Source: Synechococcus sp. UW140 (GTDB lineage Bacteria > Cyanobacteriota > Cyanobacteriia > PCC-6307 > Cyanobiaceae). From it: 64,000 nucleotides of DNA. Shown here one piece after another: positions 1 through 64,000 of the stretch (positions within the stretch are counted from its first letter, which is position 1; each line of letters starts with the position of its first letter). The translations under genes and the position numbers were made by a program. The stretch spans positions 148 to 64,147 of the forward strand of contig CAMCQR010000002.1 of NCBI GenBank assembly GCA_945877115.1, in the 5' to 3' direction. The notes under the pieces were generated by a model, which did not search any database, was not told where the DNA came from, and saw nothing but the letters and a program-made list of their open reading frames with translations.

Positions 1-687
1 CCACAGGCACTTAGTTTCTTGATCAATTACTCGCGAGCAGATTATACTTTGTTAATTCATTCAGACGTAATACTTATCGACTCTCGTTGGCCATCACTAT
101 GCATAGAGAAGATCAATGGTTCAGTTGTGCTGGTATCACCCGAGGATATTGGTTGTGGTCCGATGACTCGACCGTTTGGGCTTAATATGCCTGAGAGTTC
201 ATTTATGTTTTTTGATACTAAACGAATCAAAAAATGTCGTCATTTAAAAATTTTCCCAACCCGCAACAGGCCATTTCCCTACTATGAATTCGACTTTAAT
301 GGAAATCATGTAACGCATAATATTCCGGCAACTTTGTCAAGACATGGATTCCGATGGTTTGCGATGAATGTCCTAACATCTAATCTCGTTCATGAACCCC
401 TGTTCCAGCCTTCTAATCCCCCGGCAGTTTGGTCCGATGAATTAGCTTACTTGCGCTATGGTCTCGGAAATTTCTATAGCATTGATGGCGTTATTACCCA
501 TTATCATAATTGGTATGATCGGATTGCCACTATTTCCCAACCAGACCCAGGTACTATTGAGAGTAAAAAAGATTTTCCCGCTGAGTTTATTTATGACTAT
601 ACCCATCGCTTTTTATCTGATTATCGGGAAAACAAACTTGATGTGCCTATTGACTTGAATATCAGACGTCCACCCAAGGCCCTTTGA
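1..687 (+). CDS. Glycosyltransferase family 2-like protein, 5'-truncated by window edge
   Basis: Frame 1 is open from base 1 (PQALSFLINYSR...). TLLIHSDVIL is a DxD-like motif; the gene is first in a GT operon. Confidence 0.6.
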   Translation, partial: PQALSFLINYSRADYTLLIHSDVILIDSRWPSLCIEKINGSVVLVSPEDIGCGPMTRPFGLNMPESSFMFFDTKRIKKCRHLKIFPTRNRPFPYYEFDFNGNHVTHNIPATLSRHGFRWFAMNVLTSNLVHEPLFQPSNPPAVWSDELAYLRYGLGNFYSIDGVITHYHNWYDRIATISQPDPGTIESKKDFPAEFIYDYTHRFLSDYRENKLDVPIDLNIRRPPKAL

Positions 688-740
688 GTGATTAATATTT
701 CTGGCTTCATGATTTTCTCGAAAACCATTCATTTGACTTA

Positions 741-1844
741 ATGACTATGTCAACCAAGCGGGCTGCACACTTCCTATTAATTCCTGAATTATTGTATTCG
801 CCTCCTAATAGGGCCATTATTGAGGCGCTATTGGCTACTGGTTATGAGGTTCATGTCTTTTCACCAAACTTGACCGCTTCTCGAACGGAATATGGCCCAA
901 ATGTTATTACCCATAAAGCTATTTATTCTTTTCGGTGGATTGCCAAAGCCCTACTCCAACCTTTTTGGTGGAGTGTCCATTGCATCTCGGGAACCAGTGA
1001 AGAACCTTTGGCTGTCGTAGGCCTACTATCTTTTATACTGCGGAAAAATTCATTTATATTGGCTGATGAGATCAAGGCTGGTAGTTATAGGGGAAATAGT
1101 TCGGAGCGATGGAAAAACTTATGTCGCTGGGCCATGCAACAGGCAAAATTTAATATTGTCAATGATCAAACACGGGTTTCACTGCTTCGTGATTATGTGC
1201 CCTTGCCATCTCATGCCCAAATTATTGTATATCCGGGCTGTTTCCATCAGCCTCCAAAACCTTCTGTCGATGATCGAAAAGACCTTCGTCAACAATGGAA
1301 TATTCCGGATCAAGCCCTTGTAGTGGCTTCATCGGGTGGATTTAATTTGACGGCAGGTGCTGATTGGTTGATTAAAGCAATTCAAGATCGACCTGAACTT
1401 TATGCTGTCATTCAGCCGTTGGGGGTGGACCCACTAGCCTTATTTCTATTAGAAAATCTTCCTTCTAAAGACCGTGTTTATTTACAACGTGATCGACTCA
1501 GTTGGAACGAGGCCTGGCGCTCGGCTGTTGGCTTCGATATTGGCTTGGCCATATATACTAATCAAGCACCGCAATTCCAAAAAATGGGAATTAGCTCGAA
1601 CCGCTTATGTATGTTTATTGCCATGGGCGTTCCGATTATATGTAGCAAGCAGGAGAGTTTCTCTTTTGTAGATCGTTATGAGTGCGGGGTAATTGTTTCT
1701 GATTATGCAGAGTTTCTAGCCGCTATCTCATACATTTCTTCCAACCTCATCCAGATGCGTGAGAATTGCGGACGTTGCTTTAATGATTATATTATGCCTG
1801 CTGATCGATTCCCGAGGCTAAGAGGAGCCATTAAATCCATCTAG
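741..1844 (+). CDS. GT-B fold (GT4-like) glycosyltransferase
   Basis: C-terminal DIGLAIY...SSNRLCMFIAMGVPII resembles the GT4 SPNKLFEYMAAGLPVI signature. Confidence 0.65.
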   Translation: MTMSTKRAAHFLLIPELLYSPPNRAIIEALLATGYEVHVFSPNLTASRTEYGPNVITHKAIYSFRWIAKALLQPFWWSVHCISGTSEEPLAVVGLLSFILRKNSFILADEIKAGSYRGNSSERWKNLCRWAMQQAKFNIVNDQTRVSLLRDYVPLPSHAQIIVYPGCFHQPPKPSVDDRKDLRQQWNIPDQALVVASSGGFNLTAGADWLIKAIQDRPELYAVIQPLGVDPLALFLLENLPSKDRVYLQRDRLSWNEAWRSAVGFDIGLAIYTNQAPQFQKMGISSNRLCMFIAMGVPIICSKQESFSFVDRYECGVIVSDYAEFLAAISYISSNLIQMRENCGRCFNDYIMPADRFPRLRGAIKSI

Positions 1845-1884
1845 ACCCCATGATTAATTCCCTTTATTGTTTTAATTATCTGCT

Positions 1885-2778
1885 ATGACTAAGGCAAATT
1901 TAAATTTTTACCTATATCGCTCGGCTCTCGCTGCAGTTCATGGCGTCAAGCGACTGATCCCTGCAGCACTGATACCCCATCGCCAGGAATTAGGTGGGAA
2001 ATTTGTTATAGGTATTACAACTTATATCGAGAGATATGAACAATATTTTAAGCCACTTTATAAATCTCTCTCCATTCTTTTCCCTGATGTGCCAATTGTC
2101 GTAGCTGTTAATGGTTTTCCGGATCAACAAAAGCAGCAGCAGTATCTTGAGCGGCTCAAATCTGAATTGGCTGATGTTTCCCCTCCGCACCATATATTTA
2201 TACTGCACGATCGTCCCCGTGGCTTGACAACGCTATGGAATGAAATGCTTCAGGCGGCTGATCATAGACCTCTTTGGATTCTTAATGACGACCTAAGAGT
2301 TGATGCTTGGCTTAGGCGTTGGGCTGAAAAGTTTGACTGGAACGGTGCTCAGCTTACTCTTTTGAATGATACTTGGTCTCATTTCATTATTGCGCCTATG
2401 GTCGTCGCTAAGGCTGGTATTTTTGAGACTTCTTTTCCTGGTATTGGGTTTGAAGATATGGATTACACGGCACGATTGGGTCTTTTGGCGATCGCGATTG
2501 CTAACGTCCCTTGCCCCTATCTGCACCACTGCAACCATCAACCGCAAGCTACTTCGTTCGACGAAGTTTCTGGGCGCACTTGGGGAAAATATACGAGTGC
2601 TAATGAAGATTGCTTTTATCGTCTTTGGGTTCGCACTTCAGATGGGACAGGAGTTTACATTAAACAGATTCGTGACTTTGTGAAACCCATTCAATCTCTT
2701 TCATTTATTTCTTTGGCTTCTTTAAAGCCTCTTGAGATTCGCAAGGGTCTGGCTTTCCCTGATCGCCAGGATTTATGA
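1885..2778 (+). CDS. GT2-like glycosyltransferase
   Basis: VIGITTY N-terminal strand, ILNDD (DxD-like) and FETSFPGIGFEDMDY catalytic-type motif. Confidence 0.7.
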   Translation: MTKANLNFYLYRSALAAVHGVKRLIPAALIPHRQELGGKFVIGITTYIERYEQYFKPLYKSLSILFPDVPIVVAVNGFPDQQKQQQYLERLKSELADVSPPHHIFILHDRPRGLTTLWNEMLQAADHRPLWILNDDLRVDAWLRRWAEKFDWNGAQLTLLNDTWSHFIIAPMVVAKAGIFETSFPGIGFEDMDYTARLGLLAIAIANVPCPYLHHCNHQPQATSFDEVSGRTWGKYTSANEDCFYRLWVRTSDGTGVYIKQIRDFVKPIQSLSFISLASLKPLEIRKGLAFPDRQDL

Positions 2779-4094
2779 AGATCCTCTTTTTTGCCCCCTC
2801 GGCTTACCTCCTTGGTGGAGTTCAGGACTGGCTAGGTGACCTTGTGCCTGGAATCAGGCGAAAGGGTCATGATGTCACAGTTGCCGTACCGGATGGACTT
2901 TATCATCGCTTTGAAGCCTATAGACAGGCTTATCCTGAACTTGCCTGTATTAGTCTGCGAAATCCAACGGGTAGCCAGGAAGGCCGAGTTGAGTCGATTA
3001 TCCATCAGATTCTTTCTATACAGCCCGACTTGATTGTTGGGGTCAATATTGCCTCTGTTTATCCAGCAGTGGCTAGACTGCGTCGCCGTCGGGATTGGCT
3101 CGGGAAATTAATTGTTACACTACATGCCATTGAGGCTGATTATTTTGAAGATCTACGTAAATTTCGCACGATTGTTGACGCCGTTGTTGTCACGAACAAG
3201 CTTACGGCCGCTTTGGTTGCTCAAGAGTCTCTGATGCCGCCAGAAAGAATTTTATATGCTCCTTATGGTGTAAGATTTCCCGCTTACCATCACTCTAGAC
3301 AAGTAACTGATGATGTTTTGCGACTTGCTTGGGTGGGCCGTTTAGAGCAGGCTCAAAAGCGTGTTCATGATCTTGTCGCAATTCTTGGCAGTCTGGATAG
3401 CCTGTTTTTCCCCTATTGCTTATCTCTTGCTGGCGATGGCCCCGACGCGATAAGCATTAAGGAGCGGCTTCAGCCATGGATTAGTTCGGGAAGAGTGTGT
3501 TGGCTAGGGCGCCTTGATCGGCATGACCTACAGTTTCAAGTCTATGATCGAAATGATGTGTTATTGATTACTTCTTGCTGGGAGACGGGTCCGATTGTGG
3601 CATGGGAGGCAATGGCTGCCGGTTTGGTGGTTGTGAGCAGTCGCTATGTGGGCTCGGTAGCTGAAGAGGCCCTTAAAGATGGGCAAACGGCTTTGTTGTT
3701 TCCTGTCGGTGATAGCGAAGCTGCTGCTGCGGCTATTGCCAGACTTCGCGATCCTAACCTGCGATCTTTTTTGGCTAACTCTGCTTTTGAGATGGTTCGC
3801 CGCCGCTACTCCGAGTCCGCTTCCTTGACGTCTTGGCTTGAAGCCTTAGGCACTTGCATGGACCTCCCCCGTCTGCCCGTTGGCGTCGCCGAATCGACTC
3901 GATTGGCTGTTACCACCCCAAGTGGCAGGTTTGATCATTGGCTTGGTGTTGCAAGGGCTGAGCAGCTTCGACGTCTTCTTGGCCTCAATTTTCGCCATCT
4001 TTCAGCGGGCAGCGAATGGCCCCATTCAATGAATGGATCCTCCGACAATGGCCATCTGCTCGCCAAGGCCACTCGGCTTGAAACCGATGCGTGA
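2775..4094 (+). CDS. Glycosyltransferase family 4
   Basis: WVGRLEQAQKRVHDL and TSCWETGPIVAWEAMAAG motifs; ATGA overlap with the upstream gene. Confidence 0.85.
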   Translation: MKILFFAPSAYLLGGVQDWLGDLVPGIRRKGHDVTVAVPDGLYHRFEAYRQAYPELACISLRNPTGSQEGRVESIIHQILSIQPDLIVGVNIASVYPAVARLRRRRDWLGKLIVTLHAIEADYFEDLRKFRTIVDAVVVTNKLTAALVAQESLMPPERILYAPYGVRFPAYHHSRQVTDDVLRLAWVGRLEQAQKRVHDLVAILGSLDSLFFPYCLSLAGDGPDAISIKERLQPWISSGRVCWLGRLDRHDLQFQVYDRNDVLLITSCWETGPIVAWEAMAAGLVVVSSRYVGSVAEEALKDGQTALLFPVGDSEAAAAAIARLRDPNLRSFLANSAFEMVRRRYSESASLTSWLEALGTCMDLPRLPVGVAESTRLAVTTPSGRFDHWLGVARAEQLRRLLGLNFRHLSAGSEWPHSMNGSSDNGHLLAKATRLETDA

Positions 4095-5094
4095 GCAACT
4101 TGGTGTCTGGTTGAAGGACCGCTGGCGCTACGAGAGGGCCCTGCGCAGCCCATCCCCTGGGTATCTTTCTCTGTCCAATCGCTTTGAGAGCCTGGAAAGA
4201 GCCCCGGATGGTACTGGTTTCTCCTGCCGTTGGACCTTTACTTCCAAGTTGCATGCCCCCGGGATTCAACCCCATCTTGGCCAGCGGTTGATACGTCGTT
4301 GCCTTGAGAATGCCCCGATCAGGTCTATTCCGTCCCGACCAGTTTCCCCAGCTCCCCCTGATATCAGCGTTTTGATTGGGCATCGTGGTCGTGAGAGACT
4401 GCCCCTGCTGTTGGCGACCTTGGATAGCCTGGCGGCCCAGCAGGATGTCCACCTTGAGTGTCTTGTGATCGAGCAATCGGCCGTCTCTGAGATCGTTAAC
4501 GATTTGCCTGACTGGGTCCGCCATGTGTTGGCCCCATTGGCTGAGCCTTCAGCCCCGTACAACAGATCCCAGACTTTCAATGTCGGCGCTCGCGAGGCCC
4601 AGGGTGGAACCTTGTTGTTACATGACAACGACATGCTTGTTCCAGCTGGTTATTGCCGTCGCATTCTCGAACGCCGAGCAAGGGGTTATGAAGTGATAAA
4701 CCCTAAGCGTTATATCTTTTATCTTACTGAGGAACATAGTAAAGCGGTTCAGTGTGGCCTCGTAGGGTATGATTTTTCCTCTCCTGATTATATTATTCAG
4801 AACCTGGAAGCCGGTGGTAGTATGGCCATAAGTGCTGGGGCATTTGAGGACATCGGAGGAATGGACGAAGGCTTTGTGGGTTGGGGCGGGGAAGACAATG
4901 AATTCTGGGATCGCTGCCTTACGCTTCCCACTTGGATTTGGGGTTATGAGCCAATTGTCCATCTCTGGCACCGTAGTCAACCGCTCAAGGATGACCTAGA
5001 TAACCCAAACATTTCGCGATGTAGAGAAATTATGCAACGCTCCCCTATGGAGAGAATAGAAGCTCTTAAGCTATTGAGGGGGACTCTGCATTGA
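4087..5094 (+). CDS. GT2 / galactosyltransferase-like (Glyco_transf_7C) protein
   Basis: LHDNDML DxD motif and GGMDEGFVGWGGEDNEF motif. The ATG at 4087 (overlapping the upstream stop region) is preferred to the track start at 4033. Confidence 0.8.
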   Translation: MREQLGVWLKDRWRYERALRSPSPGYLSLSNRFESLERAPDGTGFSCRWTFTSKLHAPGIQPHLGQRLIRRCLENAPIRSIPSRPVSPAPPDISVLIGHRGRERLPLLLATLDSLAAQQDVHLECLVIEQSAVSEIVNDLPDWVRHVLAPLAEPSAPYNRSQTFNVGAREAQGGTLLLHDNDMLVPAGYCRRILERRARGYEVINPKRYIFYLTEEHSKAVQCGLVGYDFSSPDYIIQNLEAGGSMAISAGAFEDIGGMDEGFVGWGGEDNEFWDRCLTLPTWIWGYEPIVHLWHRSQPLKDDLDNPNISRCREIMQRSPMERIEALKLLRGTLH

Positions 5095-6101
5095 GTAGGC
5101 AACTTGGCCGTGACGCACCCCTAGTGAGTACTGTAATACCCGTATATAACCGGGCTCTGCTTCTGCTCGATTCAGTTGATAGTGTTATAGCCCAGACCTA
5201 CAGACCCATAGAAATTATTCTCGTTGATGATGGCTCAACTGATGACACTCCTGACGTTCTGGCTGATTTGGTTCATCGCTGGCCCGATCTGCTCAGGGTG
5301 GTTCGTCAGGCCAACGCCGGTCCTGGTCCAGCCCGACAAAGGGGCCTTGACTCAGCAAGAGGGGATTTTGTCCAGTTTCTTGACAGTGATGATTTACTCC
5401 TACCTGAAAAGTTCAGTAACCAGGTGGCCGCGCTTCTCGCAAGCCCAAAGGCTCAAATTTGCTATGGCCGTAGTTATGAGGAGGATCATTCTAAGCGTCC
5501 GGTTTGTCGCGAAGGGCCTATGCGCCAAACCGGTCGTGTCCACCGACACCTTTTTCCGATGTTGCTTGTAGAACGTTGGTGGACTACAAGCAGCCCCCTT
5601 TATCGGCGAAGTCTGCTGCAGAGCATTGGCCCTTGGCGAGCTTGGCTCAATGAGGAGGACTGGGAATATGACGCGCGTGCTGGTGCAACAGGGGCCTGCC
5701 TTTGCTGGGTGGACAAAGATGTTTCCGTTAGGCGTATCCATCTAGCTTCCGAACATCTCAGTACGGGGGGCACGGTGGATCCCCTCAAACTGCTCCACCG
5801 CGCAGCCGCCCGCCAATCTATTTTTCTATCGGCGATGGCGGCCGGTATGGATACAAATAGACCAGAAATGGCTCATTTTGCCCGCTCTGCATTTCTACTA
5901 AGTCGCCAATGTGGCTTGGCTGGTTTAGAGACCGCCTCCAGGGAACTTTTTGCATTGGCCAGGCGGGCATCGACTCCTTTGCGTCGATTTGGTCCCGACT
6001 ATCTGCTTTATGGCATCCTTGGGAGTCTTTTGGGTTGGTCTAGTACGGCACGACTAATCCTTTCGGTTTACAGATTGTTGCTACGACGGCGGGGGAGCTG
6101 A
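5091..6101 (+). CDS. Glycosyltransferase family 2
   Basis: LVSTVIPVYNR, VDDGSTDDT, QFLDSDDLL and EDWEY motifs. Confidence 0.9.
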   Translation: MSRQLGRDAPLVSTVIPVYNRALLLLDSVDSVIAQTYRPIEIILVDDGSTDDTPDVLADLVHRWPDLLRVVRQANAGPGPARQRGLDSARGDFVQFLDSDDLLLPEKFSNQVAALLASPKAQICYGRSYEEDHSKRPVCREGPMRQTGRVHRHLFPMLLVERWWTTSSPLYRRSLLQSIGPWRAWLNEEDWEYDARAGATGACLCWVDKDVSVRRIHLASEHLSTGGTVDPLKLLHRAAARQSIFLSAMAAGMDTNRPEMAHFARSAFLLSRQCGLAGLETASRELFALARRASTPLRRFGPDYLLYGILGSLLGWSSTARLILSVYRLLLRRRGS

Positions 6102-7018
6102 TGGTTGAATCCCCCTTGGTTTCTGTAGTCATGGGCGTTCGTAATGGCGGACCTGACCTTGTTGAAACGCTGGAGTCTTTGACCACCCAGCAGGGTGTGG
6201 CCTTGGAAATCATCATCGTCAATGACGGTTCCACCGATGGCACGGCCGAGCTGTTGGCTGAATGGTCCACTCGCGATCCAAGGCTGGTTGTGCTCAAGCG
6301 ATCTGGGCGGGGGCTGACCGCTTCTTTGATCGAAGGCTGTCAGTTGGCTCGGGGGACCTATCTGGCCCGTCAGGACGCTGGGGACCGCTCACTACCAGGC
6401 CGACTTGCCGCCCAGGTTTCCTGTCTTGAAAGTGATTCTGGGGCGTCATTGTGTTCTACTTTTGTGCGTCTGCTGGTACCGGAGGGTGCAACGCTCACGG
6501 TTAATACACCCGACGAGGCCTCCCTGGCTGACGGTCTAACCGGGCCGGCTCACCATGGTGCTGTAATGATGCGTCGAAGTGCCTATCAGCAGGCAGGGGG
6601 TTATCGCCTCGCTTTTCATTATGCCCAAGACATCGATCTTTGGACCAGGCTTGTCGAGTTAGGCCACCATCGGGTTGTACCGCATATTTTTTATGAAGCC
6701 ACCGTGGCCCCTGGTTCGATCAGCGGTTCACGTCGTAAAGAACAAGAACAGTTTCATTCCTATATCGTTAGTCTCACCCACGCCCGTCGTCATGGTTTGC
6801 CGGAGGCATCGTGGTTGGTTAAGGCCGAGGCCCTTTCGGTACGCTGCAGAAACGCTCCCACCCAAGGAAGGCGGCAAGGGGCGGCGAATGGCGCTTACTT
6901 TATCGCCGCTTGCCTTGAAAAGGATCATCCCCAACTAGCTGCTAAGTATTTCAGGCAAGCCATTGACCTCAATCCTCTGCATATGAAGGCCCGTTTCAAA
7001 CTCTCCCGTCTACGATGA
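6101..7018 (+). CDS. Glycosyltransferase family 2
   Basis: LVSVVMGVRNG, VNDGSTDGT, RQDAGD and AQDIDLW motifs. Confidence 0.9.
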   Translation: MVESPLVSVVMGVRNGGPDLVETLESLTTQQGVALEIIIVNDGSTDGTAELLAEWSTRDPRLVVLKRSGRGLTASLIEGCQLARGTYLARQDAGDRSLPGRLAAQVSCLESDSGASLCSTFVRLLVPEGATLTVNTPDEASLADGLTGPAHHGAVMMRRSAYQQAGGYRLAFHYAQDIDLWTRLVELGHHRVVPHIFYEATVAPGSISGSRRKEQEQFHSYIVSLTHARRHGLPEASWLVKAEALSVRCRNAPTQGRRQGAANGAYFIAACLEKDHPQLAAKYFRQAIDLNPLHMKARFKLSRLR

Positions 7019-9090
7019 ACCTTACCGTTGCTATACCCAGTTATGGCCGAAATCAGGTTCTGGTAGAAACGATCGAAGCCCTTCTGTGCCTTGATCCCCC
7101 ACCTCACGATTTGCTTCTGGTGGATCAGACCCCTAACCACGATCTAGCGACTGAAGCGGCTTTAGGGGCTTGGCAGCAGCAGGGAAGGCTGCGGTGGTTA
7201 AGGTTGCTGCGGCCCTCTATCACCGTGGCCATGAATGTGGCTCTTGAGCAGGCTCTTGGCGAGAGGGTGCTGTTCCTTGATGATGACATTATTCCTGATT
7301 CCAATCTGCTGAAGGCCCATGTTGAGGCTGGTCAGGGAACACCCAAGGCGTTATTGGCTGGAAGGGTCATTCAGCCTTGGCATACGGATGGACCGGATCC
7401 GGAAGATAAGCAGCCGTTCACTTTCAACACACTTCTGCCGCGTGAGTGTCTCGATTTTATTGGATGCAATTTTTCTGTGCCTCGAAATCTTGCTTTATCG
7501 TTGGGTGGATTTGATGACAATTTTGTGCGTGTTGCCTATCGCTATGAGGCTGAATTTGCCTTCCGTTGGCGTCAGGCGGGTTATCCTGTGCGCTATGAGC
7601 CTGTTGCATTGATTCGCCATCTGAAAACGGAACGCGGTGGTACACGCAGTTACGGCGAACATCTGGTCACGATCAAGCCCGACCATTCCGTCGGTCGTTA
7701 TTACTATCGGCTGCGCACCCAGGCCCTCGTGCCTGCCCTGGCAGGTTCACTGGCCGATCTTGGGCGTTCGGTTCGGACCCGTCACCATCTTCGCCATCCC
7801 TGGTGGATGCCCCTGACCCTGTTGGCCGAGATTCGCGGCCTGTTCTGGGCCATGAGACTTCACTCCAGCGGGCCAGCTCTGCTGCCTTCAGCGCGCACCC
7901 GTCTTCTGATTGGCAGCAGCCACCCGATTCAATACCACTCCCCTCTGTTCCGGCAGCTCAGTGAGGATCCCGCCATCGATCCCGATGTGCTTTATCTCAC
8001 CTTGCCTTCGGCTGAAACCCAAGGGTTGGGTTTCGGCAAAGCCTTTACCTGGGATGTTCCGCTGCTAGAGGGATATCGCTGGCATGTTTCAACCAGTGGC
8101 CGTGGTCTGGGCATCACCAGTGGCTACCGCGGCGTTTGGCTCCGTCATCCCGGCAGAGAATTGGGCTGGGGCATCCGCAGCGAACGTCCTGCAGCCCTGC
8201 TGTTGACGGGTTGGCATTTTTTCGGCCTAGTCCAGTTGTTCGTGGCAGCCAAATTGAGGCGAATCCCAGTGTTGTTAAGGATGGACTCCAATGATTTTCG
8301 TCCCCGATCTTGGATCCTTGATTTAATCTATCGTGTACTTTTCATGGGTGTTGATGTGGTACTGACGGTGGGTACCGCCAATGCGCGTTGGTGCCGCAAT
8401 AATGGAATTCCGTCGACGCGAATGGTTTCATCACCTCATTTTATTGACAACGACTATTTTTCTGAAAAGACTGCCACATTTCGTTCCCAAAGGCAGGAAT
8501 TACGAGACCGATGGCGCATACCTGGAGATTCATTCTGTTTCCTGTTTGCGGGTAAATTGCAGCCTAAGAAGCGACCTCAGGACCTCCTAGAGGCTTTTGC
8601 CTTGGTTCAGACTCAAATCAAGAGATCTGTACCACCTGTACATCTTTTGATCGTTGGTACCGGTGAGATGGAGGCCAGTTGTCGTAGTCAAGTTGAAGCG
8701 CTGCAATTGCCAATCACCTTTGTGGGCTTTCTCAATCAATCCGAGATACCTGCCGCTTACGCCGTTAGTGATTGCCTTGTGCTTCCATCAGACCATGGGG
8801 AGAGCTGGGGGCTTGTTGTGAATGAGGCGATGGTCTGTGGGCTTCCAGCAATCGTTAGTGATCTTGTCGGCTGTGCCGAGGATCTTGTTCATCCGGGGTT
8901 GACTGGAGATGTCGTCCCATGTGCTAATCCGGCGGCCCTGGCCCAAAGTATGATTTCGATGGCCGCAAATCCAGAGCGGGCGGCTCGTATGGGGGAAAAA
9001 GCTCGCGAATTAATTCTTAGCCAGTACACCATCGATGCGGCTGCGGATGGCATTCGCAAGGGACTCTTGCTGTTGAGAGCCAGGCGATGA
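7015..9090 (+). CDS. Bifunctional GT2-GT4 fusion glycosyltransferase
   Basis: N-half has VAIPSYGR, LFLDDDII and GGFDDNF (GT2). C-half has HPIQYHSP, FAGKLQPKKRP and LPSDHGESWGLVVNEAM (GT4). Single 691-aa ORF. Confidence 0.85.
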   Translation: MNLTVAIPSYGRNQVLVETIEALLCLDPPPHDLLLVDQTPNHDLATEAALGAWQQQGRLRWLRLLRPSITVAMNVALEQALGERVLFLDDDIIPDSNLLKAHVEAGQGTPKALLAGRVIQPWHTDGPDPEDKQPFTFNTLLPRECLDFIGCNFSVPRNLALSLGGFDDNFVRVAYRYEAEFAFRWRQAGYPVRYEPVALIRHLKTERGGTRSYGEHLVTIKPDHSVGRYYYRLRTQALVPALAGSLADLGRSVRTRHHLRHPWWMPLTLLAEIRGLFWAMRLHSSGPALLPSARTRLLIGSSHPIQYHSPLFRQLSEDPAIDPDVLYLTLPSAETQGLGFGKAFTWDVPLLEGYRWHVSTSGRGLGITSGYRGVWLRHPGRELGWGIRSERPAALLLTGWHFFGLVQLFVAAKLRRIPVLLRMDSNDFRPRSWILDLIYRVLFMGVDVVLTVGTANARWCRNNGIPSTRMVSSPHFIDNDYFSEKTATFRSQRQELRDRWRIPGDSFCFLFAGKLQPKKRPQDLLEAFALVQTQIKRSVPPVHLLIVGTGEMEASCRSQVEALQLPITFVGFLNQSEIPAAYAVSDCLVLPSDHGESWGLVVNEAMVCGLPAIVSDLVGCAEDLVHPGLTGDVVPCANPAALAQSMISMAANPERAARMGEKARELILSQYTIDAAADGIRKGLLLLRARR

Positions 9091-10289
9091 CCTTGTCGAC
9101 CTTTGGCCCCCAGGCTTTGAAAGTCCTCCATGTTATTCCCTCGATCAGTCCCCGCCGGGGTGGACCAAGTCAGGCAGCAATCGAGATGGTGAACGCCCTG
9201 CGGTTGAGCCAGGTCGACGCATCCATTTTGACAACCAATGATGATTGCGAGTCCTTGATGACTGATTTGCCTACGGGAAGTTGGACGACTTATTCTGGCG
9301 TGCCAGTTCTGGCCTTTCCGCGTTGGAGTCCACCCATGGCGGCCTTGAGGGAATTTGCCTTTAGTCCTGGCCTAAATCAGTGGCTCCATAAAAACATAAT
9401 TAATTTTGATCTCCTCCATGTTCATGCCCTGTTTTCGTTCCCTTCGACAGTGGCCATGGTGCATTCACGTCGGGCCCGAGTCCCCTATCTGCTAAGGACG
9501 ATCGGTCAACTCAGCCCTTGGAGCCTAGCTCAAAGCAAAGAGCGTAAACAATTGATGCTGCGTTTAGTTGAAAGGGGTAATATCGACTCAGCTCGATATT
9601 TGCATTTTACGACTACTCTAGAGCGGGATGAATGTTTCGCTGCTTTGCATCAGTCTTTCCCTTCTCTCGTACTCCCCCTCGGCGTGCGCTTACCTTCCCT
9701 TAGGCTAGGGGGAAGGCCGAAAGAAAAGGATCTTCACCTTTTATTCCTCTCTAGACTCCACCCCAAAAAGCAACTGGAAGTGCTACTAAAGGCTCTGGCC
9801 CTGTTTCAGCAAGCTTCCCCTCAATGCGATTGGCAGCTTGACATCGCCGGATCTGGTGAGCCTGCGTACCTTGCCAGCCTTAAGAAGTTGGCCAGTCAGC
9901 TTAGCCTGGATCAGCGATGTCGTTGGTTGGGCCATGTCCAAGGCGATGCAAAAACTTCGTTATTGCAGCAGGCCGATTGGTTTCTGCTGCCATCAGCAGC
10001 CGAAAATTTTGGTATCGCTGTCGTTGAAGCCTTGGCGGCAGGTACACCTGTGATCGTCTCCCCCCAAGTGGCTGTTGCCGAGTTGATTGCGGACGTCGGA
10101 GCCGGCTTAGTCTGTCCAAGCGATCCTGCGGCCCTATGCCAGGTTCTTCTCGGCCACCGCCAGGGCCCCAGTTCAGCCATGAGGCTGGCAGCAAGGTCCC
10201 TGGCGGAAACAAAATTTTCCTGGATTTGTGTCGCAGATCAATTAGCAACAACCTATCGCCAGATACTTCATCCCCCTTTCGTACGATGA
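9087..10289 (+). CDS. Glycosyltransferase family 4
   Basis: VLHVIPSISPRRGGPS, FLSRLHPKKQLE and LPSAAENFGIAVVEALAAG motifs. Confidence 0.9.
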   Translation: MTLSTFGPQALKVLHVIPSISPRRGGPSQAAIEMVNALRLSQVDASILTTNDDCESLMTDLPTGSWTTYSGVPVLAFPRWSPPMAALREFAFSPGLNQWLHKNIINFDLLHVHALFSFPSTVAMVHSRRARVPYLLRTIGQLSPWSLAQSKERKQLMLRLVERGNIDSARYLHFTTTLERDECFAALHQSFPSLVLPLGVRLPSLRLGGRPKEKDLHLLFLSRLHPKKQLEVLLKALALFQQASPQCDWQLDIAGSGEPAYLASLKKLASQLSLDQRCRWLGHVQGDAKTSLLQQADWFLLPSAAENFGIAVVEALAAGTPVIVSPQVAVAELIADVGAGLVCPSDPAALCQVLLGHRQGPSSAMRLAARSLAETKFSWICVADQLATTYRQILHPPFVR

Positions 10290-11704
10290 CCACGCTATTG
10301 CTGCTATTTTTGTTTTCAGGACTGCTGCTTTCCCTGCTGAGTGAAGATTGGAAGTCAGGACTGCTATGGACATTTGCCATAGGTTTTTGCCAGGATCCGA
10401 TCCGCAAGTTGACGCCTGGCCAGCCAAGCACGATGGTCGGTTTTGTTCTGATAGGCTTTTTAATGTGCGCTTTTTCTGTTTATCAAATACGGCGTAAATT
10501 TGATCTTAAATATCTTTTTTGGACATCTCCGCAGCTCTTTGATCTTGTTCCATTTTTTGTACTTTTACTATTTGCTCAATCAGTCAATTCATATTTAAGA
10601 TTTTCAAGCCTACCCCTTGTCTTGATAGGGCTTGCTTTTTATGTGGCGCCCGCTATTGCCCTGTGGATGGGATTTCATGTTGGCCGGGACCCATCTGAAA
10701 TGCGTCGAGTTATCCTTGCCTATTTTATTTTTAATTGTTTTTTCGCCCTTACTGTTCTGCTCGATTTTCAAGGGGTTGATATCCCAGCTTTTGAGGAGGT
10801 GGGTTCGGGTATCCTGATCACATTTGAGGGTGGTTCCAAATCAGGTGCTTCTGGTTTGTGGCGAACCAGTGAAATTGCCTCTTGGCATTTGGCAGCTGCA
10901 GCATGTTTTGGTATAATTTTAACTTTCTCGGAGCGTAAAACAATCTTGCAAATTCTTTATCTATCAGCGGCAGTCGTTTTCTTCATGCTCTCCGTTACTA
11001 CTGGCCGCCGTAAATCTCAGGTTCTGATTGTTGCTTTTCTTGGAATTTATCTCCTGCTTTTTAGTCGTCAAGCAACCTCTGCTTCGCGTGAAAGAATTAT
11101 TATGTCAGTTTTGGGTGCGGCAGGAATTTCTTATGCCTTTGTTTCGTTTTTTTTGATTGATATGCTAGGCTCCAATTTTGAGATTTTTCTTAATCGTGCC
11201 TCTACTTCAGGTGACGATCTTGGCACCCGTCTTCAAAGTCAAGGATTGGATGCCTTTTTCAGAGGTCTTGATGTTGGTAATGGCTTAGGTTTAGGCGTGG
11301 GAGCAGGAACAAACCTGGGCAATTTCAATGCTGGTGCCAACCGCGTCGCCGTACGAAGCCTTGGCTATGTCTCCGAGGGAGGAGGCGGAAGGCTTATTGT
11401 AGAACTTGGCATACCTGGTCTTTTTTTGATTGGCTGGATTCTCTTGGCCTCTTTGCAATTACTTTGGCGTAATTTTAGGTTTATGAGTTCTCTCCCCTCC
11501 GAAGAAAATGCTCTTTTTATCGGCTGCCTCGCATTTGGAGTGGCCAATCTGTTATTTTTCTTTTCGGCGGCTCAGCTGTATAGCGACCCGTTTATTCTTA
11601 TTGTTCTAGGTATTTCAATTGGGCCAATATTAGCCATACCCGTGCTCGTATATAGTAGGATGCAGCATCAAAATTCAAGATCTTCATCGGCACGGGTTTC
11701 GTAG
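10286..11704 (+). CDS. Wzy-like polysaccharide polymerase / O-antigen ligase-family multi-pass membrane protein
   Basis: About 11-12 hydrophobic segments with a periplasmic loop ending GLGLGVG...EGGGGRLIVELGIPG. The ATG at 10286 overlaps the upstream TGA (ATGA). Confidence 0.65.
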   Translation: MTTLLLLFLFSGLLLSLLSEDWKSGLLWTFAIGFCQDPIRKLTPGQPSTMVGFVLIGFLMCAFSVYQIRRKFDLKYLFWTSPQLFDLVPFFVLLLFAQSVNSYLRFSSLPLVLIGLAFYVAPAIALWMGFHVGRDPSEMRRVILAYFIFNCFFALTVLLDFQGVDIPAFEEVGSGILITFEGGSKSGASGLWRTSEIASWHLAAAACFGIILTFSERKTILQILYLSAAVVFFMLSVTTGRRKSQVLIVAFLGIYLLLFSRQATSASRERIIMSVLGAAGISYAFVSFFLIDMLGSNFEIFLNRASTSGDDLGTRLQSQGLDAFFRGLDVGNGLGLGVGAGTNLGNFNAGANRVAVRSLGYVSEGGGGRLIVELGIPGLFLIGWILLASLQLLWRNFRFMSSLPSEENALFIGCLAFGVANLLFFFSAAQLYSDPFILIVLGISIGPILAIPVLVYSRMQHQNSRSSSARVS

Positions 11705-12573
11705 TGGGAGATAATTTTGTTATGAAGAATTCCGTGCTGAATTTATCTTCTTCTCTTTCTCTTACGGTTCTTTTGCTTACGTACAATGAGGAAGCAAATA
11801 TCGAGCGAACCTTGGCCGGCCTCCAGTGGGTTTCCTGTATTCTTGCTGTTGATAGTGGCAGTACTGACCGTACTCTTGAGATGCTTGCGGCGACGCCGAC
11901 GGTGACCATTCGGAACCGCCCATTTGACAGCTTTGCGGAACAATGTAACTTTGGACTCGACCTAATCAAGACTGACTGGGTTCTCAGTCTTGATGCAGAT
12001 TATATAGTAACTCAAGCTCTTGCTGAAGAGATCTCTGCCTTCTTGCAAACTCCCAATCCTCAGCATTTTACTGGTTTTGAAATCCCCTTTCTTTATTGTA
12101 TTGCAGGCAAGCCATTGCGAGGCACTTTGTTGCCTCCGCGAATTTGTCTCTATCGAACTGTAGGTGCCAGATATCGCAACGATGGCCATGGGCATCGGAT
12201 TGTTGTGTCTGGAAAGATCGGCCGCTTCCGGCACGCCATCCTTCACGACGACCGCAAGCCCTTGGAGCGTTGGCTGGCCTCACAACAACGTTATTTGACC
12301 CTTGAGACCCTAAAACTTCAGGCCACCCCCTGCAAACAACTGTCCATGGCTGACCGTTTGCGACTGAAAACGCCTTTCGCGCCTCTGGCCGCCCTGGTGC
12401 TATGTCTTATTGTGAAGGGGGGTATTCTCGATGGCTGGCAAGGTTGGACCTATGCGTTTCAGCGTTGTTATGCCGAGATCCTGCTCAAGCTGATGTTGTT
12501 GGAAACCAGGGCAAGACATCGAGTTCCAGATTCCAAGGCCACTGATCTGCTCTTGGGTTTACGCTCGCTTTGA
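11704..12573 (+). CDS. Glycosyltransferase family 2 (WaaE/KdtX-like)
   Basis: LLTYNEEANIER, VDSGSTDRT, WVLSLDADY and ILHDD motifs. Confidence 0.85.
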   Translation: MGDNFVMKNSVLNLSSSLSLTVLLLTYNEEANIERTLAGLQWVSCILAVDSGSTDRTLEMLAATPTVTIRNRPFDSFAEQCNFGLDLIKTDWVLSLDADYIVTQALAEEISAFLQTPNPQHFTGFEIPFLYCIAGKPLRGTLLPPRICLYRTVGARYRNDGHGHRIVVSGKIGRFRHAILHDDRKPLERWLASQQRYLTLETLKLQATPCKQLSMADRLRLKTPFAPLAALVLCLIVKGGILDGWQGWTYAFQRCYAEILLKLMLLETRARHRVPDSKATDLLLGLRSL

Positions 12574-12576
12574 TTG

Positions 12577-12604
12577 CCGGATCAGGATGTCAATTCTGAT
12601 CCGG
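12577..12604. other. Intercistronic stem-loop (12-bp stem with one G-U pair, GTCA loop), no U-tract
   Basis: CCGGATCAGGAT-GTCA-ATTCTGATCCGG begins 3 nt after the GT2 stop. Confidence 0.6.
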
Positions 12605-12642
12605 TCCTGAGCTCCATCTCCCCCGTCCTTCGTTACTGATCG

Positions 12643-13677
12643 ATGCCTTCGATCCTGATCACCGGCGGCGCCGGCTTCATCGGCGTCAACTCTGCCCTTC
12701 ATTTCGCCGCACTTGGTTGGGATGTGGCCGTCCTCGATAATCTCTCCCGCCGAGGCACGGACCAAAACCTGCAATGGCTTCTCGCCCAACATCCTGCTAC
12801 TGCCTTTCATCGCGTCGACATTCGCGATTCCGGGGCTATCGCCACTGTGGTGAGAGAGATGCAGCCCTCCATGCTTCTGCACCTTGCAGCCCAGGTTGCT
12901 GTGACCACTTCTTACACCGATCCGCGCGAAGATTTCGAGATTAATGCACTGGGCAGCTTCAATGTTATGGAGGCTATCCGTCTCCATGCGCCAGAGTGCT
13001 TTGTTGTGTATGCCTCGACCAATAAGGTTTACGGTGGTATGGAATCCGTGCCTGTGCAGCTCGGTGAACATGGTTACTCTTTCCGTGATTTGCCCTTCGG
13101 CGTTCCAGAGACGCAACCCCTTGATTTCCACTCACCCTACGGATGTTCGAAGGGTGTTGCCGATCAATACACGATTGATTACGCCCGCATTTACGATCTG
13201 CGAACCTGTGCCTTCCGCCAGTCATGTATTTACGGCCAACGCCAGTTTGGCATTGAGGATCAAGGCTGGGTGGCCTGGTTCAGTATCGCCTCCCTGCTGG
13301 GTCGTCCCATCACGTTGTACGGCGATGGCTGGCAGACCCGGGATGTTCTAAACGTAAGGGATTTGGCCCGTGCCTATCAGGCCGCTTGGGACCATCAAGG
13401 TGAGATCAGTGGTCAGGCCTTCAACATTGGTGGCGGAGCTTCCAACACCCTTTGCCTGCGAGATTTGCTCAGCTTCCTGGAAGAGGAGCTCAACATCAGC
13501 ATCAACCCCCTTTCCGGCGCTTCCCGTCCTGGCGACCAACCGGTATTCGTCTGTGATATCCGCAAGGCCCAGAGCCAGCTTCAATGGAGCCCCCAGATCG
13601 GTGTCAGCGACGGTGTTCGCGACTTGATCCGCTGGGTGCGCGACAACAGGGAGCTGTTTTCCTGGTTGAACTCGTGA
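12643..13677 (+). CDS. rfbE: CDP-paratose 2-epimerase (tyvelose epimerase)-like NAD-dependent SDR
   Basis: ITGGAGFIG, AAQVAVTTS, STNKVYG, FHSPYGCSKG (YxxxK) and RQFGIEDQGWVAWF, all characteristic of RfbE. Confidence 0.8.
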   Translation: MPSILITGGAGFIGVNSALHFAALGWDVAVLDNLSRRGTDQNLQWLLAQHPATAFHRVDIRDSGAIATVVREMQPSMLLHLAAQVAVTTSYTDPREDFEINALGSFNVMEAIRLHAPECFVVYASTNKVYGGMESVPVQLGEHGYSFRDLPFGVPETQPLDFHSPYGCSKGVADQYTIDYARIYDLRTCAFRQSCIYGQRQFGIEDQGWVAWFSIASLLGRPITLYGDGWQTRDVLNVRDLARAYQAAWDHQGEISGQAFNIGGGASNTLCLRDLLSFLEEELNISINPLSGASRPGDQPVFVCDIRKAQSQLQWSPQIGVSDGVRDLIRWVRDNRELFSWLNS

Positions 13678-14954
13678 TGCCCAACCTGGAGTCCCTCGTT
13701 GTGGAACCCAGTATTAGAGATCAGTACGGCCCTGTCCCTGATCGGCCCAGGGCCTTGATCAGCACCATTGAGCCCATCGATGGCGGCGTTCCCACCATGA
13801 CCCTTTGCATGGCACGCATTGTGGCGGAACTCGGCATCGAACCCGTCTTTGCCTGGTACGAACCCTGGAGTCGTCAACCGGCCCTTTCCGTACCGTTTTA
13901 CGGTCTGGCCAGCGGTCGACGGCCAGGCTCGCTGCCCCGGTCGGTCTACGAAGGTCATCAAGGCCATGGACTGGGGGCCTGGCTACCAGAGCTTGAATTC
14001 ACCCACTACCTGCCAAGACGTCATTGGCGCACCTTGATCGACAGTTGCAGTTTTCATCTGAGCGTCACCGGCAACCCCCTCTGCGCAGCCCCCTATGCTC
14101 GGCTAGGTCTGCCTTTCCTGGCTTGGGTGGCGACGCCTTGGGAAGCTGATCGTAGTCAGCGCGTTCAGGGTTTTTCCCTGCCGCGGCGCCTTCTGGATCG
14201 GGGTCTTAATGGTCCCGTGTTGCGGCGTCTCGAACGCCAGATCCTCAGGGCCCCCGGCGGCCGCATTCTGGCCCTTAGTCCCTATACCTCCAGAGCCCTG
14301 GAAACCATTGCCGGCCGTCCGATGGAGGGGGTCTTGTTGATGCCCGTCGACCCCTCCGTCTTTTTTCCAGCCTCGGAGCGCCTCCAGCCCTGGAAGGTGG
14401 GTTTCGCGGGCCGCTATGCCGATCCCCGTAAGAACATCGATCTCCTTCTTGATGCCGTCCAGACTTTGGTGGCCGCCGGGCGTCCCGTCCAATTGGATCT
14501 TGTGGGTGAGATGGACACCACTGTTCTGCAGGAGCGTCTGCAAAAACGGGGCTTGACTGAGGTAACCCGTTGTCTGCCCACGTTGAGTCGCCAGGCGTTG
14601 GCGCCGGTGCTTCAGGGGTTTGATGTGTTCGTCATTCCCTCCCATCAGGAGGGTCTTTGCATCGCCGCCCTCGAAGCTATGGCCTGTGGCGTACCCGTGA
14701 TCAGCACCCGCTGCGGCGGCCCCGAAGACTATGTGCAGCCAGGAATCAATGGCGATCTGGTGGACAGGGACCCGGTTGCCATGGCGGCGGCGATCACGAC
14801 GATGTGTTCGAATCGTGCCCATCGCCAGGCCTGTGGCGCAGCGGCTGCTGCCTGGGTCGAAACCAACGCCAGTGTCAATGCCGCGCGCCGGATCGTCACG
14901 GAGCAGTTAGCTGCCATGGATCCCACTTCTTTCTCGGTTTCGGGGGCCGCTTGA
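13677..14954 (+). CDS. Glycosyltransferase family 4
   Basis: FAGRYADPRKNID and IPSHQEGLCIAALEAMACG motifs. The ATG at 13677 overlaps the upstream TGA (TGATG). Confidence 0.85.
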   Translation: MPNLESLVVEPSIRDQYGPVPDRPRALISTIEPIDGGVPTMTLCMARIVAELGIEPVFAWYEPWSRQPALSVPFYGLASGRRPGSLPRSVYEGHQGHGLGAWLPELEFTHYLPRRHWRTLIDSCSFHLSVTGNPLCAAPYARLGLPFLAWVATPWEADRSQRVQGFSLPRRLLDRGLNGPVLRRLERQILRAPGGRILALSPYTSRALETIAGRPMEGVLLMPVDPSVFFPASERLQPWKVGFAGRYADPRKNIDLLLDAVQTLVAAGRPVQLDLVGEMDTTVLQERLQKRGLTEVTRCLPTLSRQALAPVLQGFDVFVIPSHQEGLCIAALEAMACGVPVISTRCGGPEDYVQPGINGDLVDRDPVAMAAAITTMCSNRAHRQACGAAAAAWVETNASVNAARRIVTEQLAAMDPTSFSVSGAA

Positions 14955-16757
14955 ATGTGCGGGATTGCTGGATTACTTGGCCGTTCCCCCGCTGGATTCG
15001 CCGAACGGGTTCGCCCCCACCTCGACCATCGCGGTCCTGATGATTCCGGACTCTGGCGTGACGGGTCCGCCTGCCTGGTCCAGACCCGGCTAGCCATTCT
15101 GGATTTATCCCCGGCGGGCCACCAGCCCATGGCCTCCGCCTGCGGTCGCTGGTGGTTGGTGTTCAACGGCGAGATTTACAACCATCAGGAGCTGCGCCAG
15201 CGACTTTTACAGGCGGGGGAGCGTTTCCATGGCAATGGGGACACAGAAGTTTTGCTGGCCTGGATGATCCGCTATGGCATTGACGGTTTGCGTGATCTCA
15301 GGGGCATGTATGGCTTCTGTCTTTACGACACCCAGGAGCGCCGTGCCCTGCTGGCCCGGGATCCCCATGGCATCAAGCCCATTTATTACTGGCATGGTCC
15401 TGCGGGCGAACTGGCTTTTGCTTCAGAACTGCGTGCGCTGCTGGCCAGTGATCTGATGCCCCGCCGGCTGGATCAGGCGGCGCTGGCGGGCTTTCTCAGT
15501 GCGGGCTCTGTGGCGGAACCAGCCACCCTGGTGGAGGGGGTCTCTCGCCTGCCCGCCGGTGCCGTGGCCCAATGGCACAACGGTTCCCTGCGGGTCCATC
15601 CCTTCGGTCCTTTGCCCGAAAGTCAGCCCGCCCCCCGCGGGGACTGGACCCAGGCGGAGGCTGGGGCCCTGGCCCGATCCGCCCTGGAGGATTCCGTCGC
15701 CGCCCACATGGTCAGCGATGTGCCTGTTGGGCTGTTCCTGAGTGGGGGTTTGGATTCTGCTGCGATCCTTGCCCTCGCCCCACGCGGGCTGCATACCTTC
15801 ACGATCGGATTTGACGATGCCGGCGCCGCCGGTTTCGATGAATCCGAGCCTGCGGCCCGCATCTCGTCCCATTTCGGCGGCGAGCACACGCTGCTCACGC
15901 TCTCGGCTAGCCAGGCGAGGGATTGGTTGCCCGAATTCCTGGCCAGCCAGGATCAGCCCTCCCTCGATGGCTACAACACCTGGTGTGTTTCCCGTCTGGC
16001 CCACGAGCAAGGGTTGAAGGTGGCCCTCTCCGGCCTGGGTGGCGATGAATTGTTTGGAGGCTATCCCAGTTTTCGGGTGGTTCCCCGATTGCGGCGTTGG
16101 CGTCGTCGCCTGGGCCCGGCGGGCCCGCTGGGGGCGGCGGTGCTGCGCCACGGGCCAGGCGGCCATCAACACCGACGTCAACGCCTGGCGGACCTGCTGG
16201 AGTCGCCTGCGTCCATGGCTCGGGCCTACCGCTGTGTGCGGTCCCTTTTCACCTCGCGGGAGGTCAACCAGTTGCTGACTTACTGGGGGCTCCAGCCGGG
16301 AGGTGCCGGGGCGGCGACGGCGCTGCAGGAGCCGCCACCTGGTTCGGATCGTGATGCGGTGGCCTGGCTGGAGGGCACCCGCTACCTCCGCAACCAGCTC
16401 CTGCCCGACAGCGATGTCATGGCGATGGCAGCGGCCCTGGAACTGCGTCTGCCCTTTGTGGATGCTCGTCTTCAGACCGCCCTGGCTCCCATCCCCGCCT
16501 CGCTGCGGTTAGCCCCAGGTAAGGGACTGTTGCAGCAAGCGGTGCCGGAATTGCCCGAATGGTTCAGGCAGCGGCCCAAACAGGGTTTCCGCTTCCCGTT
16601 TCAGTTGTGGCTCGATGATCCATCGTCCCGGCTTACTCTGCGCCTGCCAGGCACCCCGGCTGGACTGGACCTTGCGCCCTGGTACCGCCGCTGGAGCCTG
16701 ATGGTGCTCGAGCAGTGGCTCCGCCAACACCTCGCGATCGAACTGCCCTTGTCATGA
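14955..16757 (+). CDS. asnB: AsnB-like glutamine-dependent amidotransferase (polysaccharide-associated)
   Basis: N-terminal MCGIAG (Ntn Cys), HRGPDDSG, FNGEIYNH, LSGGLDS and SGLGGDELFGGY motifs. Confidence 0.9.
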   Translation: MCGIAGLLGRSPAGFAERVRPHLDHRGPDDSGLWRDGSACLVQTRLAILDLSPAGHQPMASACGRWWLVFNGEIYNHQELRQRLLQAGERFHGNGDTEVLLAWMIRYGIDGLRDLRGMYGFCLYDTQERRALLARDPHGIKPIYYWHGPAGELAFASELRALLASDLMPRRLDQAALAGFLSAGSVAEPATLVEGVSRLPAGAVAQWHNGSLRVHPFGPLPESQPAPRGDWTQAEAGALARSALEDSVAAHMVSDVPVGLFLSGGLDSAAILALAPRGLHTFTIGFDDAGAAGFDESEPAARISSHFGGEHTLLTLSASQARDWLPEFLASQDQPSLDGYNTWCVSRLAHEQGLKVALSGLGGDELFGGYPSFRVVPRLRRWRRRLGPAGPLGAAVLRHGPGGHQHRRQRLADLLESPASMARAYRCVRSLFTSREVNQLLTYWGLQPGGAGAATALQEPPPGSDRDAVAWLEGTRYLRNQLLPDSDVMAMAAALELRLPFVDARLQTALAPIPASLRLAPGKGLLQQAVPELPEWFRQRPKQGFRFPFQLWLDDPSSRLTLRLPGTPAGLDLAPWYRRWSLMVLEQWLRQHLAIELPLS

Positions 16758-18505
16758 CCCTGATTCTCGGAATCAATGCTTTCCACGCCGATGCGGCCGC
16801 CGCTTTGATCCGTGATGGAGAGATCCTGGGCGCGGCCGAGGAGGAGCGCTTCCGTCGGATCAAACATTGGGCGGGCTTCCCCAGCGAGGCCATCCGTTGG
16901 TGTCTGGAGGATGGGGGCTTGCGCCTGGAAGATGTCGATCACATTGCCATCAATTCCTTCCCGGGTGCCCATCGTTGGCGCAAGATCGCCTACACGTTGG
17001 CCAGCCGTCCCGATCCCCGCTTCCTCTGGAGCCGCTGGCGCAATAAACGTGAACGGTCGGGTCTGGCCCAGCAACTCGCCTCCGCATTTCCCGGTCAGCC
17101 CTTGCGCGCCGAACTCCATTTTGTCGAACATCACCGTGCCCACCTAGCTTCGGCCTATTACGCCTCCTCTTTTCAAGAGGCATCAGTGGTTTCGGTGGAT
17201 GGTTTCGGAGATTTTGCCAGCGGGGCCTGGGGTTATGGTAAAGGTACTGAATTAACCATTGACGGCCAGATTTATTTCCCCCATTCCTTGGGTGCTTTCT
17301 ATACTGCAATTACTCAGTTTTTGGGTTTTCCCCATTACGGTGATGAATATAAGGTCATGGGTCTTGCCCCCTACGGCCAGCCCGGTTGGCTGCCCCAGAT
17401 GAGGAAGTTGGTGCGGTTGCAAGACGACGGTACCTACAACCTCGACCTGACCTACTTCCAGCATGCTGGCCAGAATCTTCCCCACCAGTGGAGCCATGGC
17501 ATTCCTGAGGTGGGCCGCCATTGGAGCCCTGCCCTGGAGACTCTGTTGGGACCTGCCCGTCAACCTGACGAGCCCCTCGATCAACGTCATAAGGACATCG
17601 CCCGGTCGGCGCAAGCGATGTACGAAGAAGCGTTTTTCCACCTCCTGCGGGCGCTGCATCGCCTCCATCCCAGCGACAATCTCTGTATCGCCGGTGGTTG
17701 TGGGGCGAATTCGGTGGCCAATGGCAAGGTGACCGTGGCCACTCCCTTCCGCCAGGTGTACGTGCAGGCGGCCGCCGGGGACGCAGGTGGGGCCCTTGGG
17801 GCGGCTCTTGAGGTGTGGAATCGCCAGGGCCATGCCCGCAGCCGCTCGATGGCCACGGCCTACCTGGGCAGTCGCCCTACCCCTGGGGCCATCGAGACGC
17901 TGTTGGCGGACCCCGCCTCCAGGACTGCCCTGGATTCGGCGGGCTGTTCCCTCCAGACCCTCTCCGATCGGGAGATTTGCTCGGAAGTGGCTGTGGCCAT
18001 CAGCGAGGGACTGGTGATCGGCTGGTTCCAAGGCCGGATGGAATGGGGCCCCAGGGCCCTGGGTCACCGCTCGATCCTGGGGGATCCACGCCGGGCCGAC
18101 ATGAAGGACATCCTTAATCTGAAGATCAAACGGCGCGAGTCCTTCCGCCCCTTTGCCCCCTCCGTCCTTCGGGAAGCGGTTTCGGATTGGTTCACTCTGG
18201 ACGGCGATGTGCCATTCATGATGCAGGTGTATCCCATCCAGGAGGACAAGCGTCCCCTGATCCCTGCTGTCACCCATGTCGACGGCACGGGACGCTTGCA
18301 GACAGTGACCGAGGCTGATAACGGCCGCTATTACCGCTTGATTCGCGCCTTCCGTGATCTCACGGGAGTTCCGATGGTCCTGAATACCTCGTTTAATGAA
18401 AATGAGCCGATAGTCTGTACTCCTTCCCAGGCCCTCGATTGTTTTCTGCGTACCAAAATGGATCTTCTGGTCCTCGATGATGTCCTGATTCGCCGGCGGG
18501 GCTGA
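16754..18505 (+). CDS. Carbamoyltransferase, NodU/CmcH family
   Basis: ILGINAFHADAAAA, EHHRAHLASA, GEYKVMGLAPYG-type motif (DEYKVMGLAPYG), GRMEWGPRALGHRSIL, KRRESFRPFAP and LNTSFN. The ATG at 16754 gives an ATGA overlap. Confidence 0.92.
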   Translation: MTLILGINAFHADAAAALIRDGEILGAAEEERFRRIKHWAGFPSEAIRWCLEDGGLRLEDVDHIAINSFPGAHRWRKIAYTLASRPDPRFLWSRWRNKRERSGLAQQLASAFPGQPLRAELHFVEHHRAHLASAYYASSFQEASVVSVDGFGDFASGAWGYGKGTELTIDGQIYFPHSLGAFYTAITQFLGFPHYGDEYKVMGLAPYGQPGWLPQMRKLVRLQDDGTYNLDLTYFQHAGQNLPHQWSHGIPEVGRHWSPALETLLGPARQPDEPLDQRHKDIARSAQAMYEEAFFHLLRALHRLHPSDNLCIAGGCGANSVANGKVTVATPFRQVYVQAAAGDAGGALGAALEVWNRQGHARSRSMATAYLGSRPTPGAIETLLADPASRTALDSAGCSLQTLSDREICSEVAVAISEGLVIGWFQGRMEWGPRALGHRSILGDPRRADMKDILNLKIKRRESFRPFAPSVLREAVSDWFTLDGDVPFMMQVYPIQEDKRPLIPAVTHVDGTGRLQTVTEADNGRYYRLIRAFRDLTGVPMVLNTSFNENEPIVCTPSQALDCFLRTKMDLLVLDDVLIRRRG

Positions 18506-19329
18506 TGGTTTCGCCTTCCGGATTCCCCCCTCCGGCGATTGTCGTCGTGGTACCCACCCTCGATTCCTATGCTTTGCTGCCCCGGTTGGTTTCCTCTCTC
18601 CAGCAGCAAACCTGGCCCCATTGGAGCGTTATGTTTGTCGATGGTCCCAGTCAGCCAGCTCACCGCCGCTGGATTGATAATCTCTGTGGGTGTGATCCCC
18701 GCTTCCAATGGCGGCCCCAGGATCCAACCGAGCAGGGCATCTTCGGGGCCATGAATCAAGGCTTCGCCTTGGCGAGCCATGCGGATACCTGGCTGTTGTT
18801 CTGGGGGAGTGATGACTGGGCCGCCTCTCCCCAGGTCTTTGAGATGTTGGCCAGGGGTCTGCGGGGGGCCTGGAGTCGGGGCGCCGATCCCGATCTCCTC
18901 GTCGCCACGGGTCGCTATGTCGAGCCCGGCGATGCTGCCGCTGGAAAAACTACACCAACCCTCAGGCGTCGCAGTATTTTTCGCTGGCGCCACTCCTATC
19001 GCCGCTCCCTTTTTCTGGGCTCCACGCCACCCCATCAAGCCACCCTTATCGGCCCGGGGGCCCGACGTCATCTGGCACGTTATGCCGACGGTTTTCTTCT
19101 GTCTGCAGATCTGGATTACTTTCTTCAACTTTCCCGCTGGCCCGATTTGGAGGTCGAATGCATGGACCTTGAGCTGGTTCACATGCAGTCGGGGGGGGTG
19201 AGCGGGCGCGAATCGCGACGGCGTTTTCAGGAGGTGCGCCGTGCCTACGGCCGGGCTTTTGGTTGGCTTTGGTGGCTGCCCTATGGATTCCGCTATGCCC
19301 AACGGTTGGCCAGCCTGTTCAGCCCATGA
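18505..19329 (+). CDS. Glycosyltransferase family 2 (WcaE-like)
   Basis: VVVPTL, GIFGAMNQG, FWGSDDW, PPHQATL and SADLDYFL motifs. Confidence 0.85.
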   Translation: MVSPSGFPPPAIVVVVPTLDSYALLPRLVSSLQQQTWPHWSVMFVDGPSQPAHRRWIDNLCGCDPRFQWRPQDPTEQGIFGAMNQGFALASHADTWLLFWGSDDWAASPQVFEMLARGLRGAWSRGADPDLLVATGRYVEPGDAAAGKTTPTLRRRSIFRWRHSYRRSLFLGSTPPHQATLIGPGARRHLARYADGFLLSADLDYFLQLSRWPDLEVECMDLELVHMQSGGVSGRESRRRFQEVRRAYGRAFGWLWWLPYGFRYAQRLASLFSP

Positions 19330-20219
19330 GTGATGTTCTGCTCTTCGGTGCTACCAGTCCATCGGGTCTGGCCTTCCTTCAGGGAGCAGGATCCCTGAAG
19401 GTCACGGTGGCTGGCCGGCGACGGCCGCAAGGGTTTGCCGATGGGCCCTTCCAGCTTTGTGATCTGCGGGCGGCCGACTCCCTTGAACACCCACTGGCGG
19501 GAACATTGGTGAGTTTTGCACCCCTGTGGGATCTCGCCCCTTTTCTGGCACGGTTGGCGGAGCAGCATCCGGAGCGGCTGGCCGCAGTCAGGGCGGTGGT
19601 GGCCTGTTCTTCCTCCTCGGTGATCACCAAACGCTTTGCCTTCAACCGCTTCGATCGCGATCTGGTGCAGCGCCTCACCGCTTCCCAGGACCTGCTGATC
19701 CGCACCTGTAAAGATCTGGACCTGCCGTGCAGGATTGTGGCGCCCACTTTGATTTACGGCCAGGTCGGGGCCTACGGCGACCGCAACCTGAGCCAGTTGC
19801 TGCAATGGATGCGTCGATTTCCCTTACTACCCCTACCAGCCGATCCCGGCTTACGCCAACCCATCCATGCCAGTCAATTGGCAGCTGTGGTCCGAACGGT
19901 GGCCATGGACCTGGTTTGCTCACCCGGAACTCCAACGGGTGACGTCATCGCGGTAGGCGGTGATGACACTATTACCTATCACGAATTACTGCTACGTCTC
20001 CAACAACAATGTGACCCGTCTGATCGGGCCCGGTGTTGTCGCCTCGTGACGATACCTGCGTGGTTGTTCCGTGCTGTGGCGTCCCCCCTGCTGGTGGCGG
20101 CTCCCAAAGGCTTTGAAGCGGTGATGCGGATGCAGGTTGATCTTGCCGGCTTCATCCCGGCCCACTGGCTCTTGGGTGAGGATCCGCGGCCATTCCCAGT
20201 GCTGCCTCTTGTGCATTGA
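19326..20219 (+). CDS. Atypical NAD-dependent epimerase/dehydratase (SDR-like)
   Basis: LLFGATSPSG is a degenerate Rossmann motif; PTLIYG and RQPIHASQLA are present. No clear YxxxK. The ATG at 19326 gives an ATGA overlap. Confidence 0.7.
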   Translation: MSDVLLFGATSPSGLAFLQGAGSLKVTVAGRRRPQGFADGPFQLCDLRAADSLEHPLAGTLVSFAPLWDLAPFLARLAEQHPERLAAVRAVVACSSSSVITKRFAFNRFDRDLVQRLTASQDLLIRTCKDLDLPCRIVAPTLIYGQVGAYGDRNLSQLLQWMRRFPLLPLPADPGLRQPIHASQLAAVVRTVAMDLVCSPGTPTGDVIAVGGDDTITYHELLLRLQQQCDPSDRARCCRLVTIPAWLFRAVASPLLVAAPKGFEAVMRMQVDLAGFIPAHWLLGEDPRPFPVLPLVH

Positions 20220-20794
20220 TGCGTGGTTATTCCCTTGGGCGGGTTGTGCCAATCTTGGGGCTTGGATTGGTCTTTTGGTGGCTGTGGCCTTGGATCCCGA
20301 TGCCGAAGGCAGGGGGCGGTCCCCAGGTCATCACCGTTTTTGTCGAGGATCCCTGGCGAACGTTCAGCGCCATCCAACTGCATCAAAGGCGACCGGGCTC
20401 CATTCTTGTCATGCAAGGATCCCAACGCTTTCAGGAGATCAACCGCAGTCAACTGGTGCGCTATGGGCAGTGGCCGCCTGCGATGGAGCCCCCTGTCATT
20501 CTCACCGCAGGTTGTGACACGTTTGGTCAATTGATTGCCCTGGCGCTCTGGTTGAAACAGAAACCGAACCATGGAGATGTCACCATTGTTACTAGTCCGG
20601 CCCATCTGGGGCGGGCCCTGGCAATTGGACGCATCGTTTTGGGCTCCCTGGGGTGGTCAGTTAGCGGGGTCAAAGCTGCCACAGGAGATAATCGGCCCGA
20701 AAAACCCTTGCGAACCGTCCGGGACCAGGTCCGCGCCCAGATCTGGCGGGCCACCCGCTGGAATCCCATTCCCGTGAATCGTCCCTGTCTGTGA
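20216..20794 (+). CDS. YdcF/ElyC (DUF218)-like protein with N-terminal membrane anchor
   Basis: N-terminal TM, then DTFGQ (aligning to the DUF218 'nT.en' motif) and IVTSPAHLGRA (the 'VTs..Hm.RA' motif). Confidence 0.65.
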   Translation: MMRGYSLGRVVPILGLGLVFWWLWPWIPMPKAGGGPQVITVFVEDPWRTFSAIQLHQRRPGSILVMQGSQRFQEINRSQLVRYGQWPPAMEPPVILTAGCDTFGQLIALALWLKQKPNHGDVTIVTSPAHLGRALAIGRIVLGSLGWSVSGVKAATGDNRPEKPLRTVRDQVRAQIWRATRWNPIPVNRPCL

Positions 20795-21711
20795 ACCAGC
20801 TCATTGCGCTGCTTTTGTTCTTTTCAGGCTTCCTGTCCTGGTTGTTGCTTTGGTGGCTCGTTCCGGTGCTGAGACAGCGCCTTCCTGATATCCCCAATGA
20901 CCGCAGTTCCCATCGTTCACCGACACCTCGCGGGGGCGGTCTGGCCTTTGTTGTGGTGGCTATTTCGCTGACTCCGCTCTTCGCTCAGGGGGCCAGTGCC
21001 TGGATTCCAGTTATTTGCGCACCCCTGGCTCTGGTTGGAGTTCTGGACGACCGTTTTAACCTGCCAGCATTATGGCGGTATCTGGCTCAACTCTGCACAG
21101 CACTGGCCCTCATGGCTGTAGCCACTTTGTCTTTGCCACTTTGGAGCTTGCCATTGGTCCTACTGGCGGTGACAGCAATCATCAATTTTTTCAATTTTAT
21201 GGATGGCCTTGATGGCCTTGTAGCGAGTTGTGGTGCTGTGTTGATGATGGCCTCAGGGCAATGGGTTCTTGCCGGTGCACTTTTGGGATTTTTGCTCTGG
21301 AATTGGAGTCCTGCCCGAATTTTCATGGGCGATGTTGGTAGCACATACTTGGGAGCAGTTTTTGCAGGGCTTGTTCTACAGAGGCCCCAACCACTTCAAT
21401 CCCTACTGCTTTTGTTGGTTGCCACACCCCTTTTGGCTGATGCATTGATTTGTGTCCTGAGGCGTTGGTACGCTGGCCAGCGGATTTTTCAAGCCCATCG
21501 CTTGCATCTTTACCAACGTCTTCACAGTGCTGGTTGGCCCCATGCCGCCGTAACCGTGCTGTATTTACTTCAGATTACTTTGTTGGCCTTGGGTTTCTGC
21601 TTGGGTCTCCCTCTGCCAATCATGTTTGCTGAGGTTTTGATGGTGTTGATGCTTGGGTGGTGGCTTGATCAAAATCAAGCATCCGCATTTTCAGGTGAAA
21701 ATGAAAAGTAG
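20791..21711 (+). CDS. MraY/WecA-family (WbpL-like) undecaprenyl-phosphate N-acetylhexosamine-1-phosphate transferase
   Basis: DIPNDRSSHRSPTPRGGGLA, LDDR, NFFNFMDGLDG, IFMGDVGS and AHRLHLYQRL motifs. Confidence 0.9.
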   Translation: MNQLIALLLFFSGFLSWLLLWWLVPVLRQRLPDIPNDRSSHRSPTPRGGGLAFVVVAISLTPLFAQGASAWIPVICAPLALVGVLDDRFNLPALWRYLAQLCTALALMAVATLSLPLWSLPLVLLAVTAIINFFNFMDGLDGLVASCGAVLMMASGQWVLAGALLGFLLWNWSPARIFMGDVGSTYLGAVFAGLVLQRPQPLQSLLLLLVATPLLADALICVLRRWYAGQRIFQAHRLHLYQRLHSAGWPHAAVTVLYLLQITLLALGFCLGLPLPIMFAEVLMVLMLGWWLDQNQASAFSGENEK

Positions 21712-21890
21712 GCATGCTACTATTTTCAGGAATGGTTTTGACGTTTCAGCCCCTTGCCTACGGTCATCCATTAGTGTGTTTTACATATTCACCCTCCAAT
21801 AAATGCATAAATTCCATTAAACGACCCAAAACAGCGTAGCCAAAGAACAAGACTTTAGTTTAATTTGCAAAGTCAGCGTGTAGACTGCCC

Positions 21891-23864
21891 ATGACTTTCA
21901 ACTTTCTCCCACCACCAGCCAAATCGCCAGAATTTCCCAAGGTCTCTTTCCTGTCTGGATCACCTTTATCTGAAACTCGTTTGCTCAGGTCTTCTAAATC
22001 CTTGGTCCTGCTGCGGCGTTTAGTGCTGCTTGGTTTCGACAGCCTTTTAATTGTGATTGCCTTTCTAGGCTCACTGCTTTTAGTCAGGTCGCCCGATACT
22101 CTCTTTTTTGCCACATCCAAACTACTCCCTTTAGGTGTGGTGAGTGGCCTTGCCGTCCTACTTTTTTCGGGCTGGTATCGAGGCTTGACCCGTTACGCCG
22201 GGAGTCATTCTCTTTATGGGTTGATTCCCAGAACTGGGACCATGGTCATTTTGATGATGGTATTCAGTTCTTTATTGTCCATCAATCTACCCCTTGGTTC
22301 CTGGTTTCTGTACTGGACTTTCTTTACTGGAGGCGCTATAGCTACTAGAATTATAATGCGTGACTTGTTAATACAGCAACTATCACGTCAAAATTTTATC
22401 CGATCTCCAGAACCCGAAGCCAATGTCACCATGATTTACGGTGCCGGTTCATCTGGAATGGCACTACTCACTGCTCTTCGTAATGATCCAAGATTTCGCA
22501 TTATTGGGTTTTTGGACGATGATTCTATTCTGCATGGTCGAACTCTCCAAAATCTACGCATTGATAATCCATCCCGTTTACCGGTGCTCATTGAGCGCCA
22601 TAAAGTGTGTAAGATTCTATTGGCCTTGCCTTCCGTATCCCGAGCTCGCAAACGTTTATTGGTCGATCAGTTGACCCGTTCTGGTCTTGAGGTTCTTTCG
22701 ATTCCCTCCCTATCTCAGTTGGCTGGTAAGGAGAGAATTGTCAGTGATCTTCAAACAGTCTCTATTGAAGATTTGTTAGGACGTGAACCTTCTAATCCAG
22801 ACCCTATGCTTCTTGAAGCAAGTGTATTGGGAAAAGTGGTTTTAGTTACCGGAGCAGGGGGGTCTATCGGTAGTGAGCTTTGTCGTCAAATCATTTCACT
22901 GGGAGCAGCTAAAATACTATTATTAGAGCAGAATGAATTTGCTCTTTATTCCATAGACAATGAACTGCGTTCCAAAAATAATACAATACCTGTCTACCCA
23001 ATTCTTGGGGACGTTAGTAATTCTAAGCCTTTAACCGCTCTTTGCATTAAGCACGGCGTTCAAACCTTATTTCATGCAGCAGCTTATAAGCATGTTCCTA
23101 TGGTTGAGTCGAATATATGTTCCGGAGTATCAAATAATATACGCTCGACTCGATCAGTCATTGATGCCGTTCTTGCAGCCCGTGTTGAAAGATTGACACT
23201 TATTTCTACTGATAAGGCAGTTAGGCCTACTAATGCCATGGGTGCAAGTAAGCGCATCTGTGAAATGATGATTCAATCTGCAGCTACTTCTTGCGGACCT
23301 AACGGCCCCGTCATGACGATGGTTAGATTTGGTAACGTGCTCGGATCTTCTGGATCAGTCATTCCACTATTTCATAAACAGATTTCCCTAGGAGGTCCGG
23401 TCACCGTTACCCATCCTGCGGTTACACGCTATTTTATGACAATCCCGGAGGCTGTTCAATTGGTTTTACAAGCAACTGGCATGGCCGAAGGAGGAGACTT
23501 GTTTCTCCTTGACATGGGCGAGCCAGTTAGAATTGCCGATCTTGCCCGTCAAATGATCGAATTATCTGGCCTTCGTTTACGAGATGAAAAAAACTCAGAC
23601 GGAGATATAGAAATTGAATATACTGGTTTGCGACCAGGTGAAAAATTATATGAAGAACTTTTAATCGATACCCAAGATCAGCCTACTCAGCATCCTTTAA
23701 TTCGACGCGCTTGTGAGCTTAACCCACCTGACAATCATCTTTTACCACTTTTAAAAGAGCTTGAAGATGCCCTAACTCGTTGGGATGAAAAAGATACAAG
23801 TGATTTGCTCGTAAAGCTGGTGCCAGAGTATCATCGTGAAAATCATGTCCACGAATCTAACTAA
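21891..23864 (+). CDS. capD: CapD/WbpM/PglF-family membrane-bound UDP-GlcNAc 4,6-dehydratase
   Basis: N-terminal TMs, then IYGAG, VTGAGGSIGSEL, HAAAYKHVP, STDKAVRPTNAMGASK, VRFGNVLGSSGSV, RYFMTIPEA and GLRPGEKLYEEL. Confidence 0.93.
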   Translation: MTFNFLPPPAKSPEFPKVSFLSGSPLSETRLLRSSKSLVLLRRLVLLGFDSLLIVIAFLGSLLLVRSPDTLFFATSKLLPLGVVSGLAVLLFSGWYRGLTRYAGSHSLYGLIPRTGTMVILMMVFSSLLSINLPLGSWFLYWTFFTGGAIATRIIMRDLLIQQLSRQNFIRSPEPEANVTMIYGAGSSGMALLTALRNDPRFRIIGFLDDDSILHGRTLQNLRIDNPSRLPVLIERHKVCKILLALPSVSRARKRLLVDQLTRSGLEVLSIPSLSQLAGKERIVSDLQTVSIEDLLGREPSNPDPMLLEASVLGKVVLVTGAGGSIGSELCRQIISLGAAKILLLEQNEFALYSIDNELRSKNNTIPVYPILGDVSNSKPLTALCIKHGVQTLFHAAAYKHVPMVESNICSGVSNNIRSTRSVIDAVLAARVERLTLISTDKAVRPTNAMGASKRICEMMIQSAATSCGPNGPVMTMVRFGNVLGSSGSVIPLFHKQISLGGPVTVTHPAVTRYFMTIPEAVQLVLQATGMAEGGDLFLLDMGEPVRIADLARQMIELSGLRLRDEKNSDGDIEIEYTGLRPGEKLYEELLIDTQDQPTQHPLIRRACELNPPDNHLLPLLKELEDALTRWDEKDTSDLLVKLVPEYHRENHVHESN

Positions 23865-23865
23865 A

Positions 23866-24807
23866 ATGGATCTTTCCTCAATTCCAATCAAATTAAAATC
23901 ATTCTGTTTGAGATATGTTCCTCCATTAACAGCGCGTAATTTGTGGCTGTTCATAGCAAGTGCTGTCGCAATCCAAAATATCGTTGTATTTTATACAAGT
24001 CAAAATGAATCAATGGCCGTATTTTCCGTCTTAATTTGGGGCGGTGCGGTCATCTGCATGGAAGATCTCATTGAAAAAGTGCACCCTCAGCCCAATCCCG
24101 CAATAGCTATCCTGGCCTCAATAATATTGTTATTTGTCTTATTAAGAACGTCGCTCATATTACATGCCGATGGTGTTCTATTCCTTTTAGCACCATTAGC
24201 TGCTGTTGCGCTGGTTCTATTAATCGAAAAACCACATTCTATATTTAAATTTCGAGATTCGCTTTTATGCATGCTTTTATTTCCTGCTAATGCGTTGCTA
24301 AATCGTGTCATACCTGAATATCCTATGAGCTTGCTCACGGCACGACTGTCTGCCTTTTGGTTGTCTATTTTAGGTTTAGATCCATTGGTTAATGGTCGAG
24401 AAGTACTTTTAGAAGGCGGAGGTGTCACTGTTTTGGGCGCATGCAACGGTCTTGATATGATTTCTCAAGTAATGTGTATATCATTTATTTTCTTACTTGC
24501 TTTTCGTTTAAGGTCGTTAACTTCACGAATTTTAATAACTTTGCTTGCCCCCTTAGTTGGATTGTTTTCAAACACACTTCGCATAGCCTTGCTCACAATA
24601 TTTAGTGCAAATGGTTCGGGTAAGGGCTATGGATTTTGGTTTGACTTCTTTCATAAGGATACAGGATCTTTAATTTTTTCAGGTCTAGCAGTTTTTATTT
24701 TTGGAACTATTTACATGAGATTTCTTGAGCACGAGCTTGGACCTGAATCTCTTATCGTTGAATCAAATCAAGATTCAACTCCTAATCAAGAAACAGGATC
24801 TTTATGA
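23866..24807 (+). CDS. crtA: Cyanoexosortase A-like (exosortase/archaeosortase family) membrane transpeptidase
   Basis: Multi-TM protein with the Cys-Arg-His triad: VTVLGACNGL, SNTLRIALL and FDFFHKDTGSLIFS. The ATG at 23866 follows the capD stop. 'crtA' here means cyanoexosortase A, not a carotenoid gene. Confidence 0.8.
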   Translation: MDLSSIPIKLKSFCLRYVPPLTARNLWLFIASAVAIQNIVVFYTSQNESMAVFSVLIWGGAVICMEDLIEKVHPQPNPAIAILASIILLFVLLRTSLILHADGVLFLLAPLAAVALVLLIEKPHSIFKFRDSLLCMLLFPANALLNRVIPEYPMSLLTARLSAFWLSILGLDPLVNGREVLLEGGGVTVLGACNGLDMISQVMCISFIFLLAFRLRSLTSRILITLLAPLVGLFSNTLRIALLTIFSANGSGKGYGFWFDFFHKDTGSLIFSGLAVFIFGTIYMRFLEHELGPESLIVESNQDSTPNQETGSL

Positions 24808-25457
24808 ATCTCAAAAGTTTTTACGGAATCTTGGCTTTGCTTTCAACAGTAGCGGCAACTCAGTCAATGATTTTTCCGCGTTGGCCAGATGCCTCAAAAA
24901 TTTCTACTGAAAAAATAGATCAATTCATGGCAAATATTTCTTCTAATGGGCACACTGTGAAACCTTCTACTACGCTAGGCAATCACTCAGATTATAACGT
25001 GTCCCACACATCTATAATTAGCTCAAAGATTAACTCTAATTCAGATCTATTATTTACTAACGTGCAAGTACGTGATCGAAAAGATCTTAGTGTTTCCCAT
25101 ATTACCGAGTCTATTAAATCACTTCAATTGACGAAGTCTGCCATTATGAGTAAGCAACCTCCTTATTTCCTATCTGATACACAACCATCGGGAACAACCT
25201 ATCAAACCTGCTTTGTTCAAGGTAATCCTTGGCCGTTTGGTTTGGCCGTCAATCAAGATACGCTAACTTTAGCCGTGGATCAAGCAAAGTCGCTCGAAAC
25301 TAATCTGGCAATTAAACGCTTTCTCGGTCTCAGTCCAAGTCGTAATTATCAATGCATTTTAATTACCCTTAAAACAACTTTGCCTATCAAAGAAGGCAAC
25401 CAAATGTGGCTTGACGTGCTTCATCAATTTCAAAATACATTTAACAATAAAAAGTAA
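24804..25457 (+). CDS. Cyanoexosortase-associated protein (EpsI-like partner)
   Basis: ATGA-coupled to the exosortase; N-terminal anchor. C-terminal TCFVQG...FLG...RNYQCILITL...W pattern resembles cyanoexosortase A-associated proteins, from memory. Confidence 0.6.
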   Translation: MNLKSFYGILALLSTVAATQSMIFPRWPDASKISTEKIDQFMANISSNGHTVKPSTTLGNHSDYNVSHTSIISSKINSNSDLLFTNVQVRDRKDLSVSHITESIKSLQLTKSAIMSKQPPYFLSDTQPSGTTYQTCFVQGNPWPFGLAVNQDTLTLAVDQAKSLETNLAIKRFLGLSPSRNYQCILITLKTTLPIKEGNQMWLDVLHQFQNTFNNKK

Positions 25458-25461
25458 ATTT

Positions 25462-26007
25462 ATGGCTTTTTGGAATAAACTACAAAAATTATCAAGCAAC
25501 TTGGATAAGCCTGTGCAGACACAGGATCCTCTATATACACAGCCTTTGATTTATAGTTGGATACTAAATAATCAATTGGCTATAGGACCAATGCCAAGAA
25601 GAACATTCCAATGGAATCAGCTAGAAGATGTAGGATTCAAGACCAGATTCAGCTGCTGCTATCCTCTGGAGAATGTATTTGCACCTATTCCGGCTGATTG
25701 GTTTTCTGCTAATGTTCCTTTGCCTGACCATAGAAAGCAGGAGGCCCTTGATATTGATAGACTAAGGTTAGCCTTGAATACTGCTGAAGAGTTAGTGATT
25801 AATTCAGCACCTGTATACTTACATTGCTTTGCTGGACAAGAAAGATCATCCTTATTGGCTGTTGGGTTAACAGCAAGGATTAAAAAGATTGATGTTTTTT
25901 CAGCATTAGAATGGGTAAGACGCTGTCATCCAATATCTGCACCAAGTTATGAATACCTTGAAATTTTGGAAAATATTTTAAAAACTGATTCAAGATTTCT
26001 AAATTAA
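25462..26007 (+). CDS. Dual-specificity protein phosphatase (Cys-based PTP)
   Basis: P-loop VYLHCFAGQERS (HCx5R), upstream PLPDH general-acid Asp and SALEWVRRCHP helix. Confidence 0.88.
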   Translation: MAFWNKLQKLSSNLDKPVQTQDPLYTQPLIYSWILNNQLAIGPMPRRTFQWNQLEDVGFKTRFSCCYPLENVFAPIPADWFSANVPLPDHRKQEALDIDRLRLALNTAEELVINSAPVYLHCFAGQERSSLLAVGLTARIKKIDVFSALEWVRRCHPISAPSYEYLEILENILKTDSRFLN

Positions 26008-26011
26008 GTTT

Positions 26012-28558
26012 TTAATTATCTTTATTGCGACGGAAAATTTTAGATATCCAATTATTTTTTTCTACTGACTTCTTGATACGATTAGATGTTGGCAATCCAT
26101 AGTTTGTAGGTTTTTCCGTTGATAGCTTATCTTTTTTGGCTTCAGTGGTACCAAGCCCTGCATCAATATAGCGCCCTATACCTGAATTGGTATAACGGTC
26201 TGAGTTGGGTGATGCTGACTTAGTCATGTACGAGTCACGATATCGCTTGATGTAATTGCTTATACCATATGATTTTGAACTTTGCTTGCCGTAACTATCT
26301 GTATATGCATAAGCATAGTGATAATAATATCCATATTCATAGCCGTAATCGTTGAGGCGGCTTGGGAAGTTGACTTGGTTGCAAATGATCCCCAAAAGAT
26401 CCACGCCAGTCGCTTTAATGCGACGTGCTGCTTGAGGTGCGAGATTGCGATTGACTTTTCCGAGGCCAACCAGAAAGAGTATGCCATCTAATTTTTCACC
26501 CAATAGAATTGGGTCAGATAGCATTAAACAGGGTGGTGCATCAAATAGAATAATGTCGTAATCAGACATTGCCCTTAACTCATTAATTACTTCGGCGCAC
26601 CTAGTGGAATTAAGAAGTTTGGCCGGGTCTGGTGGCTTAGGGCCGGCCGGCAGCACATCAAGATTATCTTGTAGGCTGATGATCAGTGAACTGATAGGAA
26701 TACTAGAGTCTGAAAGAACAGACGAAAAGCCTTCTCCTGAAGCCATTCCAAGATATCGTGCTTGCATCGGCAGACGCATGTCAGCATCTACAACGAGAAC
26801 TTTAAGGCCTAGGTCTGCTAATGTTCGTGCAAAAATACTTACTGATGTTGATTTGCCTTCACCTTGAGTTGAGGATGTAACTCCTACAAGTCTGATGTTA
26901 TGATCAGCCCTCAGTAGGCGAAAGGTTGTAAAGAGACTGCGTAAAGATTCTTTAATTGCAAATCTTTCGCTAGCAGACATTTTGGAAATACTTGTAGCAA
27001 TATCAACTCCCGGTTCTAGGGGTAGATAGGGTATCAAGCCTAGGACAGGAAGTTGTAATTCTTTTTCGGCTTCCATAGGAGTATGGAAAACGTTATCTGT
27101 TTTTTCACGAAGTATTGCAGCTCCAACACCAGAGAGCAACCCAAGCATTATGGCCTGTAAAAGATTCTTTTTGATGTCAGGCTGAACTGGAGTGTCTCCA
27201 AAGTTGGGGGGGGAAATTACTTGCCAAGGAGTGATAAAGCGTGATCGTTCAAGCTTATAATTTTCTTTAGCTCTTAGATAGGATGCATAGTTTTCTTTTG
27301 CGCTAGAAAGCTTTGAGACTATTTTTTCATATTCTCTTAGCATTTTAGGACTGTTTTTAAAATTTCGATTATATAACATAATTTGTCTATTTACTTCGTC
27401 TTGCTGAGATTTGTTGGCAAATAATTTGACTCGAATAGAGTCGGATTTTTGCGACTCTACCACTGGGATTAGGGCATTTTTCCTGGCTAAAATAGATTGT
27501 ACGATAGGGGAATCTTCTTTGTAGGTTGCCCTGGCTTGGGCAAGCTGTAATTCAAACTCGTTGAGCTGATCTGATGGCGTTTTAACATCATTTATATTTT
27601 CGGCTATTTTTTCTTGTCTTCCAGGAATCAGTGCGCTATTGTTGCCAAGTTGATTGATCGCTGATGGGGCTCCACTTGGAGTAAAGGTTAGGTAACCTGA
27701 CTCGACAGATTTGAGTTGACTTTCGAGTTGGGCTTGCTCAACTTGTAAGCTTTGCCACTCATTAGAAAGGGAATTGCGACGATTTTCTATCGTGGAGACA
27801 ACGGCAATTGGATCCACCATTTTATTGGCTTCACGGAAGCGGCTTAGTTGGGTTTCCAGTGAAGCAACTTCACGTAAAATTGCCGGCGCTTGTTGGTCAA
27901 GATATTTGACGCCCGAATCAAGGGTTGCTTGGCGCTGGGAGAGAGAAAAGGCTACATAATCGTTCGCTAATGCGGCAAGTACGGCTTTACCTTTGGTTGG
28001 ATCTGGCCAACGCAAATCCACTGTAATCACATTTGGAGCACCAGGAATAGTTTCCATATTGAGATTTTTGGCAATCTCTTCGCTCGATAGTCCAAGTCTG
28101 GTGGCAACGGGTGATATTAGATAGGGGCTGCGGAGAAGTACGATGAGACTGGGTACATCTATTCTCTGTTTATAACGTGCAATGGCTTCTAACTTCCCAC
28201 CGTCTCCAGCTACAGGCGAGCCGCCTTCGTCAAATGGGCTGCTGATTTGAAGCTGAAAAGCTCCTTGGTAAACGGGACTGAAAATCCTTTCGCGAATTGT
28301 GTTGACAGCAAGGGCACCTGATACAAGTGCAGATGTGAAAAGGAAAAGGGTTTGTCGGCGCTTGATGGTGCGCAGAATATTTTGAATTCCACCTTCTCTG
28401 CCATCGCCAGCCAAAGGCGACATACCTTGTTGGAGTTGTTCAGTGGGGCCGCCTTCCAGGGATCGGGTACCCATTGGCACCAGTCCATCTAAAGTAGGGT
28501 CGCCCCCAGGCGCTGGAAGCAGGGGGGCACCGGCTCGGGTCACGGCATTTCGTTTCAA
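26012..28558 (-). CDS. wzc: Wzc / GumC-family polysaccharide co-polymerase tyrosine kinase
   Basis: Two TMs flank a coiled-coil periplasmic domain. Walker A TQGEGKST, VDADMR, Walker B ILFDAPP and Tyr cluster DYGYEYGYYYHYAYAY are present. Confidence 0.92.
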   Translation of the reverse strand: MKRNAVTRAGAPLLPAPGGDPTLDGLVPMGTRSLEGGPTEQLQQGMSPLAGDGREGGIQNILRTIKRRQTLFLFTSALVSGALAVNTIRERIFSPVYQGAFQLQISSPFDEGGSPVAGDGGKLEAIARYKQRIDVPSLIVLLRSPYLISPVATRLGLSSEEIAKNLNMETIPGAPNVITVDLRWPDPTKGKAVLAALANDYVAFSLSQRQATLDSGVKYLDQQAPAILREVASLETQLSRFREANKMVDPIAVVSTIENRRNSLSNEWQSLQVEQAQLESQLKSVESGYLTFTPSGAPSAINQLGNNSALIPGRQEKIAENINDVKTPSDQLNEFELQLAQARATYKEDSPIVQSILARKNALIPVVESQKSDSIRVKLFANKSQQDEVNRQIMLYNRNFKNSPKMLREYEKIVSKLSSAKENYASYLRAKENYKLERSRFITPWQVISPPNFGDTPVQPDIKKNLLQAIMLGLLSGVGAAILREKTDNVFHTPMEAEKELQLPVLGLIPYLPLEPGVDIATSISKMSASERFAIKESLRSLFTTFRLLRADHNIRLVGVTSSTQGEGKSTSVSIFARTLADLGLKVLVVDADMRLPMQARYLGMASGEGFSSVLSDSSIPISSLIISLQDNLDVLPAGPKPPDPAKLLNSTRCAEVINELRAMSDYDIILFDAPPCLMLSDPILLGEKLDGILFLVGLGKVNRNLAPQAARRIKATGVDLLGIICNQVNFPSRLNDYGYEYGYYYHYAYAYTDSYGKQSSKSYGISNYIKRYRDSYMTKSASPNSDRYTNSGIGRYIDAGLGTTEAKKDKLSTEKPTNYGLPTSNRIKKSVEKNNWISKIFRRNKDN

Positions 28559-28669
28559 ATCCTACCGACTCTAGGCCCAACTCGGGACCAAAGTGCTGCG
28601 TTGGTGATCGCTTTCGCTTTCGGCCTCAGACTCTCCAGTTGTTATCGGTTAAGGTTCCCCAACGAACCT

Positions 28670-29926
28670 ATGGTTTTTGTGAGGAACTCTAGTCTAGACA
28701 ACCAGTCTCAAGTCCCCTTGCCTGGCCTGCCGGCACCCCAGGCACATTGCTTGGGGCGCTGGGTGGCCTTATCTGCGACCGTTTCCCTAGTGTGCTCGCC
28801 TGGGGGTCTTATTGCGGCTCCCCTGACAGGCACTCCTGCAGGGGCAGATACCGGCATGCCAGCGTTGCGTATTCAGAACATTCATACGCCACCACCCAAT
28901 TCATCTGGGCCTGGATATCTGGAACGCAGGCCAGCTCCATTGCCGATGCCGGCTCCTGAGCGATCGCTTTCTCTCCCCGAGCTTTATAGCGATCTCTACA
29001 CGCTTGGTCCGGGTGACACACTTCAGCTCAATTTTTTGGATCCTGAAGCTAAGTCCCTCAATGGCACATTTGGTATTTTAGCTGATGGCACAACCACATT
29101 GCCATTGGTTGGTTCTGTCCAATTGATTGGTCTCACCATCGGTCAAGCAACCCGTTGGTTGACGTCGCTTTATTCCAAGCAGCTAGTCCGTCCTCAGTTA
29201 ACTCTAACTCTCACGGCTCCCAGGCCCGTAAAAGTGACGATAGTGGGAGAAGTGTCCCGTCCCGGCCTCTATCCTCTTGGGTCTATTTCTAATCCTGTAG
29301 AGGCCATTCAAACGGCAGGGGGTGTTACTTTAAATGCAGATGTTCGTAATATACGTCTGCGACGACTGGCCGGTTCGGCTGGCGCTCAAAAAGAGACAAC
29401 GCTCAATCTTGCAGACCTGTTTGCCAATGGTAATCAACTGCAAAATCCGGTGTTGTTTGATGGAGACACTATTATCGTTTCCCGTGCCATCCAGCCGGTA
29501 CCAGAGGAGGTCTTAGCGATTGGCCAAACGAATTTGGCGCCACTGTCCATCAGTGTGACTGTGATCGGGGAGGTGAAGTCGCCTGGGACGGTTTCCTTGC
29601 CTTCCAATACTCCACTCATCGAAGCTCTTTTCCGATCGGGAGGCTTGATTAGGCGTCGCGCCCAGGCCAACAATATTGAATTAGTTCGTTTTAATCGAAA
29701 CGGCACTACGACCCGTCAGATGTTTGCCTATAAAGAAGATTTACCTGTCTCTAATCTCACGAATCCACCCTTACGCAATGGTGACACTATTATTGTTCGC
29801 AGTAACCTCTATGGCAAGGCCTTGAATTTGTTCAATGATCTGGCCGAGCCCCTCGGCGCTATCAATAGTATCTTCAGCTATGCTAATTATTGGAATTACT
29901 GGAATAATAACAATAATAATAACTAG
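28670..29926 (+). CDS. wza: Wza/OPX polysaccharide export protein with SLBB domains
   Basis: Poly_export YTLGPGDTLQL...DGTTTLPLVG; repeated SLBB motifs (V.GEV.RPG, L.DGDTIIV, LRNGDTIIV). Start is 28670 (ATG) or 28601 (TTG). Confidence 0.9.
   Translation: MVFVRNSSLDNQSQVPLPGLPAPQAHCLGRWVALSATVSLVCSPGGLIAAPLTGTPAGADTGMPALRIQNIHTPPPNSSGPGYLERRPAPLPMPAPERSLSLPELYSDLYTLGPGDTLQLNFLDPEAKSLNGTFGILADGTTTLPLVGSVQLIGLTIGQATRWLTSLYSKQLVRPQLTLTLTAPRPVKVTIVGEVSRPGLYPLGSISNPVEAIQTAGGVTLNADVRNIRLRRLAGSAGAQKETTLNLADLFANGNQLQNPVLFDGDTIIVSRAIQPVPEEVLAIGQTNLAPLSISVTVIGEVKSPGTVSLPSNTPLIEALFRSGGLIRRRAQANNIELVRFNRNGTTTRQMFAYKEDLPVSNLTNPPLRNGDTIIVRSNLYGKALNLFNDLAEPLGAINSIFSYANYWNYWNNNNNNN
29885..29923 (+). repeat. 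Coding simple repeats: (AATTAYTGG)x2 plus (AAY)x7, encoding NYWNYWNNNNNNN
   Basis: Read directly: AATTATTGG AATTACTGG AATAATAACAATAATAATAAC TAG. Confidence 0.85.
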
Positions 29927-29946
29927 CGGTAACAATATTTGCTGAC

Positions 29947-31218
29947 ATGATTTTTGTCCTTTCCATCTTCTTAATTGCCATGAGTCATTTTAGCCACCCT
30001 CTTAATACCCGAGCCGTGGCTTGGGCCCTTCTCTCCCAGTCCCTCTGGCTCCCAGTTGTAGGCATTGATCTACACGACCGCTGGCAAGCGGAGTTCCTCC
30101 GTTCTCGGCCCCTCGCCCTCCCCCAAGCCGAGTTGGCGGCTTCCCTGCCCCCGGCTCCTTTGGTGAATCCGGTCGAAAGGTCTCCCCTTTCCCGGGAAGC
30201 TCAATCGAATACTTCAGCCTCTGGAGTCCTGCTGGGCGCCTCTTCTCCGGCAGCCCATGCCCAGGTAGGACACCTGCTTGACCCAGCTGAACAGGTTGCT
30301 CCGGTCGGCCAGTATGTGATGACCCAGCGACCGTTCAAGTTCGCTACGCCCACTGCCTCCCCCCATGCAAGTGGCACCCCGTCCCCAGTCGTGGCTCCCC
30401 TTGCCAGCGCCTCCCGCTACGACCTGTTGCAGCGTTCGTTCACGCCTGCGGAGCTCCTAGGGGGGACCTTGACATTGAAGGATCTGCAGGCTGCCCCAAC
30501 CCCGTCGGTCGCCCTTTCTGAACGGGCCCGTCTTGCCCGTTCTTCCGATCCGTTGGCTCCCCTGCCCCAGGCCTGGCGTGAACCGATGCGTCGCGCCCTC
30601 AATGCAATCAATATCCCTTCGCCCCTGAAGCCCTCCGCCCAGCTGGAGGCCGCCCGCGTGGTCCACGTGCCCTCCATGAAGGTCTCCCGTGCGACGGCAG
30701 TCCCCTTGGTGTTGCAGTCCGATGGCAGCGTTGATCTGCTGTCAAAACCGGAGGATCCGGCAGTCCTGGAGGCTATCCGCGGTTGGAGTGGTCGCCAGGA
30801 TCTCCCCGCTTCGGGTCGTCTGGCGCCCGCGATCGTGCATGTTGAACCTCTCAAGGAGTTGCCACCGCTGAGTTCGATTTCGGTTAAGACCCAGGCTAAG
30901 CCCCATTCTTCAGGCCCCATGGGGAAGGCCTCGCCCGCTTCGCCGGCCATGGGTTCGCCAGACCCAGCGGTTGCGCCCACTGCAGAGGCTTCGGTCCCGG
31001 CTCGTGTACCCGTTGTTGCTCCGGTCTCCGAACTCCGTGGCGAGCCCCCTGCGCCCCAACCGCCCGTGGCGGCGGAAGCCCCGAGTCCCGCCCCGCCCTC
31101 CGCAGCCCCGGCTCCGTCGGCTCCTGTGGCTCCAGCCCCCGAGGTGCCTCCGGCGCCCGCGGCCAGTGCCCCTCAGGCCTCATCCCCGGCCCCTTCCTCG
31201 CCCCAGCCTGCTTCGTGA
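29947..31218 (+). CDS. Hypothetical protein with N-terminal hydrophobic segment and long Pro/Ala-rich C-terminal tail
   Basis: 423-aa ORF (alternative ATG at MSHFSH) with a globular-looking middle and an APAPSAPVAPAP-type tail; TGATG-coupled to the next gene. Confidence 0.7.
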   Translation: MIFVLSIFLIAMSHFSHPLNTRAVAWALLSQSLWLPVVGIDLHDRWQAEFLRSRPLALPQAELAASLPPAPLVNPVERSPLSREAQSNTSASGVLLGASSPAAHAQVGHLLDPAEQVAPVGQYVMTQRPFKFATPTASPHASGTPSPVVAPLASASRYDLLQRSFTPAELLGGTLTLKDLQAAPTPSVALSERARLARSSDPLAPLPQAWREPMRRALNAINIPSPLKPSAQLEAARVVHVPSMKVSRATAVPLVLQSDGSVDLLSKPEDPAVLEAIRGWSGRQDLPASGRLAPAIVHVEPLKELPPLSSISVKTQAKPHSSGPMGKASPASPAMGSPDPAVAPTAEASVPARVPVVAPVSELRGEPPAPQPPVAAEAPSPAPPSAAPAPSAPVAPAPEVPPAPAASAPQASSPAPSSPQPAS

Positions 31219-31904
31219 TGTTCCCCTCTCTTGGTGCCAGGTTGACCATGGGCGTTTCTGTTGCCCTGGCGGCAGCCACCCCATCGGTTTTCGCCCAGGG
31301 CCTCGTACCTCTGGCACCTTGGCATCAGGTGGCTCCTCAGGCCCCTGCAGCCTCCTGGATCCCCTTTGCTGATCCACGAGTCAATCCCCTGGCCTGGCGT
31401 CCGGTATCCCGTTACGACGCAGTGCCTCCACCCCAACAACCTGAAGCGGCTTTAGAGACAACCGTTCCCGTGGTCGACCCTGCGACGCAGCCCGGGCCGA
31501 TCTTTGGCATTGGAACAGGTATCCACTCCTTTGCTGGGGATCGCACCAGTCCCGTGGTGACCGGGCGCCTTGGCTATGCCTTCGGTGAGGGGTTCGGGGT
31601 TTCCTTACGGCCCACTTACATCTTCTTGAACAGGGACCTGCAGGGGGTTGATAACAGCGATGGAGCTTTTCAGATGCCCCTCACCCTTGATTTGTTCCCC
31701 CGTGCGCTCTTCTCGCCCTACATCGGAGCTGGCCTGGCCACCAATACCGATACTAGCCACACGACCGATGCCATGCTCACGGGGGGCATGGACCTAAATC
31801 TCGTGCGCCATCTATCCCTTGGGTTGAATATTAATTATATCTTCCAGCCCGCACAAAACGATAGTGACTGGGAGGCCATGGCTTTGCTTTATTTTCGTTT
31901 TTAG
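31218..31904 (+). CDS. Small outer-membrane beta-barrel protein (OmpA/OmpW-like, about 8 strands)
   Basis: Signal peptide ending VFAQ, Pro-rich spacer, alternating beta-strands (GRLGYAF, FSPYIGAGLA, LGLNINYIF) and C-terminal LLYFRF (terminal Phe, BAM-type signal). Confidence 0.75.
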   Translation: MFPSLGARLTMGVSVALAAATPSVFAQGLVPLAPWHQVAPQAPAASWIPFADPRVNPLAWRPVSRYDAVPPPQQPEAALETTVPVVDPATQPGPIFGIGTGIHSFAGDRTSPVVTGRLGYAFGEGFGVSLRPTYIFLNRDLQGVDNSDGAFQMPLTLDLFPRALFSPYIGAGLATNTDTSHTTDAMLTGGMDLNLVRHLSLGLNINYIFQPAQNDSDWEAMALLYFRF

Positions 31905-31948
31905 AAGCGGCTGATGATCGTTTGATCGGAGATAATGCAGAACTGGGT

Positions 31949-32506
31949 TTACGACTCGGCCACGGCCTCAATGGAAGCGGCAATTTGCTCCCGTTGCTCG
32001 TCGTCGTAACCCCATCGCTCCAGAAACTCCACGTCTTGCCCTTCGCCCCGGGTGCCGGCTAGCAGGGTTTCCAGTCGCAGCTTGACGAGATTGGGTTCCA
32101 GTAAGCGCAGCAATTCGCGACTGCGTTCGCTAACCCGTTGGGAGGCCAGGGCTGCCACCCGGTCCTGATTGCGCTCGTGATGCACCACCATGGCTGTGCT
32201 CATGGCCAGATTTCGGGCAGTCAGATCCACGACTCCCTCTCCCGCCAGACGCAGGCTTTGGATCAGGGCCTCGGGCATGCGATCCATCAGGGGCCCTTCC
32301 CCTGCCATCGCCACCACGAAAAACCCCCTCGCCCCATCGCGGCTCGCCACCAAATCCCCGACCCGTTCGCTCAGCACCTCATCGCTCAAAACATCCTGTT
32401 CCCATTCCTCCAGCCACTGGCTCGCCAGAGCCATGGCTTCTCGAAAGCCGATGGGCGTCGCGACGACATGGTCTTCATGGCTGGGGTCGGTCAGGGGGGT
32501 GCTCAT
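31949..32506 (-). CDS. Conserved cyanobacterial hypothetical protein
   Basis: MSTPLTDP...SRDGARGFFV...NLAMSTAM...FLERWGYDDEQ. The upstream extension in the track is the antisense shadow of era. Confidence 0.7.
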   Translation of the reverse strand: MSTPLTDPSHEDHVVATPIGFREAMALASQWLEEWEQDVLSDEVLSERVGDLVASRDGARGFFVVAMAGEGPLMDRMPEALIQSLRLAGEGVVDLTARNLAMSTAMVVHHERNQDRVAALASQRVSERSRELLRLLEPNLVKLRLETLLAGTRGEGQDVEFLERWGYDDEQREQIAASIEAVAES

Positions 32507-32564
32507 GGGTTGCCAATGTTGGGCTGGTCGGCAGGGCAGCCCGGGGGCTGTCAATGTTGAGGAT

Positions 32565-33524
32565 ATGGATTCCACTCTCCCAGTTGCTAGCCCCAACGAT
32601 TTCCGTTCTGGGTTTGTCGCCCTGATCGGGCGGCCGAACGTCGGCAAATCCACCCTTCTCAACCAGCTGGTCGGTTCCAAGGTGGCCATCACCTCCCCAG
32701 TGGCCCAGACCACCCGCCATCGCTTGCGGGGCATCCTCACCACCCCTGGGGCCCAGATTGTTCTGCTTGATACTCCTGGCATCCACAAGCCCCACCATCT
32801 CCTCGGGGAGCGTTTGGTTCGCAGTGCCCGCACCGCCATTGGCGAGGTGGATCTTGTGTTGCTGTTATTAGATGGTTCCCAGCCCCCAGGCGGCGGCGAT
32901 GCCTTCATCGTCGAACTGCTGCGCCAGGGTGGCTTTGCCGTGCAGGTCGCCCTCAACAAGAGCGATCAGCTCGATCCCGATCGGCGTCTTGCCGTGGCAG
33001 GGGAATATCGCCAATTGTTAGTTGGCCCTGTCGCCGACCCGCTGGCGGGAACCAATGCACGCCAACCCTGGCCTTTGCACCTGTGTAGTGCCCTGACGGG
33101 TGAGGGTACCGAGGCGCTTGTCAAGGCCCTGAGCCTGGCTTTGCCGCTAGGGCCCCACCTTTATCCGGCCGATGCCGTGACAGATCAGCCCGAGCAGCTG
33201 TTACTCGAGGAGCTGATCCGGGAGCAGGTTCTGCACTACACCCGGGAGGAGGTCCCCCATTCGGTGGCCGTCCGGGTCGAGCGGATGGAGGAGGATGGAC
33301 CCAGGTTGGCGGTGCTGGCCACCGTGGTGGTGGAACGCAGTAGCCAGAAGGCCATCGTGATCGGCAAGGGCGGGCAGATGCTGCGTCGCATCGGGGAGGG
33401 GGCCCGCATGTCCATGCAGAAGCTGTTGGACGGGCCCGTGTATCTGGAGCTTTTCGTCAAGGTGGTGCCCCATTGGCGTCGCAGTCCCACCCGGCTGGCG
33501 GAACTCGGCTACAACACCGACTGA
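32565..33524 (+). CDS. era: GTPase Era
   Basis: FRSGFVALIGRPNVGKSTL, QTTRHR, DTPG, NKSD and KH-domain EEVPHS...IGKGG...LELFVKV. Confidence 0.97.
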   Translation: MDSTLPVASPNDFRSGFVALIGRPNVGKSTLLNQLVGSKVAITSPVAQTTRHRLRGILTTPGAQIVLLDTPGIHKPHHLLGERLVRSARTAIGEVDLVLLLLDGSQPPGGGDAFIVELLRQGGFAVQVALNKSDQLDPDRRLAVAGEYRQLLVGPVADPLAGTNARQPWPLHLCSALTGEGTEALVKALSLALPLGPHLYPADAVTDQPEQLLLEELIREQVLHYTREEVPHSVAVRVERMEEDGPRLAVLATVVVERSSQKAIVIGKGGQMLRRIGEGARMSMQKLLDGPVYLELFVKVVPHWRRSPTRLAELGYNTD

Positions 33525-33557
33525 CAGGATGGGAGCGGCTGACCCTTCCCCTGGCCC

Positions 33558-34052
33558 TTGAGTCCCTTGAGTGATTTTCCGCCCGCCACCATCGAGGCGT
33601 TCCTGTGCTCCTGCGCGGGGGAGTGGATTGCCCTTCGCAGCCAGTTCGCTCCCCTTAATCCCAGCCAGGACGATGACGCCTGGCATGATTCCGAGCGGGG
33701 TGAGATCAAGGTGGACTATCTGGCCCCAGCCTGCAGCGAGGCCCCAGGAGGCCTGCGGGTCACCGCACCGGGGGGCACTGTCACCACCTTGACCTTCCTG
33801 GCGGATGGCCAGGTCCTCTTGGCCTCCTCCTCCCAGGAAACAACTGCGGGCACCTGGCAATTCTGGCCTGACGGCACGATGGAACTGGGCTCTCCCTGGG
33901 GAGACGGCAAGGTCAGTGAGCGGATCTGGTTTGCCAAGCCCAATCTGCGCCTGCGCAGCAGCCTGGCGCACCGGGCGGATGGGAAGCCTGGACGGGCCAG
34001 TTTCAGTACGGAGATTCGCCGCGTCAGTCGCCCGCCCTCCCAAGCCCTGTGA
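33558..34052 (+). CDS. CpcS/CpeS-type phycobiliprotein lyase-like protein
   Basis: F...[12 protein letters not shown]-terminus and [16 protein letters not shown] / SFSTEIRR motifs of the CpcS/CpeS family. Confidence 0.75.
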
Positions 34053-34065
34053 TGCGGTTTCGCTG

Positions 34066-35301
34066 ATGCGACTGGACGTCGTCAGTCTGTTGCCGGAGGC
34101 TTTCCTGCCCCTACGGCAGCTTGGGGTCATCGGCCGTGCCTTTACTGCTGGCATCGCTGAACTCCATACCCATAACCCCCGTGATCACGCCACGGATCGC
34201 TACCGCAAGGTCGATGATCTGCCCTATGGGGGCGGCGTGGGCATGGTGCTCAAGCCCGAGCCCGTGTTTGCCGCCTTTGAGGCGATTCCGGCACGGATGC
34301 GCCGCCGTGTCCTGCTGATGAGTCCCCAGGGGCAGCCCCTGCGGCAGGCGGATCTGCTGCGTTGGGCCGAGAACTACGACCAGTTGGTGTTGCTCTGTGG
34401 CCATTACGAAGGTTTTGATGAGCGCATCCGGGGCCTGGCGGATGAGGAGGTCTCCATGGGTGATTTTGTGCTGACCGGTGGCGAATTACCGGCCATGACG
34501 GTGATCAATGGTGTAGTGCGCCTGTTGCCGGGCACGGTGGGCAAGGCGGCCTCGTTGCAGGACGAAAGCCATCGCGATGGCCTGTTGGAACATCCCCATT
34601 ACACCCGCCCTGCCCTTTTCCGGGGCCAGGAAGTGCCCGAAGTCCTGCGCAGTGGCGACCATGGCGCCATTGACCAATGGCGCCACCAGCAGAGCCAGGA
34701 GCGCACCCGCCTGCGTCGACCCGACCTCTATGCCCGCTGGTTGGAGGGGGTTTTAGCCAAGGGGCCTGCCCGCCTGGAAGACTGGCCTGGGACGCTGGCT
34801 TCCACGGAGGTAAGCATGGATCTGCGGATCGGCAACGGCTACGACATTCATCGCCTGATCCAGGGTCGTGACTTAATTCTTGGGGGCGTCCGGCTGGAGC
34901 ATCCCGAGGGGCTGGGGCTCGATGGCCATAGTGATGCGGACGTCTTAGTGCATGCGGTGATGGATGCCCTGCTTGGGGCCCTGTCCCTTGGGGACATCGG
35001 TCGCCATTTCCCCCCGGAGGACAGCCGTTGGCAAGGGGCCGATAGTCTTGAACTGCTGCAGAAAGTGGTGGCTCTGGTGGCGGAGCGGGGTTGGCGTGTG
35101 CTGAATGTAGATGCGGTGGTGATTGCCGAACGGCCCCGACTCAAGCCCCACATCGACGCCATGCGGGCGGCAATGGCGGTCCATCTTGGGGTCGAACCGG
35201 AGCAGGTGGGGGTGAAGGCCACCACGAATGAGGGACTAGGACCGGAGGGGCGCGAAGAGGGTATTGCTTGTCACGCCGTGGCCCTGCTGGCCAGGCCCTG
35301 A
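34066..35301 (+). CDS. trmD/ispF: TrmD (tRNA m1G37 methyltransferase) fused in frame to IspF (MEcPP synthase)
   Basis: TrmD: [44 protein letters not shown]. IspF: [35 protein letters not shown]. No stop codon lies between them. Confidence 0.92.
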
Positions 35302-35304
35302 GCC

Positions 35305-36015
35305 ATGGCTTTCCCCCCAGGGTTGGGTGATTCCGATCACGATCTCGATCTCGATCGCCGCCGTCGCTTGGGCCTGGTGGAGGCTGTGTGGGGCGAGCAC
35401 AAAAGCCCCTCGCAGATCGCCGCCATCATCAAGGCCATGCGGTCCGCTGGCGAGCTGGTTCTGGTGACGCGGGTGTCCGAAGAACAGGTTGCAGCGGTGT
35501 TGACCCTGCTGGGGCCCGAAGGGGATGTCCTCGAAGGGATATGGCATCACCAGGAGGCCCGTTGCCTCACCCTTCCCGCCCTGCCGGTTCCGGACCCTGG
35601 CCTGGGGACCGTGGCGATTCTGGGAGCAGGCAGCAGTGATCTGGCCGTGGCTTCAGAAGCCCATCTCGCCCTGGCCTGCCACGGGGTGGCCAGTGATCTG
35701 ATCTTGGACGTTGGCGTGGCCGGTTTGCACCGTTTGCTGGGCCGCCTCGCTGGTTTGGGGCGTTATCGCGTGTTGATCGTCTGTGCCGGTATGGAGGGCG
35801 CTTTGCCAACCGTGGTGGCGGGTTTATTGCCCCAGCCGGTGATCGGGGTACCCGTGTCGGTGGGGTATGGCGTCAGCAAGGGCGGGCGGGCCGCTCTCCA
35901 GGGCATGTTGGCCAGTTGTGCCCCAGGCCTGACGGTAGTGAACATCGACAATGGCTATGGGGCCGCGATGGCGGCCCTGCGGATTCTCCAGGCCCCCAGA
36001 GGGGACGGGGGCTGA
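35305..36015 (+). CDS. larB: LarB / CpmA (AIR carboxylase-like) protein
   Basis: DLDRRRRLGLVEAVWGEHK, AGSSDLAVASEA, DVGVAGLHRL, AGMEGALP and VVNIDNGYGAA motifs. Confidence 0.88.
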   Translation: MAFPPGLGDSDHDLDLDRRRRLGLVEAVWGEHKSPSQIAAIIKAMRSAGELVLVTRVSEEQVAAVLTLLGPEGDVLEGIWHHQEARCLTLPALPVPDPGLGTVAILGAGSSDLAVASEAHLALACHGVASDLILDVGVAGLHRLLGRLAGLGRYRVLIVCAGMEGALPTVVAGLLPQPVIGVPVSVGYGVSKGGRAALQGMLASCAPGLTVVNIDNGYGAAMAALRILQAPRGDGG

Positions 36016-36049
36016 AGCCATGCCTTGGATCAGGCCTGGAAGGCAAAAC

Positions 36050-37048
36050 TCAGAGATGTTGCATCTGCGGATAGGCGGTCAGGAGATCCTCCTGGCTGAG
36101 CACTTCGCCCCGACCTTCCGGCTGCCAGATCACCTCAAGGGCCAGCAGATCCTCCGAGCGCACCGAACCGAGGCGCTGGAGCGATTCCCGCAGGTCCTCG
36201 GCCGTGCCGGAACCTTTGAGATCCAGTTTGGATCGACTTGCCACCAACAACGTCACCGCGATGAAATCGCTGGTGGCATCGCTCTGGCCGGCGACCCCAT
36301 CACTGGTTTCGATGTGGCGGCGGCCCGAGACATTGGCCGTCAGCTCCCGTTCCAGTTTGCTGCGCTCCTGCATCGAGAGCCGGTTGAAGGTGGCCTCTGC
36401 GGAGGTAATCGGGATCTGGCCGAGTTCGGAGTTGGCATAAACCCAGAGTTCCGGGTTGCGTAACAACGAAAGGGTGGTCTCCTGGAGAACCCGCTGCAGC
36501 CCGCTACTGGTGGACGTATCGGCGCTTTCCGCCATGCGACGTAAATCGGTTTGCAGCACCTTGGCTGAGGCCAGCAGCCCCACCTGGACTGAGGCCACGG
36601 AAACACCGCTTGCCCCCAGGCTGTCCTGGCCATCGCGCCCGGGCAGGCTGGCCGTGCCACCACCACCTCGAAGGGAACTGAGCATCAACCCAACGACGGC
36701 CATCAGCACCAGGAAGGCGAGTAGTCCGCTGCCGCCGAAGCCGAAGATCGGCACAACGAATGGGGCGCTATAGCCACCGCCGTAGTAGCCACCGCCGCCG
36801 TAATAACCGCCGCCGCCGCCGTAATAGCCGCCTCGGGGGTAATAAGAGCCACGGGGATAACCGCCACCGGATCCGCCGGAGCGGTTGCCATAACTCCGGG
36901 GGGCTGACGGAGCCGATCGGAAGCTGCCGCCCCCGATGCGTCCGCCGCTGGCCGCAAGGCTGGAAGCGGGATGGGCAAGCAACAAGGTGGTCAGAAGCAT
37001 TGGCACCACCATCAAGCCGGCGAAGCGCCGTAGCAATCGGGGACCCAT
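36050..37048 (-). CDS. DUF1517 (FLAP1-like) membrane protein
   Basis: ASGGRIGGGSF, Gly/Tyr-rich linker, TM, LQETTLSLLRNPE, FNRLSMQERSK and ALEVIWQP motifs. Confidence 0.85.
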   Translation of the reverse strand: MGPRLLRRFAGLMVVPMLLTTLLLAHPASSLAASGGRIGGGSFRSAPSAPRSYGNRSGGSGGGYPRGSYYPRGGYYGGGGGYYGGGGYYGGGYSAPFVVPIFGFGGSGLLAFLVLMAVVGLMLSSLRGGGGTASLPGRDGQDSLGASGVSVASVQVGLLASAKVLQTDLRRMAESADTSTSSGLQRVLQETTLSLLRNPELWVYANSELGQIPITSAEATFNRLSMQERSKLERELTANVSGRRHIETSDGVAGQSDATSDFIAVTLLVASRSKLDLKGSGTAEDLRESLQRLGSVRSEDLLALEVIWQPEGRGEVLSQEDLLTAYPQMQHL

Positions 37049-37074
37049 AGGAGTTCCAGAGGTTGAACCGAAAT

Positions 37075-37332
37075 CTAGATACCCCCCCCCACGATGGTGA
37101 CCACCTCCAGCACATCGGATTCCACAACCTGTTGCTGGTTCCAGTGGGCCCGGGCCAGGATCGCGCCGTTGAATTCGACGACCACCAGCTCGGGCCGGTA
37201 ACCGAGGCTCTTGAGGAGGCCCTGCAGCGACTGGCCCGAAGCACATCGATACGGCTCACCGTTCACCTGCACGGTGATGGCAGTTGGTTCCTGATCTGGG
37301 AAATCAGGGTCTGGGGGGTCAGGCGGGCTCAA
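37075..37332 (-). CDS. thiS: Sulfur carrier protein ThiS
   Basis: VQVNGE...LVVVEFNGAIL...LEVVTIVGGG. The C-terminus reads GGGI rather than ending in GG; the start may be internal. Confidence 0.85.
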   Translation of the reverse strand: MSPPDPPDPDFPDQEPTAITVQVNGEPYRCASGQSLQGLLKSLGYRPELVVVEFNGAILARAHWNQQQVVESDVLEVVTIVGGGI

Positions 37333-38401
37333 GGGGGGGCTCGAGTTGGTGCAGCAACGTCCTAGTGATCAAAGCGGGGCTGGAGGCCTCGGTGAGGGCC
37401 CTGACGACAGCGACCCGGGTGGCACCGGCGGTCTGGACCTCGGCCAGATTGTTGGCGTCGATGCCGCCGATGGCGAAGAAGGGGACCGGACATTCGTGGG
37501 CCGCAGCGGCCACATAAGCCAGGCCCACCGGCTCCCGACCCGGTTTTGTGGGGGTGGCCTGCACCGGGCCGACACCGACGTAGTCACAGCCATCCGCCAC
37601 GGCCTGGCGCAGTTCGGTAATGGCGTGGGTGCTGCAGCCGATCAGCCGTTCGGGTCCTAACAATCGCCGGGCCATGGGCACCGGCAGATCCCCCTGGCCG
37701 AGATGGACCCCATCGGCGTCGACGGCCAGGACGAGGTCGATGCGATCGTTGATCAGAAAAAGAGCGCCGTAATCCTGGCAAAGGCGACGCAGTTCCCGGG
37801 CCTGTTCCAAGCGCTGTCGGTCATCGAATTCGACCCCGTCCACCGTGAGCCCTGGCTTGGCGCGGTACTGCACCAGCCGCAGTCCGGCTTGGAGGCATTG
37901 CTCCACGATGGAGGCCAGCCCGGGTACCGGCGAAGTCACGAGATAGAGCCGACTGCTGGCCAGGCGGATGCGGCGATCATCCTTGCCCTTGCTGGCGCGC
38001 AGCAGGGCGACCTCAAGATCGTAGAGGCTGTACCGGCAGGTGGCGGCGGCGGCGGCCAGGTCGCCATCGACCAGTCGCCCGAATTCTTCGAGCACCCGCA
38101 GGGCTTCCTGGACCCGGGCGGCGTTGGCGGCGACGATCGCCGGGCCGTCGAGACGGCCGGCCTGGGCTGGGTGAGCCAGGCCCGTGGCCGGGTCGCCGGC
38201 GGCATCGCGGGCGAATTTATAACGCTCGCCATGGAGCAGGCCCAGGTGCTGGCGCAGATCCTTGCAGCGCCAGACAAGATCGGGCCGTTCCAGGGCAAAG
38301 CGGGCCCATTCCTCCATGACCCGCAACCCTTCTCGGGCGCGATCCAGGTTGGCGTCGATCAGGCGTTCAATCGGGGCCTGGGCCGCAGGGGGCAAGGACA
38401 T
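37319..38401 (-). CDS. thiE: Thiamine-phosphate synthase with cyanobacterial N-terminal extension
   Basis: RLIDANLDRAREGLRV N-domain; LYLVT, QYRAK, INDRIDL, GVHLGQGD, GCSTH, TPTKPG and FAIGGI motifs. Confidence 0.95.
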   Translation of the reverse strand: MSLPPAAQAPIERLIDANLDRAREGLRVMEEWARFALERPDLVWRCKDLRQHLGLLHGERYKFARDAAGDPATGLAHPAQAGRLDGPAIVAANAARVQEALRVLEEFGRLVDGDLAAAAATCRYSLYDLEVALLRASKGKDDRRIRLASSRLYLVTSPVPGLASIVEQCLQAGLRLVQYRAKPGLTVDGVEFDDRQRLEQARELRRLCQDYGALFLINDRIDLVLAVDADGVHLGQGDLPVPMARRLLGPERLIGCSTHAITELRQAVADGCDYVGVGPVQATPTKPGREPVGLAYVAAAAHECPVPFFAIGGIDANNLAEVQTAGATRVAVVRALTEASSPALITRTLLHQLEPPLEPA

Positions 38402-38483
38402 GGGGCTGGCGAGGGGCGCAGAAGAAGGGTTCTGGTCCCAATCGGCGGATCTGACTAGGCTGGAGGTCTAACGCCGAACCAGG

Positions 38484-38714
38484 ATGGCCGTCGAGTCGGG
38501 ACAACACGCCAACCCACCGTTGGCCACTGTCTACCAACCCAAAGGCGCTGGCGCCACGGTTTCCCGATCCTATGGGTCGGCCCCCGCCCCTTCTTCTGTG
38601 GGTACCATGGGGGGGGATAACCCAATGGGGGTTTTGATTTCAGGGATCCTGTTGCTTGGAGGCATCGCCCTGTTCATCGGTTGGGGACTCACCCACGCCT
38701 ATCCGACCACCTGA
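38484..38714 (+). CDS. Small single-TM membrane protein
   Basis: One hydrophobic helix (VLISGILLLGGIALFIGWGL). The true start may be the later MGGDNP. The 3' end overlaps ribF antisense. Confidence 0.5.
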   Translation: MAVESGQHANPPLATVYQPKGAGATVSRSYGSAPAPSSVGTMGGDNPMGVLISGILLLGGIALFIGWGLTHAYPTT

Positions 38715-39635
38715 TGCGGCGAGGATCTGGCGAGCCTCTTGGGCGTCCCTGCCGATCTGGTCAGTTAGTGCGGCCAGATCGGCAAAACGTTCCTGGCGGC
38801 GCAGCAGCCGGATTGGTTCGACCACCAGGCTGGCCCCCCCCAGATCCAGCTGGCGGTTCAGCAGGTGCACCTCCACGGCCGACGGGGCGGTGGGGTCAAT
38901 GGTGGGTTGGGGACCCAGGTTCATCACGGCGGCCATGGGCCCCTCCGATCCCCCCACCCTCCAGGCCCAAGCGGCGTAAACCCCCTCCAACGGAAGGAAC
39001 TTGCGACCATCCACCTGCAGATTGGCAGTGGGCCAGCCCAGCTGGCGCCCCAGGCCCCGCCCGGTTACCACCCGGCCCCGGAAGCGGTAGGGGCGATCGA
39101 GCAGTCGTCTGGCCTCCTCCAGATCCCCCCTGGATAGGGCTTGGCGGATGCGGCTACTGCTGAGCCGCTGGGACTGGTCCCACAGCATGGGCACTACCTC
39201 GACGGCAATGCCGTGGCGCCCTCCCAGCCGTACCAGATCGTGGCAATCGCCGCTGCGCTTGGCACCAAATCGGAAGTTTTCACCGACTGCGATGCGGCGG
39301 GCATCCAGTTGATGCCCCAACACCTCCTGCACAAAGGCGTCCGGGCTAAGGCTGGCCAAAGCCAGGGTGAAGGGCACGAGCACCAGCTGGCGGATGCCCA
39401 GGGGTTCGAGCAATTCGAGTTTTTCCTCTGGCATGTCCAGCCGCAGCCGGGTCTCCCCATGGAGGACCTCGCGGGGGTGGGGCCAGAAACTCACCACCGT
39501 CGGCACCAGCGGAGCTGGTCTGGGGCTGACGGCCGCGATGACACGGCGATGGCCGGCGTGCAGGCCATCGAAACTACCCAGCGCAATCGCAGTGGGCCTA
39601 AGGGCCTCGGAGGGCGTATGGAGGGAAATCACCAC
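38640..39635 (-). CDS. ribF: Bifunctional riboflavin kinase / FAD synthetase
   Basis: ALGSFDGLHAGH, VGENFRFG, LSSSRIR, GRGLGRQLGWPTAN and VEVHLL motifs. Confidence 0.95.
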   Translation of the reverse strand: MVISLHTPSEALRPTAIALGSFDGLHAGHRRVIAAVSPRPAPLVPTVVSFWPHPREVLHGETRLRLDMPEEKLELLEPLGIRQLVLVPFTLALASLSPDAFVQEVLGHQLDARRIAVGENFRFGAKRSGDCHDLVRLGGRHGIAVEVVPMLWDQSQRLSSSRIRQALSRGDLEEARRLLDRPYRFRGRVVTGRGLGRQLGWPTANLQVDGRKFLPLEGVYAAWAWRVGGSEGPMAAVMNLGPQPTIDPTAPSAVEVHLLNRQLDLGGASLVVEPIRLLRRQERFADLAALTDQIGRDAQEARQILAASGGRIGVGESPTDEQGDASKQQDP

Positions 39636-39716
39636 CGGTTCATCGGGATGGTCGAGCCCCGCTCTCGCCGACTTGATCCTTCCATGGCAAGTTTGGGAGA
39701 CTGCCCAGGGGCTTTC

Positions 39717-40295
39717 ATGGCCGATTCTGTTGATTTACAAACCATCTCCTTCGTCTTGCGCCGAGTTGGCTGGATTCGCTTCTGGACCCAGTTGGTGCTG
39801 GGCGTGGTGGTGGTCGGGGTCCTGACGTTTAACAGCATTGGTAGCCGTGTCGTCGCCAATGCTGATCGGGCCTTGGGTCTGGGTCCGGGGCTCTCGTTAT
39901 CCACCCTGTCGTTTTTCGTACTGCTCTGGAGTCTCTGGCAGGGCTGGTTGGTGGTCCGCTGCGGGCGGGCCTTGGCCAGTCCGGTGAAGCCCAGCAAGGG
40001 GGAGACCAGCCGATTGATCAAAAGGGGTCTGATCGCAGACCTGATCGGCCTCACCCTGGCTGCGGTTGGGTACCAGGCCTTAGCTGGCAGCCTATTTCTG
40101 CAAGCCTCGCTCCAGGCTCCGGGCCTGTTTGGACCCATGGTGGCCCCGGGGATGGGCCAGGGGGCCGTTAGCACTTTCCCGATTACCTCAATCGAGATGC
40201 TCTCGGTGTTGAGCAACACCCAGGTGTTGTTCGCCCACCTGATTGGCCTGGGCTTCACCCTCTGGATGCTGCAGAGGATCCACCGTCGGGCCTGA
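39717..40295 (+). CDS. DUF3611-like membrane protein
   Basis: [23 protein letters not shown] and SNTQVLFAH. The upstream part of the track ORF is antisense to ribF. Confidence 0.75.
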
Positions 40296-41094
40296 ACCCG
40301 GTCAGGGCGATAGCGGGGGGCAAGGAGCTGGCCTCCCCCCGCCAGAACAGCTCCGGTTGTAGAGGGGTCAGGGAGGCGCCGCCCTCGGCGATCCACGCAA
40401 CATCCGTGGGCCATTCCGCCGGGTCTGGCAGGGCCGCCTCGCTGTCATCGGCCACCTCACCGGCAAGCCAGTAGTAGGTGCGCCCCCGGGGATCCTGGCG
40501 CCGGTCGAATTGATCCACATAGCGCCGAACCGCCGTACGGCACCAACGCAGCGGACCGATTTCGGCGGCAGGCCGGGCGGGGACGTTGAGATTGAGCAGC
40601 AGGCCCGGTCGCCATGGGTGGCCAAGCATGGCCTCGGCCACATCGAGGGCCATCACGGCGGCGGCCCCGAACTGGCGCCACTGGAAGTCGGCGCTGCTGA
40701 CGGCCAGGGCGGGGAAGCCTTCGATGGCCCCTTCCATGGCCGCCGAGACGGTGCCGGAATAGAGGACGTCGGTGCCGAGGTTGGGGCCGTGGTTGATGCC
40801 CGAGAGCACCAGATCGGGGGGCTGCTCCATCAGACTGAACAGGGCCAGCTTGACGCAGTCGGAGGGGGTGCCGCTGCAGGCCCAGGCGGTGACACCCGCG
40901 GCAAACAGCTCGTCGGCCCGCTCCGCCCGGATGGGGCTTTGCAAGGTGAGGCCATGGCCCGTGGCGGACCGTTCCTGGTCGGGGCAGACCACGGTGACCC
41001 GGTGACCACGGCCTACGGCTTCGGCCGCCAAGGCCTGGATTCCCTTGGCGAAAACGCCGTCGTCATTGCTGATCAGGATGCTTAAACCAGCCAT
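40255..41094 (-). CDS. surE: 5'/3'-nucleotidase SurE
   Basis: [26 protein letters not shown] and [25 protein letters not shown] motifs. Confidence 0.96.
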
Positions 41095-41140
41095 GGTCGG
41101 GCCCGGAACTCCCGCACCGTAGGTGCAGCCCGCAGCTTCC

Positions 41141-41146
41141 TACAGT
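41141..41146 (+). promoter_or_regulatory. Putative -10 element (TACAGT) for pheS
   Basis: TAnnnT hexamer 22 nt upstream of the GTG start in the surE/pheS divergent gap; no clear -35. Confidence 0.3.
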
Positions 41147-41168
41147 TCGATTCTGTTTTCCTTCCGCC

Positions 41169-42176
41169 GTGAGCGCCACCGTCAGCCTGCAGCAGCTCAC
41201 CGACCAGTTGGCGGATCTGGAATCCGAGTCGGTGGAGGCGATTGACGCCGCCGCCACGGAGACTGATCTCGAGGCATTCCGCGTCAGCCTGCTGGGAAAG
41301 AAGGGCCGCCTTTCGGCCATTCTGGGCAGCATGGGCCGGCTAGGGCCCGATGAACGTCCTTTAGTGGGCCAGCGGGCCAATGGGCTCAAAGAACGGGTCC
41401 AGGCCCAGCTGGAGGACCGCATGGATCGGCTGCGGTCGTCCGCCATGGCGGATCGATTGGAACGGGAACGGCTGGATGTCACGGCACCACCGAGCTTCAT
41501 CCCACCCGGCCATCGCCATCCGCTGATCGCCACGACCGAAGAAATCGTCGATATCTTTGCCGGGCTTGGCTACCGCGTGTCCGAGGGGCCGGAGATCGAA
41601 AGCGATCACTACAACTTCACCGCCCTCAACATCCCGCCCAATCATCCGGCCCGGGATATGCAAGACACCTTCTACCTGGGGGCTGATCGGCTGCTGCGCA
41701 CCCACACTTCCCCCGTCCAGATCCGTCACCTGGAGGCCCACGCCCCGCCGGTGCGCATCGTTGTGCCGGGTCGGGTCTACCGCCGCGATGCCGTTGATGC
41801 CACCCATTCGCCCGTGTTCCATCAGGTCGAGGTGTTGGCCCTCGATGAAGGCCTGGATTTCAGCCATCTGCGCGGCACCGTGATGGCCTTTCTGAATGCC
41901 TTTTTCGGTGACCTGCCGGTGCGTTTTCGGGCCAGTTATTTCCCCTTCACCGAGCCCTCAGCCGAGGTGGATGTGCAGTGGCGCGGCCGCTGGCTTGAGG
42001 TGATGGGCTGTGGCATGGTCGATCCTGCAGTTCTTGAGGGTCTGGGTCTGGATCCTCAACGCTGGAGTGGTTTTGCCGCTGGACTGGGGGTCGAGCGCTT
42101 CTGCATGGTGCGCCACGGCATCGATGACATCCGGCGTCTGTTCACCAGTGATTTGCGCTTTCTGGAGCAGTTCTGA
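41169..42176 (+). CDS. pheS: Phenylalanine--tRNA ligase alpha subunit
   Basis: [43 protein letters not shown] and FAAGLGVER motifs. Confidence 0.98.
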
Positions 42177-42195
42177 TGGTGCTAATACACTCGAA

Positions 42196-43173
42196 ATGGC
42201 TTCTTGCCTCCAGTCAGTGCCCCGGGTCGGTCTGATCGTCAATGACGGCAAGCCTTTGGCGCTGGCCACCGCCGAGGCCATCGAGGCCAGCCTGACTGCG
42301 TCGGGCTTTGAGGTGCTGCGGGTCAGCAGTTCCGGTGGAGTGGTGGGATTTGCCAATCCGGACCAGCATCTGAGGGCAAGGGGCTATGCCGCCTGTGTCC
42401 CGGCCGGATTCGACGGCGACATGACCATGGCCCTGGTCCTGGGTGGCGATGGCACGGTGCTCTCGGCGGCCCGCCAGACCGCCCCTGTCGGTGTCCCGAT
42501 CCTCACGATCAATACCGGTCACCTGGGGTTTTTGGCCGAGGCCTATCTCCAGGATCTCGATGAGGTGCTCAGCAGGGTGGTGGCGGGCCGGTGGTCCATC
42601 GAGGAGCGCTCGATGCTGGTCGTGACCGTATTGAGGGGGGAGCAGCGGCGTTGGGAGGTGTTGTGTCTCAACGAAATGGCCCTGCACCGGGAACCCCTGA
42701 CCAGCATGTGTCACTTTGAGATCGCCATTGGACGTCATGCCCCCGTGGACATCGCCGCCGATGGGGTGATTCTTTCTTCCCCGACCGGATCCACGGCCTA
42801 TGCGCTCAGTGCCGGGGGTCCGGTGATTACCCCCGACTGTCCCGTCCTGCAGCTGACCCCCATTGCCGCCCACTCCCTGGCCTCCAGGGCGCTGGTGTTC
42901 AGCGATCGGGAGCCGGTCACGGTTTTCCCGGCCACCCCCGAGCGCCTGATGATGGTGGTTGATGGCAGTGCCGGTTGTTACGTCTGGCCCGAGGATCGGG
43001 TCCTGATTCGCCGCAGTGACCATCCGGTGCGTTTTGTGCGGTTGGCCGATCACGAGTTTTTCCAGGTGTTACGCAACAAGCTCGGTTGGGGCCTGCCCCA
43101 CGTGGCCAAGCCCGGAAATGGCCTGGACCCCCCCGAAATGGCGGGCCGGGGGGGGGCTGGTGAGGGGAGATGA
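42196..43173 (+). CDS. nadK: NAD+ kinase
   Basis: [21 protein letters not shown] and [21 protein letters not shown] motifs. Confidence 0.96.
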
Positions 43174-43943
43174 TCCAAGCCGCCGCTTTGGCTTGTCCGA
43201 TCCTGTTGGTGGGTCCGGAGGCGACCGCCCTGGGGCCCCGGCTTGATCTCACCGGTTATTCGAGCCTGGTGGTCGACGATGTTGGCGTGACGCCTTTTGT
43301 GGAATGGGTGGCTGATCGGGATCCTCCGGCGGCCGTGATCCTTTCGCCCCATTACGCGGACCGGATTCCCGATTTGAGGCGTTGTTGGGGTTCGGTGGTG
43401 GTGCTGCTCGGGTTGGACCGGGACGGGATGTTGGAGCGGGCACGGTGCCTGGCCAGCGGCGCCGACGATTTCTGGTTAACCACCTCCGGCCCCAGTGAGC
43501 TGTTGACCCGACTGCGTTTGCACCTAGAGATGGGGCGTCGCCGTTCCCCGGTTGCTCCGCTCCCAACTGCCGATCCCCGGGCCTTCGCCCCCAGGACCAG
43601 GGATCCAGCACCGGAGGCGGATCTGCGTTTGGCGGACCTGCGCCTTGAGCCCACATCTGGAACGGTCTGGAGGGGATCGCGGTCGATCGGTTTAACGGCT
43701 CGCGAATACCAGTTGTTGCTTTTTTTCCTACGCCATTCTGGCGAGGTGATCAGCCGCGACAAGATTTTGAAGATGGTTTGGGGCCCCTCCGAATCCTGTG
43801 GCAGCAACGTGATTGATGTCTACGTGCGCTATTTGCGGCAGAAGCTGGAGGCCGGCGGGGAGCGTCGCCTGCTCCAGACCGTGCGTGGCCAGGGCTATGT
43901 GCTGGCGGAGCCGTTGTTGCCCCCCCAATCGGAGGAGCCATGA
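43170..43943 (+). CDS. OmpR-family regulator with degenerate (pseudo-) receiver domain, NblR-like
   Basis: Winged helix LTAREYQLL...[16 protein letters not shown]...[10 protein letters not shown]. The receiver lacks the acidic pocket, phospho-Asp and Lys. Confidence 0.8.
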
Positions 43944-44518
43944 GCCCTCCTGGACCAAGAGTTCCTGCCCGTGTCTTCTGGGTGGGGTTGCTGGCCCTGG
44001 CGCCTTGGCTGCTGGTTCCGCAAGGTTGGGCGCGGGATTTTGGCGTTTCGTCACCGAGCCTGAGCCAGCCTCCCCAGTATCTGCCGATCAAGGCCCGTTG
44101 GTGCCTGGCAGCACTCGCAGGAGCGTCGGCTCCTTCCGGGTCCGCTGCCCTGCCCAAGGCCGTTCAGAGCCCCCCCCCTTGCCTGGCCCTGGAGGTCCCT
44201 GCAACCGAGCGTCAATACGCTTGGGGTCTACAGATGCGCCCGCCCCTGCTGCCCTTGCATGGCATGTGGTTTGCCTTTCAACCGCCTAACCCGGCCCGTT
44301 TTTGGATGCATCGCACCCTGGCCCCCCTGGACATCGTGTTTGTGCGCGGGGGTGTTGTCACCAGCATTGTGGCCGCCGCCCCCCCCTGCTGGCACCTGCC
44401 CTGCCGCACCTACGGATCTGGAGATCTGGTGGATGGCGTGCTCGAGATCGGTGCCGGCGAAGCGGTCCGCCTCGGCATCCGGGTGGGGACCCCGGTTGAG
44501 ATCCGCCCCCTGTCCTGA
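43940..44518 (+). CDS. DUF192 family protein
   Basis: LEVPATERQYAWGLQMR, GMWFAF, FWMHRTLAPLDIVF and VLEIGAG motifs. Confidence 0.85.
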   Translation: MSPPGPRVPARVFWVGLLALAPWLLVPQGWARDFGVSSPSLSQPPQYLPIKARWCLAALAGASAPSGSAALPKAVQSPPPCLALEVPATERQYAWGLQMRPPLLPLHGMWFAFQPPNPARFWMHRTLAPLDIVFVRGGVVTSIVAAAPPCWHLPCRTYGSGDLVDGVLEIGAGEAVRLGIRVGTPVEIRPLS

Positions 44519-44527
44519 CTTCCCGCT

Positions 44528-45841
44528 TCAGGTCCGCCGTCCCCGCAGGACCAGGACGGGATTGAGCGGCATCAGGCGGGTGCCATCGCCCAGGGGGGTG
44601 CCACGCCAGGCCTGGAGTTGGCTGATCCCCACCCGCAGGCCTGCCTGCTCCATGGCTTGGCGCACCGGTGCCAGGGCCTCCAGTGTGGCCAGGGGAACGA
44701 CCACGATCCCATCAGGGCGTAATCGTTGCAGAACCGCCTTTAGAAGGGCGTCGCGACGGCGGCCGCCGCCGCCGATCAGCACCCGATCCGGATCGGGTAA
44801 ACCGGCCAGGGCTTCGGGTGCTTCGGCTTCGAGGATGCCGGCGGGGTTGACCTGCAGCCGAGCCGCATTGGCGCCAATCAAGGCCGCAGCCCCGGCCCGT
44901 CGTTCGATTGCCCAGAGCTGCAATTGGGGCCGCAGCCTCAGGGCCTCCAGTCCCACCGAACCCACCCCCGCTCCCACATCCCAGAACACCCCGCGCTCGG
45001 GCAACTCCAGGTCAGCCAACAGCTGAATCCGCACCTCTCGCTTGGTCATCAGACCCGGTTGGTCCTCGTGTTGCAACCACAGGCCGTCTTCGAGGCCAAA
45101 GAGGGGCAGCTTCTCCGGCGTAGGGGTCGCTGGAGCTACGGCGATCAACACCACCAGGTGCAACCGATCGAGGTCGTTGGGCAGGGGCTCACCGGGGGCC
45201 AAGTAGCGGAGCCGTTCGTCCGGGTGGCCGAGCCGTTCTGCCAGCCAGAATTGGTAGGCGGCCTCCAAGCCCGAACTGGCCAGAAGGCGCCGCACGCTCT
45301 GGGCCCCTCCTTGGTCTGGATCGCAGAGCACCCCCAGCGCCGGGGGGCGCTGCTGCAGGACCTGGGCCAGGGGTTCGGGATCGCGGCCATGCAGGCTGAC
45401 CCAGCGGGCGTCTTGCCAGGGCCTTCCCAGGCGGGCGAAGGCCAGCTGTAGGGAGGTCGGGGCGGGATGGAAGCGCAGGCAGGCGGGGGGCAGATGCTGC
45501 AGCAGCATTCGGCCGATGCCAAACCAGAGGGGATCGCCGCTGGCCAGCACGATCACTGATTCCCGCCGGTCCAGGGCCTGGCGTAATCGGCCAAGCAGAG
45601 TATTTAGGCCGTCACTGGCCAGGAAGGTCGGCCCGCCCCCAAGGGAAAGTGCCGTCACCTGCCGTTTCAGATCATCGAGGAGTCGGGCGGGAGCCACGAC
45701 CAGATCGGCCTGGCCCAGGGCCTCCTGCCAGGCGTGGGTCAGACCGTTGAAACCGGAGGCATCACAGCCAACCACCTGGATCGGTGGGGGGGCAACCCCG
45801 TTGTCCTCAGACTGGGCGGCCACCGTTCTGGACGAAGTCAC
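44528..45841 (-). CDS. cbiET: Precorrin-6Y C5,15-methyltransferase (CbiE/CbiT fusion)
   Basis: VLASGDPLWFGIG, VSLHGR, GLMTKREVR, WDVGAGVGSV and PDRVLIGGG motifs. Confidence 0.93.
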   Translation of the reverse strand: MTSSRTVAAQSEDNGVAPPPIQVVGCDASGFNGLTHAWQEALGQADLVVAPARLLDDLKRQVTALSLGGGPTFLASDGLNTLLGRLRQALDRRESVIVLASGDPLWFGIGRMLLQHLPPACLRFHPAPTSLQLAFARLGRPWQDARWVSLHGRDPEPLAQVLQQRPPALGVLCDPDQGGAQSVRRLLASSGLEAAYQFWLAERLGHPDERLRYLAPGEPLPNDLDRLHLVVLIAVAPATPTPEKLPLFGLEDGLWLQHEDQPGLMTKREVRIQLLADLELPERGVFWDVGAGVGSVGLEALRLRPQLQLWAIERRAGAAALIGANAARLQVNPAGILEAEAPEALAGLPDPDRVLIGGGGRRRDALLKAVLQRLRPDGIVVVPLATLEALAPVRQAMEQAGLRVGISQLQAWRGTPLGDGTRLMPLNPVLVLRGRRT

Positions 45842-47979
45842 GAGGGTTGGCGGCTCAGAAAACGCAGAAACGCTGCGCTGACATGTTTGACGCCCTCATT
45901 GGTGAGGTGGTTGCTGTCACTGAAAAGCATCCGTTCGCCGGCATGGGTTGAACAGTCGTTCTGGCTGGGGGGGCAAAGGCTGTCGAAAGGGTCGAAGACG
46001 CTGAGGTTGGGGATTGACTGATCCAGTTGGTTCAACAAGCGGCGCACGGGTGCCTGTCGGTCTTTTTCCTTGGATCGGTTGATCTGGACCGGTTGGCATT
46101 CTGGGCTGAGACTCCAATGGGGTCGGAACCATTCTTGTTGGCAGACCGTCATGGGGAGGCGCACTTCTTCTCGGCTACCGAACGAGGGCATTGGTGCAAA
46201 CAAGATGACGCGAATGCCCCGGGCTGCCATGTCACGGGTCAGTTGATCCATTGCTTTGGCAAAGGCCTGCCGTGCATCATTTTGGCGTTTCCCCATAAGA
46301 TTGCTCATGAGGTTGTTAACGATCACAATGCGGTCGCCAGCTTTAGCCTGACTCTGGAGATATTTCCATTCTTGGGTGCTGCTTTCAGGGCACAGTTTGT
46401 AACGGGCTGCCAAATGTTGATCGGAGCCTTTGGGGGAAAAATCGGGGAAGGGACACCCCCCTCGTGCGGCAAATGAAACATTGAAGTTGGTCTTCTCAAG
46501 AATATCTTCTCCCATGGGTATAATGGTATTGGTATGGCTATCGCCGATAAAATAAAGGGTCGGCTTTCCCGGATGACGGATGACGCGACATTGATCCCGT
46601 TGACGATCCGTGCGGGCCCCGGCTGTCGGTTCCTGAAAACAATGGACCGTATTGATAGGAGTTCCGGTGATTTCTTTCATGTTGCTGGTGCCGTTCAGGG
46701 GTAGATCCCGCCGTCCCGTGAAGAGCAGCGTCTTGAAAGGACCCTGGAGGCAAGCCAGCAGCCCAGCGCTGGCGAGGGTGAACAAGGGATAGACAATGAG
46801 GGGTGAGGGCCCTGGAGATTGGCTCTGTACGGATCCTTCGACTGGATCCGCTGGGCGACGGATCTGGCCCATGGCTTTTCGGGGCGAGCGGAACTGGGTC
46901 TCCAGCCAATAGGAGAACAGGGTCAGCAGGGTCGTCAAGCCCAGGATGGGCACCAAGGTCAGCATGGATACGCCCAGGGTCCAGCGGGCCAGCACGATCA
47001 CCGGCCAGTGCCAGAGGTAGAGGGAATAGGAACGCAAGCCGATCGCCAGGCTCAAGGGATGGCGAAGCAAACGACCGAGGCCCAGATCGGGGTTGAGGAC
47101 CAACAGCAGCAGACTGGTGAGGACTGTGGTTGCTATCGAACCGGCGGGCCCAATCGGCAGGGGTGCAATCAGCACGGCAAGCAGTCCTGCGAAAAGCAGT
47201 AAGCTGGTTGGGACGATCAGCAGTGCATTGACGGGTTTTCGCTTCAAGCTGTGGCGAAAGTAGAGATAGACAAGACAGCCGGCCGCCAACTCCCAAAATC
47301 GTGCGGCAGTGAGGAAGAAAGCCCGATCTGTCTGACCCTGAAGACTTAGAATTAAATAGAGAAATAGTGAGCCTACAAGCACGATTGAACTGAGCCAGGT
47401 CAGGCGTCTGAGGGCGTGGGGTGTGGCGGGCTTGAGCCCTAGTCCACTAATGAGAATAATCAGGGGCCAGACTAAATAATATTGTTCTTCAATGCCCAGG
47501 GACCAGGTATGTAAATAGGGATTGAAGTGGGTGTCACTGCTGAAGTAATTAGTGCCCTGCTTCATTAGGTATAAATTGCTCAGGCCGAATAGTGCTGTGA
47601 TTCCTGTACGTAAACTCGCTATCCTGGTGTCATCCATAGGGGAAACCAACAGGCCCAGCGCCAGGGCTACCCCGAGCACCATGGCGATCAGAGCAGGCAA
47701 TAGTCGTCGGAAGCGACGTTCGTAAAACTGGCGGAGGAAACGGCCCCAGGAACCGTCCTCACGGGCCACGAGTGATGAGGTCACCACATAGCCAGATATC
47801 ACGAAAAAGATATCAACCCCGAGATAGCCACCTTTCAGCCACTCGCCATTGAGATGATTAATCAGAACCGCCAGAACTGCCAATGCCCGCAAACCATCTA
47901 TTTCGGGTCGATACCGATGGATCGTCTGAGGTAATTTGATCTTTGGCTCAATCAAGACTGGCGACGAGCCTGAGGCCAT
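45838..47979 (-). CDS. OafA-like acyltransferase-3 with C-terminal SGNH domain (surface-glycan O-acetyltransferase)
   Basis: YRPEIDGLRALAV, GGYLGVDIFFVISGY, RRFRRLLP, HTWSLGIEEQYY, SYSLYLWHWP, then IGDSH...DSNH (SGNH). Confidence 0.9.
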   Translation of the reverse strand: MASGSSPVLIEPKIKLPQTIHRYRPEIDGLRALAVLAVLINHLNGEWLKGGYLGVDIFFVISGYVVTSSLVAREDGSWGRFLRQFYERRFRRLLPALIAMVLGVALALGLLVSPMDDTRIASLRTGITALFGLSNLYLMKQGTNYFSSDTHFNPYLHTWSLGIEEQYYLVWPLIILISGLGLKPATPHALRRLTWLSSIVLVGSLFLYLILSLQGQTDRAFFLTAARFWELAAGCLVYLYFRHSLKRKPVNALLIVPTSLLLFAGLLAVLIAPLPIGPAGSIATTVLTSLLLLVLNPDLGLGRLLRHPLSLAIGLRSYSLYLWHWPVIVLARWTLGVSMLTLVPILGLTTLLTLFSYWLETQFRSPRKAMGQIRRPADPVEGSVQSQSPGPSPLIVYPLFTLASAGLLACLQGPFKTLLFTGRRDLPLNGTSNMKEITGTPINTVHCFQEPTAGARTDRQRDQCRVIRHPGKPTLYFIGDSHTNTIIPMGEDILEKTNFNVSFAARGGCPFPDFSPKGSDQHLAARYKLCPESSTQEWKYLQSQAKAGDRIVIVNNLMSNLMGKRQNDARQAFAKAMDQLTRDMAARGIRVILFAPMPSFGSREEVRLPMTVCQQEWFRPHWSLSPECQPVQINRSKEKDRQAPVRRLLNQLDQSIPNLSVFDPFDSLCPPSQNDCSTHAGERMLFSDSNHLTNEGVKHVSAAFLRFLSRQPS

Positions 47980-47992
47980 TGGATCACCCTAT

Positions 47993-48019
47993 GTTGAGAC
48001 TGATGTTATCAGCCTCAAC
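47993..48019. promoter_or_regulatory. 27-bp imperfect palindrome in the divergent oafA/GH116 gap
   Basis: GTTGAG-A-CTGAT-GTT-ATCAG-C-CTCAAC (11 of 12 arm positions pair). Confidence 0.45.
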
Positions 48020-48123
48020 TCCATTGGCTGGAATTTAGACGTCACTTGGCGTTGTTGCGGCGTTCGTTCTCCTCGTCAGGCGGCGCCAAGTCTGACAAGC
48101 TGGCGCCTATAAGCTTCGTTTCA

Positions 48124-50649
48124 ATGGCGCCGTTCGGTCTTCCCCGCCTCCGCACCCCGCGATCGGGAGATCAACCGTTCTGGCAGCCGCCCTCCGCCAG
48201 TTGGCAAAGGCCCCTGGGTCAGGGTTGGGATCGGCCCTACACGGTGCGCTACACCAGCAACCTGGATGACGGTCCCAACCACGGCATGCCCCTGGGGGGC
48301 TTCGGGGCCGGATGCATCGCCCGGGCCCCTGATGGCGTCTTCAATCTTTGGCATCTCGATGGTGGCGAACACTGGTTCGGAATGTTGCCGGATTGCCAGT
48401 TCGCCCTGTTTGAGGACGATGGCCAGCGGCGCCTCGCCCATGCCCTGGCGAAGGCACCGCATCGGGATGACTCGCGGCCCGAGGCCACCGAGGTTCCCCT
48501 GGGCGCCTGGATCTGGTATCCGATGGGTGATGTCCAGGGCCCTGGCACGGGATCGACGGGCACCTACGCGGCCCGTTATCCGGTCAGCCACACGCATTAC
48601 AACCATGTCTTTGCGGTAGAAGCCGTCTGTGAGGCATTTAGCCCCATCCTGCCCGGGGACTATCAGCGCACCAGCTATCCGGTGGCGATGTTTCGTTGGC
48701 GCTTTGTTAATCCGACCCCAGGCCCGCTGAAACTGTCGTTGCTGCTGAGCTGGCGCAATACCTGTGGCTGGTTCACCAATACCGACCCCTCCGCTTCCGT
48801 CCATTTCCGTGACGACGGCAGTCCGGAGCACAACTATGTGCCTTCCATCGGCGCCAGTCGTGGCCAACGCAACCGCTGGGGGCATGGCCCTGGCTGGAAG
48901 GGGCTTGTTCTCGAAGGCGAGCGTAGCGATCCCCTGGCGGAGGGCCAGGGCCAGTGGTGTTTGGCCGTGGCCGATGGCCTGGCCACGGCCGTTGGTCCCG
49001 TTGAGGTGATGCGCTGCAGCCGCTGGAATCCGGCCGGTGATGGCGGCGAACTCTGGGAACCCTTCGCCCGGGAGGGCGCGATCCCCGATCGCGACGATCA
49101 GACTCCAGCAGGGGAGGACGATCCGCTGAGTGCCGCCCTGGCCATCCGCTTCTGCCTGCAACCGGGGGAGAGCCTGGAGATTCCAGTGGCGATCAGCTGG
49201 GACTTGCCTGTCACCAGTTTTGCCAGTGGTGATCGGCGACTGCGCCGCTACACGGATGTCTTTGGGGTTGGCGGTGATAACGCCGGGGCCATCGCGGCCG
49301 AAGCCCTGCGGGATCACCAGATGTGGTCCGCCGCGATCGAGCGCTGGCAGGCCCCCGTCCTGGAGCGCACGGACCTTCCCGAAGACCTGCGCATGGCCCT
49401 GCTCAACGAGCTCTACGACCTGGCCAGTGGCGGCAGCCTCTGGACCGCCGCCACGGCCGACGCGCCGGTCGGCCACTTTGGCGTGCTCGAGTGCCTCGAC
49501 TACGCCTGGTACGAAAGTCTGGATGTGCGCCTCTACGGCTCCTTGGCGCTGCTGCAGCTCTGGCCCGAATTGGATAAGGCGGTGCTGTTGGATTTCGCTA
49601 GGGCGATCCCCGCCGCCGATGCCACCCTGCGGCCGATTGGCTGGTACTTCACCCAGGGCAAAGGTCGGGTGGAGGCGCCTCGCAAGCTGGCGGGCGCCAC
49701 CCCCCATGATCTCGGCGCCCCGAACGAGCGGCCCTTTCAGGCCACCAATTACACCGCCTACCAGGATTGCAATCTCTGGAAAGATCTGGCCAGCGATTTT
49801 GTGCTGCAGGTCTGGCGCACTTTCCGCTTTTCACCCAGCGGTGAAGATCTCCAGTTCCTGGCGGATTGTTGGCCGGCCTCCATCCAGGCGCTGCGTTATC
49901 TCAAGCAGTTTGATGTCAACGACGATGGTCTGCCCGATAACGGCGGTGCCCCCGACCAGACCTTTGACGACTGGCCCCTGCAGGGGGTCAGTGCCTATTG
50001 CGGCGCCCTCTGGATCGCCGCCTTGGAGGCGGTCTTGGCCATGGCCCAGCGCTTGCAGTTGGATGTGGGGCTCGACACCGGTGAAGAACAGCGGCAATTC
50101 GGGAGTTGGCTGGAGCAATCCAGGGCCAATTTTGATCGCTTGCTCTGGAATGGCGAGTATTACAACATTGATGCCAGTAGCGGCACACCGGTGGTGATGG
50201 CCGACCAATTGTGTGGCGATTTTTATGCCCGCTTGTTGGGCCTGCCGCCCGTGGTGAGAGAGGAGCGGGCCCGTTCCTCTCTCAAGGCGATTAGGGAGGC
50301 CTGCTTCGAGCGCTTCCATGGCGGCAGACTCGGCGTGGCCAATGGTCTGCGGCGCGATGGTACCCCGCTGGATCCCCATGGCACCCATCCCCTGGAGGTT
50401 TGGACGGGCATCAATTTCGGGCTGGCGGCGTACTACCGACTCATGGGGGAGACCCCCACGGCTCTGGCCATCTGTAGTGCGGTGGTGGCTCAGGTCTATG
50501 GGGGCGGACTCCAGTTCCGAACCCCCGAGGCCATCACCGCCGTCCACACTTACCGGGCCTGTCATTACCTCAGGGCCATGGCGATCTGGGCCCTTTGGGC
50601 CACCCATACCCAGTGGCAGCCCATCCCCGGTGCGGAGCGTCGACCTTGA
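48124..50649 (+). CDS. GH116 family glycoside hydrolase (GBA2-like)
   Basis: GMPLGGFGAG, SYPVAMF, LECLDYAWYESLDV, DQTFDDW, SAYCGALW and QFRTPEA motifs. Confidence 0.92.
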   Translation: MAPFGLPRLRTPRSGDQPFWQPPSASWQRPLGQGWDRPYTVRYTSNLDDGPNHGMPLGGFGAGCIARAPDGVFNLWHLDGGEHWFGMLPDCQFALFEDDGQRRLAHALAKAPHRDDSRPEATEVPLGAWIWYPMGDVQGPGTGSTGTYAARYPVSHTHYNHVFAVEAVCEAFSPILPGDYQRTSYPVAMFRWRFVNPTPGPLKLSLLLSWRNTCGWFTNTDPSASVHFRDDGSPEHNYVPSIGASRGQRNRWGHGPGWKGLVLEGERSDPLAEGQGQWCLAVADGLATAVGPVEVMRCSRWNPAGDGGELWEPFAREGAIPDRDDQTPAGEDDPLSAALAIRFCLQPGESLEIPVAISWDLPVTSFASGDRRLRRYTDVFGVGGDNAGAIAAEALRDHQMWSAAIERWQAPVLERTDLPEDLRMALLNELYDLASGGSLWTAATADAPVGHFGVLECLDYAWYESLDVRLYGSLALLQLWPELDKAVLLDFARAIPAADATLRPIGWYFTQGKGRVEAPRKLAGATPHDLGAPNERPFQATNYTAYQDCNLWKDLASDFVLQVWRTFRFSPSGEDLQFLADCWPASIQALRYLKQFDVNDDGLPDNGGAPDQTFDDWPLQGVSAYCGALWIAALEAVLAMAQRLQLDVGLDTGEEQRQFGSWLEQSRANFDRLLWNGEYYNIDASSGTPVVMADQLCGDFYARLLGLPPVVREERARSSLKAIREACFERFHGGRLGVANGLRRDGTPLDPHGTHPLEVWTGINFGLAAYYRLMGETPTALAICSAVVAQVYGGGLQFRTPEAITAVHTYRACHYLRAMAIWALWATHTQWQPIPGAERRP

Positions 50650-51182
50650 TGATCTCTCCAGTCCGTCTGCCCCGTTGGCTGCTGACGCCCCTGGCGTTGG
50701 CCCTGGCCCTAGTGCTCTTATTGGTTGGGCCCGATATCGGATGTGCCCAGATCCAGGTCCACGACGATCGGGTCCCAGGGACGGCCATGGTGCGCAGTCT
50801 TGAGAGCCTGCGGGATCTTGACTACCAGAGCTGGCAGGTGGTGGCCTATCGGCAGGAAACCGCCGCCGGCACGCCTTCCCTGCGGCTGCGGCTCGTGGGG
50901 TTTCCCGGCAAGGTACGACTCGATCACCCCACCAGCCTCCAGGTGCGCAGTGGCCGGCGCCAGTGGCAGTTGGTCGATGTCACCCTCAGCCAGCCCCAGT
51001 TGGCCGCGGACAGCCGGTCTGCGGCGGCCGAGTTCGACCTGGCGCCGTTGTTGGCTGACCTGGATCAGGACCGCCCCCTGCGTCTCTCTTTGCCGGGTGT
51101 CTTTCTGGAGTTGCCGGTGCCGCCTTTTGTGGTGGCGGAATGGCGCCGCTTGCCGGATTGGGGGCCAGGGGACCAGCCATGA
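50649..51182 (+). CDS. DUF3122-like protein
   Basis: Signal/TM segment, then RSLESLRDLDYQSWQVVAY and LRLVGFPG. TGATG coupling to GH116. Confidence 0.75.
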   Translation: MISPVRLPRWLLTPLALALALVLLLVGPDIGCAQIQVHDDRVPGTAMVRSLESLRDLDYQSWQVVAYRQETAAGTPSLRLRLVGFPGKVRLDHPTSLQVRSGRRQWQLVDVTLSQPQLAADSRSAAAEFDLAPLLADLDQDRPLRLSLPGVFLELPVPPFVVAEWRRLPDWGPGDQP

Positions 51183-52273
51183 ACTGGCGGCCCCAGATGG
51201 AGCGGGCGCTTGCCCTGGCCGCCCTCGGGGCCGGAACGACCAGCCCCAATCCGATGGTGGGGGCCCTGGTGCTCGATCAAGACGGCCAATTGGTGGGGGA
51301 GGGTTATCACTGCCGCGCTGGTGAACCCCATGCCGAGGTGATGGCCCTGGCCCAGGCCGCCGGTCGGGCCCGGGGCGGCACCCTGGTGGTGACCCTTGAG
51401 CCCTGCTGTCATCAGGGCCGCACGCCCCCCTGTTGCGATGCGGTCCTGGCGGCGGGAGTGGCCCGGGTGGTGGTGGCCATGGCGGATCCGGATCCCCGGG
51501 TGGCTGGTGGGGGAATAGCCCGTCTGCGGGCCGCCGGCCTGGAAGTGGTGGTGGGGGTGGCGGAGCTGGAGGCGGCCCGTCTCAACCAGGCTTTCGTGCA
51601 TCGGGTGCGTAGCGGTCGCCCCTGGGGCCTGCTCAAGTGGGCCATGAGCCTCGACGGCCGTACGGCCTTGCCTAACGACGAAAGCCAGTGGATCAGCGGC
51701 CCCTTGGCCCGTCAGTGGGTGCATCGGCTCAGGGGTCGTTGCGATGCGGTGATCGTGGGCGGCGGCACCCTGCGGGCCGATGATCCGCTGCTGACCAGCC
51801 GAGGCGCCCGCACTCCCGAACCCCTGAGGGTGGTGCTCAGCTGCAGTTTGGATCTGCCGGTGGCCGCGCAGATCTTCCAGAGCGAAGGCGTCGCAGCCAC
51901 CCTGGTGGCCCATGGTCCCGAAGCCTCCAGGGCGGCCCAGGAACGGCTGGACCGTCTCGGCATTGAACGGCTCCAGTTGCCCCAATGCACCCCTTTGGGG
52001 CTGCTGGAGGGTCTTGCAGGTCGGGGGTGTAACCAGGTGCTTTGGGAGTGCGGTCCCACCTTGGCGGCGGCCGCCGTTCGCCAGGGCTGTGTGCAGCAGG
52101 TGGCAGCGGTGATTGCCCCCACCTTGCTGGGTGGGGAGCCGGCTCGCACCCCGCTGGGTCGCCTTGATTTGACGCGGATCAGCGAGGCGCCCCGGCTCAT
52201 CTCCCAGGGCTGGCACCCCCTGGGCCCCGATCTGCTGTGGTTGCATGCACTAGGCCCCGCCAGCGATCCATAA
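51179..52273 (+). CDS. ribD: Riboflavin biosynthesis deaminase/reductase RibD
   Basis: TSPNPMVG, HAE, TLEPCCHQGRTPPC, KWAMSLDG and SQWISG motifs. Confidence 0.96.
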   Translation: MNWRPQMERALALAALGAGTTSPNPMVGALVLDQDGQLVGEGYHCRAGEPHAEVMALAQAAGRARGGTLVVTLEPCCHQGRTPPCCDAVLAAGVARVVVAMADPDPRVAGGGIARLRAAGLEVVVGVAELEAARLNQAFVHRVRSGRPWGLLKWAMSLDGRTALPNDESQWISGPLARQWVHRLRGRCDAVIVGGGTLRADDPLLTSRGARTPEPLRVVLSCSLDLPVAAQIFQSEGVAATLVAHGPEASRAAQERLDRLGIERLQLPQCTPLGLLEGLAGRGCNQVLWECGPTLAAAAVRQGCVQQVAAVIAPTLLGGEPARTPLGRLDLTRISEAPRLISQGWHPLGPDLLWLHALGPASDP

Positions 52274-52304
52274 AAAAGCAGACCTTTGCAGGCCTGCCGT
52301 TTTT
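52272..52304. terminator. Probable bidirectional intrinsic terminator between convergent ribD and BI-1 genes
   Basis: AAAAAA-GCAGACC-TTTGCA-GGCCTGC-CG-TTTTT: GC stem with one mismatch, flanked by an A-run and a T-run. Confidence 0.55.
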
Positions 52305-52334
52305 GGATTGGTTCTGACCAGAGCCGAACCGACC

Positions 52335-53078
52335 TCAGTCGCGCCGGCCGCCACCACCGCCTTGGAGGGCCACGATGAAACGCAGCAGGAAGACAAACAG
52401 ATTGATGTAGGTGAGGTACATCCCCAGGGCACCAGAGAGGTACTGGTCATCCCGGTAGGTGCGAGGCATGGTGTAGAAGTCCAAGAAAGCGGCCCCTACG
52501 AACAAAATCGTTCCAAAACCAGCAATCAAGAGTTCAAAACCACCGGTACTGAAGATTTGCGGGGCAAAGAAACTGCCCACAAATTGCACCAACATCGCCA
52601 CGATTAGGCCGAGAATACCAAGCCCAACCGCACCGCTTAAAGCCTGGCCGACGTTGTCAGTCATGCGGCGGCCCATAACCGAGGCCGCGACAAAGGTGAT
52701 GCCCGTGGCCAGGGCGGCGGTGCCAACGGCTCCGACTCCGGCGGCAACAACGGCATAGCTGACGATGCCGCTGAGGGTGAAACCGGTGATCAGGCTGTAG
52801 GCCGCCAGCAGGGGCAAGGCGGCGCCATTGTCACCCTTGGCGGCCACACTTTGGGCGACAAAGAAAAGAATCAGGTTGGCGATGACAGCCACAAAAAACA
52901 ATGGCGTGAACAGGGCCGCATTGGTCCCCATAAGGGACAGACCACCCAGGACGCCAACGGCGGTCAGCACCATGCCCCCGCCCACATAGGGGAGGGCTTT
53001 GTTGACCACATTGGGCCCAACGAGGGCGCTGGACTGGGCCTCTCGGATGGCTTGTTGGAAGTTGCTGCTGGCGGGCAT
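52335..53078 (-). CDS. Bax inhibitor-1 / YccA family membrane protein
   Basis: 7 TM segments; FLDFY and MYLTYINLFVFLLR motifs. Confidence 0.9.
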   Translation of the reverse strand: MPASSNFQQAIREAQSSALVGPNVVNKALPYVGGGMVLTAVGVLGGLSLMGTNAALFTPLFFVAVIANLILFFVAQSVAAKGDNGAALPLLAAYSLITGFTLSGIVSYAVVAAGVGAVGTAALATGITFVAASVMGRRMTDNVGQALSGAVGLGILGLIVAMLVQFVGSFFAPQIFSTGGFELLIAGFGTILFVGAAFLDFYTMPRTYRDDQYLSGALGMYLTYINLFVFLLRFIVALQGGGGGRRD

Positions 53079-53167
53079 TGCCGCAAGTTTTCGAAGTGGT
53101 TCCATCCTGGCAGCCGTGGTGGAACAACAGCCGTTGGGGCTGTGCGGATCTCCCTATCCGTGGGCGC

Positions 53168-54121
53168 CTAGCGGCCCTGCCGACCCCGGTCAACCTTGCG
53201 GGCGTAGGCCTGAACCAGGCGCTGCACCAGCGGGTGGCGGACCACGTCGGCATCACTGAAGCGACAGAGGGCCACCCCCTCGACACCCTCCAGCACCTCG
53301 GCGGCTTCGATCAGACCGCTGGGCTGTCCGGGAGGCAAATCGATCTGGGTGATGTCGCCCGTTACCACCATGCGCGAGTTCTCCCCGAGTCGGGTGAGGG
53401 TCATGCGCATTTGGGCGGGGGTGGTGTTCTGGGCCTCGTCCAGGATCACAAAGGAATCGGCCAGGGTGCGGCCACGCATGTAGGCGAGGGGGGCCACTTC
53501 GATGACTCCCTTTTCCTGGAGCGCGGCGGTCCTCTCGGCCCCCAGCAGGTTGTGAAGGGCGTCGTAAAGCGGTCTCAGGTATGGATCCACCTTCTGCTGC
53601 AGATCGCCGGGCAGAAAGCCAAGTCGTTCGCCCGCTTCCACGGCAGGGCGGGTCAGCACGATCCGTTCGACCCGCTGTTCCTGCAAAAAGCGGACCGCCT
53701 GAATCGTGGCCAGGAAGGTTTTGCCAGTTCCTGCCGGACCGATCGCCAGGGTGAGGTCATGGCGTTCGATCGCGTCGATGAAGGCCCGTTGACGGGGGGT
53801 CCTGGCCCTGAGCGGCCTGCCCTGGCGTGTAGTGGTAAGCACCTGGCGGGCCAGGTCCCCATGCTCTTCCTGGCGACCGGTATCAAAGGCCGTTAGGGCC
53901 GTTTGCAGATCTACGGCTGCAATCGGTTCGCCGGATTCCCAGAGGGGCTTGAGGCTGGAGAGCACCGCATGGGCCCGATTCACCTGGGAATCCCGGCCCT
54001 GGATCCTCAGATCCAGACCATAAAAAACCAGGCTGGTGCCGGTCAGGGCTTCCAGCCTGCGCAGATTGGTCTCCGCTGGACCGGCTAGAGCCAGGGCTGC
54101 CTCAGGGGAAGGCAGGCTCAA
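53168..54121 (-). CDS. phoH: PhoH family ATPase
   Basis: GPAGTGKTFLA, LTRPAVEAGERLGFLPGD, APLAYMRGRTL and LDEAQN motifs. Confidence 0.96.
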   Translation of the reverse strand: MSLPSPEAALALAGPAETNLRRLEALTGTSLVFYGLDLRIQGRDSQVNRAHAVLSSLKPLWESGEPIAAVDLQTALTAFDTGRQEEHGDLARQVLTTTRQGRPLRARTPRQRAFIDAIERHDLTLAIGPAGTGKTFLATIQAVRFLQEQRVERIVLTRPAVEAGERLGFLPGDLQQKVDPYLRPLYDALHNLLGAERTAALQEKGVIEVAPLAYMRGRTLADSFVILDEAQNTTPAQMRMTLTRLGENSRMVVTGDITQIDLPPGQPSGLIEAAEVLEGVEGVALCRFSDADVVRHPLVQRLVQAYARKVDRGRQGR

Positions 54122-54135
54122 GGTGGTGAGGCCGT

Positions 54136-54582
54136 TCAGGCTTCGACAGCCTCTTCGGCTTCTACGGTGTCCGCTGCGGCGGTGGCTTCGAGAGCTGCTG
54201 CTGCAACAGCGGCGGCGGCTTCTTCGGCAGCCTTGGCTTCCGCTGCGGCCTTCGCATCGGCTTCAGCCTTGACCGCAGCCGCGGCTTCGGCGGCTCGGGT
54301 TGCCGCTTGCTTGACTTTGCCGATGACTTCGGCGGGACGGATTCTCTTCTCGACGAGTCCACCTTTTTCGAGCAGGGCCCGTACGGAATCGGTCGGTTGC
54401 GCGCCCTGGCTGAGGCGCAGACGGATCGATTCAGTGTCGAGACGGGTTTCCTTGGTGCGGGGGTTGTAAAAGCCCAGCTCCTCCAAGGGTCTGCCGTCAC
54501 GACGGGAGGTGCTGTTGGTTGCCACCAGGCGGAAGCTCGCTTCCCGCTTTTTCCCGAATCGCTTCAGCCGGAGCTTGATCAT
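54136..54582 (-). CDS. rpsP: 30S ribosomal protein S16 with Ala/Glu-rich C-terminal extension
   Basis: [42 protein letters not shown]-terminus. Confidence 0.97.
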
Positions 54583-54651
54583 TGGGCTTACCCAAGTTAT
54601 GCAAAGGTCAAATCTACCTTGCGACCCGCGGGTGGTTCGGAGCCCTCCTCC

Positions 54652-56139
54652 TTAAAGCTCGCCGAATCCCTTGCGCTTCTTGGCCGGTCGATTGGGCCGG
54701 GTCCCCGGAGCCCCGGGACTGCGGCCACCGGCCCCAGGGGCCCCGGCTCGGCCCATGCCAGGCATCCCACCCATGCCAGGCATGCCCCCCATGCCAGGCA
54801 TGCCGCCGCCCATGCCTGGCATTCCGGGCATGCCACCACCCCGGGTCATTTGCTGCATGAAGCCACGCATCTTCTGGAAGTCCGCCAGCACCTTGTCGAC
54901 ATCCGCCGGCTGATGGCCGCTCCCGGCGGCGATGCGCCGGCGGCGGGAGGGCTGGGAGGCCAGCAGTTCGGGCTGTTGCCGCTCGGTCTCGGTCATCGAA
55001 CCGATCATCGCCTCAATCTTCTTGAGTTGTTGCTCACCCTGTTTGAGCATGCCGTCGTCAATCTTGTTCATCCCGGGGATCAGCTTCATCAGACCGCCCA
55101 GGGAGCCCATGCGTTTGATCAGACGCATCTGCTGCAGGAAGTCAGAAAAATCAAAGGAGGCCTCTTGCAGTTTCTGCTGCATGCGGGCCACGTCGGCCAG
55201 CTCCACCTCCTTCTGGGCTTTCTCGACCAGGGTCAGCACATCGCCCATGCCCAGGATGCGGCTGGCCATCCGTTCGGGATGGAAGGGCTGCAGGGCCTCG
55301 ACCTTTTCGCCGGTACCGATGAATTTGATCGGGGCACCGCTCACCTTGCGGATCGAGAGAGCGGCCCCGCCCCGGGAGTCTCCATCCAGTTTGGTGAGGA
55401 CTGCCCCGGTGAGGCCCACCTGCTCGTGGAAGGCCCGGGTCAGTTCGGCTGCCTCCTGGCCAATCATCGAATCCACGACCAGCAGGACTTCGTCCGGGTG
55501 CACCGCTTCGCGGATGCGCACCATCTCTTCCATCATCGAGAGGTCGATCTGGAGGCGTCCAGCCGTGTCGACCAGCACCGTGTCGAAGCCCCCATCCCGA
55601 CCCTTCTGCACCCCGGCGGCGGCGATCTGCTCGGGGCTGGCCCCGTCCCCCAGGCTGAAGACTTCCACGCCGATCTGGCGGCCCAGGGTTTGCAGTTGGT
55701 CGATGGCCGCAGGCCGGTAGACATCGGCCGCCACCATCAGGGGGCGACGGCCTTGTTCCTTGAGATGGAGGCCCAGTTTGGCGGTGGCGGTGGTTTTGCC
55801 GGCCCCCTGCAGACCCGCCATCAGCACCACGGTCGGCTGGCCCGACTTCCCGGCAGGGGCGAGGGGGGCATTTGCACCGCCCATGGTCTCCACCAGCTGC
55901 TCATGCACCACCTGGATGAACTTCTGGTCGGGACTAATGCCACGCACCACCTCGGCGCCGATGGCCTTGCGGCGGACGTCCTCGACGAAATCCTTGACCA
56001 CCTGCAGGCTCACATCCGCCTCCAACAGGGCTCTGCGCACCTCCTTGAGGGCGCCGTCCACATTGGATTCGGAGATGCTGGCCTGGCCCTTGAGGTTCTT
56101 GACCGCGGCTTCGAAGCGCTGGGAAAGTTCGTCGAACAT
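54652..56139 (-). CDS. ffh: Signal recognition particle protein Ffh
   Basis: GLQGAGKTT, DTAGRLQID, TKLDGDSRGGAALS, RMASRILGMGD and M-domain with GGMPGM repeats. Confidence 0.98.
   Translation of the reverse strand: MFDELSQRFEAAVKNLKGQASISESNVDGALKEVRRALLEADVSLQVVKDFVEDVRRKAIGAEVVRGISPDQKFIQVVHEQLVETMGGANAPLAPAGKSGQPTVVLMAGLQGAGKTTATAKLGLHLKEQGRRPLMVAADVYRPAAIDQLQTLGRQIGVEVFSLGDGASPEQIAAAGVQKGRDGGFDTVLVDTAGRLQIDLSMMEEMVRIREAVHPDEVLLVVDSMIGQEAAELTRAFHEQVGLTGAVLTKLDGDSRGGAALSIRKVSGAPIKFIGTGEKVEALQPFHPERMASRILGMGDVLTLVEKAQKEVELADVARMQQKLQEASFDFSDFLQQMRLIKRMGSLGGLMKLIPGMNKIDDGMLKQGEQQLKKIEAMIGSMTETERQQPELLASQPSRRRRIAAGSGHQPADVDKVLADFQKMRGFMQQMTRGGGMPGMPGMGGGMPGMGGMPGMGGMPGMGRAGAPGAGGRSPGAPGTRPNRPAKKRKGFGEL
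54752..54840 (-). repeat. Coding GGMPGM repeats in the Ffh C-terminus
   Basis: About 5 degenerate units of CATGCC(A/T)GGCAT on the + strand. Confidence 0.7.
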
Positions 56140-56151
56140 CGGGGATTGGAA

Positions 56152-58329
56152 TCAGGGGGCCGGTTGGGTGGCGACAAGCCGCCAGGTCTGGCCGTCGCGG
56201 CCAAACACATAAATATTGCGCAGTGTGCTGGGTGCCGTGCGGGTCAGCACCTTGCCGTCAGAGCTGAGGCGACGATCGCTGTAGCTCATTTCCGCCAACA
56301 AGGCAATGCGGCTCGGAGATTGATTCTGGATGCGCACGCTCTTCACTTCCACATCGATTCCTTGGCGTTCGCCCCGTTCGGCATTGCGCTTTTGTTCGCT
56401 GGCGAGGCGGGCGATCGGCTCGGGCCGGGCGAGGCGCTCCAGGTCCGATGGCATGGGTGCGCCGCCCAAAACCGAGCGTTTCGTGGCCAACCATTGGTCC
56501 AGCAGGGTCCGCAGTTCAGCTGCGCTGGGTTGGTCCGTGTTGAGGGGGGAGGGTTGGGGGCTGGTCGGGGTGGGGGCTGGGGCGCTGGCTGCCTCGGTCG
56601 CCGCGGGTTGGATGACAGCTGGGGGGGGAGGTTGAACAGGCTCGCGCTGAACGACGGGGGTGGGCAGGGCCGGAGCTAACACCGCCGGGGCCTTCGGTCG
56701 ATGGCGCATCCAGCCGATTGCCAACAGGAGTCCGCCCAGTGCCGCCACGGCCGGCACGACCCAGGGGAGCAGCCGGTTCCAGCCCCCTTGCCCCTGGTTG
56801 CGCCAGGGGTTCGTCAGTTGGTCACGCCAGCGGGCCAACGGCCAGTCCAGGGCGACTTCATCAAGATCATCCTCTTCTTCGTCGTTTTCTTCACTCCGAT
56901 CAAGGGGCGCCGACCCCCCCCAGCTGAATCGGGAGCGCCAGGAATCGTCTTTGACCGCGGCAGGATCCGTTGCTGCAGGGGAGTCGCCGGAGGCATCGCT
57001 GGGGCGGGAGCTGGCGGCTGGGGTCCCGAAGGGGGAGTTGAGGGTGGCCTGGGCCCAGGCTGTAAATCCTGAGAAATCCCCCTTGGTTGGCGACTCCAGC
57101 CACTGCGGTGGAGAGACCGGCGCCGGCGCGGCGGGGGCCGTGAAGGATCGACCCTGACGACGGTCCTCCCGCTCCACCCAGGTCCGCACATCGCGATCGT
57201 TGAAGTACGCCTCCAGATCGGGCTCCGCCTCGAGGTCCCGGTAGCCGGGCAGCACATCCCGAGCCAGCCATTCCCGGCACCAGGCGCACAGTTGGCCCAG
57301 GGGGTCATCCTGGCCCTGGCGTTCGGCCCAGGCTTTCAAGTCCGGCGAGGCACCTGCTTCGAAGCAGGTGCGGGCTGCCCCCACATCTCCCAAAAGCAGA
57401 TGCAGATTGGCCAGCATTGTGGGGTGCTGGGCCGGGTCGGCAGCCAACAACCGTTGTCGGGCCTCCGCGATGCGGTCTGGCTTGCGCTGGGCAAAACCTG
57501 AGGCTGTCAGAACGGTGCTGGCCATCAGCTCAGCGGCGGCAGATCCCTGCCGGGACCAGCGGTTGAAGAGGTCCAGTTGTTCCTGCAGCGTCAGAAAACA
57601 GCGGATCTGGCGGAAGAAGGCCTCGAACTGCGTCAAGGTGAAGTTTGGGTCGGCTTCGCCTTCGAGCCCGCCGCGGCGCTGGACAAGTTCCTCAAGGAGC
57701 GCCAGACCTTCCTGCCTTTCCTTGACGGCGGTGGCGTCGCGGCTGAGCAGATCGAGCACCCGGTAGGGGGCCATCTGTTCAAGGGCCTGGCGCATGTTCT
57801 CCCGCAGTTCCGGCCTTTGACCCATGCGTTGCAGCAACAGCAATCCGTCTTCGAGGGTCTGGGCGGCACTTTGGTAATGGCGTCGATCCTCAAGATCCCT
57901 GGCTGCGGCTAAACAGGCCTGGCCGGCGAGTTGGGTCAGGTCGGCCTCGCGACCACTGCCTAGGGCGGGGGCCTGGGGGGGCTGGAGGTTGCGGCGGGCC
58001 AGGTTGAAGCATTCCAGCGGTTGTCCGGCCTCTAGCAACAGCAGCAGGCCAGCCGCCTCCTTGGAGGAGGGCAATTCAAGGGCGGCAATCATGGGTTCCC
58101 CAGCCGTGCCCAGGGCCGTGAGGGCGGCTTCGTAGGCGGGGCGACGGTTGCCGTCGCTAAGCATTTCGGCACTGGAACGCAGCAGGTCCGCTCGGGCCTG
58201 AAGCGTTTCCTCGGTATAGGCCTGGGCCGGAGGGCGATCGAGCCGCAGCTGAAGGGTGCGCAGCACCGTCTGGGCGTCAGCCGCCGGGCTGACACCGAGC
58301 AGACGGAAATGGTCAATGGGCAGATCCAA
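56152..58329 (-). CDS. ftn2: Cell division protein Ftn2/ZipN (ARC6 homologue; J-like domain + DUF4101)
   Basis: LPIDHFRLLGV N-terminal J-like domain, TM, and C-terminal IMS/DUF4101 domain (YVFGRDGQTWRL). Confidence 0.9.
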   Translation of the reverse strand: MDLPIDHFRLLGVSPAADAQTVLRTLQLRLDRPPAQAYTEETLQARADLLRSSAEMLSDGNRRPAYEAALTALGTAGEPMIAALELPSSKEAAGLLLLLEAGQPLECFNLARRNLQPPQAPALGSGREADLTQLAGQACLAAARDLEDRRHYQSAAQTLEDGLLLLQRMGQRPELRENMRQALEQMAPYRVLDLLSRDATAVKERQEGLALLEELVQRRGGLEGEADPNFTLTQFEAFFRQIRCFLTLQEQLDLFNRWSRQGSAAAELMASTVLTASGFAQRKPDRIAEARQRLLAADPAQHPTMLANLHLLLGDVGAARTCFEAGASPDLKAWAERQGQDDPLGQLCAWCREWLARDVLPGYRDLEAEPDLEAYFNDRDVRTWVEREDRRQGRSFTAPAAPAPVSPPQWLESPTKGDFSGFTAWAQATLNSPFGTPAASSRPSDASGDSPAATDPAAVKDDSWRSRFSWGGSAPLDRSEENDEEEDDLDEVALDWPLARWRDQLTNPWRNQGQGGWNRLLPWVVPAVAALGGLLLAIGWMRHRPKAPAVLAPALPTPVVQREPVQPPPPAVIQPAATEAASAPAPTPTSPQPSPLNTDQPSAAELRTLLDQWLATKRSVLGGAPMPSDLERLARPEPIARLASEQKRNAERGERQGIDVEVKSVRIQNQSPSRIALLAEMSYSDRRLSSDGKVLTRTAPSTLRNIYVFGRDGQTWRLVATQPAP

Positions 58330-58437
58330 CCCAGAGGGGTGCCGGAGCCGCGACTGTAGTCAGTGGCAGCGGTTTTGACCGTTGCCGCAGGACGGACCCC
58401 GTACAGTCGCCCCCAGCGATGCCCTAGTGCGACTGTC

Positions 58438-59559
58438 ATGAGCCAGGAACTCACTGCTGCCCTGCCTTCCGAACCCATCATGGCCGCCCAGGTGGTTCCA
58501 CCACCGGCACCGCCCCACGAGGCGGGGCTCCATGCCGAGCGGGCCGAACGTCTGGTGTCGCTCCAACCGGCAATCGTGGGCCGCGATGAGGGCCTGATGC
58601 TTTATCGCGACATGACCCTGGGTCGGCGCTTCGAAGATAAATGTGCCGAAATGTATTACCGCGGCAAGATGTTTGGCTTCGTCCACCTCTACAACGGCCA
58701 GGAAGCCGTATCCACCGGTGTGATTCGCGCCATGCGCTTGCAACATGACTGGTTCTGCAGTACTTACCGCGACCACGTTCATGCCCTCAGTTGTGGGGTG
58801 CCGGCCCGGGAGGTGATGAGTGAGTTGTTTGGCAAGGTCACCGGCTGCAGCAAGGGCCGAGGCGGCTCCATGCATCTTTTTTCCCGCGAACACCATCTGT
58901 TGGGGGGTTACGCCTTCATTGGTGAGGGCATTCCCGTGGCGATGGGGGCCGCTTTTGCCAGTCGCTACCGCCGAGATGCCCTAGGTCAGGCAGATAGTGA
59001 TTCGGTCACGGCGGCCTTTTTCGGGGATGGAACTTGCAATGTGGGCCAGTTCTATGAATGCCTCAACATGGCGGCTCTTTGGAAATTGCCGATCCTTTTC
59101 GTAGTCGAGAATAATAGTTGGGGCATTGGTATGGACCACAATCGGGCCACCAGCCATACGGAAATCTGGCGTAAAGCTGACGCGTTCGGCATGGTCGGCG
59201 AAGAAGTCGATGGCATGGATGTGCTGGCGGTTCGCGGCGCTGCCCAGCGGGCCATCGCCAGAGCCCGTGCTGGCGATGGCCCCACCCTGCTCGAATGTCT
59301 TACCTATCGCTTCCGGGGCCATTCCTTGGCTGATCCCGATGAGCTGCGCTCCCAGACCGAAAAGGAATTCTGGACGAAGCGTGATCCCATCAAGGCTTTG
59401 GCAGCCCATCTCCTGGCTGAAGGCAAGGCCACGGAAGCGGAGTTGCGGCAGATCGAGCTTGAGGTCGATGCCGAGGTAGATGATTGTGTCACCTTCGCCT
59501 TGGCTGCGCCTGAACCTGATCCCAGCGAACTCACCCGTTATATCTGGGCCGAAGATTGA
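58438..59559 (+). CDS. pdhA: Pyruvate dehydrogenase E1 alpha subunit
   Basis: [32 protein letters not shown] (TPP binding) and [12 protein letters not shown] motifs. Confidence 0.97.
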
Positions 59560-59566
59560 ATTGAAC

Positions 59567-60505
59567 TCAGATCGCTACAGGTACTTTGCGGGTCATGTGC
59601 CTGAGTTTGCGTAGTGCTTTGAGTTCTACTTGGCGAATGCGCTCCCGTGAAACTTCTAGGTGGCGCCCAATGTCGGCGAGGGTATGGCGATTATGACCAT
59701 CTAGTCCGAAGCGCAGGGAGAGTACCTCCCGTTCCTGCTCGTTGAGGTGGCTGAGCCAACGAGACAGTTGTTCATTGTCAATCCCCCGCTCCACCTGCTC
59801 GAGCGGACTTTCCGCCCTGGAATCAGCAATCAGATCAACCAAGCAACTGTTGCCCTCGTCTGCCTTGATCGGGGCGTCAAGACTTGATGTGGTCAAGGAT
59901 TGCCGCAGCACCGAATCCAGCTCCTCGATGGGCATATCAATCGCTTCGGCGATTTCCTGGCGACTGGGCATGGCTCCGAGTTTTTGGGCAAGATCCAGGC
60001 TGACCTTACGGATCGTGGTCAGCCGTTCACTCAGGTGAACAGGCAAACGAATCGTGCGGGATTGGCAGGCGATGGCCCGGGTCATGCTCTGGCGAATCCA
60101 CCAAAAGGCATAGGTGGAAAACTTATAACCACGGCTTGGATCAAATTTTTCTACAGCACGCTCAAGTCCCAGGGAACCCTCTTGGATGAGATCAAGCAGT
60201 TCTAGGCCTTTGCCTTGATATTTCTTGGCGATGCTAACGACAAGTCGTAGATTGGCCTTGATCATGCGATCTTTTGCCCGGCGACCAACGCGAATTATTT
60301 TTAATTCTTGTACGGAGTATTCATTGGATTCAGTTGCTATCAGTCCCATCATCTTCTGAACCTGGTTTCCCAGTTCAATCTCCTCGCTAGGTGTCAGCAG
60401 GGGCTCTCTGCCGATGGAGGCCAAGTACCAAGTTATTGAATCGCTGCTTCTGAGGCCTGATGCTTCGCGCCCTTTGGAAGGAGGGGCGGATTGCGAGACG
60501 GTCAT
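59567..60505 (-). CDS. RpoD-family (group 2-type) sigma-70 factor
   Basis: DSITWYLASIGR, ANLRLVVSIAKKY, DLIQEGSLGL, KFSTYAFWWIRQ and VSRERIRQVE. No region 1.1. Confidence 0.93.
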   Translation of the reverse strand: MTVSQSAPPSKGREASGLRSSDSITWYLASIGREPLLTPSEEIELGNQVQKMMGLIATESNEYSVQELKIIRVGRRAKDRMIKANLRLVVSIAKKYQGKGLELLDLIQEGSLGLERAVEKFDPSRGYKFSTYAFWWIRQSMTRAIACQSRTIRLPVHLSERLTTIRKVSLDLAQKLGAMPSRQEIAEAIDMPIEELDSVLRQSLTTSSLDAPIKADEGNSCLVDLIADSRAESPLEQVERGIDNEQLSRWLSHLNEQEREVLSLRFGLDGHNRHTLADIGRHLEVSRERIRQVELKALRKLRHMTRKVPVAI

Positions 60506-60641
60506 GGCGACAGCTGATTGGTACGCAACTATCGGTGCCAAGTCAGCAATTGATCCACTTTTTCAGGAATTTTTTAGGTTTGATCCAGAATGAATGCTGA
60601 TTTCCGCACTTCATCGGTTTCAGTTAGTTCTTCTAAAGAAA

Positions 60642-62339
60642 TTATGTAGAAGTTTCTTTTGTTTTTCTTAGGTTTCTCCCGGTTGGCGTCCCCGTTGGCG
60701 ATGGCCTGGCTAGGCCAGAGGCCAAATTGTGCGCCACGGCCAGGGGCTCGGTGCCTGCGGGTCCAGGGTGTTGGCCTACCCGGCATCCCGCCAGGGCGTG
60801 ATTCAGGGCCGCCGCCGCCAGCATCTCGGCGTCCAGGCCGCCTTGGGACAGGGACCGGGCCCCCATGCCCGCGGCATAGCCGGCCAGCACATCCCCCAAT
60901 CCGGCCCGGGCGACAGCAGGGCAGGCCTCCAGGAGTTGCCATCGCCGCCCGTCGGCGGCGGCGATGGCGCTGCGCGCGCCTTTCAACAGCACGGTGGCCC
61001 CGCAGGTCTGGGCTGCGGCAAGGCTGGCCTCCAGGGCCGGCAGCTCGGCCAGATCGGGAAATAACCGGCCGAATTCGCCCCGATGGGGGGTCAGCCAGGT
61101 GGGTCCGCTCCTGCGGCGAAGCCAGGCAAGGGCGCCATCGGCATGGTGGGAGTCCCGGTCGGCCAGGCGATTGAGGCCATCGGCATCCAGGACCAGAAGC
61201 CCCTCAAAGGCGCCCAGCTGCTCCCAGGCGCTGGTTTCGCTGGGGGGGGTGAAAGCGCTGTTTGGGTTCGGGCGTCCAATCCCTGGGCCCAGCAAAACGG
61301 CATCCAGACGCTCCACCCCATCCAGCTCCAGCGCCGCCAGGTCCAGCCCCCCCATCTCCGTGGCCCCCAGGCCCTGGCGAACCACCACATGGGGCAGCAG
61401 GGTCCAGAGGTCAGCGGCCATTTCGGTGGCGATCGACGCCTGCAGGCTGCCGCAACCGCTGGCGGAGGCGCCGGCGAGGGCCAGGTGGGCCGCCCCCAGA
61501 TAGCGACGGCTGCCGGCCACCACCAGCAATCGCCCCCGTTTGTATTTGGAGGCTGCGGGATCGGGCCCCTGCCAGTCGTTCCCAGGGGCCCCAGACGCAG
61601 CGGCATAACAGTGGGCATCGCTTGCCCCCAGGGCGAGGGCACAGTCCGCCAGGCCGGTGAGCTCCTGGAGGGGTAGGCCCAAATCAATTCGTTCCAGGCG
61701 ACCGACATGGGCCAGGGCCGGATCCTGGATCAGCCCCTGTTTGATCAAGCCAAGGCAGAAGGTGATGGCGGCCGTCGCGGCCCCCTGGCCGAGACGCCTG
61801 CCCGTATCCGCGCACAGGCCGGTCGGGCAATCGATGGAGACCAGGGCCCCTGGGCGCTGTCGCTGCCGTTCGATCAGCAGCTGTTCCACCTTCTCCCCCG
61901 GGGGCCGGCGCTGGCCGATGCCGAAGATCGCATCCACCCAGAGATGGGGTTGGCAGGGATCGGGAGGGTCCGACAGTTCCGGCAGTCCAAGCCAGCGCCC
62001 GTGGCGCCAATGGGCTGCTGTCAAAGGTCGCTGGGTTGGATAAGGCCGCCAGAGCCGCACCGCCAGCCCCGCCAGGTGCAGTTCGCGAGCCACCACAAGA
62101 CCATCACCGCCGTTATGGCCCGGGCCGACCAGGACCAGGATCCCGCCAGCGGCCAGCCGCTGCCAGGCCGGTTGCCTCAGCACCTTCAGTAGCCGTCGGC
62201 TGATGGCCAGGCCAGCCTTTTCCATCAGAGCTTCGACGGGCATGCCACTGTCGAAGAGCGTTTTTTCCAGGTCCTGGAGCTGGGCGCCAGTCACGAGCAG
62301 GTGTTCGGCGTCCCGTGCTGGCCATGGGGGAGAGACCAT
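60642..62339 (-). CDS. nnr: NAD(P)H-hydrate epimerase/dehydratase (Nnr/YjeF)
   Basis: [52 protein letters not shown] and AGLGDVLAG motifs. Confidence 0.93.
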
Positions 62340-62366
62340 CCCTTTCGACAACCCGGGCTTGCGCCC

Positions 62367-63554
62367 ATGATGGGCCTCTCGCCTTTGTTTGTCTCCGTGT
62401 CGCCCCTTGCCCTCATCCCCGTCACTGAGGCGGGAGGCACCGTGCTGAGCCAGCTGCGCACCTGGCCGGGCGACCATCAGGTGGCCATTGGCCTGTCTGG
62501 CGGGGTGGACAGCTCCTTGGCAGCGGCCCTGCTGGTGGCAGCCGGTTGGCAGGTCGAGGGGCTCACCCTCTGGTTGATGAGTGGTAAAGGAGCCTGCTGC
62601 GCCGAGGGTCTGGTGGATGCAACGGCTATCTGTGACCAATTAGGCATCGTCCATCACGTGGTCGATGCCCGCGACACCTTCAGGGCTGAGATCGTCGATT
62701 TTCTGGTGGAGGGTTATCAGGCCGGTGTGACGCCCCTGCCCTGTTCGCGCTGCAATCGCCAGGTCAAGTTTGGCCCGATGCTGGAGTGGGCCCAGCGCGA
62801 ACGGGGGCTGCCACGGTTGGCCACGGGCCATTACGCCCGCCTACGCCATGGACAGCAGGGCGGCGAACGGCATCAGCTTTTGCGGGGCCTGGATCGTCAC
62901 AAGGACCAGAGTTATTTCCTCTACGACTTGCCCCAGGAGGTCCTGGCGCGCCTCGTTTTTCCCCTCGGGGAAATGGGTAAGCCCGAAACCCGCGCCGAGG
63001 CGGCAGCCCTTGGGTTACGGACCGCTGAGAAACCGGAAAGCATGGATCTCTGTCTGGCCGACCACCATGGTTCGATGCGGGCTTTTCTGGATGCTTATCT
63101 GCCGCCACGGCAGGGTCAGGTCGTTCTGGCCGACGGCACGGTGATCGGCGAGCACGATGGGATTGAGCACTTCACCATGGGTCAGCGTCGCGGTCTTGGG
63201 ATCGCCTGGAGTGAACCCCTCCATGTCATCGGCTTGGAGGCCACCACCAACCGGGTGGTGGTGGCTCCCCGGGCCCAGGCTTCTCGGCAGGACTGTGGGG
63301 TCGGGGCCGTGAACTGGGTTTCCATCGACCCCCCCCAAGCGCCCCTGCGGGTGCAGGTTCAGTTGCGCTATCGCAGTGAACCCGTGGCTGCCCTGCTGAC
63401 GCCGATGTCCTGCCAGGAGTCCGATCGTCAGGCGGGACGTCCCTACCATTGCCGGCTTGATTTCGATGCGGATCAGTTTTCGATCACCCCAGGTCAGGCG
63501 GCTGTTTTTTACGAACAGGACAAACTGCTGGGTGGTGGTTTGATCCATCTTTAA
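62367..63554 (+). CDS. mnmA: tRNA-specific 2-thiouridylase MnmA
   Basis: [37 protein letters not shown] and [10 protein letters not shown] motifs. Start uncertain: ATG 62367, or GTG 62442 with a GGAGG upstream. Confidence 0.96.
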
Positions 63555-63608
63555 GCTGCCCCATTCAACTTCCCATCGATACCAAACCAAAAGGCTGCTT
63601 TATTGGTG

Positions 63609-64000
63609 ATGCCGATTCGAACCTGTGCCGTTATTTCGACGGATTATCTTGATAAAGATGTCTATCTCAATATCGAGCTTTTTTATATCCTTGCTGGATA
63701 TCGCGTTTTTGTCTGGTCCCGCTCCTCGGCGTCCACTTACCGGCTTCCCGATCTCATTGTGATGTTGCGGGGCGACCCGGGCAAGGACTGGGTCGATTAC
63801 GGCGGTCCCGTGCATGTCTATGACTATGTCAAGGAGCTGGAGATCGATTGGAACGATCGCTTTCCCCATGCCAGTCGCTTGGAGCGCATCAGCTTGGAAG
63901 GGGGAGATGTCACCGGCTACCTGCCTGTGTTCCCGGAGATCTGGCGGCGATCCTTCTCCCGTAAGAATTCCCGCCCGGTCCATTTGTCCAATTACAAACC
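63609..64000 (+). CDS. Hypothetical protein, 3'-truncated (not in the ORF track)
   Basis: My translation is open to the window end: MPIRTCAVISTDYLDKDVYLNIELFYILAGYRVFVW...VHVYDYVKE...PVHLSNYK. Confidence 0.65.
   Translation, partial: MPIRTCAVISTDYLDKDVYLNIELFYILAGYRVFVWSRSSASTYRLPDLIVMLRGDPGKDWVDYGGPVHVYDYVKELEIDWNDRFPHASRLERISLEGGDVTGYLPVFPEIWRRSFSRKNSRPVHLSNYK

Follow-up and report, generated by a model that had tools for sequence, protein, structure and literature searches.

The 64,000-nucleotide stretch of the Synechococcus sp. UW140 genome analysed here (the window) carries a Wzx/Wzy-type surface-polysaccharide cluster of ~30 kb with a sorting/export core at its 3' end, where the capD/exosortase/wzc/wza block occupies 21.9–31.9 kb and is followed by era. 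The gene order is capD, exosortase, a 217-aa partner, a DSP-fold phosphatase, wzc on the opposite strand, wza, a Pro/Ala-rich orphan and an outer-membrane protein (OMP) (Table 1). Every gene of the first-pass annotation is present at the position given there. The capD-like gene, syntenic among relatives, is the final biosynthetic gene ahead of the sorting/export block. The cassette is syntenic in each full-length relative locus examined, and the gene block is conserved across freshwater picocyanobacteria. Given this synteny, the label of strain-specific island was rejected in favour of a conserved core cassette.

Table 1. Features of the sorting/export block, with coordinates in the window
Feature	Coordinates	Strand	Basis
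CapD-like membrane-anchored nucleotide-sugar 4,6-dehydratase/epimerase	21891..23864	+	PF02719 379.5 bits; N-terminal CoA_binding_3 / EPS_sugtrans-like region
Exosortase, CrtA-like, distinct subfamily	23866..24807	+	PF09721, TIGR04178, TIGR03763 scores
Exosortase partner, 217 aa	24804..25457	+	remote TIGR04153 homologue by hhalign
Cytoplasmic Cys-based phosphatase, DSP / small-PTP fold	25462..26007	+	PLPD general-acid motif + HCFAGQERS P-loop
Wzc-type polysaccharide co-polymerase / BY tyrosine autokinase (PCP-2a)	26012..28558	-	TIGR01007 114.6 bits
Wza-type outer-membrane polysaccharide export protein (OPX)	28601..29926	+	PF02563 + two SLBB domains
Orphan membrane-anchored Pro/Ala-rich protein, 412 aa	29980..31218	+	conserved TM helix + alpha/beta domain
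Small outer-membrane beta-barrel protein	31215..31904	+	PF13505 OMP_b-brl 32 bits

The exosortase is the only one in the genome. Its open reading frame spans 23836 (a GTG) to 24807; the start is probably the ATG at 23866 (Met11 of the ORF), as had been proposed earlier. The first-pass annotation had made its assignment depend on matches to exosortase HMMs, and the protein scores above the cutoffs of both PF09721 (81.6 bits, cutoff 25.7) and the TIGR04178 signature (42.5 bits, cutoff 23). It has at least six strongly hydrophobic segments. The Cys/Arg/His triad described earlier is indeed intact: Cys203, Arg249 and His273, together with Asn204, Gly205 and Asn246, are at least 97% conserved among 113 homologues. 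Among subfamilies, CrtA (TIGR03763) is still the best-scoring model, although its 103.5 bits fall under the cutoff of 150; the XrtA model gives 26.6 bits and the CrtB model 32.7 bits (cutoff 300). JGI annotates these proteins as cyanoexosortase A, but as a formal label "TIGR03763-type cyanoexosortase A" does not hold under the CrtA cutoff. True CrtA proteins score 220–326 bits against the CrtA model, whereas all members of the present clade that were tested score 80–126 bits. High-GC congeners are among the latter, so the low scores are not caused by composition.

The partner has an N-terminal helix anchor and a periplasmic alpha/beta domain with two invariant Cys residues. It has no direct match in Pfam or NCBIfam, and its AF2 model (pLDDT 75.6) found no matching fold in the PDB. 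When a 75-sequence profile of the partner was aligned by hhalign with six TIGR04153 proteins, the match had a probability of 96.4% (E=1.1e-9, 177 columns); the reversed control gave E=0.5. The partner gene lies directly downstream of the exosortase gene, the place that TIGR04153 occupies in true CrtA loci of other cyanobacteria. By this profile alignment the partner is a remote homologue of TIGR04153, the protein associated with cyanoexosortase A systems. The earlier description of an "EpsI-like partner" thus stands as to the coupling of the gene to the exosortase, but not as to a direct match with EpsI or TIGR04153 models.

Wzc exceeds the TIGR01007 cutoff of 108 bits and has sub-threshold matches to the XrtA-associated TyrKin and ChnLen models. 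It has TM segments at 70–88 and 465–484, a Walker A motif GEGKST and a Tyr cluster, YGYEYGYYYHYAYAY, at residues 736–777. Wza combines a Poly_export domain with its two SLBB domains and scores below cutoff against TIGR03028 (87.9 bits) and against TIGR03027, the XrtA/PEP-CTERM system export protein (84 bits). The orphan gene, whose ORF is open from 29947, comes after wza in every locus compared. Four parts make up its product: a TM helix and an alpha/beta domain of ~100 aa, both conserved, a disordered linker between them, and a tail rich in Pro and Ala. It has no match in Pfam or NCBIfam, and eight aligned orthologues share the core FTPAELLGG…DPLAPLPQAWREPMRR…ARVVHVPS…LQSDGSVD. The AF2 model is confident only for the TM helix and residues ~195–292, and its fold has no match in the PDB. 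The OMP, which follows the orphan in most same-genus loci, has a signal peptide, a C-terminal …YFRF and a PF13505 score over the cutoff of 28.7 bits.

It had been noted that no ORF in the 64 kb ends in a PEP-TM-basic tag. This proved correct on the window's contig, where a tag HMM gave only noise (at most 7.6 bits) and a generic search for C-termini that combine Pro with a hydrophobic stretch and a cluster of basic residues found nothing. Elsewhere in the genome, 39 C-terminal tags by strict count, and up to 43, lie on 23 other contigs. The tag consists of VP[GAS]PLP, a short hydrophobic stretch (xxGxxAAFG[W/Y/F]S) and RRLRRR[I/L], 2–15 residues ahead of the stop. P2, G9, R18 and R21 are invariant; there is a second LP, and the basic motif is fixed as S-R-R-L-R-R-R. 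Position 3, the eponymous Glu site, holds Gly, Ala, Ser or Thr in 39/39 tags and never Glu. Pfam PEP-CTERM (PF07589) recognises none of the tagged ORFs, and TIGR02595 misses nearly all of them, with marginal matches. Canonical VPEPTT…RRRK tags in true CrtA genomes score 20–34 bits, versus at most 17.6 bits here. Most tagged proteins begin with a Sec signal peptide that has an AxA site, followed by a mature part of low charge in which S/T/G/N/A make up ~50%. The mature domains represent 33 unrelated groups; the tag is therefore a portable signal. One tagged protein belongs to the ScyD/ScyE family, members of which were reported as putative PEP-CTERM proteins in Nostoc, where scytonemin production depends on the exosortase CrtB (PMC12188702). 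The VPxPLP…SRRLRRR tail is a non-canonical PEP-CTERM variant overlooked by current annotation models. Of the options raised by the first-pass annotation, that the substrates lie elsewhere and that the tag is non-canonical, each is thus partly true.

The tag and the exosortase orthologue have the same phylogenetic range, which comprises only Cyanobium and a few sister genera. Among 151 genomes of the family, 19 have both, one has the exosortase only, three have the tag only and 128 have neither (Fisher p=4.8e-20); three of the four genomes with one element alone are 83–89% complete. No tags were found in 11 genomes having only distant exosortase paralogues. Tags are present in 35/36 genomes of the genus and in 0/24 genomes of other cyanobacterial genera. 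In other genera, tagged ORFs lie 1–18 kb from the exosortase.

We consider it very probable that the cyanoexosortase A (CrtA)/PEP-CTERM sorting system exists here in a lineage-specific variant, of which this locus is the processing/export core. What is shown is gene content, motifs and co-distribution; cleavage, transfer and surface localisation of the tagged proteins are predictions. By analogy with known exosortases and archaeosortases, the tag would keep each substrate in the cytoplasmic membrane after Sec export, and the exosortase Cys would attack at or near the VPxP motif, removing the TM segment and basic tail. The enzyme would then free the mature protein or pass it to an acceptor, and the final place of the protein would be the cell surface or the EPS layer. 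The Wzc/Wza pair would polymerise and export the polysaccharide made by the upstream glycosyltransferases, with Wzc alternating between phosphorylated and dephosphorylated forms. It is conserved synteny that suggests a functional tie between the exosortase and this polysaccharide.

Could the enzyme act instead on another molecule, for example an intermediate of the flanking polysaccharide pathway linked to lipid or glycan, the tagged proteins being merely tail-anchored or substrates of another enzyme? The window without a tagged ORF, the position inside a glycan cluster and the fact that exosortase acceptor chemistry is not known in general (PMC12188702) would fit. We regard this as very unlikely, given the co-occurrence of tag and orthologue across genomes (p=4.8e-20), their proximity in other genera, the single exosortase in the genome and the PEP-CTERM signal architecture that the tag retains; a tail anchor common to 33 unrelated secreted families is hard to explain except as a sorting signal. 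With ~40 tagged proteins in the genome, the earlier suggestion of a substrate-less exosortase is abandoned. The unusual integrated machine that was also suggested is not supported either, because the pairing of an exosortase with Wza, chain-length and Tyr-kinase genes recurs in known exosortase loci (PMC12188702) and Wza and Wzc have sub-threshold matches to XrtA-system models.

A more serious competitor is an ordinary CrtA system, in which the low scores reflect drift in a fast-evolving, compositionally biased lineage, without functional meaning, and the change of Glu to Gly, Ala or Ser in the tag is neutral. The best-scoring subfamily, the JGI label, the homology of the partner to TIGR04153 and the otherwise identical tag architecture are all compatible with it. 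However, the score gap is clean even with high-GC congeners included, and the tag is altered at several invariant positions (Glu lost in 39/39, second LP, fixed S-R-R-L-R-R-R). Enzyme, partner and tag have also diverged jointly, which suggests co-evolved specificity. We therefore hold ordinary drift to be possible but improbable. By formal definitions this is not a standard CrtA system, because the exosortase is under the CrtA cutoff and the tags do not pass as PEP-CTERM by the curated models. The first-pass annotation had expected many ordinary PEP-CTERM proteins in that case; the tagged proteins are many, but by those models they are not ordinary.

The phosphatase ORF is open from 25411, with Met18 (25462) as the probable start. 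Its score against Pfam DSPc (PF00782), 20.4 bits, is under the cutoff of 33.5, and its best PDB matches are small archaeal-type PTPs (9e9l and 5z5b, E=3e-4 to 1e-3) with PxPD and HCxxGxxRS aligned. One review names only LMW-PTP and PHP partners (PMC9800525), and a dedicated Wzc phosphatase of DSP fold, in place of Wzb, would make a third class of BY-kinase phosphatase. The motifs (PxPD, HCX5RS) are intact, the gene adjoins wzc tail-to-tail in 8/8 same-genus loci, and neither an LMW-PTP nor a CpsB-type PHP was detected in the genome. Against this, an unlinked LMW-PTP is conserved in 22/24 same-genus relatives; its absence from the present genome thus probably reflects an assembly gap or recent loss, and replacement of Wzb by the DSP is poorly supported. 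Moreover, the DSP gene was not detected at the corresponding site in UW140-type loci, and enzymes of this fold can accept non-protein phosphoesters as well. We judge a dedicated role doubtful. Adjacency weakly suggests a functional link, by which the phosphatase may join the Wzc phosphorylation cycle.

The closest known system is CrtA (TIGR03763, TIGR04153 and TIGR02595/PF07589), which shares with the present one the best-scoring subfamily, the conserved Cys/Arg/His set, a partner gene immediately downstream (here a demonstrable remote homologue) and restriction to cyanobacteria. Both have dozens of unrelated, Sec-exported substrates encoded at scattered sites, whose extreme C-terminus carries a Pro-rich motif, a hydrophobic stretch and an Arg cluster. 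They differ in exosortase score (220–326 bits for true CrtA versus 103.5 here, cutoff 150), in a partner invisible here to the TIGR04153 model and in the tag, VPEPTT…RRRK there and VP[G/A/S]PLP…SRRLRRR here; the variant fails PF07589 completely and TIGR02595 almost completely, and occurs only in Cyanobium and a few of its sister genera within a single family.

In the proteobacterial XrtA/EpsH-EpsI EPS loci (export protein TIGR03027, chain-length determinant TIGR03007, tyrosine kinase TIGR03018), an exosortase and partner likewise lie among Wza-like, chain-length and Tyr-kinase genes, and Wza and Wzc here match models of those systems below threshold. The exosortase is of another subfamily (26.6 bits with the XrtA model), the chain-length determinant and kinase are fused here as one Wzc, and in place of the PrsK/PrsR/PrsT regulators, not seen here, there are a DSP-fold phosphatase and the orphan TM/Pro-Ala protein. 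CrtB of Nostoc punctiforme, the experimentally studied cyanobacterial exosortase, is the single one in its host, which has 35 PEP-CTERM proteins, ScyD/E/F among them, and whose CrtB locus contains a Wza-type gene (PMC12188702). It resembles the present case in having one exosortase, dozens of tagged proteins and a Wza-type gene in the locus, and is a model for Sec export, tag-tethering in the membrane, processing and EPS-associated function (PMC12188702). CrtB is of another subfamily (32.7 bits here, CrtB cutoff 300) and its substrates have the canonical PEP motif; its host is filamentous and motile, and the hormogonium motility and scytonemin phenotypes may not hold for picocyanobacteria. Finally, Wza-Wzc-Wzb export of group-1 capsule or colanic acid offers the same PCP-2a Wzc with Walker A and C-terminal Tyr cluster and the same OPX Wza with Poly_export and SLBB domains, wza and wzc being adjacent and divergently arranged. 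Here, however, the linked phosphatase has a DSP/small-PTP rather than an LMW-PTP fold, Wzc has an additional C-terminal tail of ~70 aa, and wza is followed by genes for two more conserved envelope proteins (the orphan of 412 aa and the small beta-barrel OMP).

The exosortase of this genome belongs to a lineage-specific variant of the CrtA/PEP-CTERM system (CrtA, cyanoexosortase A), with about 40 substrates that are dispersed over the genome and end in a tag lacking the eponymous Glu. All ORFs named in the first-pass annotation are present in the window (table below), which comes from a 2.71-Mb MAG of 185 contigs, 95% complete, at C2:148-64147. Since a polysaccharide cluster rich in glycosyltransferases occupies 1–21.7 kb, 5' of the block, and era and trmD/ispF lie downstream, the block is the 3' end of a surface-polysaccharide cluster in the core genome. 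The cluster includes a WecA-like initiating transferase, an epimerase, an AsnB-like amidotransferase and a carbamoyltransferase. Its ORFs at 10136–11704 (+), 741–2778 (+) and 19263–20794 (+) are conserved and have no Pfam family, and the Pfam-less ORFs include one of 522 aa within a low-GC stretch. In relatives the pair g19263/g20216 is always found 5' of the WecA-like gene; g20216 is a weak DUF218 match.

Features of the exosortase and export block, with window positions and family evidence
Feature	Position	Strand	Evidence
capD-like dehydratase	21891-23864	+	PF02719, 379 bits
Exosortase	23836-24807; probable start Met11 = 23866	+	PF09721, 81.6 bits (cutoff 25.7); TIGR04178 signature, 42.5 bits (cutoff 23)
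217-aa partner	24804-25457	+	no family match
DSP-like phosphatase	25411-26007	+	PF00782, 20.4 bits (under the 33.5 cutoff)
Wzc	26012-28558	-	TIGR01007, 114.6 bits (cutoff 108)
Wza	28601-29926	+	Poly_export and two SLBB domains
Orphan, 423 aa	29947-31218; probable start Met12 = 29980 (412 aa)	+	no family match
Small OMP beta-barrel	31215-31904	+	PF13505, 32 bits

The exosortase passes the cutoffs of both superfamily models, and the intact Cys/Arg/His triad read from the sequence was borne out. The putative catalytic residues, Cys203 (GACNG), Arg249 (NTLRIA) and His273 (FFHKD), are at least 97% conserved among 113 homologues, as are Asn204, Gly205 and Asn246. The protein is polytopic, with at least six strongly hydrophobic segments, and is the only exosortase in its genome. 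Its best subfamily is CrtA (TIGR03763) at 103.5 bits, under the 150-bit cutoff, followed by CrtC (58.9), CrtB (32.7) and XrtA (26.6). Six other members of the clade score 80–126 bits with TIGR03763, whereas four true CrtA proteins, drawn from loci with a TIGR04153 (CrtA-associated) gene immediately downstream, score 220–326 bits. Proteins of the clade are named 'exosortase/archaeosortase family protein [Cyanobium]' by NCBI and 'cyanoexosortase A' by JGI. One relative locus (L056, CAYFMB010000012.1), in a MAG labelled 'uncultured Klebsiella sp.', encodes a cyanobacterial exosortase at 50% identity, and this contig is probably mis-binned or mislabelled in the public record.

The Pfam PEP-CTERM model PF07589 had no match over the whole genome even at E<=10, a zero that by itself would have spoken, wrongly, for an absence of substrates. 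The first lead came from TIGR02595 run in six frames, which gave 14 weak matches on a few contigs, three of them at or barely above the cutoff of 16 bits and the best at 17.6 bits. Twelve of the 14 are the extreme C-terminus of an ORF, and they have a striking consensus in common. An HMM built from these tails recovered about 40 ORFs at 22–54 bits, and a second profile (A1) 41–43; the strict tags number 39, lie 2–15 residues from the stop and are spread across 23 contigs. Their consensus is VP[G21/A12/S5/T1]PLP[LVI][LF]G[AVI][AG]AAFG[WYF]SR[RQK]LR[RQK]R[ILV], in which G9 and R21 never vary and 38 of 39 tags have P2 and R18. The annotation had weighed the alternative that the genome holds many ordinary PEP-CTERM proteins: tagged proteins are indeed many, but hardly ordinary, given the zero for canonical PF07589 and the three marginal TIGR02595 matches. 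Genomes with a true CrtA have canonical VPEPTT…RRRK tags scoring 20–34 bits with TIGR02595, compared with at most 17.6 bits in this genus.

On the contig that bears the exosortase (CAMCQR010000002.1) the tag HMM returned noise only (<=7.6 bits). A generic scan of it for ORFs whose C-terminus combines Pro with a hydrophobic stretch and a basic cluster also came up empty. The earlier observation that no tagged ORF lies near the exosortase therefore holds, but the suggestion that the system lacks a visible substrate and is perhaps new gives way to dispersed substrates of a CrtA/PEP-CTERM variant. Most carriers of the tag start with a Sec-type signal peptide that includes an AxA site, and S/T/G/N/A make up about 50% of their mature parts, which are low in charge. 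The mature parts of the 39 tagged proteins fall into 33 mutually unrelated groups; no Pfam domain was found in nine large carriers, and no other sorting-signal model fitted six carriers compared with the curated models at E<=10. That secreted proteins without other relationship share a short C-terminal module is the hallmark of a sorting signal.

One carrier, at G000:C16:35503-36774 (-) (G000 being this genome), is of the ScyD/ScyE family (NF033206, 204 bits) and has the variant tag. The ScyD/E/F proteins of Nostoc have been described as putative PEP-CTERM proteins, and production of scytonemin in that organism is reported to depend on its exosortase, CrtB (PMC12188702). The carrier genes are partly clustered, with four at G000:C28:19932-27912, three of these being tandem paralogues, and six on another contig at C13:2602-15956. 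Their GC of 0.47–0.62, under the genome mean, suggests variable surface-protein islets. A homologue of one substrate (P0212) is labelled 'MYXO-CTERM domain-containing protein' by JGI and all other homologues are 'hypothetical', none with a precomputed Pfam domain; current pipelines thus misread or miss the tag.

The tag and the exosortase are distributed together. Among 36 sampled genomes of the same genus, roughly 27 have a clear exosortase orthologue (more than about 40% identity), the rest being mostly incomplete MAGs, and 35 have the tag, in 2–52 copies; the tag was found in none of 24 genomes of other cyanobacterial genera. A family-level sample covered 151 genomes from 64 genera, with orthologues taken at >=33% identity. 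Nineteen genomes had both orthologue and tag, one the orthologue only, three the tag only and 128 neither (Fisher's exact test, p=4.8e-20), and three of the four discordant genomes are 83–89% complete. In other genera tagged ORFs flank the exosortase, 1 kb off in genome G202 and on both sides in G113, and lie within about 8–18 kb of it in G158, G129, G140, G169, G070 and G198. No tags occur in 11 genomes that have only distant exosortase paralogues (26–34% identity), and for this reason the paralogues presumably serve another signal class.

One or two such extra paralogues (26–34% identity) are present in G003, G004, G007, G009, G013, G017, G019, G021 and G034 and in several other genera, a few of them with in-frame stops; this genome has none. 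Two exosortase orthologues (G113:C15:11639-12490 and G017:C29:13447-14385) have a single in-frame stop, TGA in one and TAA in the other, despite tags in their genomes. These stops may be sequencing errors or recent pseudogenisation.

The 217-aa partner has 78 close homologues, every one annotated 'hypothetical', and the TIGR04153 model matched nothing in this genome or in 36 same-genus relatives. Its position is that of the TIGR04153 protein in seven other cyanobacterial genera, immediately 3' of a CrtA-like exosortase. Against TIGR04153, a first hhalign comparison with a shallow 17-sequence profile was marginal (E=0.055). An exhaustive profile search from the partner yielded 82 representatives, and a transitive test of the ten weakest matches found only one weak bridge, touching TIGR04153 at 6e-4. 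A 75-sequence profile then aligned with six TIGR04153 proteins at 96.4% probability (E=1.1e-9) over 177 near-full-length columns, with E=0.5 for the reversed control; the comparison became decisive only once the exhaustive search had supplied diverse homologues. Judged by these profile alignments, the partner is a remote homologue of TIGR04153. Its AF2 model (pLDDT 75.6, pTM 0.73) has an alpha/beta domain preceded by an N-terminal helix anchor, and Foldseek found no significant neighbour of the model in the PDB. Given the best score of the exosortase with CrtA, the homology of the partner to TIGR04153 and the comparison of tags, all three are recognizable components of the CrtA system that have diverged past their curated definitions.

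Conservation of the gene neighbourhood, proposed as a check, was found in all eight same-genus loci, which have the order g19263, g20216, WecA-like gene, capD, exosortase, partner, DSP, wzc (opposite strand), wza, orphan, OMP and era, together with the flanks. The cassette order recurs in freshwater MAGs, namely a Lake Mendota Cyanobium sp., a Lac Pavin MAG and an uncultured cyanobacterium. Loci recorded as 'Synechococcus sp. UW140' keep the exosortase, partner, wzc, wza and orphan, with no DSP gene at the site. The GC of 0.37–0.44 over capD, exosortase, partner, DSP and wzc (window 22000-28000), compared with about 0.64 for the genome, had first suggested a horizontally acquired island. This explanation was rejected on the synteny of the cassette and its flanks in the full-length relative loci examined and on the GC of many orthologues. 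The low-GC allele is common to the closest relatives (the Lake Mendota and Lac Pavin MAGs), whereas the syntenic orthologues of other congeners have a GC of 0.62–0.72 and only 52–62% protein identity. The low GC is therefore a feature of the allele rather than evidence of a foreign island. What it suggests is a class of alleles that diverged long ago, or else allelic replacement by recombination, at a surface-structure locus.

The DSP-like phosphatase has a PLPD general-acid motif and a HCFAGQERS P-loop. Among solved structures it is nearest to small archaeal-type PTPs, 9e9l (E=3e-4) and 5z5b; both motifs align, with the P-loop and PxPD in the case of 9e9l. Neither an LMW-PTP (PF01451) nor a CpsB-type PHP was detected in this genome, and a review of BY-kinases names just these two classes of partner phosphatase (PMC9800525), which made a third class of Wzc phosphatase attractive. 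The idea that the DSP replaces a missing Wzb had to be downgraded, however, for 22 of 24 same-genus genomes have one conserved PF01451 copy elsewhere (about 124–142 bits). By the same token, an assembly gap or a recent loss in the sub-lineage most likely accounts for the lack of LMW-PTP here. LMW-PTP is undetectable both in this 95%-complete genome and in a close relative, G002 (G008 is listed alongside). The conserved adjacency of the DSP phosphatase and Wzc hints at a link between them, which we consider rather doubtful.

An alignment of eight orthologues and an AF2 model divide the orphan protein into four parts: a TM helix and an alpha/beta domain of about 100 aa, both conserved, with a disordered linker between them and a Pro/Ala-rich tail at the end. 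Confidence in the AF2 model is confined to the helix and the small domain. It had no match in Pfam and no fold match to the PDB by Foldseek. Its position between wza and the small OMP suggests that it may have an envelope-spanning accessory role.

By analogy with the exosortase family, the tagged proteins would be cleaved, transferred and localized by this enzyme. A joint reading of the locus goes further and combines a co-diverged new specificity class (VPxPLP-CTERM and Cyanobiaceae exosortase) with transfer of the substrates to glycan and tuning of Wzc by the DSP; as a whole we think it improbable. The exosortase would then transfer its approximately 40 substrates onto a nascent polysaccharide or lipid-linked precursor from the flanking cluster instead of merely releasing them, and Wza would export the protein-glycan conjugate. 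Loss of the Glu from the tag and the extra envelope proteins (the orphan with its TM and Pro/Ala parts, and the small OMP) might reflect an altered acceptor or route, and the DSP-fold phosphatase would tune Wzc within the same unit.

Freshwater picocyanobacteria (Cyanobium and relatives) are major primary producers in lakes, and how they aggregate, sink, are grazed and adsorb phages is governed by their cell surface. The tag defines a predicted surface or secreted proteome, unannotated before, of 2–52 proteins per genome (about 40 here), and ties it to one processing enzyme in a capsule/EPS export locus. The system is invisible to standard pipelines because its substrates are 'hypothetical', one is mislabelled MYXO-CTERM and the enzyme is named generically; a dedicated pair of HMMs, one built on the tag and one on the exosortase clade, would mend this gap. 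The single exosortase gene offers a genetic handle on exosortase function in unicellular cyanobacteria, and to our knowledge CrtB of Nostoc is the only one studied so far. A literature search found no paper that pairs PEP-CTERM with Cyanobium and none on an exosortase of picocyanobacteria. The substrates, the definition of the tag, the co-occurrence statistics and the homology of the partner to TIGR04153 are new here.

Compared with known systems, Wzc has the make-up of a BY-kinase (PCP-2a): a TM pair (70-88 and 465-484) around a periplasmic domain, a cytoplasmic P-loop kinase domain with the Walker A motif GEGKST and a C-terminal Tyr cluster (YGYEYGYYYHYAYAY… at 736-777). Wza has the domains of an OPX protein, all above cutoff (PF02563, 49 bits; PF10531, 78.6 bits; PF22461, 73 bits). 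The phosphatase of the locus is DSP-like and, unlike Wzb, not an LMW-PTP. The tag has the PEP-CTERM architecture: a Pro-rich motif, a hydrophobic segment and an Arg/Lys cluster, placed at the very C-terminal end of proteins that begin with a signal peptide. As with PEP-CTERM, many unrelated proteins of one genome share it, and its distribution goes together with that of an exosortase. It departs from Pro-Glu-Pro at the Glu-equivalent position, where Gly, Ala, Ser or Thr is found and Glu never; a natural system thus does without the eponymous Glu, a constraint on how exosortase recognition can be modelled.

Follow-up and report, generated by a model that had tools for sequence, protein, structure and literature searches.

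Background

The export of capsular polysaccharide and exopolysaccharide is governed above all by the phosphorylation cycle of BY-kinases. In Escherichia coli, the export module has the gene order wza-wzb-wzc; LMW-PTPs, the class to which Wzb belongs, carry an N-terminal CX5R motif and an aspartate in the C-terminal DPYY loop. The phosphatases CpsB, CapC and YwqE possess a metal-dependent PHP fold that lacks a catalytic cysteine. The surface polysaccharide of picocyanobacteria bears on aggregation, on grazing and phage resistance and on the export of carbon.

Current reviews recognize only two classes of partner phosphatases, LMW-PTP and PHP, and the PHP phosphatases of the Gram-positive BY-kinases provide a precedent for the replacement of one class by another (PMC9800525). 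The LMW-PTP Slr0328 of Synechocystis dephosphorylates Wzc in vitro (PMC6562117), and in picocyanobacteria the LMW-PTP gene delimits the phycobilisome rod region on its 3' side (PMC8995045). The cyanobacterial LMW-PTP ('Wzb') correlates least with EPS genes (PMC4594306). Here we describe a predicted dual-specificity (DSP) type phosphatase encoded tail-to-tail with a Wzc-type kinase in Synechococcus sp. UW140; the window, that is, the whole stretch of DNA that was analyzed, is 64,000 nucleotides long (Table 1).

Table 1. Coordinates of the phosphatase gene, its neighbors and their principal motifs in the window
Feature	Coordinates	Strand	Remarks
Cyanoexosortase-A-like exosortase	23836..24807	+	PF09721; TIGR03763 103.5 bits, below the cut-off of 150; upstream, in the operon of the phosphatase
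217-aa protein between exosortase and phosphatase	24804..25457	+	no family match
DSP-fold cysteine phosphatase (predicted)	25462..26007	+	181 aa; TAA ends at 26007
LPDH loop with putative general acid Asp89	25720..25731	+	D89 codon 25726-25728 (LPDHR)
P-loop HCFAGQERS	25822..25848	+	residues 121-129; C122 25825-25827, R128 25843-25845; Cys122 putative nucleophile
Spacer GTTT between convergent stop codons	26008..26011	.	4 nt; no terminator
Wzc-type BY-kinase (PCP-2a)	26012..28558	-	848 aa; stop codon 26012-26014
Wzc extreme C-terminal tail NNWISKIF	26033..26056	-	W-[ILM] motif
Wzc C-terminal tyrosine cluster DYGYEYGYYYHYAYAYTDSY	26291..26350	-	residues 737-756; 10 Tyr in 20 residues; presumed phosphatase substrate
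Wza-type outer-membrane polysaccharide export protein (OPX)	28601..29926	+	divergent from wzc; Poly_export and two SLBB domains

A predicted phosphatase of the DSP fold

The phosphatase gene, which is the final gene of a capD-exosortase-hpsJ-like operon and is present in a single copy in the genome, starts with an ATG 4 nt past the stop codon of the gene before it, and relatives with 80% identity share this start (MSFWKK...). The product is predicted to be cytoplasmic, with neither a signal peptide nor a transmembrane segment. It contains the HCx5R(S/T) signature of the DSP-like branch of the Cys-based PTP superfamily and, 33 residues ahead of Cys122, the LPDH loop with Asp89, the putative general acid, in keeping with the position of a general-acid loop (about 30 residues before the cysteine). 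The LPDH motif is invariant in sets of 10 and 28 aligned homologs, down to 24% identity, and positions H121, C122, E127, R128 and S129 of the P-loop are invariant in the set of 28. The P-loop is unusual in that a glutamate invariably precedes the arginine and the canonical glycine is replaced by alanine in most homologs.

The score of the protein against the Pfam DSPc profile (PF00782), 20.5 bits, lies under the gathering threshold of 33.5, so that sequence evidence taken alone is weak; many of its relatives have precomputed matches to PF00782, PF22784 or PF22785. The sequence matches in the PDB are archaeal PTPs and DUSPs, with HMMER pairing the PLPD segment with the PIPD acid loop of TkPTP/ShufPTP. 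A search with Foldseek using the AlphaFold (AF2) model of the phosphatase (pLDDT 87.3, pTM 0.80) retrieved structures with the alpha/beta DSP fold at a probability of 1.00 and TM of 0.7-0.82, the best matches being DUSP23/VHZ, DUSP7/16/19, SsoPTP, TkPTP and PTPMT1 (3rgq, 3rgo). The LMW-PTP profile (PF01451) gave no match in the phosphatase, in which the CX5R motif is internal rather than N-terminal, and the PHP profile of CpsB/CapC (PF19567) gave none in either this protein or the whole genome. Together, the motifs and the modeled structure support the identification of the 181-aa protein as a DSP-fold Cys phosphatase that is neither an LMW-PTP nor a PHP enzyme, and which, judging by its sequence, represents a divergent subfamily of the DSP-like branch. 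The DSP layout proposed in the first-pass annotation is thus confirmed by the acid loop, the internal HCx5R motif and the modeled fold.

The DSP fold includes lipid and glucan phosphatases. It is therefore conceivable that the substrate is not a protein at all but rather a phosphorylated sugar residue or a lipid-linked intermediate, by analogy with PTPMT1, laforin and SEX4, which act on lipids or glucans; the appearance of PTPMT1 among the best structural matches, the odd P-loop and the many sugar-modifying enzymes encoded at the locus are all compatible with such activity. We nevertheless consider a non-protein substrate unlikely, given that the phosphatase is small, cytoplasmic and devoid of a carbohydrate-binding module, and that its conserved neighbors encode the export proteins Wza and Wzc, whereas the glycosyltransferase and tailoring genes vary from one gene order to another.

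The adjacent BY-kinase and other neighbors

The Wzc protein reaches 114.6 bits with TIGR01007, above the cut-off of 108.05, and additionally matches the Wzc, EpsG and XrtA-associated kinase models as well as AAA_31 and CbiA. From the N-terminus, it consists of a first transmembrane segment (~71-88), a periplasmic coiled region, a second transmembrane segment (~466-483) and a cytoplasmic kinase domain with the Walker A (562-571), A' (587-595) and B (669-676) motifs. With these three motifs, the tyrosine cluster and the two transmembrane segments, the sequence has all the hallmarks of a genuine BY-kinase of the PCP-2a type. The tyrosine cluster is found in every copy of Wzc that flanks a DSP gene, and the two Wzc paralogs without it (G049, G139:C7) have no DSP neighbor. 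The W-[ILM] motif recurs at the C-terminal end of most picocyanobacterial Wzc proteins; we considered and rejected it as a docking motif for the phosphatase because its distribution does not follow that of the DSP gene: G039 and G063 have the motif but no DSP gene, while the DSP-linked L039 and L045 lack it.

The Wza protein encoded on the other side of wzc also matches the EpsE and PEP-CTERM export models, and its orthologs are the most common immediate neighbors of the DSP gene in other lineages. In a relative, the gene in the position of the 217-aa protein matches PF28006 (HpsJ). The exosortase was dismissed as a conserved partner of the phosphatase: it is found near the DSP gene only in two of the five gene orders described below (A and D in our designation), and none is present in the other three (B, C and E).

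Co-occurrence and genomic context

A scan with the phosphatase protein alone yielded only close relatives from Cyanobium, and the arrangement seen in the window is present in all 14 Cyanobium loci that include the 3' flank. We counted the phosphatase and strong Wzc matches across 151 Cyanobiaceae genomes. The phosphatase is encoded in 38 and Wzc in 43 of these genomes, with both present in 37; a single genome has the phosphatase only (on a 317-bp contig edge), 6 have Wzc only and 107 have neither (Fisher p = 9e-28, a statistic that ignores shared ancestry). In one genome (G053), wzc occurs at two loci, and a separate DSP gene accompanies each. The identities of the two proteins to those of the window are correlated (r = 0.96, n = 23), but this may reflect only the distance between species, and we give it little weight.

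Directly flanking 37 of the 39 DSP copies are wzc and/or wza, in five gene orders: DSP-> <-wzc wza-> (12 copies); <-DSP <-wzc wza-> (5 copies, including Prochlorococcus MIT 1223); <-wzc wza-> DSP-> (8 of 9 copies divergent from wzc); <-wza <-DSP wzc-> (1 copy); and wza->DSP, with wzc at a distance of 32-56 kb or on a different contig (11 copies, including the 6 loci that were examined). Thus, the phosphatase gene belongs to the same module as the genes for the kinase and the exporter and is inherited together with them, as is characteristic of a cognate BY-kinase phosphatase. The linkage with wzc, which the first-pass annotation had raised from a single locus, extends far beyond one genome and is not due to chance.

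Outside the Cyanobiaceae, homologs of the phosphatase in other cyanobacterial families adjoin holB, gcvT or dus, with no EPS genes nearby, and linkage to wzc or wza recurs in 3 of the 11 DSP-bearing genomes (L015, L017, L018). Such housekeeping neighborhoods might be taken to indicate that a general signaling phosphatase came to lie next to wzc incidentally; however, with adjacency maintained through five rearranged orders and the kinase present in 37 of the 38 DSP-bearing genomes, this appears extremely improbable. In the opposite direction, three of the six Wzc-bearing genomes that lack the phosphatase, all from genus g11, retain the gene cluster and the tyrosine cluster of Wzc, with other genes in the slot of the DSP gene, which implies that Wzc can function without it.

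The core LMW-PTP

The gene for the LMW-PTP (ptpA) is present in 139 of the 151 Cyanobiaceae genomes, including all four of the same genus, and accordingly is a core gene. The search of the source assembly itself with PF01451 gave no LMW-PTP matches. By synteny with a complete congeneric genome, we attribute this to an assembly gap, because the neighboring genes cpcE/F, panC-cmk and purM are missing as well and the flanking gene is truncated at the edge of contig C106. A true loss of the LMW-PTP, with replacement of Wzb, is thereby rejected, and the organism almost certainly possesses the core enzyme; the premise that a canonical Wzb is unavailable here has to be abandoned.

PtpA could then be the enzyme that actually dephosphorylates Wzc, in line with Synechocystis and E. 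coli, and the DSP enzyme might instead target different phosphoproteins in the pathway (for example, sugar dehydrogenases or initiating transferases that Wzc has phosphorylated) or pSer/pThr sites. The near-ubiquity of PtpA, the absence of the DSP gene from six Wzc-bearing genomes and the relaxed substrate range of BY-kinases (PMC4007543) all fit this scenario, and given the in vitro activity of Slr0328 on Wzc (PMC6562117), the DSP enzyme need not be the sole or main Wzc phosphatase. However, ptpA is retained in about 100 genomes without Wzc and never adjoins wzc or wza, so that PtpA must have other duties, whereas the DSP gene follows Wzc nearly one-to-one. On balance, assignment of the Wzc-directed role to PtpA seems rather unlikely, and we infer that PtpA is not the main partner of Wzc.

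The junction between the convergent genes

The first-pass annotation described a phosphatase that stops 4 nt from the wzc stop codon with no terminator in between, and both the coordinates and our scan bear this out: the terminator scan of 25400-27400 was empty, and no stable hairpin was detected at the junction (fold z-score +0.62). Among the convergent loci, 17 of 18 have a gap between -55 and +65 nt, such that the tight junction is kept within the genus. These features would be expected if the two genes were coupled mainly at the RNA level, through overlapping 3' ends, with transcripts reading through from the phosphatase operon exerting antisense or transcriptional-interference control on wzc, or vice versa. 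The sequence of the spacer is not conserved, however, and outside the genus the DSP gene runs in the same direction as wzc or wza, or the pair is split by wza; the partnership as conserved across lineages can therefore not rest on antisense overlap. Accordingly, RNA-level coupling as the principal connection is improbable, although antisense overlap could add a genus-specific layer.

Proposed role of the phosphatase

On the strength of the DSP fold, the intact catalytic motifs, the genuine kinase and a conserved link to wzc and wza in both occurrence and position, we propose, with a probability of roughly 0.6, that the protein is a dedicated phosphatase of the Wza/Wzc exporter that acts in the cytoplasm and resets the tyrosine cluster of Wzc, phosphorylated Wzc being its presumed substrate. 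In this mechanism, the enzyme, with Cys122 as the nucleophile, Arg128, and Asp89 as the general acid, would be part of the picocyanobacterial Wza/Wzc export module and would assume the role that the LMW-PTP Wzb plays in the E. coli module. Autophosphorylation of the tyrosine cluster by Wzc would lead to disassembly of the Wzc oligomer, removal of the phosphates by the DSP phosphatase would allow the ring to re-form, and the cycling between these states would set polymerization and export.

Our literature searches found no paper that ties a DSP-type phosphatase to a BY-kinase, Wzc or an exosortase. The phosphatase of this freshwater Cyanobium is a strong candidate for a third class of BY-kinase partners. 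The broader generalization has, in our estimate, about an even chance of being correct: namely, that DSP-fold enzymes constitute a third, unrecognized class of cognate BY-kinase phosphatases after LMW-PTP and PHP, dedicated to the Wza/Wzc exporter in Cyanobium, marine Synechococcus and some Prochlorococcus, with the ubiquitous PtpA acting on different substrates, connected with the phycobilisome region. If so, a class with a different docking surface would put the generality of the Wzc/Wzb recognition model to the test and would explain the poor correlation of the cyanobacterial LMW-PTP 'Wzb' with EPS genes (PMC4594306). The DSP gene is also a marker of the Wza/Wzc module in picocyanobacteria, which are abundant worldwide.

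Comparison with known systems

Like E. coli Wzb (LMW-PTP, PF01451), the DSP enzyme is a small cytoplasmic Cys-based phosphatase encoded within a Wza/Wzc export module, in many picocyanobacteria directly after wza as is wzb, and its presumed substrate, the C-terminal tyrosine cluster of Wzc, is the same. Unlike Wzb, it has a different fold, with the CX5R motif internal (122-128), the aspartate 33 residues upstream and no PF01451 match. PtpA and Slr0328 are tyrosine phosphatases of cyanobacteria, and PtpA is a core protein with or without Wzc, encoded where the phycobilisome rod region ends (PMC8995045). With CpsB, CapC and YwqE of the Gram-positive BY-kinases, the enzyme shares membership in a class other than LMW-PTP, theirs being cognate phosphatases and the DSP enzyme a candidate; it differs from them in being Cys-based, in a genome without a PF19567 match.

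In structure and sequence, the closest counterparts are human DUSP23/VHZ (2img, 4erc), SsoPTP (2i6i) and TkPTP (5z5a), which have the same single-domain DSP fold of about 150 aa, the HCx5R(S/T) motif and an upstream acid loop, and the spacing of 33 residues between the aspartate and the cysteine is that of the VHR-type DSPs. The identity to DUSP23/VHZ, SsoPTP and TkPTP is only 14-23%, the invariant glutamate before the P-loop arginine sets the window enzyme apart from them, and its bacterial Wza/Wzc exporter context has no counterpart in those systems.

Organization of the phosphatase-wzc locus

The gene for the DSP-fold phosphatase (DSP) belongs to a surface-polysaccharide cluster that spans 16.7-32 kb of the window, in a picocyanobacterial genome of ~64% GC; the nearest public loci come from freshwater Cyanobium MAGs (Lake Mendota, Lac Pavin and similar sites). 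The genes upstream of the phosphatase overlap one another and its ATG lies 4 nt downstream of the preceding stop codon, so that the phosphatase is the terminal gene of that operon. The first-pass annotation described the phosphatase gene as ending 4 nt from the wzc stop, tail-to-tail and without a terminator, and this holds as written: the two stop codons are 4 nt apart, and neither a terminator-like site nor a stable hairpin was detected at the junction. Coupling of the two genes at the RNA level, through 3' overlap, would be at most a local extra layer: at 17 of 18 loci of the genus a short convergent gap (-55 to +65 nt) is retained without conservation of its sequence, and in other lineages the genes are co-directional.

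Genes and features of the surface-polysaccharide cluster in the window
Feature	Coordinates	Strand	Remarks
Carbamoyltransferase, GT2, unknown gene, DUF218-like gene			first cluster genes, in this order
WecA-like GT4			precedes dehydratase
CapD/PglF-like dehydratase	21891-23864
Cyanoexosortase-A-like exosortase	23836-24807
217-aa protein	24804-25457		between exosortase and phosphatase; no Pfam or NCBIfam match
Phosphatase (DSP)	25462-26007	+
wzc	26012-28558	-	convergent to phosphatase
W-[ILM] tail of Wzc	26033-26056	-	residues 835-842
wza	28601-29926	+	divergent from wzc
423-aa Pro/Ala-rich protein and small beta-barrel OMP	29947-31904		3' of wza; synteny kept across genus
era			follows the OMP gene

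In a 59%-identity relative (locus L003, 7213-8004), a neighboring gene at the position of the 217-aa protein matches PF28006 (HpsJ), which hints at a tie to loci of the hormogonium-polysaccharide (hps) type. A homolog of the Pro/Ala-rich protein is also found 3' of wza in loci L009 and L010. The capD-to-wzc block (21000-30000) has a GC content of 37-47%, and the same syntenic block is 7-22 GC points under its right flank in relatives (L001, L003, L004, L032, L039-L046); its proteins are only 64-84% identical to those of relatives, compared with 93-94% for the flanking carbamoyltransferase and Era. The block has the appearance of a hypervariable surface-polysaccharide locus that keeps its place in the chromosome, immediately 5' of era.

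Features of the phosphatase and the kinase

As initially proposed, the phosphatase is of the DSP class; it belongs neither to the LMW-PTPs nor to the PHP enzymes. Its sequence matches DSPc weakly (20.5 bits, under the Pfam cut-off), with further weak matches to archaeal PTPs and small human DUSPs (E-values of 3e-4 to 1e-2). Alignments that extend down to 24% identity show no variation in the LPDH loop (D89) or at H121, C122, E127, R128 and S129. The AlphaFold2 model (28 sequences; pLDDT 87.3, pTM 0.80) groups in Foldseek with DSP-fold structures (probability 1.00, TM 0.7-0.82), including DUSP23/VHZ, DUSP7/14/16/18/19/22, SsoPTP, TkPTP and PTPMT1. A less likely alternative is action on a non-protein phosphoester, in the manner of PTPMT1, laforin and SEX4, which also have the DSP fold; the unusual invariant P-loop Glu and the structural match to PTPMT1 leave room for it. 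Neither a signal peptide nor a membrane segment was found in the sequence, and hence the phosphatase is predicted to share the cytoplasm with the kinase domain of Wzc. In public annotation the homologs are labeled no more closely than "dual specificity protein phosphatase family protein" or "hypothetical".

Wzc scores above the cut-off of the NCBIfam BY-kinase model TIGR01007 (114.6 vs 108.05 bits), carries the Walker A, A' and B motifs, and contains a long periplasmic region between two hydrophobic segments. Its cluster of tyrosines near the C-terminus (Y-cluster) is very rich, with 10 Tyr among residues 737-756 (20 residues). Comparison of C-termini across L001-L072 shows that picocyanobacterial Wzc proteins run 30-90 residues past the Y-cluster, and in most of them a basic stretch leads into a terminal W-[ILM]-(D/E/x), e.g. 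RRWLDG, ISWIDR or NNWISK; the presence of this tail is not strictly tied to that of the DSP. The Wzc orthologs at L056 (genome G049) and L064 (G139:C7), 42% identical to the window Wzc and with no DSP neighbor, have at most one Tyr per 20-residue window of the C-terminal tail and may be pseudokinase-like or Y-cluster-less PCPs.

Genomic linkage of the phosphatase with wzc and wza

Searches of 151 Cyanobiaceae genomes with the phosphatase, Wzc and Wza showed the linkage to be conserved. The phosphatase is present in 38 genomes, and 43 encode a strong Wzc (E < 1e-60); 37 have the two together, 6 have Wzc without DSP, 107 have neither, and a single genome has DSP without Wzc, as a fragment at a 317-bp contig edge (Fisher p = 9e-28, uncorrected for phylogeny). 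Among 39 phosphatase copies, 37 adjoin wzc, wza or both (wzc is within 1.6 kb of 26 copies, and wza within the same distance of 20), and one genome has two wzc loci with a separate DSP at each. Divergence of the DSP parallels that of the adjacent Wzc (r = 0.96), a correlation for which species distance may account.

Gene orders around the DSP gene
Order	Arrangement	Copies	Remarks
A	DSP-> <-wzc wza->	12	window's genus and neighbors
B	<-DSP <-wzc wza->	5	includes Prochlorococcus MIT 1223
C	<-wzc wza-> DSP->	8 of 9 divergent from wzc	ninth copy listed under D
D	<-wza <-DSP wzc->	1
E	wza->DSP	11	gaps 18-75 nt; wzc 32-56 kb off or on another contig

Every Cyanobium locus that includes the downstream flank (14 of 14) shows order A. 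Retention of the DSP link through such rearrangement is a classical signature of a functional module. At L049, L051 and L052, where wza->DSP is apart from wzc, the other neighbor of wza is a conserved divergent protein of 459-486 aa with no Pfam match. In other cyanobacterial families, 11 genomes carry a DSP; three of them have wzc and/or wza adjoining (L015, L017, L018), with L015 convergent as in the window, and the remaining DSP genes of these genomes lie among housekeeping genes; no wzc linkage was found for DSP homologs in non-photosynthetic members of the phylum.

Potential role of the phosphatase and the alternative candidate PtpA

The fold and motifs of the phosphatase, the features of the kinase and the linkage between the two are shown here, and from these sequence-based observations we infer the substrate: the DSP is probably, with a probability of about 0.58, a Wzc phosphatase dedicated to the exporter. 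Wzc would autophosphorylate its own Y-cluster, causing the oligomer to dissociate; the DSP, in the role of Wzb, would attack the Y-cluster phosphotyrosines with Cys122, using Arg128 to bind the phosphate and Asp89 as the general acid; and the ring would then reassemble, allowing export cycling to continue. As minor points in keeping with this mechanism, the two Wzc paralogs without the Y-cluster (those of G049 and G139:C7) have no DSP neighbor and, with the caveat of species distance, the DSP and the adjacent Wzc diverge in parallel.

A serious rival is that PtpA, the core picocyanobacterial LMW-PTP, resets Wzc and the DSP has other phosphoproteins in this pathway as its substrates. No PF01451 gene was found in the 185 contigs of the source assembly, which at first sight suggests that Wzb has been replaced, but this reading fails: an LMW-PTP is encoded in 139 of 151 Cyanobiaceae genomes, including 4 of 4 of the same genus. 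In a complete genome of this genus (L011, G146:C1:1610000-1622000), the gene has cpcBA-cpcEF, panC-cmk and purM as neighbors. The source assembly yielded none of these either, and in it the outermost flank gene with a match is cut off by the end of contig C106, stopping at position 14; the LMW-PTP gene thus falls inside an assembly gap. The source assembly lacks the whole region with cpcE/F, ptpA, panC-cmk and purM, so that core genes are missing through this gap.

In picocyanobacteria this LMW-PTP gene is known as ptpA and stands at the end of the phycobilisome rod region (PMC8995045). The Synechocystis ortholog dephosphorylates Wzc in vitro (PMC6562117), and in three genomes of one genus the same cluster encodes Wzc with a Y-cluster while other genes fill the DSP slot, indicating that Wzc is workable without the DSP and that PtpA stays in contention. 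At L009 (G010:C7, 2937-5900), genes of unknown family for 297-aa and 373-aa proteins replace the DSP in the exosortase/wzc/wza cluster, and no DSP was found anywhere in genomes of this genus. Against PtpA, ptpA is kept in ~100 genomes without Wzc and is distant from wzc in every genome inspected; a phylum-wide survey found cyanobacterial "Wzb" to be ubiquitous and the least correlated with other EPS genes (PMC4594306). For the DSP as the dedicated Wzc phosphatase, the idea that a less usual phosphatase class may control export is supported by the fold and the conserved wzc/wza linkage; that it is the sole available partner is contradicted by the core LMW-PTP.

Comparison with known systems

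BY-kinase reviews name two classes of counteracting phosphatase, the LMW-PTPs and, for some Gram-positive bacteria, the PHP enzymes (PMC9800525), and COG0394 (LMW-PTP) is the phosphatase linked to BY-kinases in a genome-context survey (PMC4007543). A full-text literature search detected no paper tying a DSP-type enzyme to a BY-kinase or to these loci. Overall, the interpretation in the first-pass annotation is partly supported: comparative genomics suggests a system with the same logic as Wza/Wzb/Wzc but with a different phosphatase fold.
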